Assembly (NCBI GenBank): GCA_973895155.1 | Contig: OZ316899.1 | Coordinates: 5,893,241 to 5,957,240 of the forward strand | Source of the DNA: Marsupella aquatica | Taxonomy: Eukaryota; Plantae; Marchantiophyta | Direction: 5' to 3' | Length of the DNA: 64,000 nt | In this document: piece after piece, positions 1-64,000 of the stretch | How the letters are laid out: every line of letters starts with the position of its first letter | Numbering within the stretch: the first letter of the stretch is position 1 | Made by a program: the position numbers and the translations under genes | Notes under the pieces: generated by a model | Told to the model about the DNA's origin: nothing | Seen by the model: only the letters and a program-made list of their open reading frames with translations | Database searches by the model: none

Positions 1-6
1 TCGGAG

Positions 7-3000
7 ATGGAATCCAGTTCGGATTCAGCTTCAAGCATCGGATCCTCTACCTCCAATTCATCAGGAAGTGAATCGGAGAGCGAAAGCCGGAGCAAAAAGA
101 AGAAGAGACGAGTGAAGAAGGAGGGGAAGATCAAACCCCGGGCGCGAAGAACGATACCAGATCCAAAGGCTGCCGAAGCAGACAAGCTGAACGAAATCAC
201 GGATTGACTCAAAGCACTGTCAGTACATCTTGCGGAAAAGCCGGTGGAGAAGAAGAAGCCATCTGAGATTCGAGCCCATGCGTGGTGTTCAAAGTGCTTC
301 CAATCCGGCCATGTGGTGCAGGAATGCCCAAGGTGGAAGAACCGAGTTCACCAAGTAGAGCTGGATGATGTTGACAACCCGGGTCCCGAATCGGAGTCCA
401 CGGAGTATTTCTTTGAGGACCCTCCTGATTCCGTGTACCAGATTTCAACGGTAGGTCCGCGTAATTTAGCGGGTAGAACTGCGTACCCCTACCCAAACAA
501 TGGCCGGAGTTTCCAGGTTATCAGTAACCCGAGCATCCCTCCTAAGCCAGGGATTTGGCGATCCCCGGTTTGTTATAACTGTGAAAAGCCAGGACACTTT
601 GCGAGGGAATGCACCGAACCAAGATGCCAGGGGGATGGCCGTGGCACGCCACTTTGTCAAGTCTGCAAAATGGAAGCTCATTCCACAGCCAACTGTCCAT
701 TGGTCATGGCCGCTCGAACAAATGCAGCAAGACCAGCCTAGGGCGGACCGACCACGAGTGATGCGGTTGTCCAAATGATTGCGGTGGAATGGCAGGATGA
801 CAATACCGAGTGGGTGAATCTGGTGGACGTGGCGGAACACCCTAATCCATCTGACGAGGCTGAGTGCTATCGTGTGTCAACAAGAGCTGAACGGAAGGAA
901 GAGAAGCAGGAGGAGAAATGCAGGAAAAAGCAAGATACTACTCCGGTGCAGCCAGCGATAGATATACCCCCGAAGAAGGACGATGACTACCGACGGGATG
1001 ACCTGAAGCTATTTTTCCCCCGCATCGAAGAATTGGTAAAGAAACAGCTGGAGGCCTACGAAGCTCGGGAATACCAGAAGGCAATCGATAAGGACATCAA
1101 AGTAGCCGAGACAGCCCGGCGACAGGAGCAAGAAAAGCAAGATAAGCAAGAGGAGGCCAAGCAGCAGCCGAAGGAAGAAAAGAAGGAGGACTATGATATT
1201 AAGGAGGACGTGAAGAGTTGCCCGGTTACAGCAACGGTAGGACAACTGCTACAAAACAATCCACAGTACAGACGGCAACTGAGGGAGTTGCTTACGGGTC
1301 GACGACGGAGACGACTACCCCGAGTTGGGACCGCGGATTGCAACATGATATGCGAGGACCTGGGAGCGCCGGACATCTCGATTGAAATTAATAATTGTAC
1401 CATCAGGATGGTTCTCGTAGATGGAGGAGCGGGAGTCAACATCATGACGGAAGAGACGTCAGTCAAGTTAGGATACCTCACGTATCAACCCACAGCCCGA
1501 GCTATCAGATTAGCAAACGGGGCAAGGGTACTTCCATTGGGCACGCTTACACGGGTACTCACTCTGGTAGGAGGGGTGGAGTTCTATCTCAACTTCCTAG
1601 TCATGAGGCCAGTTTGGCCCTCCTCTTATCCGGTCCTCCTAGGCAGGCCGTGGCTGTACGGTGGCCGTGTGGTCACGGATTGGGGAAAGAAGGAGCTACG
1701 GTTCGGGACACCCACCGTACGGGTATCATGGGCAATGGACGATTATCAGGGAGAAACCCCACAAGGACCCGAGGAATATGATTTGGAGACCTCGGAGGAA
1801 GAGGAACTCAATATGATTGAACTCATCTCGTCCCTGTCCGAGGAAGATGTCTTCGGAGTTGAAGCAACCCGCGAAACACATCTCCTAAATTACCCGAGGG
1901 TTGCCATTGAGTCCACCCCAAGCACATCTACTGTCGGGGATGAGGAAATGCATGAACAACTCGTCGAGACGGAGGACACGGCTCCAGCTAAGCAGGGAGC
2001 CGAGGCTGCTTCTACCGTTGCAGAGCCTCGTGACCACGAACCAGCCCAACAACCGCCCGAGGCCGAAAACTCAAGACCGAGACATAAGAAACGAGTCTCA
2101 TGGGATCCGTCCATTCCAAAATTGGAGGAAGTAACTCCAATCCCGAGACCAATCCCGGTTCCACCCATGTACGGAGGAGTTTGGTTAGCTGAGCTTGATG
2201 CGAGCCTGGACCCGAGCCTGCGAAACCAGGTTGAAGTCATCAGGAAGGAGCACTACCGGAAGTACACCATTGGGATGGACAAATATTTTAACCTGGGCCA
2301 CGCTCTAACAGGGGAGGCTGAAAAATCCATCCAAGCTTTGCTCAAGGAATATGGAGATGTGTTTGCATGGAGCCATCATGATTTAACAGGAGTCTCCCCC
2401 GAGTTAGGAGAACACACGATCGATTTGAATCTGGGGGCCCATGCAGTACGGCAGCGACAACGTCGCATGAACCCAAGGTACTCCATCTTAGTGAAGGAGG
2501 AAATTGATCGTCTTCTCGCCGCAGATATCATCTACCCGGTAATGGCCAGCGACTGGGTCTCTCCCATCGTCATTGTACCAAAAAAAGGAGGAACGGACGG
2601 AAAACCTAAGATCCGGATTTGTCAGGACTATCGTAAGCTGAACGACACAACCCGAAAAGACCATTACCCGTTACCATTCACGGATATGGTTCTAGATATG
2701 GTAGCCCAAAATGAAATTTATACATTCCTTGACGGGTATTCGGGTTATAACCAAATCTGGATTTGCCTCTCGGATCAGCTCAAAACAACGTTCACTACGG
2801 AATGGGGGACTTTCGCATTTCGGAGAATGTCGTTCGGATTGTGTAACGCTCCGGCCATGTTTCAGCGACTCATGATGAATATCTTCCATGACTTCCTACG
2901 GGAATTTTTGGAGATATTTATCGACGACTTCGCCATCTTTGGAACTGTCGCCATGCACCCCGAACACCTAAGACGTACGTTCCAACGATGCCGAGAGGTT

Positions 3001-5076
3001 AACCTCAAACTACATCCCGCTAAATGTTTTTTCGGGGTAGAGGAGGGAGTATTACTCGGGCATCGTGTGTCCAAACGGGGTATCGAGGTGGACCAAGAGA
3101 AGGTCGCGGCCTGGATGGCGGTGGTGTTTCTCGTAGATCAAAAAGCGGTACAATCCTTCTTGGGCTGTGTAGGGTATTACCGTCGGTTTATTAAAGACTT
3201 TGCTAAAATAGCGCTGCCCTTGACTGAGATGATGAAAAAGGACGCGGTGATCGAGGAGACACCCAGGAGACGGATTGCTTTCGAAGAACTCCGTAAAAGA
3301 CTCACCACCGCACCTATCATGGTCACTCCGGACTGGAATAAGGAGTTCCACGTGTATGTCGATGTGTCAGGGTTCTGTATTGGATCCGTGCTCAGTCAGC
3401 TTGATGAGAACGGACGCGACCACCCCATCTACTTCGCTAGCCGTCAATTATTCACAGTCGAAAAGAATTATTCCCCCACTGATCGAGAAGCTCTAGGAAT
3501 AATCTACTCGTGTAAAAAGTTCTGACACTATCTGCTAGGCTACAAGGTCATATTCCACACGGATCATGATAGCCTGAAGTACATGGTCAAACAAAGCGGA
3601 CGTGACGGGACGAATAGCCCGGTGGGTGCTACTTCTCCAGGAATTTAACTACAAAGTTCGGGTTTGGCCCGGAAAGGCACACCTCAATGCCGACTTCTTT
3701 TCAAGGCTGGACGGCGTACCAGTCGATCAGCCAATTGATGATATTTTTCCGGATGAGGAGTTGTTCCACGTAGGGGCGGGGACGCCAACGTGGTACGGCT
3801 CAATTATCACCTTCCTCTTGACAGGCCGCATCCCTGAAGGCATCAATCAGGAAGCCGCCGCTGTGTTTCTACAAAAAGCCGGGCCTTACGTCATGGTACA
3901 GGGTCACCTACATAAGGAAGGAGTTAATGGGAAGTTACGACGCTGCTTGGAGTATAAGGAGATGCTTATCGTGATGCGGGCCTTGCATGAAGAAGAAGCT
4001 GGAGGCCATTTCGCGGCTATCACAACAGCCCAAAAGATTCTGGACTCCGGATATTGGTGGCCTACGTTGCATCGGGATGTACAACGCTTCATCAAGGGCT
4101 GTGACCTGTGTCAGCGGGCTGGGGCCCCGAGACGAGCTCATCATCACCCTCTCACGTCCGTACTTCCATTAGCACCGTTCGAAAAGTGGGGTATTGATTA
4201 TATCGGGCCATTTACTCCTGTTACCCAAAGACGAAGATGCAGGTACATCCTGCTAGCTATTGATTACTCCACCAAGTGGGTCGAAGCACGGGCTACAGTG
4301 AAGGATGACGCCGCAACCAACGCCAGGTTCTTATATGAACAGATTTTCACCCGGTTCGGCCCACCCTTAGAATTGGTAAGCGACCGTGGAACCCACTTCC
4401 TCAATGACACCGTAGCCCAGCTTACGGAGCGTTACCTAGTCAAGCACCGCATCATCCTAAGGCCAACGGGATGACAGAGAGAGCCAATGGTATCATTGGG
4501 AAAATCCTCAACAAGACGGTAGTAACGCACAAAACGGATTGGGATGATAAGTTGTACGCAGCGGTGTACTCGTATAATCTCGCTTACAAAACTACTACGA
4601 GTCACAGCCCGTACTTTCTCGTGTTCGGCCAACATTTGTTGGTACCCGTTGAGTTTGAAGTACACACTCCACGAGTCAGCATTCGGGATCGCTTACCCAA
4701 ACCTGAAAGTTTGTCAGACCGAGCTTATCAGATTGAACCCTAGAAGAAGCATGACTACTAGCAGCACGACAAAGGACTACGGAGGGTCGACGTCGTGGCA
4801 GGCGATCTAGTCCTTCTATACGATAGTAGGTACATGCAGTTTCCAGGGAAGCTTCATACCCGGTGGTTAGGGCCCTTCCTTGTCAATCAGATCTACCGTA
4901 ACGGATCTTTGGAGCTTCCGACGTATGCCGGCGATTTACTCCCCACGCGAATCAGCTACGATCGTGTAAAAAAGTACCACCATCAAGATGACGACGCCGA
5001 GACTGATGTTCGCGAGGACGCTTCACAATTAAGCAGGGAGCTATGTGACGCCGCCGGTATGGCAGTTAATGAGTGA
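7..5076 (+). pseudogene. gag-pol polyprotein, degraded
   Basis: Three CCHC knuckles (244-741), protease LVDGGAGVNIM, RT FIDDFAIF, RNase H YVDVSGFCIGSVLSQ/DREALGII, integrase zinc-binding region plus WGIDYIGP/SDRGTHF and GKLHTRWLGPF. In-frame stops at 205, 739 and 3523; frameshifts near 3600 and 4450-4800. Confidence 0.93.
5031..5043 (+). promoter_or_regulatory. Polypurine tract preceding the 3' LTR
   Basis: AAGCAGGGAGCTA lies immediately before the TGTGACG LTR start; homology with the solo LTR copy starts exactly at 5044. Confidence 0.7.
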
Positions 5077-5402
5077 TTCGGTCTAACTGTGCTCAGCACG
5101 CGCGTTAGGAGTGTCTTAGGCCGCTATTATTAGCATAACGACAGTATTTAGGTAATCATTATGGGTAGGACATCATTAGGCAATAAGGGGGAATTCAGGT
5201 TCGGACTGGCGACGGGTCACTATTCGCACACCCGGGTTACAAGCGTGGAGGGGCCCCTCCCTCGGGTCCGTATAACGAACTTAAGGAAGCGGCCACTGAC
5301 ACGCGCTGACTCAGACTGGCGGAGTGGCCGGTACACCACAAGCGTGAGCGGTTCAGCCTATGGGCGTCGAGGAGATGTAGGGGGATCGGCAAGCCCTCAA
5401 GG

Positions 5403-5409
5403 TATAAAA
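5403..5409 (+). promoter_or_regulatory. TATA box inside the giant LTR
   Basis: TATAAAA 108 bp upstream of the ATG at 5511. The same motif and spacing occur in the other two copies (52639-52645 and 26028-26034, minus strand). Confidence 0.7.
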
Positions 5410-5510
5410 AGGGAGCCGACCCTTTGGAGTGCACCAGTCCATCAGTCCACGCGCCAGCTTCGACCCCAGCTCTCTCGTTCACTCTAAGTCGCCACTACTA
5501 TCTCCTCTGA

Positions 5511-8162
5511 ATGTCGCACACGATCCTCTCCAGCTCGGCCATTCGATTCTGGACGCAATTCCTATCTATCGGAAGGCACTTGGCCGACTCATTGAAACAC
5601 GCCAACCCGCGCCGATACAAAATCGAATGCGAGTACGAGAGAGCCATCCGCCTAGCAGGACGACACCACTACATCCTTAACTTTGACTACCCATCTCAGA
5701 GCAAGCTTTATCGACCAGCAGAGGTATCTGGGTACTTCTTCAACAGAGACAAATATATCGGTTTCTAGGAAGCATTGCTTCGGCTTCCGGACGAGGTCTT
5801 CAATATCCCGGGTACGATCGACTTGCAACGACATCACTTCGACCACATCCCTGCTCAGGTTCGGGCTATCATCAACAGCGAGTCCAGCACTACCCGTTTG
5901 ACAAGGTCGTCCGCACTTGCTTCGGAGAACTTCTACTAGCACCTGCAGAGCTTCATGGGAACTAGACCCGCAACCACCGGCGCCAGCCCAGTGGACCCCA
6001 TACCCGTACCCGTACCAACTCAGGCTCAGGCTTAGCTTCAGGCTCAGCTTCAGTCTCAGCCTCAGCCTAGCCAACCCCCACCGCCGATCGCCCCGCCAGC
6101 AGTACAAGTACGCTCCGTCATCAACGCTGTGGACCTTAGCGACGACGATGAGGCTACCCCACCCTTGCTCAGGCGGCCCAGAGGAGTAAACACTCAGGGG
6201 GCCGACATTGCATCGTCCCCTCCCCATGCTCGGACCCAAGGAGCAGCTCCAGCAGACAACACGGTGACCGTGGCCGCCCCGGGACCAATACTAACGGCGG
6301 TAGTACTACCTATGCCCGATCAAGAGGATGGGGAGGTGTCACCTTCCCCGAGCCAGTCACGGGGAAAGAAGAGGAAGGAACCCGCCACTGCATCCGGGTT
6401 ACCATTGGCCACGGTAGCCGTGGCCAAGGTAACAATGCACCGCATGGGGGAAAACGTGCATAAGAACATCCTCCATCGCAAGCATGCGGTGTACCTGAAG
6501 ACTCAGGGATTCGAGCACCTCGCCGCTCTGCCCTGGAACACTTGCAGGTACTACGGGGAGGACATGACAGAATTTGTCAAGAATTATGATGATACACGTC
6601 AGCATACTCGGCTGTGGGGAAGGAATATATCCCTCACGGAAGAACGGCTCAGGATGATCTTTGGATTATCCGAAGGTGACCATCGAGTCGAATCACGGGC
6701 TCCCGGGGGCAAGGGAGCCAAGTACCAATCCTCAAGTTTTCCCTCGGAAGGAGCAGTGGACAACGGGTTTGTGATGAGGACCTGCCTCATCCCCGAGATA
6801 GCTGAGCGACTGGAGTTCCAGAGGTACGCCCTCCACATGATGGAACCCCGGGGGGAGATCTCCGCCGCCCAGGTTATCCAGGTCGAGAACTATGGACCTA
6901 GGAAGTGGGCGTCGTACTTCGCTAAGAAATTCCATGAAGAGATGGAGCGGCAAAGGAAGACGCTGTACATTGGCGGGAAGGCGTATTTTGCTAGCCACAT
7001 CGAGATCATTCTTGAGTGGTATGCTCGGTTTGATCGACGAACCCTTCCCCGTGTCAACGTTACAAAGCTGGTCCCAGCTAGGTGGGTTTTTTTGGCCTTG
7101 GAGAGACGGCCCCAACCCGAGGCCCGAAGTCCAGCGGACACGCCAGCTTCACCCACCCCACCTCCACAAGTAGCTGTAGTCGTAACCGAGGAGGTACCGG
7201 ATGGGTCGGTTGTCGCAACCGTTGATACGATCCAACAGGCCGGGCTAAGTACAGAAGTCGGTACGGCGGAGGTCTTACCCGAGCCCGGGTCTCCCAAAGA
7301 CCCACCGGTGGCTATTCCGGAGAACCGGACATTGCTGCAGGAGGACACTCCAGCCCCTTCCAACATTACGTCCCCAGGGCTGGACGTCACTGCCCCGGCC
7401 CCCGCGCGTGTTGACGTCTGCCCGTGCCCAACTCCGGACAGGCACAACCTGGACCACCCGAAACTCTTCGTACCGGGTACATTTCTGAACGGGCTTCTGG
7501 GAGATTTCTCTCATCAAATTGCCCGGGATACCGGGGAGTTCATGGCCCGGAAGGTAGCCTGTTTCTTCAATCAGGAGTTAGTTGCCGCAATAAAGGCAGG
7601 TTGGGCCCAGTCAGAGGCCCCTCAGAGGATAGAGCGGTATCGGGTGGAGTCCGTCTACTTAAAGAACGAAGTTGCAGCTCAAGAGGCTGAGCTTCTACAA
7701 CTACGACCCAAGGTTGCAGTCGCCGATGATTTGTTAGCAAAGGCGCACGCCCTTACCGCCCTAGCCGAGTAGGCCAAAGCTGGGAACGAGGCTGAGATTG
7801 CACGACTCCGGAACCAGATTGACAGTTTGAAGAATCAAACTGTCATCTGGCAGAAGGACCTGGTGGAGGCCGAAGAACGGGCCCAGCGGGACACTACGGA
7901 GATAGCCACGCTGCAGGCCGAGGTGGCGCGGCTCCAAACCGAGGCCGAGAAGCAGGACCAGCTGGCGGGTAAACTGACGAGCGACGCCCAGCAGCTGGAG
8001 GAGGCATGTCAGGAGGCAGCAGAGGAGACGGACGCGGCGAGGCGAGAGAACGAATCTCTGCTGGACCAGGTCCAGCTCCTCAAGGCGGACAATGACAGGC
8101 TTCGAAGGCAGCGGGATGGGCGCTCCCATTCGGGCGGCTCTGGCAAGCGTGCCAGGCATTAG
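5511..8162 (+). pseudogene. LTR-encoded ~883-codon protein, copy with three nonsense codons
   Basis: ORF pieces 5511-5768, 6129-7772 and 7827-8162 share one frame. TAG stops at 5766 (W in the intact copy), 5937 (Q) and 7770 (Q). Closely similar to the 880-aa ORF at 49895-52537. Confidence 0.9.
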
Positions 8163-9057
8163 CAGTGGAGCAGGAATAGATTAGGATTAGGACTAGCTTA
8201 GTCAGGCTCTTGGGACGTGCACCTGCCTTAGGTACAGCAGCGCTGCCATGCTGTCCAGTCTGCGTAGATTAGGATCTTCTAATAAGACACAGCCGTTTTC
8301 CGGCCTGACTGTCAGCTTAGTTAGGACCTTAGTCAGCGAATCTTTGGCGAGAGGACACCCCGTCCCTCGGCCCTTAGTATTTAGTGCACCCCTCGGTAGA
8401 GGCAGGGGGGTTTTTAGTCTCAGAGTTGGACATCCGTGGTATGTGCGGGGAGTCCCGGCCTCTGGGAGTGAAAGAGTACCAAGGGGAGGGGGTAGGACTA
8501 AGCTCGTCGGGCGAGTGCGGAGCCGGGCTCCGTTGTAGTATACTCTCTCGGCCTTGAACCTGTTCATTCCGGAGCTATCGGGTCAACCAAGTGTACGCAC
8601 ATGTCCCCTATGTAGTAAAATCCTTTCCCATTATTTCCTTCGTGTAAATCGAGATTGTATGCTTGTGCGCGTGTATGTGTGTGTGAATCTCGTGTATAGG
8701 TGACAACGCCGGGCCGAACGCACTACCCAAATCGTGCACGAGGTGCAGCTTGCGGGGATGTGGTTGCGAGCACGGGTTGAGGACCTGTATCATGGAATCC
8801 GGATCGAAGGCGGACAACATGAAGGCTTAGAAGTCCTTAAGCCGGGGTCGATCCTGTTATCGACTAAGGTACGTTCCGGCGGCGGAACACAAACCATACC
8901 TAGGAGATGTCCGTATCTAACAGTAGGCGCACTTAGCGCTAGTTTACGTGAATTAGGTGCATTACGCGCTTCCCTCCCTGCCCGAACCCTCAGATTTACG
9001 AGGGATGTGCCCGTCTAAGCTGAAGTCTGAGTTAAGGCCGGAGCCGACGACGTGACA

Positions 9058-11835
9058 ATTTTGATGCAGACTTGGTGGCTATGGATGATCCAGGGGAGTT
9101 AGAAAAGGTGCGTAAAGCTATGCAATCAACACATTTGCTGATACATGCTTTCAACCAGAGTTGGAAGTTCTTGGGAGGAAAAGGAAGCAAGGAGTCTCAG
9201 TTTCTGGAGTACCTGGAAAATATAGAGGCCAATGCTCCTGCCCTCAATGATTATGTGGAAACTGAGAATGCAACGCTCTAGGGGGAGGATGGGGGGCCTT
9301 CGATCGATGCTCTCAACTCCTTCCCGTCCCTACTAGATGATGGGTGGGACGATCCTGCCTTCAATGGAATGCAGCCTGATTCTCAGGCACCTAGTGGGAC
9401 CCCAATCAAGAGCGTGGTCAGGGTAGCACATGACAGATTCCAGCCTGATCAGGATCAGGACTCTCACAGGCGGAGGAGGCATCGTGATAGAACACACAAC
9501 AGCAATAGCAGCCTTGATGAGAGAAGATGGAAGGGGAAAGGGAAGGAGTATAGAGATGCAGATCCACACAGTAGAGGTACATACAAAAGAAGAAGAATAG
9601 AGGGAGATGCAAGGGCAGACAGAAGAGAGAGGTACTCACCTCAGTGTGAACGTCACTCCCACAAGAAGCGACAACCTTCTCCTGTGTGACCTGTAACTAC
9701 TGCTGTGATTCGAGACAAACTCCCAACCATCACCTTGGATGCGTTTGATGCTAGGCCGGATGTTCTGGATGAGAAGGCCCTCACAAATTGAGTGCAGACG
9801 TGTTGTGCCAAGCACTGTCCTGGTTGGACAACTTGGAAGGATCTCGCGCAAAACCCAAAGAAGTTTCAGCTCCTCCTGAACGATGTGCAAGCTGGGTTTA
9901 GGAACGGCCGTGAAATAGACTACAGGCACATCAGACATAAGATCGTAGGCTACCTTGCAGATCGGAGGTTTAGATGGAGAAACAAGGTTCAAAAAATGAG
10001 ATGCCCAAGGACAGAGCAATACCTGAAACCAGAAGGAATGAGCAACGTCGACTTCAAGTTGATCGTGGCTGAGTTGGAAGCAGCACCTGACACCCCAGTA
10101 GGCAAGCGAGTGCACATGGGGGACAAAGCTGCTGCAGCCCACAAATCAAATGGCCGCCTACGTGTGACCAATTTCTGGGGCCAGGGAGGATGGCGAGGCT
10201 TCCTTGCAACCTATGTAAGTCCCCCACCCTCTTCAAAGCATAGCTTGTTCATGCTTCGGCCGTTGCGGTGAGAACATTGAATTAACGTCATTTTTCTCCT
10301 CTAACGTCGCAAGTTCTCAATTTTATGTCTAAACCCCCTACGTTCATCCTACCTAACGTCGTCTCTCGCGACATTACATTTAATTAACGTTGTTTCTGCA
10401 TCGTTAATATGGCAGTTCCACTATATACCTTGTCTTGGACGACGTTAATTAGAAAACGTCATTAGGTACATTGTAATTAATGACGATGGTGACGACGTTC
10501 TCCAATTTCCTGCAGAAACGCAAGTTTGGAGCCAACGCCGAGCCAAGTGAGCAGGAGCGGCTCTATTCAAAACGCTATGGCCCGGCGGCCCTATGGGCTA
10601 AGCTGGACTCTATCCCCGAGGACCACCCAGTGGTAAGTTACATAGTCAGGTTAGGTTCCTTCTATACTAGATTTTGCATCCACTATTTGCAGGAGGTAAA
10701 CTGATCCCTTATGTCATGTCCAGGAGGATTGGAGTCCTCCAGAGGGGTTAGTGGCACGGCCCATTGTGGAAGATGAGGAGGCAGATCATGGAGGGGAGGA
10801 GCCTGATACGTTGGAGGAGGCCTTAGTAGACTGTGGCAGGAGGGCAGTTTAGGTACACAGGGCCGATCATCTTCTAACCTCTCCCCTCCAGTGGAGACTG
10901 ATAGGGGTCATACCAGCCATAGACGACGGAGAGAGAGAGAGAAGAGGGAGGGAGAGAGAGGGGGAGGGAGGGAGAGACATAGAGAGAGGAAGAGGAGCCG
11001 TGTCGAGAGGGATACCACTAGGGGACACAGTGGCACTAGAGATGTAGTCCCTAGGAGTAGAGGCAAGGGAGCTGCGGAGTTGGTGTCTGGTAGCAGTAGT
11101 TCAGACGAGGATCCACTTCAGTACGAGTTGCGGCCCCGAGGCAAACAGTCGGAGGCACCGCCACGTATTTCTGTTCGCAGGTCTGGACGTGATAGGAGCC
11201 GCTCTCAGCGGCATTAGGGTATACCATGCATGACTAGGTGGACTTCCACCTGCATTTTGTACATTTTTGGCAAAAACTTTTGACGCCACCCATTCATAGT
11301 GGCATTCCGGACTTCATATGTCTATTTTATGTGTATTCCGTGTGTATATGAACCTAAACCTAAAGCCCACCCAACTAAGGTAGCCTGGAAGGATGTTCCA
11401 TACAAGATTAATGTTTACCACAAACGGCACTCCATTCACGTCTCTCCATTCTTGGTACTATTTTCAAACGTTCTCGTTAACACCATTTTTACCAAGCCTC
11501 ACAAGACTTACTACTCATACGTCCTGGACAGACTCATCATAACAAAGTCACAAACTACGTAATCTGACATTAACGTCGTTTTAAACGATGTTATCAGCTG
11601 ATTTCCCTGTTCAATCTGCGTCCAGAATAACATCTTTATTTACGACGTTAATATGTAACGTAGTATGGACCGATGTATGTAACGTCGTTTTGGACGATGT
11701 AAACTGTAACCTTTGTTACTTCGTACAAAACGTGCCCTCATTCACGTCGAGTATGTTGCCTTTCTTTAGCAGCAAGGAGACGTTGGGCTTAACGTCTTCA
11801 TGTAACACGTAAAAAGTCCTGATAATGTAGTTGTG
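9058..11835. mobile_element. CACTA/EnSpm-like element arm, interrupted on the left by the giant-LTR retrotransposon
   Basis: Ends in AATGTAGTTGTG (11824-11835), the same as the end of the transposase-bearing element at 37239-37250. Dense subterminal AACGTC/GACGTT motifs. 9060-9390 is homologous to 29290-29600 on the minus strand (MDDPGELEKV vs MKDPEELEKV). Confidence 0.75.
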
Positions 11836-12149
11836 TGGATTTACATGGGGAGCATACCCCTAGTGCTCACTACTGTGTGTTGCAAGAGGTGCATACAGTT
11901 TCCTATGTCAACCATTCATTGCACGATTGGATTGAAGAAGATGAAGAGGAGCTGGCTACCACACAAGCCAATGAGAGCTTACTGGCTGCACCTACTGTGT
12001 TAGCCCCTCAACCTAAGGTGGTCCAACGGCTAAGAGCTACCCATGGACCATTGACTATTGCTCTACAGCAATGTGAGGGCCTACAAAGACATGGCCAGCC
12101 CATCTTCCCAGTCTTGAGCACACTAATCACTTGGACACCTCCTCAAGAT

Positions 12150-13110
12150 GGCGTTACCTTGCTGAAGCTTTTTGGTGGCATTTCTATAGGCCTAGAGGGG
12201 GTCTTGCAGTCTGGCACATGATGGTGAAGAGGTAAATCTATGTGGACACTGACCCATATGCAAGGAAGGTGGCTCAATCACAGATGCTGGAATTTTTAGC
12301 TAGGTTCCCACAACAGTTTCCACCTAGTGCATGGAAGGCAAGCTTCACTCTCTTTCCTCCTGATGTTCAGTTGCTACAACAGAAACACATTGAGCTACTT
12401 GGTTCCTTGGACCTCATCATTGTTGGCTGGGAATGCCAAGGCTTCTCTATTGCAGGTTCTGGAGCTGGTTTGAGTGATCCCCGGTCAGCACTCTTCATGG
12501 ACCTGGTACAAATACTCAATTGGGCCCAGGCTCTTTACCCTGTTGTTGGTTATGTCATTGAGAACACACCCTCTCAATTTGACCAGCGGAAGAACATCCA
12601 AGAGGATTTTCTTCTAGTCCAACACTATCTTGGTCCACCGTTCTTAATTGATGCAGCCCAATGTGGGTCTTATGCGCATCGTTTGCGTAAGTTTTGGACC
12701 AATATTGCACCGGTTAGCTTACTACAATTGGCTCTAAAACATATGGTCAGGGACCCCACATTATAGGTGCACCAGATTTTGGATGCTAATAGCTCTTGTC
12801 AGCCCGTCACTCGGCAAGAGAGAGCACCTTGGTACCTTGCTAACACCATTGGGGAGCCAAGAGGTGCTTGGCCTACCTTTGTTTCATTTCCTGGTGCCCA
12901 TGCCTTCCAAGGGGATGGACCAGGGCTGGTCTACCGTCACGCTTTGGATACATGGGATGAGCCAAGCCCAGAGGAGCGAGAGCGAGCTATGGGTTTCCAA
13001 ACTGGCACTACTGGTCATGTTAAAGTGACTAGGCTAGAGCGGAATTCTCTTCTTGGCAGAGTCATGGATCTTAATGCTTTAACATGGCTTTTGGTTACTT
13101 GTATTCTTTT
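12150..13110 (+). pseudogene. Cytosine-5 DNA methyltransferase domain within the retroelement polyprotein
   Basis: Motif I LLKLFGGISIGLE, II YVDTD, III PDV, IV GWECQGFS (Cys codon 12434-12436), V DPRSALF, VI VIENT, VIII DAAQCGSYAHRLRKFWTN, IX EERERAMGF, X RNSLLGRVM, in canonical order. One frameshift near 12217 and stops near 12233 and at 12764. Confidence 0.9.
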
Positions 13111-14098
13111 CCAGATGCATACTGTTCCTACTATGGGTGACCCAGCCTCTCGCCTTAATGAAGTTCTTACCTGGCACCCTGATGAAGTACATTTACCCGT
13201 CCTCTCCACTCTACATTTCACTCCTAGTGTTGGGGGGGGAGAGGTACCCTGTAATGTGACTGAAATTTCAAAATCAGAGCATAGCATGGACCAGATCACA
13301 CCAGGCAAAGAGGAAAGCACATCAGGTTCTTCTAGTACACCCACTAGCTCTACGCCATGCGTTGCAAATTTCCAGTTTGTGATGGGTAATCAGTTGAGTA
13401 AGAAGCAATGGGATTAGGTACTGAATTTGCTGTTGAGCTATGAAGATGTGTTTGCTTTCTCAATGAGAGACTTGGGCAAGTGCAAGGTGATGCAATTCGC
13501 CATTGAGCTGACCGATGAGAGACCTATTTATCGGCGGAGACACCGGTTGAGCAAGCATGAGTGGCAGCTGGTGGATGAGAAATGCAAAGAGCTTTACGAA
13601 GCAGGTATGATCCAGCCCTCCAACTTTGACTTTGCAATGGCTATAGTGATGCTAGCAAAGAAAGATTCTAGTGGGCTATGGATAGAGAAGAGGATGTGCG
13701 GGGACTACAGGCCACTCAATCTGGTCACACCTCAAGACAGGTACCCCATGCCTATTGCTGAAGAGCTCTTTGACTCCATTGGAGATTCTGATATCTTTAC
13801 CCTCGTAGACTTGAGGCAAGGCTTCAACCAGATCATTATTCGGGCTGAGGACAGTAAGAAGACAGCTTTTCATGGGAGCAATCAATTGTGGGAATGGCTG
13901 GTGATGCCATTTGGACTGAAGAATGCACCCGTCTTCTTTCAATGGGTGATGGATCAAGTACTAGAAGGTGTTGATTACCTAAAATGCTATATTGATGATG
14001 TGTTAGTTCATAGCAAGGGTTTTGAGCAACACTTATTACATCTTGAAGAGTTGTTCAGGAGGCTGAGAAATGTTAATATGAAGATCCATCCCAAGAAG

Positions 14099-14438
14099 GG
14101 GGTATTTACAAACGACAGGAAACAACAAACAATAACAAGAAACAGAAATTGGTAACAGAAAAATGAGTGGTAATTTATTTTTATTTTATTTTTGAATTTT
14201 ATTTTTGAATTTTGGGGGGGGGGGGAAAAGTTTATTTTTCAAATTTTCATTTTTTTTGCTAGCGCCCAAAGCTAGCCAAAAAATGTTGTAATTTAATTTT
14301 TTTGGAAAATATGACGTTTTAGTAAATATTTTGACATGGTTATTTTTCCTGGTAACAGTAACTTTTTGCTGGTAACATAATTGTTTTTGCTGGTACCAGT
14401 AAATCTATTTCCTGTTTACTGTCACGCGTGCCATACCC
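14099..14438. mobile_element. Non-autonomous DNA transposon (MITE-like, 340 bp) inserted in RT
   Basis: AT-rich insert flanked by CCAAGAAG (14091-14098) and CCAACAAG (14439-14446). Removing it restores KIHPKKCEFA. Confidence 0.88.
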
Positions 14439-15522
14439 CCAACAAGTGTGAGTTTGCTGTTACCTCAGTGGTTTACCTTGGGCATCGAATCATTCCAAAT
14501 GGCACTATGGCTCATTGGCCTAAAGTGGTGTCTATTCTTGAGATGCCCAAGCCTACTGATACTCACACTTTGCGAAGCTTCATTGGTCTATGTAATTACT
14601 ACAGAATTTACATTCAGGACTTTAGCATCATTGCTCACCCATTGTACATGTTGCTTAAGAAGGATGTTACCTGGAAATGGACTGAAGACACTCAGGTGGC
14701 ATTTGAAACTTTGAAGGGAAAGTTATCAAGTTACCCTATTCTCAGAAGGCCTGATTTCAGCAAAACATTCATTTTGCATACAGATTGGAGTGCTCTAGGT
14801 ATTGGTGCCATTCTAGGTCAATCTGATGGGGACGGGCGGGAGTATGTCATTGCTTATGCATCTTTGAAAAATAACAAGGCTGAGAGCAACTACTCCTCTT
14901 ATGAAGGCGAATGCTTGGCTGTTGTGTGTCCTACATTTAAGACCCTACCTGTATGGCACTAAGTTCATGCTCTTTACCGATCACCAGCCACTGAAGTGGT
15001 TGATGTCCAATGATAAGCTTACTGGCAAGCTAGCTTGTTGGGCCCTCATTTTGCAAGAATATGAGTTTGAAGTTATTCATAGACCTAGAATTACTCACTA
15101 GAATGCTGACACCATGTCTCGCATTCCTTTGATCACTTCAACAGATTTTTCAGATGCACGGCAAGATTTTGATCATGCTAGTCCTAGCTCTACACTTGGG
15201 GCCTCTGCCTATCTTGCCTTGCTTTGTTGCAGCGTTGTTGACCAACCAATTGTGGACATCTGGGAGGATTTGGACACTCTGAATTTCTTGCAGCACAGGC
15301 AGTACCCACCAGGCATGACCACTACTCAAAGGGATCGGATACAACAACAGTCTAAGCGTTACATGTGGAAGGGAGATCACCTAGTCCGCTATTTGCCACA
15401 AGGGGAGAGAGTGGTTCCACCAATTGCTGGTAGGGCTGGCTTGGTCAGAAAAGTACATTCTGAACTTGGGCAGTTTGGAATCAAGCGTACTTATAGTTTG
15501 ATGGCTCCTCACTACCATTGGA

Positions 15523-15851
15523 GGGTTTAGCGACGGAGACAGGAAACAGGTAAACAAGAATTTTTTCCCTGTTTTTAATATGCTGTTACCAGGAAAAAAT
15601 CACTGTTACCAGGAAAAATGACAATTTAAAAATGTCTCCTAAAACATGTTATTTTCAAAAAAAATTAACAATGCAACATTTTTGGCTAGCTTTGGGCGCT
15701 AGCAAAAAAAATTGTTCGACCGAAAAAAAATATTCTTTTTTTTTTCTCAAAAAAAAAATTCCACCCATTTTCCTATTACCAGTTTTTTTTCCTGTTACCA
15801 GTTTCTGTTATTAAATCCTGTTTCCTGTTTGTTGTCTTTTGTAAACACCTC
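15523..15851. mobile_element. Second MITE of the same family (329 bp), opposite orientation, inserted in the integrase zinc-binding region
   Basis: Perfect 8-bp TSD CCATTGGA (15515-15522 and 15852-15859). Removal restores HYHWKGMH. Ends and the internal GCTAGC..GCGCTAGC motif match MITE 1 in reverse. Confidence 0.9.
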
Positions 15852-16870
15852 CCATTGGAAGGGGATGCATGCTCAGATTCGGGATATCATAGCTAGGTGT
15901 GAACAATGTGACAGAGTAAGAACCTCATTCTCCTCTCGACAGCCTATACTTCATCCACTCCCTATTCAAGGATTGTTTTACCGCTGGTCTTGTGATTTAG
16001 CTGGAGAATTACCTTTGACATCCAAGGGTAACCTCTATATAATGATCATGATTGAACACTTTTCTAAGTGGATTGAATTGGTTGCCTTGCCTGATAAGAG
16101 TTCCCATCGGACTAGCCAAGCTTTTCTCCAGCAAGTGCTTAGCAGGTTTGGGGCTTGTGCAGAGTGCCTCACTGACCAGGACTTTGAATTTAGAGGAGAA
16201 TTTCAGGACCTACTTGACCATGCACTCATTGATCATCGTAGAAATTCAAGGGATCATCCTCAAGCGGATGGTACAGACCTGCAAACAAGGATTGCGGAAA
16301 ATATGCCTCACCAAGAACAAGAAAGATTGGGACTTGGCACTGCCTTACATTGCCATGGGGTACCGCATGTCCAACCATGCCTCCTTGTCCAACTTCTCTC
16401 CTTATTTTCTACTTTTTGGTTGGCATCCAGTTCCTCCATCTTCTATTGCTTCTCAAATGCTTCAGGTGGTGGACTTGGACTCAACATAAACCTGGTCTAC
16501 TATCATATCAGAGAGGGCTGCCTTGTTCCGTAGAGTCATGCCTATGGCTATGGACAACCTAGCAATTGCCCACAATTGTGATACACTCAGATATGCGCAC
16601 ACATGGGGAGGGAGCTTCAGGCCCAAGGTGAGGCAGTTTGATGTGGGTGATTTTGTTTACCTTCAGCGCCAGCCTAGTGACACATTGGATACCTCCACCA
16701 GTCCCATTATTCTTAGGGTTAAGTGCATCTATCCTTCAGGTGTGTTAGAGTTATAGGGAGCAGATGGTTGTACCCTCAAAGACCATGCTAAGAATTGTGC
16801 CCCTTGTCATTTGCCTAACTTGGACCCTACCATTGTGACTTCTACTTGGATTCCTCCGGTGGATTATCCT

Positions 16871-17005
16871 TGTAAGGTGTGTCACAGGATTGATGATGCT
16901 GACCAGATGTTGTTGTGTGACCATTGCAACCGTGGTTACCATCTCTTTTGTTTGCAACCTGAGCTTCCACAAGTTCCGGAAGGGCTATGGTTATGTCCTT
17001 CTTGT
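16871..17005 (+). other. PHD finger at the integrase C-terminus
   Basis: CKVC...MLLCDHC..GYHLFCLQPELPQVPEGLWLCPSC is a complete C4HC3, in frame with 16523-16756 across one TAG. Confidence 0.92.
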
Positions 17006-17946
17006 TCTCCTTCACCAAGCTCATCCTCAGCCCGTTGACCATTTCCATGCTCAGGTCTAGGGGTGGTACAGGGGTTTACTTTCATGCCCCAACATTTCTT
17101 CATCTTGGTGTTAATGGACAACCATGTATCATCTTTCTGGTTTTCTATTTTGTTGTGTTACTTGGATGCATATGATACATGTCTCGATATCTTATGCTAC
17201 CGACTCTATATGTCACGACACCACTCCGCAGTACTTTATGACAGTCTCAATTACAAAGAGACCAATTGGGTGCTGAAAGACACCTTTTTCATCTGGAACA
17301 CCACAGCTACCTTCAACTTCACGACTCAAAAGCGGGTAAGTCTAATAGAATTAACTCCATTCTTGTCTTATGTTGTTTTGGTGACTTGTCCTTAGAGAGA
17401 CTCATCACTGACTTTGTTCTGTACGTCCAGAGTGAATATCTCAAGCTGGACCTTTGGGGATTTAAATCGTTTGCCGAGGTATGCCCAAAGGATGACGTGA
17501 AGCCAATCAGTGTTGAGCTTGATATGAAGTTGAGGAACGGGCTAACTAACTATACAACGGGTCAGAATGAGACCATCGATGATTTTGGTGGCACCTTGTC
17601 TCCAGCTACACTCCAATGTATAATAGAATATACAATTAAGCCAAGGGGAACTGTTGTCACGTTCAATGCACACTTCGGGGCTATCTTTAAGGCGGTGAGA
17701 ACTCTGGGCGGATGGTGTTTGGGACCAAATCCTATCTGTACTTCAAATCTTATGCGTTAGACACGATGACAGAGTTTGTTGGAGTGCCTCTAACGGAGCA
17801 AGAGGAGGTAGTGGATCGTCAAAAATCCAATCTAGAAAGGCGCAAGAAGAAAAAGCTTTCATGTGAGTTTACTACCGTTTCCCTTCAATGATTTTAATAT
17901 TGTCCCATAGTATTTCAGCGGACTCTCCAGATGGCTCTCCATCTCG

Positions 17947-18322
17947 GCAAGTCCATTTCCACTGACCTCTCCGAGATGCATGTCGGCGGGCCTAGCCGAG
18001 AGGATTGCATCTGGCCCGGGCACTTTGAGATTTGCTGGAAAGTCCATCTCAACTGGCCTCTCCGAGATGCATGTCGACGGGCCTTGCCGAGAGGAATCAC
18101 ATCTGGCCCGGGCATATTCAGATTTCCAGGCAAGTCCATCTCGGCTGGCCTCTCCAAGATGCATGTTGGCGGGCCTTGCCGAGAGGAATCGCATCTGGCC
18201 CGGGCATATTCAGATTTCCAGGCAAGTCCATCTCAACGGGCCTCTCTGAGATGCAGGTTGGCGGGCCTCGCCCAGATGAATCCCGGGTGGCTTGGCCATG
18301 TCAACTTGTACTGGCAAGTCCA
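17947..18322. repeat. Tandem repeat, ~92-bp unit x4
   Basis: Units starting GCAAGTCCAT/GAAAGTCCAT at about 17947, 18038, 18130 and 18222, with a partial at 18314. Confidence 0.9.
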
Positions 18323-19003
18323 CGTAGGGACTCGCCAAACCATAAAATTGCGGGCCTTAGATGCGTTTGGAGGGACAAAAATACATCTTGGCTAGCCTCT
18401 TTGAGATCTATCTTGAAAGGTGACTCAATGGATTATCTGGGGTGTCCATATCGGCTCACTTGCCCAACAAATTTGTTCTTGTGATCCGTCTATTTTGGCG
18501 CAATACATGATTTGATTTGAGTTAAGTATAACTTAGTAGCAGTTCCCGATAGGACCACCAAGTTGGCAACCAAGGAATGGGACACACAGGACAGACAACT
18601 TGTGAAGCTCGCGTGGGAGGAAGCTTTGGCATTATTCTCTTTGGAGAAGTCAAGCCTACTGTGCTACGTTGATACGTATCATGAAGAAAGAGTTGCTCAT
18701 TGTGTGAAAGAGAGAACAAGGAAGACTCTCAAATTTGTCGATGATAGGGCAGAAGAGGCTGAATCAGATGAGAGTAGCTCGGTAGGAAGTGATAGTCTCC
18801 AAACGCACCATGCAAGCATAAGTTTGTCAAGCTCCAATTCCAAAGAGTAATTTTTGGGTGAATTTACCTTCGTTGCAGCTCAAAAGCAAACTGAGCCACA
18901 ATAACCAGTTCACGAGGCAATGACTGCCCAGCAAGGAGTCAACCAGGGGGTGCCTGCACAATGACATCAACCCGCCATACTTGCGACCATAGCCAAAGAA
19001 GCA

Positions 19004-19662
19004 TTGGACCCCAACAGGGACCAAGATGAAGTCCTAGTCAGCCTTGGCGACTTAAAATTGAAGAGAAAAGATTTCAAATGCTTAAGGGCAAAAAAATGGC
19101 TCACTTGCGACATCATCAATGCTTACATTCCTCTATTGGAGCGTAGAGTAAAGGTCATTGCAAAACCCAAATGCATGCTTTTGCCTACACATTTTTACAA
19201 TGTCTTGACGCATCATGTGTATAGCTTCAATGCAACGTTGGCATTTGTGAAGGGCATTGACGTCTTTTCATTTGACCTCATTCTAATCCCCATCCACATG
19301 CCAAAACATTAGGTACTAGCTGTGGTCGATTTTACTTTGCAGCAACTACATTTGCTCAATCCCATTGGAGGTAAAGCATCGGAATGCGATGATTTGGTGA
19401 ATGTTGGTCGGTTTCTCCATGACCTGTCCCTCTTGCGCAATTGTCCCCACTTATCACCATTACAATGGCAACGCATCGTCCGTGACGATATTCCAGCCCA
19501 ACCCCATAGTTACAATTGTGGAGTATATGTCATAATGTACATGGAGCATCTTTCTAGAGGCTCTGTATTGGCGGTTGACCCTAAACCCTAAACCCTAAAC
19601 ATTTACTGCTTATACGACAAAAGATTATTGTAGACCTAATCTGCCAGACAATCAGTTTGTAG
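19004..19662 (+). pseudogene. Ulp1/C48 SUMO-protease-like domain, probably transposon-borne
   Basis: WLTCDIINAY, THFY, DLILIPIHMPKH*VLAVVD (H-W motif with W changed to stop), PAQPHSYNCGVYV. Frameshifted near the C-terminus by telomere repeats. Confidence 0.85.
19579..19600 (+). repeat. Interstitial plant telomere repeat (CCCTAAA)3
   Basis: Read directly from the sequence. Confidence 0.9.
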
Positions 19663-20948
19663 ATAGAGGGTCGATGGATTGCCTTTGTGAATTCAATTTG
19701 TGAATATTTCACACTAGAGCAACATGCTCTATACAAAGTAAAATCAAAATTTCCTCCAAAGGTTATGTTCTGGTCCTGTACTTTCAACGCTTGACCCCGT
19801 GTTGTTTTTCAATGTCATGCCGAGCTCTCCTAGATAAATCGGCGAGGGTCTTTGAGATGAGTCTTTGAAAGGGACGTGTTGTATGGACTCTATTGTATGA
19901 TGTGTTGTATGGATCCTTTTTGAGATTTAGTAGCGACACCCCATGATATATCAAAGACCCTGTGTGAGAAGTTTTTTTTAGCTGATTTGCTAGTCAAAAC
20001 CATTTCTTTTTCCTCGAATTTCAGTTGAATCTCGGCGGGGCTCGCTGAGATTCAACTGAACTTTGAGGAAATCTCAGAGAGGCCACCAAGATGAAACTTA
20101 AGATTCCCCTTTAATGACAGAGAGGCAGTCGACATAAGAAATGATCCGAAGTAAAGTACCCGATCCAACCTCAGAGAGGCGCCAACAAAGGCACGGACTG
20201 CGATTGGGTTGTGCCCCCAAAAAATTCATCTAAGCTGATTTGCTGAGTTCCGGTGTTGGACTGATATCAATGAGTGATGAAACTCACTGAGAACTGATGA
20301 AGTACACGACCCCGTGGAATTACAGATTCAATGAGTTGGTTGAAGAGGCCGCTGCAAGCAGGAAACCAATTTTACCGCCTGTTCCTCCCCCATTCGTTCA
20401 TGGACGCTCACAAATTTTCTGTGCTACTTATGCTTGTACACAAATGCTCCTACCTATAGACAAATCTAGATCTTACCGTCTGAATTCTACCGAGGTGTGG
20501 AATTGGGTTTACCATTGCCGCAGAGTTTTTGCGCCCTTTCCACCTCCTCATCCAGATTTTCTATGGCCATTTTGTTACTTTGCATGGATAGGCCTTGATG
20601 GCATGATTATTCGCAAATAGAAGGATGATGCTTTAGAACAACCCAGGATTAAACTCAGAAAGATGATGGCTCTGAAAAGTAAGACAGCCAAGGGCAAGCA
20701 GTAGACCCAGTTACCTACTATAAGCATTAGCCCACCTTTGCTAGATGTTGGTTTTGGAGTTGGTAAAGAATTTTGAACCTCAGACGCTACCAAGAAGCAT
20801 ATTATTATTTTGTATTGGTGAGCTCCATCTATATATATGAGTTACTACATCGCGACATTCTTTTTGCACCAATTACGGAAGATAAGGACTTTTTGAAGAC
20901 AATCTCAACCAGCTTGTGGGGACACGGCGCTGCTTGAGGAGAGGGCTA

Positions 20949-21707
20949 TGTAACACAATGATTTTTTGTAAAATCACTTCAAAGCTAAAATAAGAAGCCA
21001 AGTACCACCATCAATTACTTTTTAGTATTTAAATGCTTAAGTTAACTCTACATGAAGAAAGTATGAAGGACGCTTTTGAGAGGCGTCCCAAAGGAGAGAT
21101 AAATGTGAAGGACGCTTTTGAGCGGCGTCCCAAAAGCAACTCCCGTAGATGGTTTATAACTCCAGAATTACTGATATTTCAATTTTACTTAGTATAGGTA
21201 ATTATTACAAATGTGTAAAATTATGTTTACCCATCTAGACTTACAATTAACTAGACTTTTACCTTTTAGACATGAAGAGGCATGTCTCTTCATTATCCCG
21301 ATCAGTAGGTTAGTTAGACCCTATGTTGAACACCTATATATTTTAGATTTTTACCTCTCATTAAGGAGGGTTGTTATTGCAAGTTTGCTTACTAGGCAAA
21401 CTCTGTCCCTTTGCAAGTTAGGTTTAGGCAAGAATTTGTAATGCTTGCCCTAAATCTCTTTTGTATTAAGGAGTCTCCCTTTTTCCTTGGACCTTGGTGT
21501 TGTTGCACCACCCCAAGTAAAGTGTTTTCTACTTGTTTTGAAGACCTGAGTCAACAGATTCCGTCATGTCGGTGACTTGACCTTGTCTTTAAACTTTTAG
21601 TTTGATGCTATTGTGAAAGAGAATTGCTTGAGCACGGGATGCTAAGATTTCTCTCATCATATAGACATTGATTCTATTTGTGAATGATGTTGCGGACATT
21701 AATTTCT
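20949..21707 (+). repeat. Probable LTR remnant of a further gypsy family
   Basis: TGTAAC start preceded by the purine tract GAGGAGAGGGCTA; AT-rich with an internal duplication; 3' end truncated at the junction with chromovirus pol. Confidence 0.5.
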
Positions 21708-22623
21708 CACGTTTCGTTGGGGTTGGATACCACGCATATTGTCCAGTTATGGCAATACAAGCAAAGGCGTGTGTACATCCCAGAGTCCCTAAGATTAGAG
21801 GTTCTGCAAAAGTACCACGACTCACCCTGGGGAGTGCATGGCGGACAAGCAGCTACGTATCGCAGCATGTCGCAAGATGTGTATTGGCCGGACATGAAGC
21901 AATTGGTCTTTTGCCATGTGCAAAGTTGTTACTCGTGCCAAAAGAACCAAACGGTCTATAGGACAAAAGGAGAACTTCTTGAACCCTTACCAATAGCTGC
22001 GGCTCCATGGGAGTCTATCTCCATGGACTTCATTGTTGGGTTACCTGAGTCCCATGACAATAACTCCATCTTAACAATTGTGGATTGTTTTCCAAGATGG
22101 CGTATTTCTTGCCGACTACAAAAATAGTTTTGGCCCAAGAGGTTGCTGGTCTAGTGTTTGACAATGTCTTCTGACAATGAGGATTGTTGTTGCATATTCT
22201 GCCCGACCGCAATACCAACTTCATGGTCCATTTTTGGAAGGCGTTGATCCGGCTATCCGGAAAGGACCTTACTAGGGGATCAACGTATCATCACAAGACA
22301 GATGGCCAAACGGAATGGGTGAATGGTATCGTGGAGGACTACTTGCATCACTTTGTGATGGCCAATCAAAAGGATTGGGCAAAGCACTTAACTATGGCCA
22401 AGTTTGGGTATAACTTGACCAAGCATTCGGCGATGGGGTTTGCGGATTTTGTGTTGGCCACAGGGAGGATGCCAAGGGCGCCCTCCTGGTTCATAAATCC
22501 AGAAGCTTGGCGGACGGAAAGCAAGGTTCCTTCAGTAGACAATTTTATTCGAGAGCGGCACCTAGTTGTGGAAGCGGCTACCAAGGGTATGACCCTTGCC
22601 CAAAGTCAGTACAAGGAGCAAGG

Positions 22624-25600
22624 TGTCACGCCAAAAGCTTTGTCCTTACACAAATTTGGCTTGGACGGGCATAATCTTCATTAGTTTTGAGGGTTCGGGC
22701 AAGGAGGGATGTGCAAACTGAACCTTACTCCCGTAATCTAGTGCTAAGTGCGCCTAGTCCTACTTACATAAATATCATGGGTATAGTTTGTGTTCCACCG
22801 CCGGAGCATACCTTAAGTCGATAGCTGGATTGACCCCTGGCTTAAGGACTTCTAAGCCTTTGTGTTGTCTGCCTTTGATCCGAATCCGATGATACGGGTG
22901 TCCAACCCGGGCTCGCAACCACTATCCGCAGCCGACACCCCGTGCCTAGCTCGGAGAATGCGTTTGGCCAAGCATTCTCTACCCGTATACGAGATTCATA
23001 CATGCAACTGAATTTGCAATCATTCAATCTCGGTTTACACGAAGGAAATAGTGGGAAAAGACTTTACTTCAGAATCCATCATACACATATACACGGTTGA
23101 CTCAACATCTCTTGAGTGAACAGGCCCAACGGCAGAGAGGCATACACTACAATGGAGCCCGGCTCCGCACTCGCCCAACAAGCTTAGTCGTACCCTCCCT
23201 CCTTGATGCTCTTTTACTCACAAGGGCCGGGACTCCCTGCACATCCTACGGATACCCGGTTCTAGAACTAAAATCCCCCACTGCCTCTATCGGGGGTGCA
23301 CTAAATACTAAGAGCCGGGGCCCGGAGCGGCCACATGCTCAAGTCTATGGTATCCAAGATTCTAACCTCTGCTAACTGTCAGGTTGTAAAACGGCGTGTC
23401 TTATTCTAAGATTCTAAACTACAAAGGTCGGTCGGATAGGACAGCGCTGCTAACTAGTTTTGGCGCTTGTCCTTATTGTCTCACTTCCCTAATCCTAACT
23501 CTATCCTAAACCTACTTCGTCGCTAATGTTTGGCATGCTTGCCAGACCCGCCAAGTTGGATTTGGAGCGGCCATTCCGCTGCCTCTTGAGCCGGTGGCGT
23601 CCTGCTTGAGCAACCGGACTTGGTCCAGCAGAGATTTGTTCTCTTGCTTTGCCGCGTTCGTCTCCTTCGCGGCTTCCTGGCACGCCTCTTCCAATTGTTG
23701 GGCGTCGCTCATCAGATTGTCCACCAATTGGGTGTGCTTTGTGGCTTCTTCTTGAAGCTGTGCCACCTCCGCCTTCAGGGCGTCCACCTCGGCTGCGTCT
23801 CGCTGGGCCTGGGCTTTGGCTTCTTCCACATCCTTTTTCCAGATGACGGCTTGTCCCTTCAAACTATCAATCTGGGTTTGAAGCTGTGTGATCTCAACAT
23901 CCTTCCCGGCTCCGGCCTGTTCTGCCAAGGCTTTCCGGGCCCCAGCTTCGGCCACTTGCTCCAATGTGGCCGCTAACTGAGGTTGCAGCAGTTGAAGTTT
24001 GGTTTCTCGGGCTAAGGCTTTGTTTATCAGGTGGGTAGCCTCAACCCGATACCACTCTATCTTCCGCACAAGCTCAGCCTGCGTATGCCCTGCTTGTACT
24101 GCCGCAACCAATTCTTGGTTGAAGAAGTAGGCCACCTTTTGTGCCATGAACTCCATTGTATCCCGCGCAATTTGTTGGGAGAAGTCACCCAGCAAACCAT
24201 TCAAAAACGTGCCCGGTGCAAAGAGTTTTGGGCACTCGAGGCTATGCCCACTCGGATTTGGGCAAGGATAGACCCCAGCTCGCACGGGAGTTGGAGTGGT
24301 GACATCCAGTCCCTGAACTATGAAGACGGAGGGGGATGGGTTCTCCGCAAGGGTCGGGGAATTCTCCTGGACAGCCATGGAGGGTACCGGGGTGTCCTCC
24401 GTAATCATAGTCTTGGGCCCAGCTTTGAGGGTCGCGCTGGCCTGGTTGATCGAATCCAAGGTTGCAATAACGGCATCGTCCGGTACAGAAGGAGGGGCGG
24501 CAGCGGCTGGTTGCAAAACCGGGGTAGTTGTGGGCCCCACGGCAGCCGGACTTCTAGCCTTGGGTTGGGGTCGCCTTTCTTGGGCCAGGAATACCCACCA
24601 TGATGGGGTTAGCTTGGGCTTGTTCAGCCGGGGGAGGTTTTGGCAGTCAAAACGGGCGTACCACTCGATGATTATTTTGATGTGGCTTGCAAGGTACGCC
24701 TTCCCACCAAGGTACAAGGTCTTCCTTTGTTGTTCCATCTCCTCATGGAACTTCTTGACGAAGAAAGAAGCCCACTTCCTAGGCCGGTAGTTCTTGACCT
24801 GGATTACTTGGGCGACAAATATCTTGCCCCTTGGCTCCATCATGTGGAGGGCGTACCTCTGGAACTCTAGCTGCTCCGCTATCTCCAAGATGAGGCATGT
24901 CCTCATCAAGAATCCGTTGTCCACTGCTCCTTTGGTCGGGAAGCTAGAGGACTGATACTTGGCTCCCTTGCCCCCAGGAGCCCGTGATTCTACCCGATTT
25001 ACTCCTTTGGATAGGGCGAAGATCAGCTTGAGCCGTGCCTTGCTTAGGGACATCACTCTCCCATGTGCACGGGTTTGTTGGCAGGCCTTGTCAAAGTTTA
25101 TTGACAAACTCCGTCATATCCTGCCCATAGTACCTGCAAGTATTCCAAGGGAGAGCGGCGAGGTGCTCAAACCCTTGGGTCTTTAGATAGCATGCATGCT
25201 TGGGTGGAGAATGTTCTTGTGGACATTCTCCCCCATGCAATGCATGGTCAGCTTGGCCACCGCAATTGTGGCCAAGGGCAGCCCGGATACAGCCGCGGGT
25301 TCCTTCCTCTTCCTACCTTGAGACTGGTTCCCGGGGTGACTCGTAGAGGGGGACATCTCCCCGTCCTCTCTATCAGGTGGTGGCAGTGCTACCACCATAA
25401 GTACCGGTGCTGGGGCCGCCACTTTCACCGCGTTGTCCATTGGGGCTGCCGCGTGGGTTTGTTGATGCATTGGAGCGGTACCCAACCCAGACCCATAAGG
25501 ACCTAGTAGACTGTAGTTAAGGGGAGGGGCCTCCTTGTCCTCCGAGCTGAGGTTGACTGCATTCGCCACGGACCGCACTCGGGCAGATATATTGTCAAAG

Positions 25601-26392
25601 TGATGACGTTGGAGATCTACTGTGCCTGGGATCCTGAAAACTTTGTCCAGGAGTCGGAGGAGCGCTTCTCCAAAGCCGAGGTACTTTGGGTCGTTGAAGA
25701 AGAATTTGGTGATCTCCTTGTTCCGTAAGTGCTTGCTCTCAAATGGGAGACTGAAGTCATTGTTGTAGTGTGAGCGCACGTTTCTATGGATCAGTTCTTT
25801 GTACTCTCTCTTGGCTTTGTATCTGCATGGATTGTGTCCGGCGAGTGATTTTGCAAGATGGCTCCCGATGTGTAGAAATTGAAACCAAAAATGAATGGCG
25901 GAACTGGACATAACCGTGACCGACATAAGGCGTGGTGTGTATGATTGCTCCAAGGAAAACTAGAGAGGTTGGGATCAAAGCTGTTGCGCGGAGTGAACTA
26001 GTGGCCCAAGACAGGGAAGAGCTCACCTTTTATACTCTTGTGGTGTGTCGACCGATTGGTTCCTCTTGCCTGTGATAGGCCGAGCCCCTCATGCTTGGGG
26101 GGTACCGACCACTCTGCAAGTCCCGGTTAGAGCATGCTAGTGGGCCGTCTCCGGATCTGTTATACGGATCCAAGGCAGACCGCCATAACGCTCCCTTAAT
26201 CCGGCGGTACGTCAGGTGCCGTGCCGCCAGCTCGAACACGAATCCCCATTATTACTAAATCTTGTCCTAAACATCATGACTAGCTAATTTGTGTCTTTAT
26301 ACTAATAACTATGGGCTACTAAGTCTACTTCCAACGTACGTAACACGGGTTAAGCGGTATTACTCATTACCAGCCGTGCTGGCGGCGTCATA
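22624..26392 (-). mobile_element. Older, diverged solo giant LTR (3769 bp) inserted in chromovirus integrase
   Basis: Starts TGTCACG and ends CGTCATA; TSD CAAGG/CAAAG (one mismatch); the uninterrupted target site is visible in copy B near 57240-57260. Confidence 0.85.
23523..25926 (-). pseudogene. LTR-encoded protein, diverged and frameshifted copy
   Basis: MSVTVMSSSAIHFW start homologous to MSHTILSSSAIRFW; shares RVESRAPGGKGAKYQSSSFP, LEFQRYALHMMEPRG and the C-terminal coiled coil. Confidence 0.88.
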
Positions 26393-26446
26393 CAAAGGGA
26401 TATACATTGACGCCAGGTAAGCTTTGAAATTGGGGAGAGCGTTTGG

Positions 26447-26884
26447 TTGCAAATGAGACATGAACAATACCACGGGAACATAAGTAGGAAGCTGGCTCCC
26501 AGATATGCGGGGCCCTATCACATAATACGATGGGCCCACAAGGATAATCCAGTTTTGGTGGTGTTGGAGACACCTAAGGAAATGGGCATGAGCAAAAGCT
26601 ACCATGTTAGCCAGCGCAAGAAATTTGTCAAAGACGATGATCCCAACCGGGATCAAGTTTTGCGTTTGGACGCCATGCTGGTGGAGGACGCAGAGGAGTT
26701 TGAGGTGGAGGCAATTCTGGACCACCATTACAAACGCAAGTTGGGAAGGCAAATCTTAGAGTATTTGGTGAAGTGGGCTGGCTATGATCAGGCCGAGAGT
26801 ACTTGGGAACCGGAAGAAAATTTGGGTAATGCCTCAGAGATCCTTGGAAGCTATTGTAAGCAAAGCGGCCTACTGCCGTTGTGA
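26447..26884 (+). pseudogene. Integrase C-terminus with GPY motif and chromodomain
   Basis: KLAPRYAGPYHI; EFEVEAILDH...YLVKWAGYDQAESTWEPEENL with aromatic-cage F/W/Y retained. Confidence 0.92.
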
Positions 26885-27640
26885 ATTGGTACAGGCAATT
26901 GTAGCTACCTTTGTGAGTTGTATCCTAGTTTCACTCCTCTCAGCATCTTAAGGATAAAGTCGGATTGCATTGGTGCTAGAGGTTGTTGGGCGGCCAATTT
27001 GTTTTTTGCGAGTGGAAGTTGATGGTGCCCGCCTTACATCTATGGGCATGCTGGTTTGAACCAAAGGGGAGGACAATGGGTCTGACAAGTTTGGAGTTAG
27101 CTTATTCGCTTGGTTTGCGGGTGTTAGCTTGCCCGCTTGCCAAATCCTGTCAAACAATAGCCAAGCCGCGTTTAGTCTCCCAAGGGAGCTTGTGTTGGGG
27201 AGGCAAGGCCAAGTAGGGTTGGAGGCTGAGTTCCAAGGATGCTCCGCCCCTAGACCATCAGTGGGGCCAACAGGGAGTTGGTTGCTAGACTCGGGGCCAT
27301 TCTGGTCCCAACGTATTGGGACAAACTTTAGGACAAGCTACGCTAATTGGGCCATGAGCATGTCTTGGGGTCAAGGCGGTCAGTTGGTGATGGATAGGTA
27401 CGAGGGGGAACCCGGGCTGCGCCCAAGGAAGGGGCTGTTTTGGACAAACAGTCGGCATGGGTTCTAGTTCCGGCTTATGGCATCGGGAGGACCTATTGCT
27501 GACCTATTTACCAAATGTTTGTTGAGCTTGAGTTAGGATGCTAGACTTGGCAAGCTCTACATCTTGAAGGGTTACTTACCGAGGTGCTTGGTTGCTTGTG
27601 CAGACAGTGAGGACCGTTGAGTAGCGGTTGTGTTGGAGAG

Positions 27641-29126
27641 AGTGGTGAACTTTGCCACCCTGCGCCCTCACCAATCCCAGCACTCACGCCTAAGTGCCCT
27701 TGGTGCCCGAACGCCTCCACGGAATACCTCAAGCAAGCAACCTAGTGCCCCTTTGCACCGCCAGCAGCCCCGCCCATATGAAGCCACCCTTGCTCTCTAA
27801 CACGACCGCTACTGAACGGTCCTCCCTATCTGCACAAGCAACCAAGCACCTTGGTAAGTAACCCTTCAGGATTGATCTAGAACTCGCCAAGTCTAGCATC
27901 CTAACTCAAGCTCAACAGACGTTGGTAAATATGTCAGCGATAGGTCCTCCCGATGCCATAAGCCGGAACCAGAACCCACGCCCACTGTTCGTCCAGAACA
28001 GCTTCTTCCTTGGGCGCAGCCCAGGTTCCCCCTCATACCTATCCATCACCAACTGACCACCCTGACCTCAGGACATGCTCATGGCCCAAATAGCGTAGCT
28101 TGTCCTAAAGCTTGTCCCAAGACGCCGGGACCAGAACGGCCCCGACTCTAGCAACCGCTCCCGGTTTGCCCCACTGGTGGTCTAGGGGCCGAGAACCCTT
28201 GGAACTCATCCTCCGCACCTACTTGGCCTTGCCTCCCCAACGTAAGCTCCCTTGGGAGACTGAACGCGGCTTGGTTGCTGTTCGGCAGGATTTGGCAAGC
28301 GGGCAAGCTAACACCCGCAAACCACGAGAACCCACGGAACCCCCAGACCCAGATGAGCTCAGGAGGACGTAGCCCTCCTCAAGAGATTTCTAACACACCC
28401 AAGAAGTCCTCCAACGGACTTCCCGTTGGGAAGATATCGTCATTTCCATTTGGCAGTTTCCCTTAGTGTCGCGACCGCCGCGGCTCACTACTTCGGCTCG
28501 GCCTTAGCCCCCAGGGAGACACCACTCCTCTCATATATGCTTTTGGAGACCTGCCACCCCCGGACCAGCTTTGGTCCCTAAACATTTGGCCCCCAACCCG
28601 GATCCTATCGCGCATAATGGGCGCGCCACCAACTGGCAAAGCCCATAACTTTCTTGATAGGCATCCGCAAGCGGAGTGTCTTAGCCCGTTGTGATCGGGC
28701 CGACCCAGTGCTCATGCCTAGGCCCTCAGGTCTTATCGCCGCTCGGGGCTCCGACCGGCCCAACCCGGATCGGGCCACAACTTGCGCCCCAAGCATCCGT
28801 TGCCAATGGCGTCAACTCCATTGACCTTGGGGCCAAGAGGAGCTCACTCCCAAGCCCTCAGAACTCAAAGTCCATCCGAAGGTCCGGACGGCCATCCTTG
28901 AGCTCGGCCCATTTCGGCTTAACCCGACCAGCCATAGGCTAGTCCAGGTCCTTAGTGTGTGTCCCCAGCTTGGCCCCTTGCCTCGCTAGTGCCATGTCTC
29001 ATTGCCCACAAGTCTCCCCATGCTAAGTCCTCCGCGGATGGCCTATCCGGGCCTGGACCATAAGGGAGCTCGACGTTGGAGTTAGCGACGCCGGAGCTAA
29101 GTGTTAAGTAGTCGAGTTCTGCGACT
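27641..29126 (-). mobile_element. Chromovirus solo LTR (1486 bp) inserted inside an LTR of its own family
   Basis: Perfect TSD GAGAG (27636-27640 and 29127-29131); termini AGT...ACT. Confidence 0.9.
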
Positions 29127-30160
29127 GAGAGCAAGTGCGGCTTTGTATGGGAGGGGCCGCTGGCGGTGCAAGGGGCACTAGGTTGCTTGCTCGAGGTATT
29201 CCGTGGAGGTATTTGGGCACTAGGGGCACTTAGGCGTGAGTGTTGGGATTGGTGAGGGCGCTGGGTGGCAAGGTCCACCACTTCGAGCAACTGCTTGAGA
29301 ATCTAGCTGGATCTCATTGAAGGTAGGATTGTCCCAACCATCATGTGCTAGTGTTGGGAATGTAGGCAGCGGATCAATCAATGCCCCATCAAGCTCTCCA
29401 ACAAACTCTGGCGCTTCACTCTTAGGCGGGAGCATTGGCCTTAATACTCTCCAGGTACTCTGTAAACTTGGACTCCTTTGTTCCCTATCCTCCCATGAAT
29501 TGCCAGCTATGGTTGAAGGCCTGAACTAGTGAATGTGTCAAACGTAGTGCTGTATGCACCTTCTCCAACTCCTCTGGATCCTTCATGGCCATCTTCACTA
29601 CATTGAAGTTCACACTGCATGGAAGATAGCCTAGATAAGACATGGTGGACAATTCTATGAGGTAGAGGAGACCAAGAGAGGTGAGGATTAGAGGTGCATT
29701 GGGGAATGTTGAATGTGACTCACATTCCAACACAACCCCAATGTTTTTTGAAGGAAATGACCTGGGAAATGCTTAACCTCGCGAGTTCGCCGTTTCTCTC
29801 AATTTACGTTGTTTTTACGTTGTTTCTACGTCGTTTTTACATTATTTAGCTCTAGATGTTCCTTATCAAAACCTAGTCCTAAATGACATTAATTCTAGGA
29901 ACGTCGTTTAGTAAGACGTAACTAACATTGGACGGGGTTTAAGCGGGACATTAAATGTTAGGGTTTCTGCAAAAGATGACGTTAATACTAATTTTTTATG
30001 TTGTTATTTGTAGGGTTTCTAGGATTGGTTTTGTACAGGGTTGATTCCTTTTGCTCATATGATAGATGGTTCTATTTGTTGTAGGACATGGTGATCTATG
30101 ACTCTATCTGATGACACAGATGATGGGGATACGATTATTGGTTGGAGATACCGGCATCGT

Positions 30161-30289
30161 GATAGGGGTAGGGATTATTTGCCTGATAGGAGGAGGGACT
30201 ATTCCCTGAAGAGGAGGAGGGACTACTCGTCGGATAGGAGGAGGGACCATTCACCGGATAGGAGGAGGGATGACTCATTGGAGAGGAGG
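30161..30289 (+). repeat. 24-bp coding-type tandem repeat (DRRRDYSx) x5
   Basis: GATAGGAGGAGGGACTATTCC-like units in ORF 30098-30328. Confidence 0.8.
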
Positions 30290-31039
30290 TCAAGACATTG
30301 TAGATATCAATGTCATTGCCATCAATAGAGGGAGGAGGGTAGAAGAGATAGGAGCCCCCATCGGCCATATGACCGTCATCGTGATCCAGAGCCCCATGGT
30401 CACAGCTCACCTTTGCCTTTGGACGAGGGGTTTGGAGAGGCCATGGCTGCTCTTCATGGGATTGGACCAGTCCACAAGATGCCTTGTCCCATGAATCCCA
30501 TGGTCACAGCTCATCATGGGATTGGACCAGTCCACCAACACCAGAGGTAAGTTTCCTTGTTATTGCAAAACCATTTTGCTTAACTTTAACTATCACAAGG
30601 TTGGAGTACTTTGCCTTCAATCATGTTCAAGTTTGCTGGCATGCTGAGATTTTCTTGCTTACATGTGGAACAGATTTTGGTTGTGCCGTCACCTCCTAAG
30701 GATCGCATGAGAGAGGTTGCACGTCGAGCACTGATTGCATTGGTGCCCCCATCAGCTCTAGATGCCACTTTGAGGGCAATAACCGTGTTTTTGATAGGAG
30801 GAGGGTGTCACAAGTGCACCCTATTGAGAGGGGAGTCGTGGTCAATATCAGACCACGGTCTTTGGAGTCTTGTCCGCCTAGGGCGAGGCCACCACATTGT
30901 CCTTTTCTTGATGCATCTATTGCTTGGGCACCGAGAGAGTTGTGTGGGAGAGCCTTGGACATTGTAAAGGACTCCTTCCCTACCCAATTTGGGCTCCCTG
31001 TGGACCTTCCAATTAGGGAGCCTATCATAGTTTTGGATC

Positions 31040-31483
31040 GCCCATTGGTCCTCCTTCCGTCCACATTGGGCCCTGATGTAGGGCTAGGATTATTGCGCTT
31101 GTAGATATTGTGGTCCCTAATGGTTGTGCACCCCGAGGACTTGCCTCAGCTTTCCATTCTAGGGGCCTAAGTATTCTGCTCAATGATGGCGCATCTTGTC
31201 TCGACAATGTCCAACCTTTGGTCAATATTTCATATCAATCAAGCTCGACCCTAGGTATGCTCAGATGGATGGTTACCCGGCGCACACTGGAAACCTGGCG
31301 GGTTACATCAATAGCACATTGGGTTCTTGGCGTTCAGGTTTTAGGCCAAACGCTGAGTGGCATCAGTACCATGACCAGACTCACCCTCATTTGCCCATGG
31401 CTTGTACGCATTACATCTTGACCCATGCTACCCGCACCATTAGAGCAGGGGAAGAGATTCTTGTAGATTATGATTGGCATTGA
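31040..31483 (+). pseudogene. SET domain (lysine methyltransferase fold) inside the CACTA element
   Basis: PSTLGPDVGLGL(F)A..DI (motif I, needs frameshift repair), GNLAGYINS (motif III-like), PNA, ATRTIRAGEEILVDY (motif IV). Confidence 0.82.
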
Positions 31484-31598
31484 GGAAATGACATACTCGT
31501 AATATATGGACCCATTGTTGCATATTGCATTGAATCATATATAAGAGCGTTTGATTATATATGACTTTGTATTAAATATTGAATTTCACAATTGTAGG

Positions 31599-34500
31599 AT
31601 GGTGCATATGTTACTCCTACACCTCACCCATCCATGATGACAATGTCAGCGCGTGCCTTTCACCTACGTGCCACTCTAAATTTTGATGATGAGGAAGATG
31701 ATGACTTGGAGCCTGGTGATATGGATAGTGACCATGAGGAGTACCATGATGCATATGATGGAGAGTTCGATGAGGACGATGGAGATGAGGGGGATGCACC
31801 CATTCTTGAAGAGGATGCTTTTGCCCACCTTGTGGACATTCACTTTGGACCACATGCACCTGAGGGCAAGAGGCCTACCATGGAAGTAGACTAGGATGAT
31901 TGGGGCCAGTTGGAAATGGAAGCCAAAACTCCACTCTTCTTGGATTCTCCATCGTCACGGTAGGCTTCATTACTCCACAATATGTATAGAGTTTAGGGTT
32001 TGATCCAGCCCAAGTAGTTAATTATCAACTTGTACATACCACACCCAATGTCATACCTCAAACTAATTGCGTATAATCCCCTGGTTTCACAAATGCAGGT
32101 TGGGTGCCACTTTGTTGATGTTGAATTTGCAGGGACTTTTCAACACTTTGGGCGTCCATACAAATGCGCTCTTCCAGCTATTCCACCAAAAACTCTTGCC
32201 CCAACCAAACACTCTTCCTGGGTGTGTGAGGGAAGCTAAGAAGTTGTTAACCTCAATTGGATTGGCTTTAGAGACTATCCATATGTGTCCAAGTGGTTGC
32301 ATCCTGTATAGAGGGACATACTCGGACCACACAGAGTGCCCAGAGGCACAATTTAAGCTTCCACGACACCGGCCCGATACCGTTGGCAAAAACATTCCAG
32401 AGAAGGTGAGATCAGATCTCCTCCTAAGAGAGCAAGACATTTGTTACAAAATTAACGTAGGAGTCCATAGAGTTATATTTCAGAAAACGTTGTTTAAATT
32501 ATCTAAACCTAGTTTTTCCCATTTAACGTCGTCCAATTTAACATAACACACTGAACATTGTATTTCAGGAGGTATCTTACGTATCAAAGTATATAGGACA
32601 TACATTACGTCTTAATAAAGGTCATTTAGGTGACTTAACATTGTTAATGACAAGGTTACTTTAAACCTTCCAACGTTATGAATGTCGTCACACGTTATGC
32701 CGTATATCACAATATGTTTAAGGTAACACGATGAGTTATTCGACATTTAATCTCAATTAACATGGGAGGGTTTGTTGTGATTGTGGTTTTGGCAGGTCAT
32801 AAGGTATTTCCCGATCACACCCCGACTACAGCATCTGTATCAACAGAAACATCTATCAGCACTCCAAACTTGGCATGCTGAGAACAAGTCCCCACCAGGG
32901 ATTATGTGGTATCACCACAATAGCCCAACGTGGAAGCATATCAACACCACTTGGCCAGATTTTTCTTGGGAGCTGCGGAATGTTCGATTGGGGATGGCAA
33001 TAGATGGGGTAAACCCATACAAGCAACAATGCAAGCCTAAGTCCATATGGCCAGTTCTCTTGATAAATCAGAATATCCCTCCATGGTTGGCAATGAAGAA
33101 GGGTCATGTTCTCCTCCTCACTATGATCATTCCTGGTCCTCAGGCTTGTAAGAATCCGGAAATTTGTTTGGCTCCAGCTTATGAAGAATTGCAAAAGCTA
33201 TGGGAGTTTGGGGCAGTGACCACAGATGTCACTCATGCACCGGATAATGGGAGGACATTTCATATGAGGGCGATGATCACCCATTGCACCACTGATGGTC
33301 CAGATAATTCTCCGTCACTGAAATTCGTAGACATGCATTGTGCAGGGTCATATTGCATGGGTCAATGTTTATGGCCTGATATTTTTTTTCCATTTCATTT
33401 ACCGGTTTGGCCACAATATCCGGGTTGAAGGTGGCTGGTTATTCTGCTTGCCCTTCATGTGGCCCCAAGTTGCATGGGCGATATTCTAAGCGTTTGCATA
33501 AAACCACATATGAGGGAAGTAGGGTTTGATTACCGATGGACGATATCTTGCAACATAACACCACACATTGGGCTGAGACTGAGTTTAGGCCATGTCCCAA
33601 TGGGCCTTCAGTTGAGGCTCAAATTCAGATGGCAGAGAAAGTGGAGGCAAAGTTACTTCAACCCAAGCACTGTGGTGTCAATCGGCGCTCAGCTTTGTGG
33701 GACTTGCCGTATTGGAGGGTAATCAAAATAAAATTTGGCTTCTTTTAAGTTAGTGACTTGTAGTATTCTCTTTATGAATTTCTCACTAGCAAAACCTGAT
33801 TCTCCACTCATTTTGCAGATCCTCCAGATACGATGGTTGTTGGACCCCATGCATATTGAAGTGAATGTTGCCAAGAATATAGTGAAGCACATTTATGGGA
33901 GGAATGATACTTGTGGGGTCCGAGAGGATGCAAAGCAAGCTGGAGTGGTGAAGAGTTGTTGGATAACTCAAGATGGGGAGAAGCCCATTGCTCCTTGGAT
34001 TTTGCCAAAGGAGATTTTGAAAGAGATGAACGGGATGATATGTGAGATGAAGTTTCCTAGCCATTACGGAGCCAGCTTCCGTGGGTGCACTACAAGGGAT
34101 GAGCACATACCCACGATAGGCTTGAAGTCTCACAATTATCACAAGTTGATTCAGCATGTCCTACCAGCTGTCTTGCGTTGTTGCAATGATTCTAGAGAGC
34201 AAAGCCTACTTTGACTTGAACTATATGAGATGTGCTCCATTTTCAGGTTACCATACAACATACGATTCATGTACTAGTTGGTAAATGTGGGAGTTAGTCT
34301 ATGCAAAGCATGTGTTTATGATACTAAAAATTAATCTGCTGATTATGGGTGCCTTGTGAATAGGTGGGTATGCGCAAAGGAGATAAAGGAGAGTGAGATT
34401 CCCAAGATGAGGGAACGGTCGGCACGTGTTATGTGCAATATGGAGAAGGTGTTTCCACCCTGTATTTTTGGCATGCAGTTGCATTTGCTATGTCATCTGG

Positions 34501-35560
34501 TGGATGAGGTAGCCATATGTGGTCCAGTGCATGCTCATTGGATGTATTGGGTAGAGCGCTTCATGAAAGTGCTAAAGTCTTGGGTGCATAAACCCGCTCA
34601 ACCAGAGGGAAGTATGTCAACAGGGTATATTATGTCGGAGTGCCTCTTCTACTCTGGCAGGGTGATAGGGAGTTTGGACACACAGGCTCCCACAACTTGG
34701 GAAGAGGCACAAGATGATGAGATTGGTGGATTGCGAGTGATGGGTGCATCGAAGAAGCACTCATTCCATGAAGACATTTTCCAACAACAGATCCACAATT
34801 ATGTGTTGGAGAATTGCATTGGGATGTCAAATTGGAGACAACTATATAGGTAGGGAGGTAATCCTTCATGTTGAGTCCTACTTAGATGGAAATGTAGATG
34901 GATAATTGCAGGCAAAAAGGTCTAATGTATATGTGACCCTCTACTTGGCAGGGCATGGGTGGAGCAGCAACGGATAGGGGCAGTACAGGACCATGTTTGT
35001 GCATCATTCCGCATATGGGAATTGGAGCGCATGGAGAGGCTCCTTGCGTTGCATGGCCCTACCTTCATTCCCATTGATGTACAAAACATCATTAGGGGAC
35101 CTTCGATGGGCTATGACTCATACACACATGTATGAGTTAGGGCACCACTTTCAGACTTGGAGGATGGACCATATGAAGAAGAGTACTTGTAACTCTTACT
35201 TATATATGGTGACCAATGTAGGTGATGTTGAGGTTCCTTATTGTGGCATTGAAAATTTGGATGTTCATTTTGGCTCGTTTACCACCACCGTGTTAGAGGT
35301 GAGGTGGTACAAGTCCATCATGTCACCTCCAGCGAGAGCTACCATGGTGAAGGATGAGTGTGGATTTTATTGTGTGGACACGACCCGAGTTGCACCGAGC
35401 GGGACTGAGTTTAGTGACACCATAGTTTTTCCTAGCCAAGTGGATCAATGCATTGTGGTTCCAATGCACACTATGGTATGATGGTCCATTGTGAATCCCA
35501 TCTTTCCACGTTGTAGGAAGGGCTTCATGCAATCAGCTATTGAGGACGATGAGGATTGAC
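31599..35560 (+). pseudogene. CACTA/EnSpm (Tnp2/TnpD-like) transposase, multi-exon, degraded
   Basis: IHMCPSGCILY, YFPITPRLQHLY, RNVRLGMAIDGVNP, SIWPVLL..NIPPW, LDPMHIEVNV, GLKSHNYH, LHLLCHLVDEV..CGPV...WMYWVERFMKVLKSWV...AQPEGSM. Exon limits approximate. Confidence 0.92.
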
Positions 35561-36333
35561 ATTATAGCCCCACTATCCACATTTGTATAGGTTGTTGCCA
35601 CCCTTTGCATATAAACACATATTTCATGGCCTAGGCTTTTGCCAATTTGGAGAATGAGATGGGCTTGTAATCCCTTGGAAAACAAATAATTAAGTAACAA
35701 CCATACAGTTATTGCACATGTCCCCTTGGCCTTCATCCTCCAGCAGGTAGACCTATCAAGAATGTCACCCAATACATTTAACGTTGTGCAATTAAACGAT
35801 ACATTTTACCCTTTGACGTTAGGTTTTTAAACGTTGTATTTTGGATCAAGTTCCAACGTTATTCGTAACATATACGTCGTCCATCGCATAACATAAACGT
35901 TGTGAAACCCTAAGCGACGGAAGTTTGCATTGTCTGGTGCTAGGTACTAGATTACAGCGTTTAGGACGATGTTAAGATGACATTAACAAAGTGTCAAGCG
36001 ACGTAATTAATTGCCTTGGACGTTAATCACAAGAAAGTTTGAGCACATTCAATCTGCACAATAGTTACTCCAAATAAGATTCATGGATGTGTTTATTGTT
36101 GCACATAGACGAAATGGAGGAGTTACACAATAGCTATACCTCCTTTCTACTGCAAGTCTAGCCTACATGAGTCATGGTCATCCCTCTACAACCAACCTCC
36201 ACACTGATGTTGATTAAGGAGTCCCTTCTCCACACCAATAGTACTCCTCGTTCGCTTTCCTCTTATTGTATGAAGCACGCCTTTGGCTGGCATTCCAATT
36301 CCTCCAGACAATAGCTTCCCCGGCCTGTAGCCT

Positions 36334-36774
36334 CTAAGCCTCTACCTCAGCTGCACAACCTTCCTTGTAATCATAAATAGAAATGTCAAGTTCAGTGGGT
36401 GATAACTCACATTTAGGCAAGGTGGGAGGGTAGGCCTCACCATCATCATCCTCGGGCAAATCTTCCAGACCACAATCAATGCTCGGATGCAGCAGGAACT
36501 CTCTTGGGTCCAAGTTCTTGTTGGCAAGAATGGAGCACTGAATCCACTGAGTAGAAATGAATTGCACAGTTCCAGCAAAATGCGACATCAAGCCAACATA
36601 GTCACTGAAATGCTCCACAACCTGTTTCCATGTATTTGTAATCAGGAAATCTGTTTGTGGGGTACATAGCTTGTCAACAAGCCCTCCACGACAAAAGAAC
36701 CCCCGAACCATCTTCTCCTCCTCACCAAGTGAGAGGAAACAACAATGCACATTTGCAAAAAACTTCCGCACCAT
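36334..36774 (-). CDS. BRCT-like domain protein inside the CACTA element
   Basis: GG turn (RGGLV), hydrophobic strand TDFLIT and ISTQWIQCSILANKNLDPREF, matching the BRCT W-x3-S/C helix. Start codon uncertain. Confidence 0.55.
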   Translation of the reverse strand: MVRKFFANVHCCFLSLGEEEKMVRGFFCRGGLVDKLCTPQTDFLITNTWKQVVEHFSDYVGLMSHFAGTVQFISTQWIQCSILANKNLDPREFLLHPSIDCGLEDLPEDDDGEAYPPTLPKCELSPTELDISIYDYKEGCAAEVEA

Positions 36775-37250
36775 AGCTTAACACTTTGCCTCCCACCCTG
36801 CAATTTCTCTCCACTCAGTACCTTCAAAGTCTTTACTTGTGATTTAACCTAGTGAGTTCACAAGTGAGCCTCCCGCCTATATAATTTTGTGTCTCCCCTG
36901 ATCAAAGGACTTTACGTCATTCAATCCTACATACTTATCGTATGCCATGGCTACGTACTTCAGATATGTCATCCCGAGCACATAAACTGTATAAAGTCTT
37001 CCCCAACGTTACATAACACGTCGTTATCTATTGTATGTTGTCAGGAATGAGGTTAATTACCTTGTTTTATACAACGTTAAGTTTACATCTCTAAAGACAA
37101 CGTCAACAGCTCCTGCAGAATCTCCGCGGATATTTGACCGCCCTTTAACGTTGTCAAAGCAGGTTAACGATGTATATCCCTCTGTTAATTATAGGACCAT
37201 CATTTTTGGGTAGGTTAAACACGGTGCCGACGTCTCAAAATGTAGTTGTG

Positions 37251-38913
37251 AATGCGCACACCAACTTGGTTTGCATCAGCCTTATGGGCAAACTATTTGT
37301 TACCTTACAATATTTTTCATACCTACAATGGTCTATTTGTGTTGGAACATTTACTTAGGTCACGCAGACTTGACTATTTTTATGGGGAGGTGCAAGTCAC
37401 AAAACTTGACTACCTTAACACTTAGCTCCGGCGTCGGTGACTTCGACATCAAGCTCCCCTATGGTTCAAGTCCAAAATGGCCATCTGGGGAGGACTTAGC
37501 ATGGGGAGACTTGTGTGCAATGGGGCGTGGCATTGGCAAAGGCAAGGCGCTAAGTTGGTGACACACACTATTAGTAAGGACTTAAAGACTAGCTGAGGGT
37601 TGGTCGGGTAATGGGAAAGGGCCGGACTCAGGGTTGACCGTCCCAACCCCCAAACAAACTTGAGTTTTGAGGGATTGAGTGAGAGCTCCTCTTGGGCCCA
37701 AGGCTATTGGAGTTTACTTCATGCACAACGGACGCTTGGGGCACGAGTTACGACCTGACCCAGGTTCGGCCCCTCGGGGGCCCCAATCATCGACGGTTTT
37801 TGAAGGGCTAGGCATGAGCACTGGGTCGGCCCAATCACAACAAGCTAAGGTTTAGGGTTTAGGGTTTATGCCTACAGACCCCTAACTAGAAAGTTATGGG
37901 CATAGCCAATTGGTGGCATGCCCAGACATGCGGGTTGGGGTCCAGGTGGGGGTCCAAAATTTGGGTACCAAAGTAGGTCCGGGGGTGTCAGGTCTCTAGA
38001 AGCATATATGAGAGGAGTGGTGTCTCCCCTGGGGGCTAAGGGCGAGCCGAAGTTGTGAGCTGCAACAATCGCAACACTAAGGGAAAATGCCAAACAAAAA
38101 CGGCAATAACTTCCCAACGAAAAGTCCGTTGGAGGACTTCTTGCATGCGTTGGAAATATCTCAAGGATGACTACATCTCCCTGAGCTCAGATGGGTCTAG
38201 GGGTTCCATAGATCCTTGGGGTTTGCGGGGGCTATCTCGCCCACTTGCCAAATCCTGTCGAAACAACAGCCAAGTCGCATTCAGTCTCCCAAGGGAACTT
38301 GCATTGGGGAGGCAAGGCCTAGTAGGCATGGAGGTTGAGTTCCAACTACACTTGGACCCTAGGCTATCAATGGGGTAAGAACTGGGAGTGGGTTGTTAGA
38401 GTCGGGACTATTCTGGTCCTGACGTGTTGGGACAAGCTTGGCATTAGCTTTAGGACAAGCTATTTGGGCCATAAGCATATCCTGGGGGCAGTGCGGTCAA
38501 TTGGTCAGTTGGTGATGGATAGGTACAAGGGGGAACCCGGGATGCACCCAAAGAGGGGCTGTTCTGGACGAACAGTGGGTGTCGGCTCTGGTTTTGGCTT
38601 ATGGCAACGGGAGGACCTATCACTGACCTCTTACCAATGTATGTTGAACTTGAGTTAGGATGCTAGACTTTGGAAGATCTAGATCCTGTTGGGTTACTTA
38701 CCGGGGTACTCAATTGCTTGTGTAGACAGTAAGGACCGTTGAGTGACAGTCGTGTTAGGGGGCAAGTGCGGCTTCGTACGGGAGTGGTCGCCGGGGGTGC
38801 AAAGGGCACCAAGTTGCTTTCTAAGGGAGTTTCGTGGAGGCATTTGGGCACCAAGGGCACTTAGGCATGGGTGCTGGGATTGGTGAGGGCGTTGGGTGAC
38901 AAGGTCCACCACT
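37251..38913 (+). mobile_element. Chromovirus copy C: 3' UTR, PPT and 3' LTR (37395-38913)
   Basis: Matches the reverse complement of 56329-56470; purine tract GGGGAGG then AGTCAC start; ends CCACCACT. Confidence 0.88.
37851..37867 (+). repeat. Telomere repeat TTTAGGGTTTAGGGTTT inside an LTR
   Basis: Replaces CACTCCGCTTGCGG, which other LTR copies have at this position (e.g. 54189-54202). Confidence 0.88.
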
Positions 38914-39232
38914 TGCAAGCTGTGCACGGGGTGCCAACAGCGGATAGTGGTTTTGAGCCTGGGTTGAAGGCCCTATCATTGGAGGCGAACAACACGAAGG
39001 CTTAGAAGTCCTTAAGCCCGGGTCGGTCGGAGCTATCGACATAAGGTACCTTCCGGCGACTGAACAGAAAGAATACCTGTGATAAGTGTGTACATAAAGT
39101 TAGGCGCTCTTAGCACTAGTTTGTACTAATAATTATGGATTGCACATCCCTCCTTGCCTGAACCCTCAATACTAATGAAGTTTATGTCATCATAAGCTGA
39201 ATCCGTGTAAGGACTAATCTTTTGGTGTGACA
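38914..39232 (+). repeat. 3'-terminal fragment of a fourth giant-LTR copy
   Basis: GAAGGCTTAGAAGTCCTTAAGCC and neighbouring blocks match 8750-9057; ends TGTGACA. Confidence 0.8.
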
Positions 39233-40228
39233 CAACCTTTGATTCCATTGGAGACATCTCGGAAGTTCTAAGAATTACAGGGTTGGCCCATCCCCCTCTC
39301 GAGTTTTAAATCCCGATGACCTAGCTTGAATCAGGTGGGAGGCTCAAATGTGGGTTTGTTTACACATATAAAATATGCATACTATCAGGGCCTCTTTCCT
39401 TCAGAAAAATGGGAGTAGGTTGGATCATCGGGACCCAAGGGTCATCCAGGCCCATTTTTGAAGGGAGATTGCAGCACCCAGCCAGCAAGGTCATCAGGGT
39501 TGGGATCCTGGTTGGGATTAGAAGTTGCGAGGGGGAGGGGCCAGCCGTGGTTGGTGCAAGGCTTGTACAACAAATGGGGAAAGTGCTAGCCAAGTGAAGG
39601 TAAGCTTGGCCAGGGTAAGGCGGAGCCAATAGCATCTCATCACGTCTTAATCCACCAATGAGAATTTCCCTGGGTTAACTAAAACAGCTACTATAACCCA
39701 TATATACAATATGGGGGCAACCTAGTAAGTAAAATAATTTTGGGGGTAAGTTAATACTTTAGTTCAGTTTGGGGAAGAGGATAGTAAAATGGTATTAGTG
39801 TGATTTAGTCATTTCCATTTCTGAACAAACAACAGGTTCTAGCCTCCTATAGATAGACATTAAGTGTCCTCCTATTCTATCGCAAAGCATCTGAATTTGG
39901 CATTCACCAATTTGTACAGAAATGTTACTTCTTTGAGACATGAGATTGAGAACAGAATCACTCTTCCTTTTCTGGCCTTGCCTTCAGCTCCATTTGTCTC
40001 TCCGCTCCGCATAAATCTTCTTCCAACAAGCCAAATACACCAGTTTGCAAAAGAGACTTCAAGTACGGTGCTAGCATGCAAGCAAAACAAATTCAAGCAA
40101 AACAAATTCAACAACACCTTAGGCTACCCACATGTGATAGGCTTCCAGGAAGTGCACATGAAAGGGCAAGCGGATTTGTGTAACTATCATTGTTTGACAT
40201 TCTACTTTGTATGTGCAATTACCGAGAG

Positions 40229-40704
40229 GCACAAATGTAGGCAGGACAGTAGCTTATTGTACAATGTTGGCAACCATTCGAGCACAAATGTAGGCAGGAC
40301 AGTAGCTTATTGTACAATGTTGGCAACCATTCGAACACAAATGTAGGCAGGACAGTAGCTTATTGTACCATGTTGGCAACCACTCGAGCCATTGTTGTGC
40401 GGCTCGCGTGCGTCCATAGGAGAGGATGGTATACTGCAGCAGGGTGCAGAATGCCAAACGAAATTGGAAACCCACTCCGAGAAGATTCTTCCCGCTCGTG
40501 CTAAGGAACAATCGCAACCTCCAGTATGAAGCAGGAGTCGAACCATGCCATTGTTGTGTGGCTCATGTGCGACCATAGGAGAGGATGGTGAACTGTAGCA
40601 GCGGGCAGAATGCCAAACAAAATCGGAAACCCACTCTGAGAAAATTCTTCCCACACGTGCTACCAAGCAATTCTACCACCCCCAGTATGAAGCAGGAATC
40701 GAAC
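40229..40704. repeat. Tandem repeats: 53-bp x3 (40229-40387) followed by ~159-bp x2
   Basis: GCACAAATGTAGGCAGGACAGTAGCTTATTGTAC units, then a GCCATTGTTGTG...AGTCGAAC duplication. Confidence 0.88.
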
Positions 40705-41829
40705 TGCTTAGTTCTTCATGATCACCCGAGGCACTGTCTGGCATCTGTAGTAGATGTAGGACAGCAGATCAAAACACTTCATTAACAACTTTGAACCAAA
40801 GCCCGGTGGCAAGTTGAAGGCTATGCAATGGGAGTCTAAAATGATTTAATGTCCAAGAATTTGGCCAGGAACTTCAAGACTTACGCAGCAGCATTTGTTG
40901 TGCGTACACTTTAGGAAACGAATGAGACTGGATCGGTTAGGACTAGGATTCTTTACTGTCCAAGAATTTGGTCAGGAACTGCAAGACTTAACACAGCAGC
41001 ATTATTGTGCATACACTTAAGGAAATGAACATGCTTATGCGAAACGTTCCTACTAGGTAGGCAAAGCACAAAATGATTACCACCAGAAAATAGGTCAACC
41101 AATCTCCCACATTCAACACTGGCAAATTGATTCATGGAAACTAATGAATGATGACGACAAGACACCCACTTTTCTTTATTTACACATATGGGCGCGGGCA
41201 CTCATCCCATCCAATGTTCCAGACACAAACCTGAGATCAATCACATCAGATCTCATTTAAATCCCTTCCAAAAAAAGATACTAAGACATATAGATGAGAA
41301 CTGCACATCACGTTCCTGGGGCCAAGTACGGCAGGTCCCAATCCTCCATGAAGATTCCCGGTAACGCCAAGGATTGGAGTGCGAACTAAGTGCTTTGCAT
41401 CTCCAAGACAGGCAATATGCGAAATCCCTCAATCCTTGCAGATGCTGTTCAATCTTTGTCGATGCGGCTCGCAGCAATTTATACCACGACCGATTCTCGC
41501 AGAACTCAAAAGTATTGTTTCAAGTACCGACAAATACGGATGCCAGAGACCAAACTCTCGACGAATGAGCAACTTGGAAGTGAGAGTTAAAAATGAGGCA
41601 ATAAACAGGCACCAACACGACAAGGAAGAATCTGTTGCGTGTTCTAACCTCTTGGGACTCCAGAATGTCTGATTGCTGATCCACTATCGAGGGGAGGAGC
41701 GCGAATCGGAAGCGCTGATGCAAATGATTCCATATCTATAGCACTTGCAAATTATTGACCATTAGCTGTTCCCGCTGCAATGACTTTCTCCCCTTCCTGC
41801 CCAGCAGCGGACTTTTTGCGAGTGAACTT

Positions 41830-43854
41830 TCAAAAATCTGACGAATCATCCGACGAAACACTGAGGGTCGAAACACGCGATTTAACGGCACCCGCGCAAC
41901 TATCCTCTGCTCTATCCGCATCACCGGCAGTGGACCATGGGCCATTCACAACGGCTGCACAAGCGGACGTGTCTTGGGTTTCCAACAATTCAATCGCACT
42001 GGAGGCGACTTGTACCAAGGCGGCGACACCTGACGTATTTGAGTTTCCCGTATCCCTACCCCGAGTAGACTCTCGCTCTTCTTCCTCAGAGAGCCGCGGG
42101 TACAGAAGTGAAATAGCCCCTTTGATGATAGTCGTTGCTGACTCTTCAAGGTCCTCTTTGAGACGAACATCTGTTCTATCCTGCACCGTAGACAAATGTT
42201 TCGCAGGCGCTTGCGAAAGATCGGTGGCAGAAAGCACCCGATCTTGGTTGTCCTCGAGCCCAAATACAACCGCCGTCGCTCCATTCATGCAATCATTCGA
42301 CGGAGCACTTGTTGCACCTCGAAGAAGCATGTTTTCGGAATCCTGCCCGACTAGGGTTATCGTGCTCGAGTCCACAGGTTCTGATTTGAGGGCAACAATC
42401 TCATTACCTGAAGCCACCGTGTCGTGCTGTTGTGAAACCTTGATGCGACTGCGCTCACCAGACGGCTTCGACTCGAGCTTCACGCCTCGATAGTCGATAA
42501 GCTTGAGTTCCTTTAATAGAAGAGAACGGGGTCTTGTCTGTTGCTGCTTCATCTGCAAGCGAGGCTCACTTTCTGTAGGTAAACCCAGACGCGGCCACGA
42601 GACGACGGCATGAGATGCATTGACAATCACTGCCGGCTTCGTCGAGGCTTTCCTCCGTAGGGGGGTTAGGCCACTGCAAATTCTGGGAGAACTGTTGATT
42701 GCGCGATGCAGTTGACGTGCGAGTTCCTCATCGTCGATAGACGATAATTTAGTAACAGAAGAGATTCCGAAGCCTTCGGTCCTCACCTCGGTCTCCACCG
42801 GCCTTTCTTTCCTAAGTTGGCATTCGGTACCATTGCCTTTAACATCACCGACAGCAGTGCGTTCTGAAGAAAGGGAGTTTCGGCGCATTTCATCCCGAAC
42901 CTGAGCCTCAACTCTTGCAGCGAGTGCAGCGGCATCCAAAGCCGCTCTAGCAATTGCTGCTGCTCTAACAGCAGCAGCAGCCTTCGCGGCAGCAGACGCC
43001 TTGGCAGCGGCGGCCGCCCTACCAGCGAGGGCAGCTGCGGATGCAGCAGCGGCGGCTGCGGCTTCTTTCGAACTCGAATTCTTGCGTCCCAACAAGACTG
43101 TCGTACTGTTAGAAATTTCTTCAAATTGACCAACGTCATCCCCTTCCACACCACTCGACTTGCTCCGAGACTCTCGCGAAATTCTGAGTTTCTTATTATA
43201 TGGGTTTGAGCAGTCGGCCGCGGCAGGTGCCGCACAATTTTCTGCTTCGGTCTTGGAGGCCAAGTCCGGACCCACTGGTGGCGCTCCAGTGCTCAGAAGA
43301 GCATTCGCATGTTCCTCAACCCTAGTTACATCGACACAGTCTAAACAAACGTATGGGACCCCTTGAGCAAGGATTCTTTGCTCGCAGTCCACATGCAAGA
43401 CACGGTGGCATCGGCGACATTCCAACCAGCCTTCCGGGTCTTTCACACCAGGATAAACTCCTTCGCAGCGACAGCAATTCAAATTCTTATGAAAGGAAAA
43501 GTTGCAGAAATCGCAGAGGCGCTGAACCACGCCATTGCGTTTCTCTTTCCTCCACACACCGCTCTCCGGCGCTCCACAACTCATGCAATCTTTCGTCTCC
43601 ACGGTGAGACTTTCTCGGTTAGAACTTCGTATATCAGACCCTGTCCCAGCTCCAACTAGGCCTCCTCCGTCTATTCTTTGGAGAGACGTGTGGCCAGTTG
43701 GTGACCCTGGGCTGGATGACGCTAGCCATGATCCATTTTGCTTCAACCCAGCTAGCAACCTCTTTCTTGGTGGTAGGGAACCTCCGACCATCCGTGCCCC
43801 TGTTCCCTCCCCTCCATCGATAGCTCCACTTACCATTGCCTCGCCTTCCGCCAT
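41830..43854 (-). CDS. Host nuclear protein (674 aa) with a GATA-like zinc finger, a PHD finger, an Ala-rich helix and LPPRKRLLAGLK / DEELARQLHRAINSSPRI motifs
   Basis: Uninterrupted ATG-to-TGA ORF. CMSC-x20-CDFC with WR, then CCRC..CRRC..HVDC..CLDC. The two short motifs are ones I recall from plant PHD-finger-like proteins; orthology not verified. Confidence 0.85.
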   Translation of the reverse strand: MAEGEAMVSGAIDGGEGTGARMVGGSLPPRKRLLAGLKQNGSWLASSSPGSPTGHTSLQRIDGGGLVGAGTGSDIRSSNRESLTVETKDCMSCGAPESGVWRKEKRNGVVQRLCDFCNFSFHKNLNCCRCEGVYPGVKDPEGWLECRRCHRVLHVDCEQRILAQGVPYVCLDCVDVTRVEEHANALLSTGAPPVGPDLASKTEAENCAAPAAADCSNPYNKKLRISRESRSKSSGVEGDDVGQFEEISNSTTVLLGRKNSSSKEAAAAAAASAAALAGRAAAAAKASAAAKAAAAVRAAAIARAALDAAALAARVEAQVRDEMRRNSLSSERTAVGDVKGNGTECQLRKERPVETEVRTEGFGISSVTKLSSIDDEELARQLHRAINSSPRICSGLTPLRRKASTKPAVIVNASHAVVSWPRLGLPTESEPRLQMKQQQTRPRSLLLKELKLIDYRGVKLESKPSGERSRIKVSQQHDTVASGNEIVALKSEPVDSSTITLVGQDSENMLLRGATSAPSNDCMNGATAVVFGLEDNQDRVLSATDLSQAPAKHLSTVQDRTDVRLKEDLEESATTIIKGAISLLYPRLSEEEERESTRGRDTGNSNTSGVAALVQVASSAIELLETQDTSACAAVVNGPWSTAGDADRAEDSCAGAVKSRVSTLSVSSDDSSDF

Positions 43855-45280
43855 TGGCGTTCAACTTCGTCGTATTCCTCAATCTGCCATCTCCGATTTC
43901 AATTCACAGAGCGTGCAGTTTGAACCTCACCTCTCTCAGATGAACATGGCATAAATATCGACTGATGAACTTGCCGCATCTTCGAACGCGTATACCTCAG
44001 TGAGGTACGTGCTAATTGCTTGCACGATCACATTACCGATGATTTTTCCTTTGGAGTAGCGTATGGAACTACTCGGAAACAACCCACGTAGAGCTTGAGC
44101 GTATCGTCTCGAACATCGTTCTAAATGAGGTATATGCTTGATATACCCGTGGCAGGGACAACTTGTCCCGGTGGGCCCCACGAAGCTTTTTCTGCAAACT
44201 AGACTAGAAAAGCTTATCATCATCATACTAATTAGAGCTATTCCCACCTACACTAGTTGCTCTTTACTATGTGCTTCTTGTGCTATTGTGTCCATTTGAC
44301 ACAACTTTGACAGCAAATGTCCCATTCTCCTTCCGGTTTCTCATCTGGAGCCCATGAAATCTTTTCTCATCTGGAGCCCATGAAGCCTTGCGGCCCCATC
44401 TCCTCCCAGTAATTGTGATCTTCAAAGTCACTGCGCTGGTGTGCTTCTTATGCTTTCCCTCTCGCTACTTTGATTTTGTTTTCCACCGCTGTAATGTCCC
44501 AACTGACTTGTTGGATCTTATCCGCATTGAGGGCCTCCGTGCTGTCCCTACGTACTCAGTACTCCATTGGTAAGCATGATGAGATGAGGTCTCTACTCTC
44601 TACCAGGAGGTCGTTTTTTTTTAAAATTTGAGGTAAATCTTTCCTATGTCTCTTGGAAATTTTCTCTCAATCCATGGCTTTCTCTATGCTGATCATTTCT
44701 GCGTCTACAATATTAATAGGGGAAAAGTTTGGTTCAATTCACAGTCCATCTGCTTATCCCCATGGTGGTAATTGTTGCGTCTGCAGGGTCATGAAAATAT
44801 TCTCTTGGTTTTCATGTTTGGCTGTCAGCTTTGAGCTCTTGCAATTTTTGTTTGCTCCAGTCATTCCTTCTCAATCATTTGTGTTCTTGTCATGGGTCCT
44901 AGGGGACATTAATCTTAGAGTACAAAGATCCCCTCAATTATATGTTTTCCTTTCATTTGTGGATCCCATTGGGCATTTATTTAACTCTACAAAGAGAGCC
45001 CCAAATTTTTATTCCATATAAACAATAAGGTAACCATCATTACTCACAATAACTATAGATTTCATAGATCTTCTAGCTTTTGTTCAAAAAGGCACATCCA
45101 AGCTATTGTCCAATGATGATCAACCTAGAGGGAATTATCTTTCTAGAATTGATTCCAGTGAGATCAGTCTCTCAATGTCCGGCTACCATCTCCATCTACT
45201 AAGTAAGAGGCCATTGCTTTTGTAGCTTCTGCCTGTCAACAACTGTCAGACCTAGTGTCTTGGTCAGCATGGCTCATCAC

Positions 45281-47069
45281 TCAACCTGAGATCCAAGTCC
45301 TAGCTCTACGGGTAAACAATCTCAGTCTCTCTGTTTCCAGCAACGCTTTAGCACTGAGAATCCAAGTTCGTTTCTTATTTGAGGTAGACGCAGCTACCAT
45401 TGCCGCCATATGATCCAGAGTTTCCGCAACCACCAAGTGTTGGTCAAAAACTCTTCTCTTGTTCTGGTCAAAGGTATGACCATTCCTAGCCTGACATATA
45501 TTCCATAGAGTCTGATAGAGCATAAAACTGCGTAAAGTACAGATAGGATTCTTTCCCTTGGAAGATAGCAACAATCCAACAAAACTCAGATAGTTTCTTA
45601 TAATATCACCATTCAGCCAACTCTGCGCTTCTCTTTAGCATCCTCGAGCATGCCTACAAAAAAATATGCGGTAGTGTTTCCACTACCCCAACACAAAGAG
45701 AACAAGAGCCATCCGATTTTGCAAGTCTCAGAGCCCTTGAGCCAGAGAACAGGCCTTGAGCAAGAATCCTCCACATAAAAGTTCTGGCTCGCAAGGAAAC
45801 ATCCTGCCAGACCTCCTGCCACACCTGTTCTGATAGAGCCTCATTCCAGATCCATTTCATTCGGACATAATCTGAACCTTTAGGGCGGAGCAAATCATAA
45901 ATCCTGTCGTTAGGTAGACTGAAATGTTTAAGTTTAGTATCATGACCCAGCCATCTCCATTGCCTAGCTTGGGAGTCGAAGCCACTGCCTTGGAAGGCCG
46001 AGCAAAAAATTGAACTGATGAAAGAGGCGCACAGAGCTCTGCATTCTCCAGACACCCCCCTCATGTGACGGAGTTTCTCATCTAAGCCCAGCCAATTGTT
46101 TCCATTCTCCGACCATAGATCACTAACCTTCCTTGCCCCCAATTTGCCACAGATCCTTACCACTTCCACTGTATCCTCTTCCGGTAGATCATAGAAAGCT
46201 TTTGAGCAGCAAAGTAGATCTTCCACCCCCCAGTGTCCTGGAATAGCAGACCTCTCTGGATAAAAGATCAGATGTTCCCGTACCTGTTCCCATGCGCACC
46301 AAATCCCTCAAGTGTAGGTCAGCTTCCCAAAGGATCGAGGTGTGCTCAAAAGCAGCTTATCAGCCAAAGAGTAGTGATTCGTCTGCACAGTCCGGTAATT
46401 TCTCCACTTAGTGAGTCACAAGTTCTTTGCATACATCCTTGCCCACTCAGATTCCGGATGGTCAAGTGCTTCAGTAAACCATTTGCTCAACAACGCATCC
46501 GAGTGACTGCAAAAATCTTTCAGTCCCAGTCCTCCTTTGGCCTCAGGCCAAGTCAATTTCTCCCAAGCCACAAGGGGGACCCGCTGCCCTCCCAGCTTGT
46601 TAATGCCCCATAGAAAGGCCCGGCTCAAAGCAATCAGTTTCTTAGCCAAAGCATCAGAGGATTGTAAAACCATCATGTGGTAAACAGGGATGGCCTGTAA
46701 AACATGCTTGATCAACAAAACCCTCCCAGTGAAAGACAAAAATTTAGTAGACCATGTAGACAATCGTGCACTGATACGGTCAAGACAAAATTCATGCAAT
46801 TGTGATTCCAATAAGCCATCTCCAAACGGAGCCCCTAAGTATTTATGTACTGAACCATAAGGACTGATCAGACAACCAGCCTCCACAAGCCAACTTGGTG
46901 TCACCTCAACTGCAAGAGGAATAACAATTGATTTATGAAAATTGAGTTTCACCCCATTAGCGCATTCATAGCATCCAATGGAGACTCTGGCCTGCTCAAA
47001 GGCCACCCTTGTGGCCGGGATAAAAAGTCCCAGGTCATGTGCAAATAGTCTGAAGGAAATAATCAGCAA
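45281..47069 (-). mobile_element. 5'-truncated L1-clade LINE (RT C-terminus and zf-RVT), degraded
   Basis: LFAHD (degenerate FADD), KLNFHKS, KYLGAPF, LSFTGRVLLIKHVLQAIPVY, FLWG..VAWEKL...KGGLGL, CSLC...ETLPHIF. Confidence 0.9.
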
Positions 47070-48993
47070 GGGAGAGATCTCCTCACGGGATTAACTAAGT
47101 GTATAATTTGGGGTACCACATGCGATCATAGTCTAGTATAAATAGACCTTTTATAAAAAAAATATTCAAAAAATATTCTCCATTTTCAATATTAATAACA
47201 TATTTTACTTTATAAAAGATATATATTAGCAAATATTCTATAAACATCTACACACTATAATATGTGATCCCGCTTCTTTTCGAGATTTGTCTGCTTATGA
47301 ATTCAAAAATGGGCGGGACCAAATTGTGTCCATTGGATTGCAAGGCGTTTTTCTAGAGCCGTTCAATGAAAGAATAAGCCTCTCCCCAAATACCGTTTCA
47401 CACAGGGCAATTCGTCCTCCCTTGCCAGGCTTTGGTACAACCACGTACATTTCCTCACTGGCGTTGCCACATCATCTTTGCTTGCAACACTTTGGTCCAG
47501 GCGTTCTAATGCGTTGGCTGGTTCAGGGCTCCTCGGCCGTGCTTGCTCATCTCCTTTCATTTTGTGCCACATCATCCTTGCATGAAACACCTTGGTCCAG
47601 GCGTCTTGCCTGACAACCAGCTCACGCAAGAGATTGGGGCGGTTGCGAGGCGAGGAGGGAGTCGAGCAACAGCAGGAGGGAAGCAAGTGGCAGCCCTCTT
47701 GAGGCAGGAGGGCAGGAGCTGTGGAGTCAGGGTGTCGAGTGGCAGCCCTCGAGAGGCAGGAGGGCAGGAGTACTTGATGGTAGACTGGGAGGGAGGGAGG
47801 CCGCATGTCAGGAGGGAGACCGTGCATCAGGAGGGAGGCGAGGGGCCATCAGGAGGCGCAAGGCCATCAAGAGGGAGGTGAGGAGGCGGCCAGGGGCAAG
47901 GCAGCCCTTGCGAGGCAAAAAGGAGGCAAGGGGGTGAGGTGGCAAGGGTTGAGGCAGCCCTCGCAAGGCAGGAGGGGGAGCGCACGTCAGGAGGGGGAGT
48001 TGAGGCAGAAGGGAGGCATGCGTCAGGAGGGAGGGATGGCAAGGCACCAGGTGGTGAGGGGGCTGCCCAGGAGTACACTCGCCCATCAAGGCGAGTACTT
48101 GCTTTCTCCCTATGCGAGAAAGTACCCACCATGATGGGCGAGTACTCCAATGGGCCCTAGAGCGAGGGAGGCCAGGGAGGGGAGGAGGGCGCTTGCGGTG
48201 GGAGGCGAGGGAGGCAGCGACCGAGATTGGAAGGGTGTTAGAAGGGTGCACCCGCTTTGGCCATGCGTGGAAGACGGGCTTGAATGGGCGTCAGAATGGC
48301 TTTGGCCATGCGTGAAGTAAGGAGCACGGAGGGCACTGGGCGTCGAGGGATTTCCATCTCCGGTCGACGCCCTCCTGGGGACTTGACGTTCATCTCGGGC
48401 CTGACGCACATTCCCTGACATGCTCATGCCCAAAAGTGCCAATCCCATCTCCGGTCGACGCCCTCCTAGGGACTCGACGTTCATCTCGGGCCTGATGCAC
48501 ATTTTCCCTGACATGCTCATGCCCAAAAGTGCCGACGCGGCCCGACTCACACTCCTAAGTCCAGGCACGGTGCACAGCATTCATTGAAGTAAGTCGCTTG
48601 CGTTGCAACCATGCCCAATTTTCCTTGTCTGTCTTGGTTGGAGGCCAAAAATACATGGCAAAAGTGGTTCGAGGGTGGTAGCACCCCATAAGCATATATA
48701 AGGGGACCTAAGCTTTTGGAAGTGAGCAAGAAACCGCCAGTGAATGGGATACGGCCAGTGAATGGGATACGGCTAGAGCATTGGAAACAAAGCTAAACGG
48801 CCAGTGCCAAAGCATGGGAAACAAAGGGAAATGGCCAGTGCAAGGGATGGAAGATGGGTGCCGGCCAAAAAAAATGGGTTTTGCCAATGATAGGAATTTT
48901 TTGGGAACTACTTCTAATTTTTGTGTTGCCATGGGATGTGGACCCTGTGGGAAATTTTGGGGACCCCTTTAAATGGGAGACACTTGGGGAGAA

Positions 48994-51900
48994 TGTCACG
49001 TCGTAGGCTTCGGTCTTAACTCAGACTTCAGCTTAGACGGGCACATCCCTCGTAAATCTGAGGGTTCGGGCAGGAAGGGAAGCACGTAATGCACCTTATT
49101 CTCGTAAACTAGCGCTAAGTGCGCATACTGCTAAATACAGACACCTCCTAGGTATGGTTTGTGTTCCGCCGCCGGAACGTACCTTAGTCGATAGCAGGAT
49201 CGACCCCGGCTTAAGGGCTTCTAAGCCTTCGTGCTGTCCGCCTTCGATCCGGATTCGATGATACAGGTCCTCAACCCGTGCTCGCAACCACTTACCCGCA
49301 GGCTGCACCCTGTGCACGTCTCGGGTAGTGCGTTCGGCCCGGCGCTGCCACCCATATATGAGAAACCCACACACATATGCGCACACATGCATACAATCTC
49401 GATTTACACGAAGGAAAAATGATGGGAAAGGATTTTACTACAAAGGGAACATATGCGTACACTTAGTTGACACGACAGCCCTGGAATGCACAGGTTCAAG
49501 GCCGAGGGTGCACACTACAACGGAGCCCGGCTCCGCACTCGCCCGGCGAGCTTAGTCCTACCCCCTCCCCTTGGTACTCTGTCATTCCCAGAGGTCGGGA
49601 CTCCCCGCATGTCCCGCGGATGTTCGACTCTGAAACTAAAAACCCCCCCCCTTGCCTCTACCGAGGGGTGCACTAAATACTAAGAGCCGAGGAACGGGGT
49701 GTCCTCTCGCCAAAGATTCGCTGACTAAGGTCCTAACTAAGCTGACAGTCAGGCCGGAAAACGGCTGTGTCTTATTAGAAGATCCTAATCTACGCAGGCT
49801 GGACAGCAGGGCAGCGCTGCTGTACCTAAGGCAGGTGCCTGTCCCAAGAGCCTGACTAAGCCAATCCTAATCCTAATCTATTCCTACTCCGCCGCTAATG
49901 CCTGGCACGCTTGCCAGAGCCGCCCGAATGGGAACGGCCATCCCGCTGCCTTCGAAGCCTGTCATTGTCCGCTTTGAGGAGCTGGACCTGGTCCAGCAGA
50001 GATTCGTTCTCTCGCCTCGCCGCGTCCGTCTCCTCTGCTGCCTCCTGACATGCCTCCTCCAGCTGCTGGGCGTCGCTCGTCAGTTTACTCGCCAGCTGGT
50101 CCTGCTTCTCGGCCTCGGTTTGGAGCCGCGCCATCTCGGCCTGCAGCGTGGCTATCTCCGTCACGTCCCGCTGGGCTCGCTCCTCGGCCTCCTCCAGGTC
50201 TTTCTGCCAGGTGACAGCTTGTTTCTTCAAACTGTCAATCTGGTTCCGGAGTCGTGTAATCTCGGCCTCGTTCCCAGCTTTGGCCTGTTCGGCTAGGGCG
50301 GTAAGAGCGTACGCCTTTGCTAACAACTCATCGGCGGCTGCAACCTTGGGTCGTAGTTGCAGAAGCTCAGCCTCTTGAGCTGCCACTTCGTTCTTTAGGT
50401 ACACGGACTCCACCCGGTACCGCTCTATCCTCTGAAGGGCCTCCGACTGGGCCCGACCTGCCTTTACGGCGGCAACCAACTCCTGATTGAAGAAACAGGC
50501 TACCTTTCGGGCCATGAACTCCCCGGTATCCCGGGCAACTTGATGAGAGAAATCTCCTAGAAGCCCGTTCAGAAACGTACCCTGTACGAAGAGTTCCGGG
50601 TGGTCCAAGTTGTGCCTGTCCGGATTTGGGCACGGGCAGACATCAACACGCGCAGGGGCCGGGGCAGTGACGTCCAGCCCTGGGGACATAACGTTGGAAG
50701 GGGCTGGAGTGTCCTCCTGCAGCGATGTCCGGTTCTCCGGAATTGCCACCGGCGGGTCCTTGGGAGACCCGGGTTCGGGTAAGACCTCTGCCGTACCAAC
50801 TTCTATACTTAGCCCGGCTAGTTGGGTCGCATCAACGGTTGCGACGACCGACCCCTCCGGCGCCTCCTCGGTTATGATTACAGCTATTTGTGGAGGTGGG
50901 GTGGGTGAAGCTGGCGTGTCCACTGGACTTCGGGCCTCGGGTTGGGGCCGTCTCTCCAATGCCAGAAAAACCCACCTAGCTGGGACCAGCTTTGTAACGT
51001 TGATGCGGGGAAGGGTTCGTCGATCAAACCGGGCGTACCACTCAAGAATGATTTCGATATGGCTAGCGAAATACGCCTTCCCGCCAATGTATAGTGTCTT
51101 CCTTCGCCGCTCCATCTCTTCATGGAATTTCTTAGCGAAGTACGACGCCCATTTCCTAGGTCGATAGTTCTCGACCTGGATAACCTGGGCGGCGGAGATC
51201 TCCCCCCGGGGTTCCATCATGTGGAGAGCGTACCTCTGGAACTCCAGCCGCTCAGCTATCTCGGGCATGAGGCAGGTCTTCATCACGAACCCGTTGTCTA
51301 CTGATCCCTCTGAGGGAAAACTTGAAGATTGGTACTTGGCCCCCTTGCCCCCGGGAGCCCGTGATTCGACTCGATGGTCACCTTCGGGTAACCCGAAGAT
51401 CATCTTGAGCCGTTCTTCTGTGAGGGACATATTCCTTCCCCGCAGCCGAGTCTGTTGACGTACGTCGTCATAATTCTTGACGAATTCTGTCATGTCCTCC
51501 CCGTAGTACCTGCAAGTGTTCCAGGGGAGAGAGGTGAGGTGCTCAAATCCCTGAGTCTTCAGGTACACCGCATGCTTGGGATGGAGGATGTTGCTATGAA
51601 CGTTTTCCCCCATGCAATGCATCGTCACCTTGGCTACGGCTACCGTGGCCAACGGTAACCCGGATGCAATGGCGGATTCCTTCCTCTTCTTTCCCCGTGA
51701 CTGACTCGAGGAAGGTGATACTTCCCCATCCTCCCGATCGGGCCTGGGGAGTGCCACTGCGGTTGGTAACGGGCCCGGGGCGGCCACGGTCACTATGTTG
51801 TCTGCTGGGGCCGCTCCTGGGGTCAGAGCAGGGGGTGGGGACGATATAGTGTCGGCCCCCCGCGCGCTTGTTCCTCTGGGCCGCCTGGTCAAGGGTGGGG

Positions 51901-53003
51901 TAGCCTCGTCGTCATCGCTAAGATCCACAGCGTTGATGACGGAGCGTACCTGTGCTGGCTGGGTGATAGGTGGTGGGGTTTGGCTAGGCTGAGGCTGAAG
52001 CTGAAGTTGAGGCTGGGGTTGCATGGGCACGGGTACGGGTACGGGTACAGGTCCGGCTGAGTTGGTCATGTTGGTTGATGGCCGAGTTCCCATGAAGCTC
52101 TGCAGGTGCTGGTAGAAGTTCTCCGAAGCGAGTGCGGACGCCCTTGTCGAACGGTTGGTACTGGACTCGCCGTTAATGACAGCTCGAACCTGGGCAGGGA
52201 TGTGGTCGAAGTGATGTCGCTGCAGGTCGATTATACCCGGGATATTGAAGACCTCGTCCGGAAGCCGAAGCAATGCTTCCCAGAACCCGATATATTTGTC
52301 TCCGTTGAAGAAGTACCCAGATACCTCAGCTGGTCGGTAAAGCTCGCTCTGAGACGGGTAGTCAAAGTTAAGGACGTAGTGGTGTCGTCCTGCTAGGCGG
52401 ATGGCTCTCTCATATTCGCGTTCGATCTCGTATTGGCGCGGGTTGGCGTGTTTCAATGAATCGGCCAAGTGCCTTCCGGTAGATAGGAACTGCGTCCAGA
52501 ATCGAATGGCCGAGCTGGAGAGGATCGTGTGCGACATTCAGAGGAGATAGTAGTGGCGACCTAGAGAGAACGAGAGAGCTGGGGTCGAAGCTGGCGCGCG
52601 GACTGATGGACTGGTGCACTACAAAGGGTTGGCTCCCCTTTTATACTTTGAGGGCTTGTCGATCCCCGACGTCTCCTCGACGCCCATAGGTTGAACCGCT
52701 CACGCTTGTGGTGTACCGGCCACTCCACCGGTCTGAGTCAGCGTGCGTCAGTGGCCGCTTCCTTAAGTTCGTTATACGGACCCGAGGGAGGGGCCCCTCC
52801 ACGCTCGTAACCCGGGTGTGCGAATAGCGACCCGCCGCCAGCCCGAACCTGAAGTCCCCCTTATTGCCTAATGATGTCCTACCCCTAATGATTACCTAAA
52901 TACTGTCGTTATGCTAATAATAGCGGCCTAAGACCCACCTAACGCGCGTGCCGAGCGCAGTTAGACTGAATCACTCATTAACCGCCGTACCGGCAGCGTC
53001 ACA
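48994..53003 (-). mobile_element. Solo giant LTR (4010 bp) with an intact internal gene
   Basis: TGTCACG...CGTCACA flanked by perfect 5-bp TSD GAGAA (48989-48993 and 53004-53008); no gag-pol on either side. Confidence 0.95.
49895..52537 (-). CDS. LTR-encoded 880-aa protein: plant-transposon (Athila-ORF/Transposase_32-like) central domain, NLS-like and SIM-like motifs, C-terminal coiled coil
   Basis: Open ATG-to-TAG frame lying wholly within the solo LTR. Central segment GFEHLTSLPW..EDMTEFVKNY..RLRGRNMSLTEERLKMIFGLP; RGKKRKE; AVDLSDDDE; heptad-rich last ~160 aa. Family assignment by eye only. Confidence 0.88.
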   Translation of the reverse strand: MSHTILSSSAIRFWTQFLSTGRHLADSLKHANPRQYEIEREYERAIRLAGRHHYVLNFDYPSQSELYRPAEVSGYFFNGDKYIGFWEALLRLPDEVFNIPGIIDLQRHHFDHIPAQVRAVINGESSTNRSTRASALASENFYQHLQSFMGTRPSTNMTNSAGPVPVPVPVPMQPQPQLQLQPQPSQTPPPITQPAQVRSVINAVDLSDDDEATPPLTRRPRGTSARGADTISSPPPALTPGAAPADNIVTVAAPGPLPTAVALPRPDREDGEVSPSSSQSRGKKRKESAIASGLPLATVAVAKVTMHCMGENVHSNILHPKHAVYLKTQGFEHLTSLPWNTCRYYGEDMTEFVKNYDDVRQQTRLRGRNMSLTEERLKMIFGLPEGDHRVESRAPGGKGAKYQSSSFPSEGSVDNGFVMKTCLMPEIAERLEFQRYALHMMEPRGEISAAQVIQVENYRPRKWASYFAKKFHEEMERRRKTLYIGGKAYFASHIEIILEWYARFDRRTLPRINVTKLVPARWVFLALERRPQPEARSPVDTPASPTPPPQIAVIITEEAPEGSVVATVDATQLAGLSIEVGTAEVLPEPGSPKDPPVAIPENRTSLQEDTPAPSNVMSPGLDVTAPAPARVDVCPCPNPDRHNLDHPELFVQGTFLNGLLGDFSHQVARDTGEFMARKVACFFNQELVAAVKAGRAQSEALQRIERYRVESVYLKNEVAAQEAELLQLRPKVAAADELLAKAYALTALAEQAKAGNEAEITRLRNQIDSLKKQAVTWQKDLEEAEERAQRDVTEIATLQAEMARLQTEAEKQDQLASKLTSDAQQLEEACQEAAEETDAARRENESLLDQVQLLKADNDRLRRQRDGRSHSGGSGKRARH

Positions 53004-53738
53004 GAGAAGCTAAGAGGATACCATAGGGGCAAGAGACAACTTGGAAGTAGGATGATTGCCTTGAAGGTTGGGAGGGGGAGACGAGGCCGGGGTCCTGGTA
53101 TGCAGTATCCTTCACGGATATTGGGTCCCCATGAAAGTTTCAAGTCTCTTGCAACAGTGTGGCCCAGTCGGCATTCAATATACTTAGTTAGGGGTCTGTC
53201 AAGCTTGAATGATTTGGGGTTTTGAAAATACTCATCTATTTTGTGGGTTGGATGCAGATGATTAAGGGGGTTGGAATTTTTTGCGCAACATGAGAACTCT
53301 GGGGGAGAGATCAGAGGCAAATTGTGAGCGATATGCTAAGAACAAGGATGTCATAAATGCAAGGCATCACCAACAATATGCCCAACAAAGATTGCAAGTG
53401 GCAAATGGTGTGCCCCAGGTCCATGCCGCACCGGAACAAAGTGTCTCACCTAGTGTGGGGCCCTCAAATCCAGCAGTAGTTCCCACACCATGTGTGCCAA
53501 CTGTGGTAGAAGAACCAAGCGCCATTAGTGGGAGACAATTGCGACGGGAAGCAAGGGTTGTACAAGGGGCATCAACAACATCATTGGCCGCCATTGAGGA
53601 GACAACTTTGGGACCTACCGCAGTGCCTGGTCCTGCAAGTAGTGTGAGACAATTGCTTCGTGAAGCAAGAGCAATGCACCAGGCATCGGCCAGTTCCATG
53701 GCCATCGCGGCCAGTCGAGAAGGTGCCCCAAGTGCCTT

Positions 53739-55037
53739 AGTTGCAGAACACAGCTACCTTAACACTTAGCTCCAACGTCGTTGACTCAACGCCGAGCTCC
53801 CTTATGGTCCAGGTCCGAATAGACCATTTGGGGAGGACTTAGCATGGGGAAACTTGTGGGCAATGGGAAGTGGCGCTATCAAAGGCAAGGCGCCAAGCTG
53901 GTGTCACGCACTAAGGCATTAGACTAGCTGAGAGCTGGTCGGGTCAAGGGGAAAAGGGCCAGGCTCAAAGTTGACCATCTGGACCCCCGAACGGACTTTG
54001 AGTTTTGAGGGCTTGAGTGAGAGCTCCTCTTGGGCCCAAGGCCAATGAAGTTGACGCCATGGGCAACGGACGTTTGGGGCGCAAGTTATGGCCCAATCCG
54101 GGTTGGGCCGATTGGGGGCCCCAAGCGCCAATGAGATCTGAGGTCCTAGGCATGAGCACTGGGTCGGCCCAATCACAATGGGCTAAGGCACTCCGCTTGC
54201 GGATGCCTAACTAGGAAGTTATGGGCGTTGCTAGTTGGGGGGATGTTTCCGTTGGAGGATTTCTTGGGTGCATTGGAAAGCTATCAAGGAGGGATACATC
54301 CTCCTGAGCTTAGTTGGGTCTAGGGGCACCGTAGGTTCTTGAGGTTTGCGGGTACTATCTTGCCCGCTTGCCAAATCCTGCTGAAATAGCAGCCAAACTG
54401 CGTTCAGTCTCTCAAGGGAATTTGCGTTGGGAGGCAAAGCCAAGTAGGCGCGGAGGTTGAGTTCCAAGGGCACTTGGCCCCTAGACCATCAGTGGGGCAA
54501 GAACCGGGAGTTAGTTGCTAAAGTCGGGGCCATTATGGTTCCGACGTGTAGGGACAAGCTTAGGACAAGCTTTAGGACAAGCTATACTACTTGGGCCATG
54601 AGCATGTCCTGGGGTCAGGGCGGTCAGTTGGTGATGGATAGGTACGAGGGGGAACCCGGGCCACGTCCAAGGAAGGAGCTGTTATGGATGAACAATGGGC
54701 GTCGGTTCTGGTTCCGGCTTATGGCATAAGGAGGACCTATCGTTGACCTACTTATCAATGTGTGTTGAGCTTGAGTTAGCATACTAGACTTGGGGAGATC
54801 TAGATCCTGAAAGGTTACTTACCAAGACGCTTGGTTGCTTGTGCAGATAGTGAGGACCATTGAGTAGCGGTCATGTTGGAGAGCAAGTGCAGCTTTGTAT
54901 GGGAGGGGCCGCTCATGGTGCAAGGGGCACTAGGTTGCTTGCTTGACAAGGTATTTTGTGGAGGTGTTCGGGCACCGGGGGCACTTAGGCATGGGTGTTG
55001 GGATTGGTGAGGGCGTTGGGTGGCAGGGTCCACCACT
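53739..55037 (+). mobile_element. Chromovirus solo LTR (1299 bp, internal deletion)
   Basis: AGTTGCAG...CCACCACT with TSD GCCTT/ACCTT (one mismatch). Confidence 0.87.
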
Positions 55038-55150
55038 ACCTTGGACGCATGTGTGATTGACCACCCTTTGCAGCAATTTGTTCTTACCCCTCCACGTGAG
55101 CCCATACCCAACAATGAGCCCAAAGATCCCAATGTCTTTGATGAGGATTG

Positions 55151-58100
55151 AGTGGTGGACCTTGCCACCCAGCGCCTTCACCAATCCCAACACCCACGCC
55201 TAAGTGCCCCTAGTGCCAGAATGCCTCCACAGAATACTTTGAGCAAGTAACCTAGTGCCCCTTGCACCAACCCACGGCCCCTTCTATACGAAGCCGCACT
55301 TGCTCACCAACCCGACCGCTACTCAACAGTCCTCACTGCCTGCACAAGAAACCAAGCATCTCGGTAAGTAATTCTTCAGGATCTAGAACTTGCCAAGTCT
55401 AGCATCCTAGCTCAAGTTCAACGGACGTTGGTAAATAGGTCAGCGATAGGTCCTCCCAATGCCATAAGCTCGGCTACTGTTCGGCAGGATTTGGCAAGCG
55501 GACGAGCTAACACCCGCAAACCTTGAGAACCCATGGCACCCCCAAACCCAGATAAGCTCAGGAGGACGTAGCCCTCCTTGAGAGCTTTCTAACGCACCCA
55601 AGAAGTCCTCCAACGGACTTCCGTTGGGAAGATATTGCCGTTTCCGTTTGACGCTTTCCCTTAGTGTCGCGACCGCCGCGGCTCACGACTTCAGCTCGTC
55701 TTTGGCCCCCAGGGAGACACCACTCCCCTCATATATGCTTTTGGAGACCTGCCACCCCCGGACCAACTTTGGTCCCTAAACTTTTGGCCTCCAACCCGGA
55801 ACCTATCGCGCATACTGGGCGCACCATTAACTGGCAATGCCCATAACTTTCTCGTTAGGCGTCCGCAAGCGGAGTGCCTTAGCCCGTTGTGATCAGGCCG
55901 ACCCAGTGCTCATGCCTAGGCCCTCAAGTCTCATTGCCGCTCAGGGTCCCCAATTGGCCAAACCCGGATCGGGCCATAACTCACACCCCAAGCGTCCGTT
56001 GCCCATGGCGTCAACTCCATTGGCCTTGGGCCCAAGAGGAACTCACACTCAAGCCCTCAAAACTCAAAGTCCGTCCAGGGGTCCGGACGGTCGCCCTTGA
56101 GCCCAACCCCTTTTCCCCTTGACCCGACCAGCTCTCAGCTAGCCTAAGTCCTTAGTGTGTGTCACCAGCTTGGCTTGTTGCCTTCGCTAGTGCCACGTCT
56201 CATTGCCCACGAGTCTCCCCATGCTAAGTCCTCCCCGAATGGCCTATTCGGGCCTAGACCATAAGGGAGCTTGGCATCGAAGTCAACGACACCGAAGCTA
56301 AGTGTTAAGGTAGTTGAGTTCCGCGACTTGCACCGCCCTTAAAAATGGTCACGTCCGCGTGACCTCTGTAAACTTTCAAGCACGCCTAGACCAATTTAGC
56401 TCTTACAAATTTTATGAGGTAACAAATGGTTTGCCCATAAGGCTGATGCAAACCAGGTTGGTGTGCACATTCCAGACTTAGGAAATTCCAACCTATCCCA
56501 CTTATCCAAGTAGGATGCCAGACCAAGCGGTTAAGCTAACTCCAAACTTGTCGGACCCATTGTCCTCCCCTTGGGGTACTCCCCTTTGGTTTGAACCAGC
56601 CCGCCCACAAATGTAAGGCGGGCACCATCAACTTTCACTCGCGAAAAGCAAATCGGCCGCCTAACAACCTCTAGCACCAACACAATCTGACTTTATCCTT
56701 AAGAGGCCGAGAGGAGTGTAACTAGGATACAACTCACAAAGGTAGCTACAGTTGCCTGTACCAGTTCACAACGGCGATAGGCCGCTTTGCTTACAATAGC
56801 TTCCAAGGATCTCTGAGGCATTACCCAAATTTTCTTCTGGTTCCCAAGTACTCTCAGCCTAATCATAGCCAGCCCACTTCACAAAATACTCTAAGATTTG
56901 CCTTCCAAACTTGCGTTTGTAACGGTGGTCCAAAATTGCCTCCACCTCAAACTCCTCTGCGTCCTCCATCAGCATGGCATCCGGACGTAGGACCTGATCC
57001 CGGTTGGGTCATTGTCTTTGACAAATTTCTTGAGCCGGCTAACATGGTAGCTTTTGCCCACGCCCATTTCTTTGGGTGTCTCCAATGCCACCAAAACCGG
57101 ATTACCCTTGTGGGCCCATCGTATGATGCAATAGGGCCACGTATCTGGGAGCCAGCTTCCTACTTACGTTCCCGCAGTATTGCTCAGGTCTCAATTGCAA
57201 CCACACGCTCTCCCCAATTTCAAAGCTTACTTGGCGTCGATGTTAATCCCCTTGCTCCTTGTACTGACTTTGGGCAAGGGTCATACCCTTGGTAGCCGCT
57301 TCCACAACTAGGCGTCGCTCTCAAATAAAATTGTCGGCAGAAGGAACCTTGTTTTTTGTCTGCCAAGCTTCTGGATTTATGAACCAGGAGGGCCCCCTTG
57401 GCATCCTCCCTGTGGCCAACACAAATAGCGCAAACCCTGTCGCCAAATGCTTGGTCGAGTTATACCTAAACTCGGCCATAGTTAAGTGCTTTGCCCAATC
57501 CTTTTGATTGGCCGTCACAAAGTGACGCAAGTAGTCCTCCACGATACCATTCACCCATTCTGTTTGGCCATCTGTCTCGTGATGATACGCTGATCCCCTA
57601 GTAAGGTCCCTTCCTGATAACCTGAACAATGCCTTCCAAAAATGGCCCGTGAACTTGGTATCGCGATCAAAAAGGATATGCAACACTAGACCAGCAACCT
57701 CTCGGGCCGAAACCATTTTTGTAGTCGGCAAGAAATATGTCATCTTGGAAAAATGATCCATGATTGTTAAGATGGAGTTACTGCCGTGGGACTTGGGTGA
57801 TCCAACAATGAAGTCCATGGAGATGGACTCCCATGGAGCTGCAGCTACTCGTAAGGGTTGAAGAAGTCCTCCTTTTGCCCTATAGATTGTTTGGTTCTTT
57901 TGGTACAAGTAACAACTTTGCACATGGCGAAGGACCAATTGCTTCATGTTCGGCCAATACACATCTCGCGACATACTGCAATACATAGCAGCTTGTCCAC
58001 CATGCCCTCCCCAGGGTGAGTCATGGTACTTTTGCAGAACCTCTAACCTTAGGGACTCTAGGATGTACACACGCCTTTGCTTGTATTGCCATAAGTGGAC

Positions 58101-61100
58101 ATTATGCGCGGTATCTAACCCTAACAAAACGTGCCTTACCTTGCCTTGGCTACCCCCATTGCTTTGCCATTCCTTACCTAACCTGTCATCCCCATATGCC
58201 TTGGCTAGAACCTTTGGCCACTCGGATTTGAGCATCGTGATCCCATTAACACAATGATGGTCCTTATGCGATAACGCGTCAGCTGCCGTGTTTGTCTTCC
58301 CCGGAACGTGACGGACTTTGAAATTGAAATCCGCCAAGAACATCTGCCAGCGTATTTCCTTGGGGTTCAGTCTTGGCTTAGAACTGAAGTACTCGGCTGG
58401 CGAGCTATCTGTGTGTATTACCACTTTGGGACCGTTCTTAAGGTAAATCTCCCACTTCTTCAACGCATAGATTACAGCATACATTTCCCTTTCCAGTGTG
58501 ATCCAATGATTTTTCAACTTACATGACTCAAAGGCCATAGGACGCCCATCTTGGTGAAGACAGGCGCCAATGGCATAATCACTTGCGTCTGTCCAAATCT
58601 TGAACGGCTTCCCCATCTCAGGTAACTTTAGAACCGACGGCATTATCATTAGCCGCTTAAGTTCTAGGAATGCTAACTCGCAATCCTGTGTCCACACAAA
58701 CACTTTGTTTTTCAACATTAGCGCGTTTAGGGGCCTCGCGATCCTTGCATAGTCTTTCATGTATCTCTGATAGAACCCCATAAATCCTAAGAAGGCTCTA
58801 ACCTGCCTTACATTGGATGGGCGCTCCCATTCTTTGATCTCCTTAAGCTTGTCTTGACTAGGCGTAATCCCCTCTGGGGTAAAGGTATGGCCGAGGAATT
58901 GAATCTTGTTCATCGCAAACTCGCACTTACTAGGTTTAGCAAAGAGACGAGCCTTATGAAGGCGAGAGAACACTTCTCTGAGCAACTGCTCATGGTCCTC
59001 CAATCTTTTCGAGTAGATTAGGATATCGTCAATAAAGACGACCACTCCTTGGTCCAACAAGTCATGAAAGATGGTATTCATCATCTTCATGAACGTTGCG
59101 GTTGCATTACACAACCCGAACGGCATAACCAAAAATTTGTAGGATCCAAACCTTTGCGCATCACAGTCTTATACTTGTCTCCCTTAGCCATGCGGATTTA
59201 GTAATACCTAGACCGCAAGTTCACCTTTGAAAACTTCTTAGCCCCGGAGAGGCAATCCAAGAGGTCAACCATATGAGGTAACAGGTACTTGTTCTTTATT
59301 GTCTGCTTATTGAGGGCCCGATAATCTGCCCACAATCTCAAAGTACCATCCTTTTTGGACACAAACAGCGCGGGCGCCCCATAAGGACTCTTACTAGGAC
59401 GAATGAACCCTTGGTCGATCAACTCTTCCAAGGTGTTCTTCAACATCATTCGTTTGTTCAAGTTCAGATGATAAGGAGCTTTAGCCTGAGGAGCCGAACT
59501 TGGCTCCAACTCAACTTGATGATCCACTTCTCTCCACGGGGGTAAGCCTTTAGGTAGCTTTTGCGAGAGTACGTCATTGAATTCCTCTAAAATTTCAGGA
59601 ATTTGACCGCAATCGGGCCCGACCTTAGCTGACTTAACCTTTGGCTGCAAAGCAGCCTCCTTAATTGGGTGGAGATGAAAGAAGAAACATTCATGTCCAC
59701 CCTTGAAGTCAGTGGTGGACCTGGCCACCCAGCACCCTCACCAATCCGAGCACTTATGCCTAAGTGCCCCTAGTGCCCGAACGCCTCCACGAAATACCTT
59801 GAGCAAGTAAACTAGTGCCCCTTGCACCGCCAGCGGCCCCTCCCATACGAAGCCGCACTTGCTCTCTAACATGACCGCTACTCAACGATCCTCACTATCT
59901 ACACAAGCAACCAAACACCTCGGTAAGTAACCCTTCAGGATCTAGAACTTGCCAAGTCTAGCATCCTAACTCAAGCTCAACAGACGTTGGTAAATAGGTC
60001 AGTGATAGGTCCTCCCGATGCCATAAGCCAGAACCAGAACCCACGCCCACTGTTCGTCCTAAACAGCTCCTTCCTTGGGTGCGGCCCGGGTTCCCCCTCG
60101 TACCTATCCATCACCAACTGACCGCCCTGACCTCAGGACATGCTCATGGCCCAAATAACATAGCTTGTCCTAAAGCTTGTCCCAATACGTCGGGACCAGA
60201 ATGGCCCCGACTCCCGAATCCAACCCACAATTTGCACTACTGATGGTCTAGGGGCCGAACTCTCTTGGGGCTCCACCTCCATACCTACTTGGCATTGCCT
60301 CCCCAACGCAAGCTCCCTTGGGAGACAGAACGCGGCTTGGCTGCTGTTCGGCGGGATTTGGCAAGCGAGCGAGCTAACACCCGCAAACCCCAAGAACCCA
60401 AGGTACCTCCAGACCCAGTTGAGCTCAAGAGGGCGTAGTCCTCCTCAAGAACTTTCCAATGCACCCAAGAAGTCTTCCAACAGACTTCCCGTTGGGAAGA
60501 TATCCTCATTTCCGTTTGGCGGTTTCCCTTAGTGTCGCGACCGCCGCGGCTCACGACTTTGGCTCGCCCTTAGACCCCAGGGAGACACCACTCCCCTCAT
60601 ATATGCTTCTAGAGACCTGCAACCCCCGGACCAGATTTGGTCCCTAAACATTTGGCCACCAACCCGGATCCCATCGCGCATCATGGGTGCGCCACCAACT
60701 GGCAATGCCCATAACTTTCTTGATAGGTATCCGCAAGCGGAGTGCCTTAGCCCATTGTCATCGGGTCGACCCAGTGCTCATGCCTAGGCCCTCAGGTCTG
60801 ATCGCCGCTTGGGGCCCCTGACTGGCCTAACCCGGATCGGGCCACAACTTGCGCCCCAAGCGTCTGTTGCCAATGGCTTCAACTCCACTGGCCCTGGGCC
60901 CAAGAGGAGCTCACACTCAAGCCCTCAGAACTCAAAGTCCATCCGGAGGTCCGGATGACCATCCTTGAGCCCGGCCCATTTCCCCTTGACCCAACCAAGT
61001 CCTTAGTGTGTGCCCCCAGCTTGGCTCCTTGCTTTGCTAGTGCCACGTCTCATTGCCCACAAGTCTCTCCATGCTAAGTCCTCCCCGGATGGCCTATCCA

Positions 61101-62663
61101 GGCCTGGACCATAAGGGAGCTTGGCGTCGGAGTCAACGATGCCGGAGCTAAGTGTTAAGGTAGTCGAGTTCCGCGACTAAGTCTTTCCACCATTGCTTTG
61201 TCAATACACACTGAGACAACCACGACACTTTACTTACTTTGAGACATCTTTCTTTATTGTCGTTAGTTTCATGTACAACAATGGGCTCACCGCCCTTATT
61301 GGGAGAATGGAGCACCTCATCCCCTGGTTTCAAGGTAACATTTGTGCTTTCTTAGATAACCTACCGACAAAATCAAGTCTACGGCTAGAACGTAGAACAT
61401 CTCTTGACTAACAAAATTTTGTTATTTGCCTATGACCTCTACTCAAAGTCTATGTACTACTCTTGACACTATCCCTTTTGTGTCGTTGGCAAACTTGCAC
61501 ACTAACGGTTGTAGCAACTCTTGCACGTCCACCCCCAAGACGTGCCACCGCCTGCCAAGTTATGAAGCAGGCGGTCGCGCCCGTATCCACCAAAGCAACA
61601 CCCAAATTACTGTTAGAAGTGACATTCACAAAAATCAACTTTTCAGGATCCCTTGTCTTAACTCTAGGTATCTTCTCTCGCAACAACACCTTCTCTCCGG
61701 TAGTAACATCCCCTATAGGGACCTTGTCAGCTACTAAGGATTTGGTTAGAGCAATACTTACCTTAATGCTCTTTTGCCCTCCATCTCCGCTCGGCTTGCC
61801 TCCCTTCAAGGTGCAGTCCTTACTTTGATGGCCCATGGCGCCACACATGTAGCACAAACATTCAGCCCGCCTCTACTTCATGAGCGCCTACTTCTTTGCT
61901 TTCTGCGCCAATGAGGTTCCTTTCTTGAAGTTGCCGGCCTTCCAGTTTTGCTTTGCTTCTCCATTTTGGGGCAGGGGATCCAAACCACCGGCTCCTGCCC
62001 CCTCAGGTTGCTTACGCTTATTCCTGGGACCTTTCGCTTTCCCAGCTTCCCCCTCGGATCCCTTTCCACACACCTTCGCCAAGTGTGGCCGGTTATGCAC
62101 CAACGTAGTGGCCTTGTCAAAGGCATCAGAAAGCGTTTTGAACTCTTGACGCTTTTCCTGTAACTTTTCCCTGAGCAACGGCGGGAGCTTCACTATAAAG
62201 TTGTGAAGTTGCGTATGTAGGGTCTCTTGCCCCGCCGGGATACACGCTAACTGGTTTTGGTAATAAGTGAGGAACTTTTGGATATCACCCCTTAAGCTCA
62301 TTTTCGTTACACATTTTTGCGCTTGCCGCTCCGGGTACTTGGTGGTGACATGAGCACGGAGATCCTCAACCAGGTTTTCCCAAGTTAACGGCAAGGAGGA
62401 GTCCTCTTGCAACTTCTTCCACGACTTGTACCAAGTCAAGGCATAGTCCTTCAGGTAAGGAGCGGCTGTAGTAGCCCAAGTGGAATGCTCAATGCACGCT
62501 TGGAGATGAATATATCTCCATCGTGGAGAGCCAACTCAGGAACTTTTGTCCACTTTGCTCATAGGCCCCGTCAGGTTGGGGGACGGTAGCTGGTTCACTT
62601 GGAACATACTCTCTCCAACTACCATTCCCCCCTTGGGACGCGTCGCACTCTGACTACCCAGAC
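55151..62663 (-). mobile_element. Chromovirus copy B: gag-PR-RT-RNaseH-INT-chromodomain and 3' LTR (55151-56328); 5' LTR not in view
   Basis: gag 61888-62625, CYMCGAMGHQSKDC, LVDTGAT, FIDDILIYS, WTDASDYAIG, WESISMDFI, chromodomain ~56790-56960, purine tract ~56333-56342. Confidence 0.93.
59711..61178 (-). mobile_element. Chromovirus solo LTR (1468 bp) inserted between protease and RT of its own family
   Basis: Perfect TSD AAGTC (59706-59710 and 61179-61183); termini AGT...ACT. Confidence 0.93.
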
Positions 62664-64000
62664 GGGTATAGCCACCAAGACAAGAAACAGGATAACAAGA
62701 ATTCTGGTAGCATAATTTTTTTTGCTGTTATCAGGATTATGTTGTTGTTACCAGGAAAAGTTAGTCATTGGAACAGGATAATACTTCATTACTTCAAGCC
62801 AGATACATCTGAAAAAAAGCAATATGCATTGCGCTTCATTTACATTCTAGAGCATAGAACCAACTAACACGGCAACAATTGTTGTCTGATGATAAGTGAG
62901 TCCGGAATCACCAACATACTTCTGGAAAATAGTGTCCCAAAAACCACAGACACACAAACATTTACTAGTGAATGCCATGGGAAAAAACATTGACATGGTA
63001 GGTCCCACCATAAGTAACATAATATTATAGGCCAACAATAAGGCAGAAAACCACTAATGAAAACTCCGAACAATTTGAAAGACCACCAAAGATGGGCTAG
63101 CGCCTGGCGCTAGCTAAAATGGAAACAACCAACACATTTAGAAAATGACATTGGATGAATGCAGAATGTGGGAAACAAAAATTAAAAATATCATTTGTAG
63201 TTATAGGATTACAATGAAGTAAATGATAATAAGGAAGACTTCCATCCCAGCGCCAGGCGCTAACATAAAACTATACCGTTGTAATACGACAAAAACTAAT
63301 ATAACTGTTTCAAGTATAGGACAATATATCCTTCTCTATAAACCATGAGCATTCTCCCTCTCCAAGATCAGTCGGACTTCTCCAATTGTGAGAATTGGTT
63401 GGCTGGTCAAAGTAGATTCCTCAACGTCTAGTTTGAAAACAGTCTGGAAAACTCAATACAAATGTTTGCAAGGCATATATGGATGTTTGCGAGAATGTCG
63501 ACGATAGAAATCCTCACAAGAACAAGTCAGGAAAATACAAATCTGCACAAAGTAACTATTTGACGTCCTTAGATTCTTATGTGTTTGTACTTTGAATTGC
63601 TTCCCCCATGAGTTCCCAATAGAAACATCCCACTGTCCCTGGACGGACATGGTCTCTTTTCTTGCAGATTCAATCCTCTTCATCTGACCATGGGTCAAGG
63701 TCGATCGAGGAACCGTGTTCTTTCCATTCCGACTCCGGAGACGAACAGTGGGTTCCAAAAGATTGACTCTTTCTGGAAATAAGTTTACGTTGATTTGAAG
63801 CTCGAAAAGTGATGGTGGAGGTAGAGGACCGTCTCTTCCTCGGGCTATAGGTATTCCCTGGTCAACAAGATACTTCATCTCAGCTTCCGAAACATTTGTT
63901 CCTTTTATAACAGGAAGAATATCAGGAAAGGAGGGTAGGTTCACTACACCATGGCGGGGACGGCTCCGATAACATGTGTTGTTTGGGCAAAACCATATCA
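62664..64000 (-). mobile_element. End of a DNA transposon related to the two MITEs; runs off the window
   Basis: GGGTATAGCCAC..CAAGAAACAGGATAACAAGAATT resembles the MITE end GGGTTTAGCGAC..CAGGAAACAGGTAAACAAGAATT; shares the GCTAGCGCC..GCGCTAGC motif. Confidence 0.7.
63336..63944 (-). pseudogene. SWIM zinc-finger protein C-terminus (transposon-associated)
   Basis: TCSCEDF...PCKHLY. The TGA at 63453-63455 looks like a mutated Trp, because the frame continues VFQTVF... to a TAG at 63336. Confidence 0.7.

Follow-up and report, generated by a model that had tools for sequence, protein, structure and literature searches.

The window analyzed in this study is a 64,000-nt stretch of Marsupella aquatica DNA (contig OZ316899.1, positions 5,893,241 to 5,957,240 of the forward strand). 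On its minus strand lies a solo long terminal repeat (LTR) of 4,010 bp (copy 2; 48994-53003), which starts with TGTGAC, ends with GTGACA, and is flanked by GAGAA target-site duplications that can be read in the sequence at 48989-48993 and 53004-53008. The TG...CA ends and perfect duplication reported in the initial annotation were therefore confirmed, as was the presence on the sense strand of an open reading frame (ORF) that fills about two-thirds of the unit (2,643 of 4,010 bp, 66%). This intact 880-aa ORF (49895-52537, minus strand) is identified by its open frame, its dN/dS values, and its relatives. Upstream is a candidate TATA box, GTATAAAA (52640-52645, minus strand), which is the same in all three full-length copies in the window. 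The common geometry that had been described for these copies also held: TATA(A/T)A was located at unit positions 359, 360, and 359, in each case with the ATG 108 bp downstream, and the noted interval of about 900 bp from the stop codon to the LTR end was 901 bp in copy 2 and 895 bp in copy 1, with the aligned stop of copy 3 at the equivalent place. The 901-bp noncoding 3' part of copy 2 (48994-49894, minus strand) is strongly conserved; it has candidate hairpins and a TTAG-rich tract, whereas a search of the 3' part of the LTR for another well-conserved TATA box was negative.

The cognate Ty3/gypsy element is represented by a decayed gag-pol region (1-5076, plus strand) that encodes protease, RT, RNase H, and integrase and has no chromodomain. 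Its 3' LTR (copy 1; 5044-9057, plus strand) is oriented in the sense of pol, lacks a target duplication, and is 91.4% identical to copy 2 over the whole length; its ORF (5511-8162) contains three in-frame stops. Copy 3 (22624-26392, minus strand; 3,769 bp), located within a chromovirus, is a solo LTR that is older and belongs to a diverged subfamily. It starts with TA, not TG, its flanking 5-bp duplication has one mismatch, and its ORF is broken by an in-frame 240-bp deletion and by frameshifts. Copy 4 (38918-39232, plus strand) is a 3'-end fragment recognized by its similarity to the LTR. Among the three full-length copies in the window, only copy 2 has an open frame. Scans of metagenome and viral contigs recovered no locus of the element.

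The initial annotation regarded the 4-kb unit as a gypsy LTR, noting that integrase and a polypurine tract precede copy 1. Both are present; however, the candidate tract (5031-5040, plus strand), which is a sequence reading with 9 purines in 10 positions and ends three bases before the TG, is short, and the integrase frame crosses it and ends 11 codons inside the LTR. The TAA that immediately precedes the LTR is not the integrase stop, since it sits in a different frame. In a full element the first 33 bp of the LTR (52971-53003, minus strand, in copy 2; frame read in copy 1) thus supply the last 10 codons of pol and its stop codon, which is retained in all three copies, and the internal region has no room for an extra ORF after pol. 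Self-BLAST (word size 7) found no terminal direct repeats of the TRIM/LARD type in the three copies, and 5-bp target duplications are present at both solos (copies 2 and 3) and absent at copy 1, the end of an element. Because the pol frame ends inside the unit, the solos carry duplications, and terminal direct repeats are absent, we conclude that the unit is an LTR, as had been proposed. From the way in which LTRs are copied, each full element is inferred to hold two copies of the gene. The suggestion that LTR-LTR recombination leaves behind a cassette of TATA box and ORF is also upheld by the window, where two of the three full-length copies are solos with 5-bp duplications.

On the sequence evidence, the ORF is a genuine gene at the level of the family. 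Its dN/dS was 0.29 (0.21 to 0.37) between copies 1 and 2, 0.17 to 0.20 against copy 3, 0.31 to 0.41 when transition bias was allowed for, and 0.09 to 0.25 in the middle domain; the dN/dS check suggested earlier therefore gave values well below 1 (0.17 to 0.41), which shows that the family is under purifying selection. The frame was kept or restored only in part across indels (7 of the 10 listed against copy 3, plus a net 9-bp gain in copy 1). An index-free search of 1.84 billion representatives yielded 42 relatives at an E value of ≤0.001, and those that are named come from the liverwort Calypogeia. A word-indexed homologue search gave no match to the whole ORF and none among longer proteins, and its profile version returned only two proteins, both already known. 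One relative, P0043 (906 aa), can be aligned across ORF aa 8 to 869, and both globular domains were detected in 8 of 56 proteins by profiles made from these very proteins; judged from these alignments, the architecture is kept across relatives. Paired Calypogeia accessions were set aside as possible LTR pairs, their genomic context being absent. Annotations currently list ORFs of this kind among host genes ("unnamed protein product").

The encoded protein comprises an N-terminal helical domain (aa 1 to 120; 52178-52537, minus strand; model pLDDT, 84.8) that is common to relatives, a middle domain (aa 295 to 525; 50963-51655, minus strand; AlphaFold model pLDDT, 91.5), and a putative coiled coil (aa about 700 to 866; 49940-50440, minus strand), which is suggested by weak, sub-cutoff Pfam hits and is followed by a basic tail. 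The structural check that had been proposed showed that the middle domain resembles VANC21, the only match above noise in two programs. VIA-align gave a Z score of 8.2, which barely exceeds the common range of the tool, over 209 aligned residues (next match, Z of 2.3), and Foldseek gave an E value of 0.035 and a probability of 0.84; at 12% identity, an rmsd of 4.2, and a TM score of 0.45, the match is a distant one. The middle domain is therefore predicted from its model to have the VANC21/plant-mobile-domain (PMD) fold, and this is what is new relative to the initial annotation, which had proposed no function. Links between the VANC, DUF1985, and PMD folds have been described (PMC13547354; 10.1101/2024.09.27.615353). 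The Atlas leads for the ORF were DUF1985, PMD, and ATHILA at 0.80 to 0.82, under its 0.9 mark. No Pfam match to DUF1985, PMD, or Transposase_32 passed: the DUF1985 profile (PF09331) had no match in the ORF (E ≤ 0.1 and E ≤ 1) or in the 42 relatives (E ≤ 0.01), and of PF10536, PF03078, and PF20167 none passed, the best result being PF20167 in 1 of 43 members (E value, 0.059). The N-terminal domain had no clear fold match (best Z of 5.4, generic helical; Atlas scores, 0.75 to 0.76), a sequence search against solved structures returned coiled-coil noise only, and a search of the viral structure library gave no credible match. Basic motifs are present, and nuclear signals together with the coiled coil are predicted from the sequence; a hydropathy scan of the ORF and four relatives detected no transmembrane segment, no 19-residue window exceeding 1.41.

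Among the 21 of 444 ORF rows examined, the near-fixed private differences of copy 2 comprise eight replacement and three silent changes, a ratio that matches the replacement share predicted under neutrality (0.60 to 0.75); its departure from the family share is also nonsignificant (P = 0.14). All 11 tested private changes fall in CG/CHG contexts (P = 0.0003), and for this reason copy 2 was probably methylated after insertion; any protection would therefore have failed at this copy. The probability that no stop codon arises is 0.09 given 30 methylation-type changes, and a frame survives 10 to 20 changes by chance in 45 to 20% of cases. The observed/expected CpG ratio is 0.86 to 0.93 in the LTR family versus 0.29 to 0.65 in six neighboring repeat regions, and 0.68 in the older copy 3. 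Between copies 1 and 2 the CG:CHH ratio is low, a value confounded by divergence that preceded insertion. An excess of CG transitions is missing from the last 900 bp at the 3' end, where the odds ratio is 0.86, versus 2.9 to 5.5 in four control pairs. We did not regard this as demonstrating hypomethylation, because the divergence of the pair is partly older than the insertion, the 5' noncoding part has a ratio of 6.3, and the control pairs lack independence. Most likely, copy 2 is methylated and its frame has so far escaped disruption, and selection acts on actively replicating elements.

The noncoding 3' part is 74% identical to that of copy 3, compared with 43% at 4-fold sites. The search for a target motif arranged in tandem was negative: k-mer maxima in the noncoding LTR lie within shuffled maxima, and the sole tandem repeat in the noncoding part of copy 2 is a 6-bp unit present 4.8 times. 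A 10-mer resembling the VANC21 motif, spotted post hoc, has five exact matches, which are confined to these LTRs and represent two homologous sites; with one mismatch allowed there are nine matches against 5.5 expected, and we treat it as a lead only. The TTAG-rich tracts were likewise noticed post hoc, and the consensus RNA fold at the LTR end is based on four sequences.

This locus derives from a non-chromovirus Ty3/gypsy element whose 4-kb LTR carries an 880-codon accessory gene. We judge the chances to be about even that the product is a DNA-binding factor that works in the nucleus to shield or activate the element encoding it. The TATA box at LTR position 359 would drive transcription, and the protein would bind noncoding LTR DNA and thereby relieve host silencing of its own element, as VANC does for VANDAL transposons. 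One gene copy would reside in each LTR, and a solo would therefore retain the cassette. The counterdefense gene thus likely sits where deletion of the rest spares it, and copy 2 looks silenced.

Sharing a fold does not establish function, and the VANC21-type fold is also used by the host silencing proteins MAIL1/MAIN, which are described as taking part in silencing and as counteracting Polycomb (PMC5418596; 10.1101/2024.09.27.615353). It is accordingly possible, at somewhat longer odds, that the LTR gene has this fold and another nuclear job, such as transactivation of the LTR promoter, tethering of integration to chromatin, an anti-Polycomb role, or limitation of copy number. The missing target array, the probable methylation of copy 2, and the unmatched N-terminal domain are compatible with such a role; however, anti-silencing is the role of the one relative whose structure has been solved, and the CpG retention of the family fits, weakly, an escape from methylation. 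The initial annotation went further and suggested that the protein could continue to be provided in trans by solo LTRs, which would require that they are still transcribed and that their open frames are under selection. Copy 2 does retain the TATA box, ATG, and open 880-codon frame, a stop-free outcome has the low probability given above for 30 methylation-type changes, and variant contigs in the thousands indicate a large pool of copies. However, the private changes of copy 2 look neutral and lie in CG/CHG contexts, fewer changes would often leave a frame open by chance, and one of the two solos is broken; we consider continued supply from solos unlikely, and the claim was not sustained.

Two further readings carry much less weight. 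The 4-kb unit could be a mobile element of another kind, either separate or derived by internal deletion (TRIM/LARD-like, or a DNA element bounded by TG...CA), and could lie behind integrase by chance, given that the purine tract is short and that neither a paired 5' LTR nor a primer site is present in the window, which starts inside gag. This is very improbable, since the pol stop requires the first 33 bp of the unit, which both solos keep, and neither terminal direct repeats nor a target duplication at copy 1 is present. The sense orientation, the position after pol, the coiled coil, and the Athila-like features of the lineage would suit an env-like membrane protein of the kind put forward for Athila sense ORFs, but the low hydropathy maximum, the nuclear-type basic motifs, and the predicted DNA-binding fold make it the most remote of the readings weighed here.

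VANC21, from the MuDR DNA transposon VANDAL21 of Arabidopsis (PDB 9lnj and 9lnk), shares with the LTR protein the predicted middle-domain fold, a predicted coiled coil (PMC13547354), and the status of accessory gene of a transposon. Unlike VANC21, the LTR protein has an extra N-terminal domain and is encoded in a gypsy LTR of a bryophyte rather than in a MuDR/VANDAL DNA transposon, and that LTR lacks a detectable tandem target array; VANC has been described as dicot specific. The extra ORFs of non-chromovirus gypsy elements, namely, PMD in Ogre, Transposase_28 in Retand, and ORF-1/Transposase_32 in Athila, are also accessory genes with a coiled coil, and they and the LTR protein probably belong to one fold clan. 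Those ORFs are placed in the internal region (PMC6317226; PMC7264820), whereas the Marsupella ORF is wholly within the LTR and passes no Pfam model. An entire ORF within an LTR, downstream of the LTR promoter, is likewise described for sag/naf of mouse mammary tumor virus (PMC9412291), although this is an unrelated protein of a vertebrate retrovirus. The rice elements Retrosat2, RIRE3, and RIRE8 are also gypsy elements that carry an extra ORF, have LTRs of >3 kb, and have left numerous solo LTRs (PMC3485330); unlike the Marsupella gene, their ORF0 is described as lying upstream of gag-pol, apart from the LTR, and is not reported to be retained in solos. The 5-bp target duplication and the absence of a chromodomain and of an archaeal RNase H agree with the Athila lineage as tabulated in PMC6317226. 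The Phygy and Selgy lineages, in contrast, are described with a 4-bp duplication and no extra ORF, compared with 5 bp and an extra ORF here.

Genomes rid themselves of retrotransposon coding capacity mainly through LTR-LTR recombination. Residence in the LTR matters because here the same recombination spares the gene intact. Anti-silencing by proteins in plants is established for the VANC proteins of DNA transposons. LTR retrotransposon factors that modulate methylation were listed as uninvestigated in a 2026 paper (PMC12844716), and the gene described here, with its predicted VANC fold and its place in a gypsy LTR, is a direct candidate for such a factor. An element with 4-kb LTRs would escape LTR finders that impose small size limits.

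A broader view, which we hold to be rather doubtful, is that the LTRs of a bryophyte retrotransposon lineage, solos included, could combine a promoter, a VANC-like gene for sequence-specific anti-silencing, and binding sites, so that solo formation would spread counterdefense instead of removing it, and that the VANC/PMD fold would have originated long ago in retrotransposons, before there were flowering plants. Whether the plant mobile domain originated in retrotransposons or in host genes has been called fully open (PMC5418596), and the liverwort relatives bear on this question.

The 4010-bp unit at 48994-53003 on the minus strand (copy 2) starts with TGTGAC, ends with GTGACA and has GAGAA at either flank, and frame reading gave a single open frame of 880 codons within it (52537..49895, minus strand). 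Its ends, the GAGAA duplication and the open frame confirm the initial annotation of a 4-kb solo LTR with an intact 880-aa ORF. Self-comparison of the window identified two other full-length copies, one at 5044-9057 on the plus strand (copy 1; 91.4% identity) and an older solo LTR at 26392..22624 on the minus strand (copy 3; approximately 71% in BLAST segments), as well as a 3'-end fragment of the LTR at 38918-39232 (copy 4). Comparison of the three full-length copies bore out the shared geometry that had been proposed, with matching positions of the TATA box, ATG and stop in all of them. Only in copy 2 is the frame open: the copy 1 ORF has three in-frame stops, and that of copy 3 has a 240-bp deletion and frameshifts. 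A repeat family lies in a nested and inverted layout at 27105-29283, 37250-38913, 53736-56472 and 59703-61181, and one of its copies truncates copy 4 at 38913. The window also contains a 92-bp tandem array (3.7 copies; 17946-18322), a short tract of the plant-type telomere repeat ACCCTAA (x3.3; 19578-19600) and an intronless 674-aa host-like ORF (41830-43854, minus strand) that has cysteine-rich segments resembling zinc fingers and lacks a Pfam match above the cut-off.

Copy 1 is preceded by protease, reverse transcriptase (RT), RNase H and integrase domains, and the integrase frame crosses a short purine tract before ending 11 codons into the copy. This pol stop is kept at the same place in both solo LTRs (copies 2 and 3); therefore, the start of the unit is tied to pol family-wide and not through chance insertion. 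Target duplication is absent at copy 1, as expected for the 3' end of an element, and copy 3 interrupts a chromovirus. Alignment with an uninterrupted homologue elsewhere in the window shows that the two halves of this chromovirus meet again with a 5-bp overlap. Self-comparison found no short direct repeats at the unit ends in any of the three copies, which rules out the alternative that the unit is an element with small LTRs and an internal deletion. The pol frame running into the unit, the shared stop, the duplications and the lack of terminal repeats sustain the earlier assignment of the unit as the LTR of a gypsy element, not internal sequence, and it is very probable that the gene resides inside this LTR. 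No locus with a paired 5' LTR and primer site was found in the public contigs scanned, and the window begins within gag. Reverse transcription gives both LTRs of an element the same content; it follows from this mechanism, and not from direct sighting, that both LTRs of a full element carry the gene.

Judged from its sequence, the 880-codon ORF is a real gene. The dN/dS check proposed for the copies gave values below 1 in every interval: 0.29 (0.21-0.37) for copies 1 and 2, 0.17-0.20 against copy 3 and, after allowing for a transition bias of 4 to 7, 0.31-0.41 for the whole ORF and 0.17-0.25 for the middle domain (aa 295-525). An index-free search with aa 1-699 as the query returned 42 relatives at an E value of ≤0.001; 4 of the 10 looked up are named, all from Calypogeia fissa, and one further named relative came from another search, which makes a liverwort or another bryophyte the probable host. 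One relative of 906 aa (P0043) aligned across aa 8-869 of the ORF. The protein begins with a helical domain, which a proline-rich linker joins to the middle domain; a second linker leads to a coiled coil, and the C terminus is a basic tail. No transmembrane segment was found in its 880 residues.

No Pfam profile passed the cut-off for the protein. The AlphaFold model of the middle domain, built on a 43-sequence alignment, had a pLDDT of 91.5, and the sole Foldseek match above noise was DNA-bound VANC21, the anti-silencing protein of the DNA transposon VANDAL21 (E value of 0.035, probability of 0.84, TM of 0.45). An independent structure aligner run against 48,161 chains gave VANC21 a Z score of 8.2 (rmsd of 4.2 over 209 aligned residues); the second-best chain scored 2.3. 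The match is distant (12% identity), yet it spans the entire middle domain and has no competitor. Atlas clusters of DUF1985, PMD and ATHILA proteins at 0.80-0.82 are leads only. A VANC/PMD fold is likely for the middle domain. The N-terminal domain (aa 1-120) was modeled with a pLDDT of 84.8 and had no clear match in the fold searches. Published work describes VANC as a structural homologue of MAIN and PMD-C as resembling DUF1985 (PMC13547354; 10.1101/2024.09.27.615353), and VANC21 binds a nine-base motif in noncoding tandem repeats and removes methylation (PMC5735166).

Reviews place the extra ORFs of plant elements in the internal region (PMC7264820; PMC6317226). Retrosat2 also has long LTRs, and its ORF0 is described as lying upstream of gag-pol (PMC3485330). 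Within the literature searched, which has most subscription journals outside it, we found no plant retrotransposon whose LTR contains a protein gene and no VANC-fold protein encoded by an LTR.

The element has a 5-bp duplication, lacks a chromodomain and has no archaeal RNase H match, and on these features, not a tree, it fits an Athila-like nonchromovirus and not Phygy or Selgy, for which 4-bp target duplications are tabulated (PMC6317226). The unit was covered by DNA contigs of four public runs (8,260, 12,573, 347 and 47), with contig depth dropping sharply at the unit ends in the two richest runs; therefore, the LTR family is abundant, with the proviso that contig counts are not copy numbers and that the window itself may derive from the best run.

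The suggestion that solo LTRs could supply the protein in trans fared less well. Forty of 444 variants were listed, 21 of these in the ORF, and we took as near-fixed any change in at least 84% of the depth in both rich runs. Among the 21 listed ORF variants, 11 were near-fixed and thus private to copy 2 or to copies closely related to it. With 8 replacement and 3 silent changes, they show the split that neutrality predicts, though the counts are too low to set it apart from the family share (p 0.14). The remaining 10 comprised 6 silent and 4 replacement changes. Among the listed variants, the 11 near-fixed transitions to T or A in copy 2 (ten in the ORF and one outside, with one change of opposite direction excluded) all fell in CG or CHG and none in CHH, a context that accounts for roughly half of the C and G positions (p 0.0003); copy 2 was therefore probably methylated after insertion. 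The frame would survive by chance in 45-20% of cases after ten to twenty such changes and in 9% after thirty. Because the private changes look neutral, methylation is probable and the frame may be open by chance, supply in trans is disfavored for copy 2, and active supply from solo LTRs is unlikely.

The CpG observed/expected ratio was 0.86-0.93 for this element, 0.98 for a host-like gene, 0.29-0.65 for six neighboring repeat regions and 0.68 for the old copy 3; codon-junction CpG followed the same trend, but its intervals overlap for chromovirus pol. This retention of CpG indirectly supports escape from methylation. Three kilobases from the VANC-like element lies a second gypsy element (12284-16533, plus strand) with a C5 DNA-methylase domain ahead of its RT (PF00145, E value of 1.7e-8). 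It is stripped of CpG only (CpG ratio of 0.29, CHG of 0.98; no NCG among 88 NCN codons), and we take it to resemble the methyltransferase-bearing retrotransposons of algae, although its host is probably a land plant. A decayed CACTA-type transposase (PF02992; 32118-35481, plus strand) also has strong CpG loss.

Two layouts of the LTR can be considered. One has the gene in U3 and a second promoter within the last 900 bp, the arrangement of MMTV sag (PMC9412291); in the other, position 359 is the sole promoter and R or U5 holds the gene. A search of the last 900 bp turned up no conserved second TATA box. This stretch matches copy 3 at 654 of 889 positions, a much higher conservation than at four-fold sites (101 of 235), and may fold into hairpins, as predicted from four sequences. 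Strand-biased TTAG clusters lie at 52869-52942 and 49639-49898 (minus strand) and at the corresponding positions of copies 1 and 3. In all three copies, the first cluster follows the pol stop and the second the stop of the LTR gene; an AATAAG-like hexamer accompanies each, and the second contains an invariant 20-bp block. These clusters could act as 3'-end signals or as sites for protein binding.

We propose that the TATA box at LTR position 359 most likely drives transcription of the gene and that the gene product would enter the nucleus, oligomerize through its coiled coil and bind noncoding DNA of its own element through the middle domain. No tandem target array was found in the LTR, which counts against a VANC-like anti-silencing mechanism. 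The protein would oppose silencing of the element that encodes it, a role for which we consider the prospects evenly balanced.
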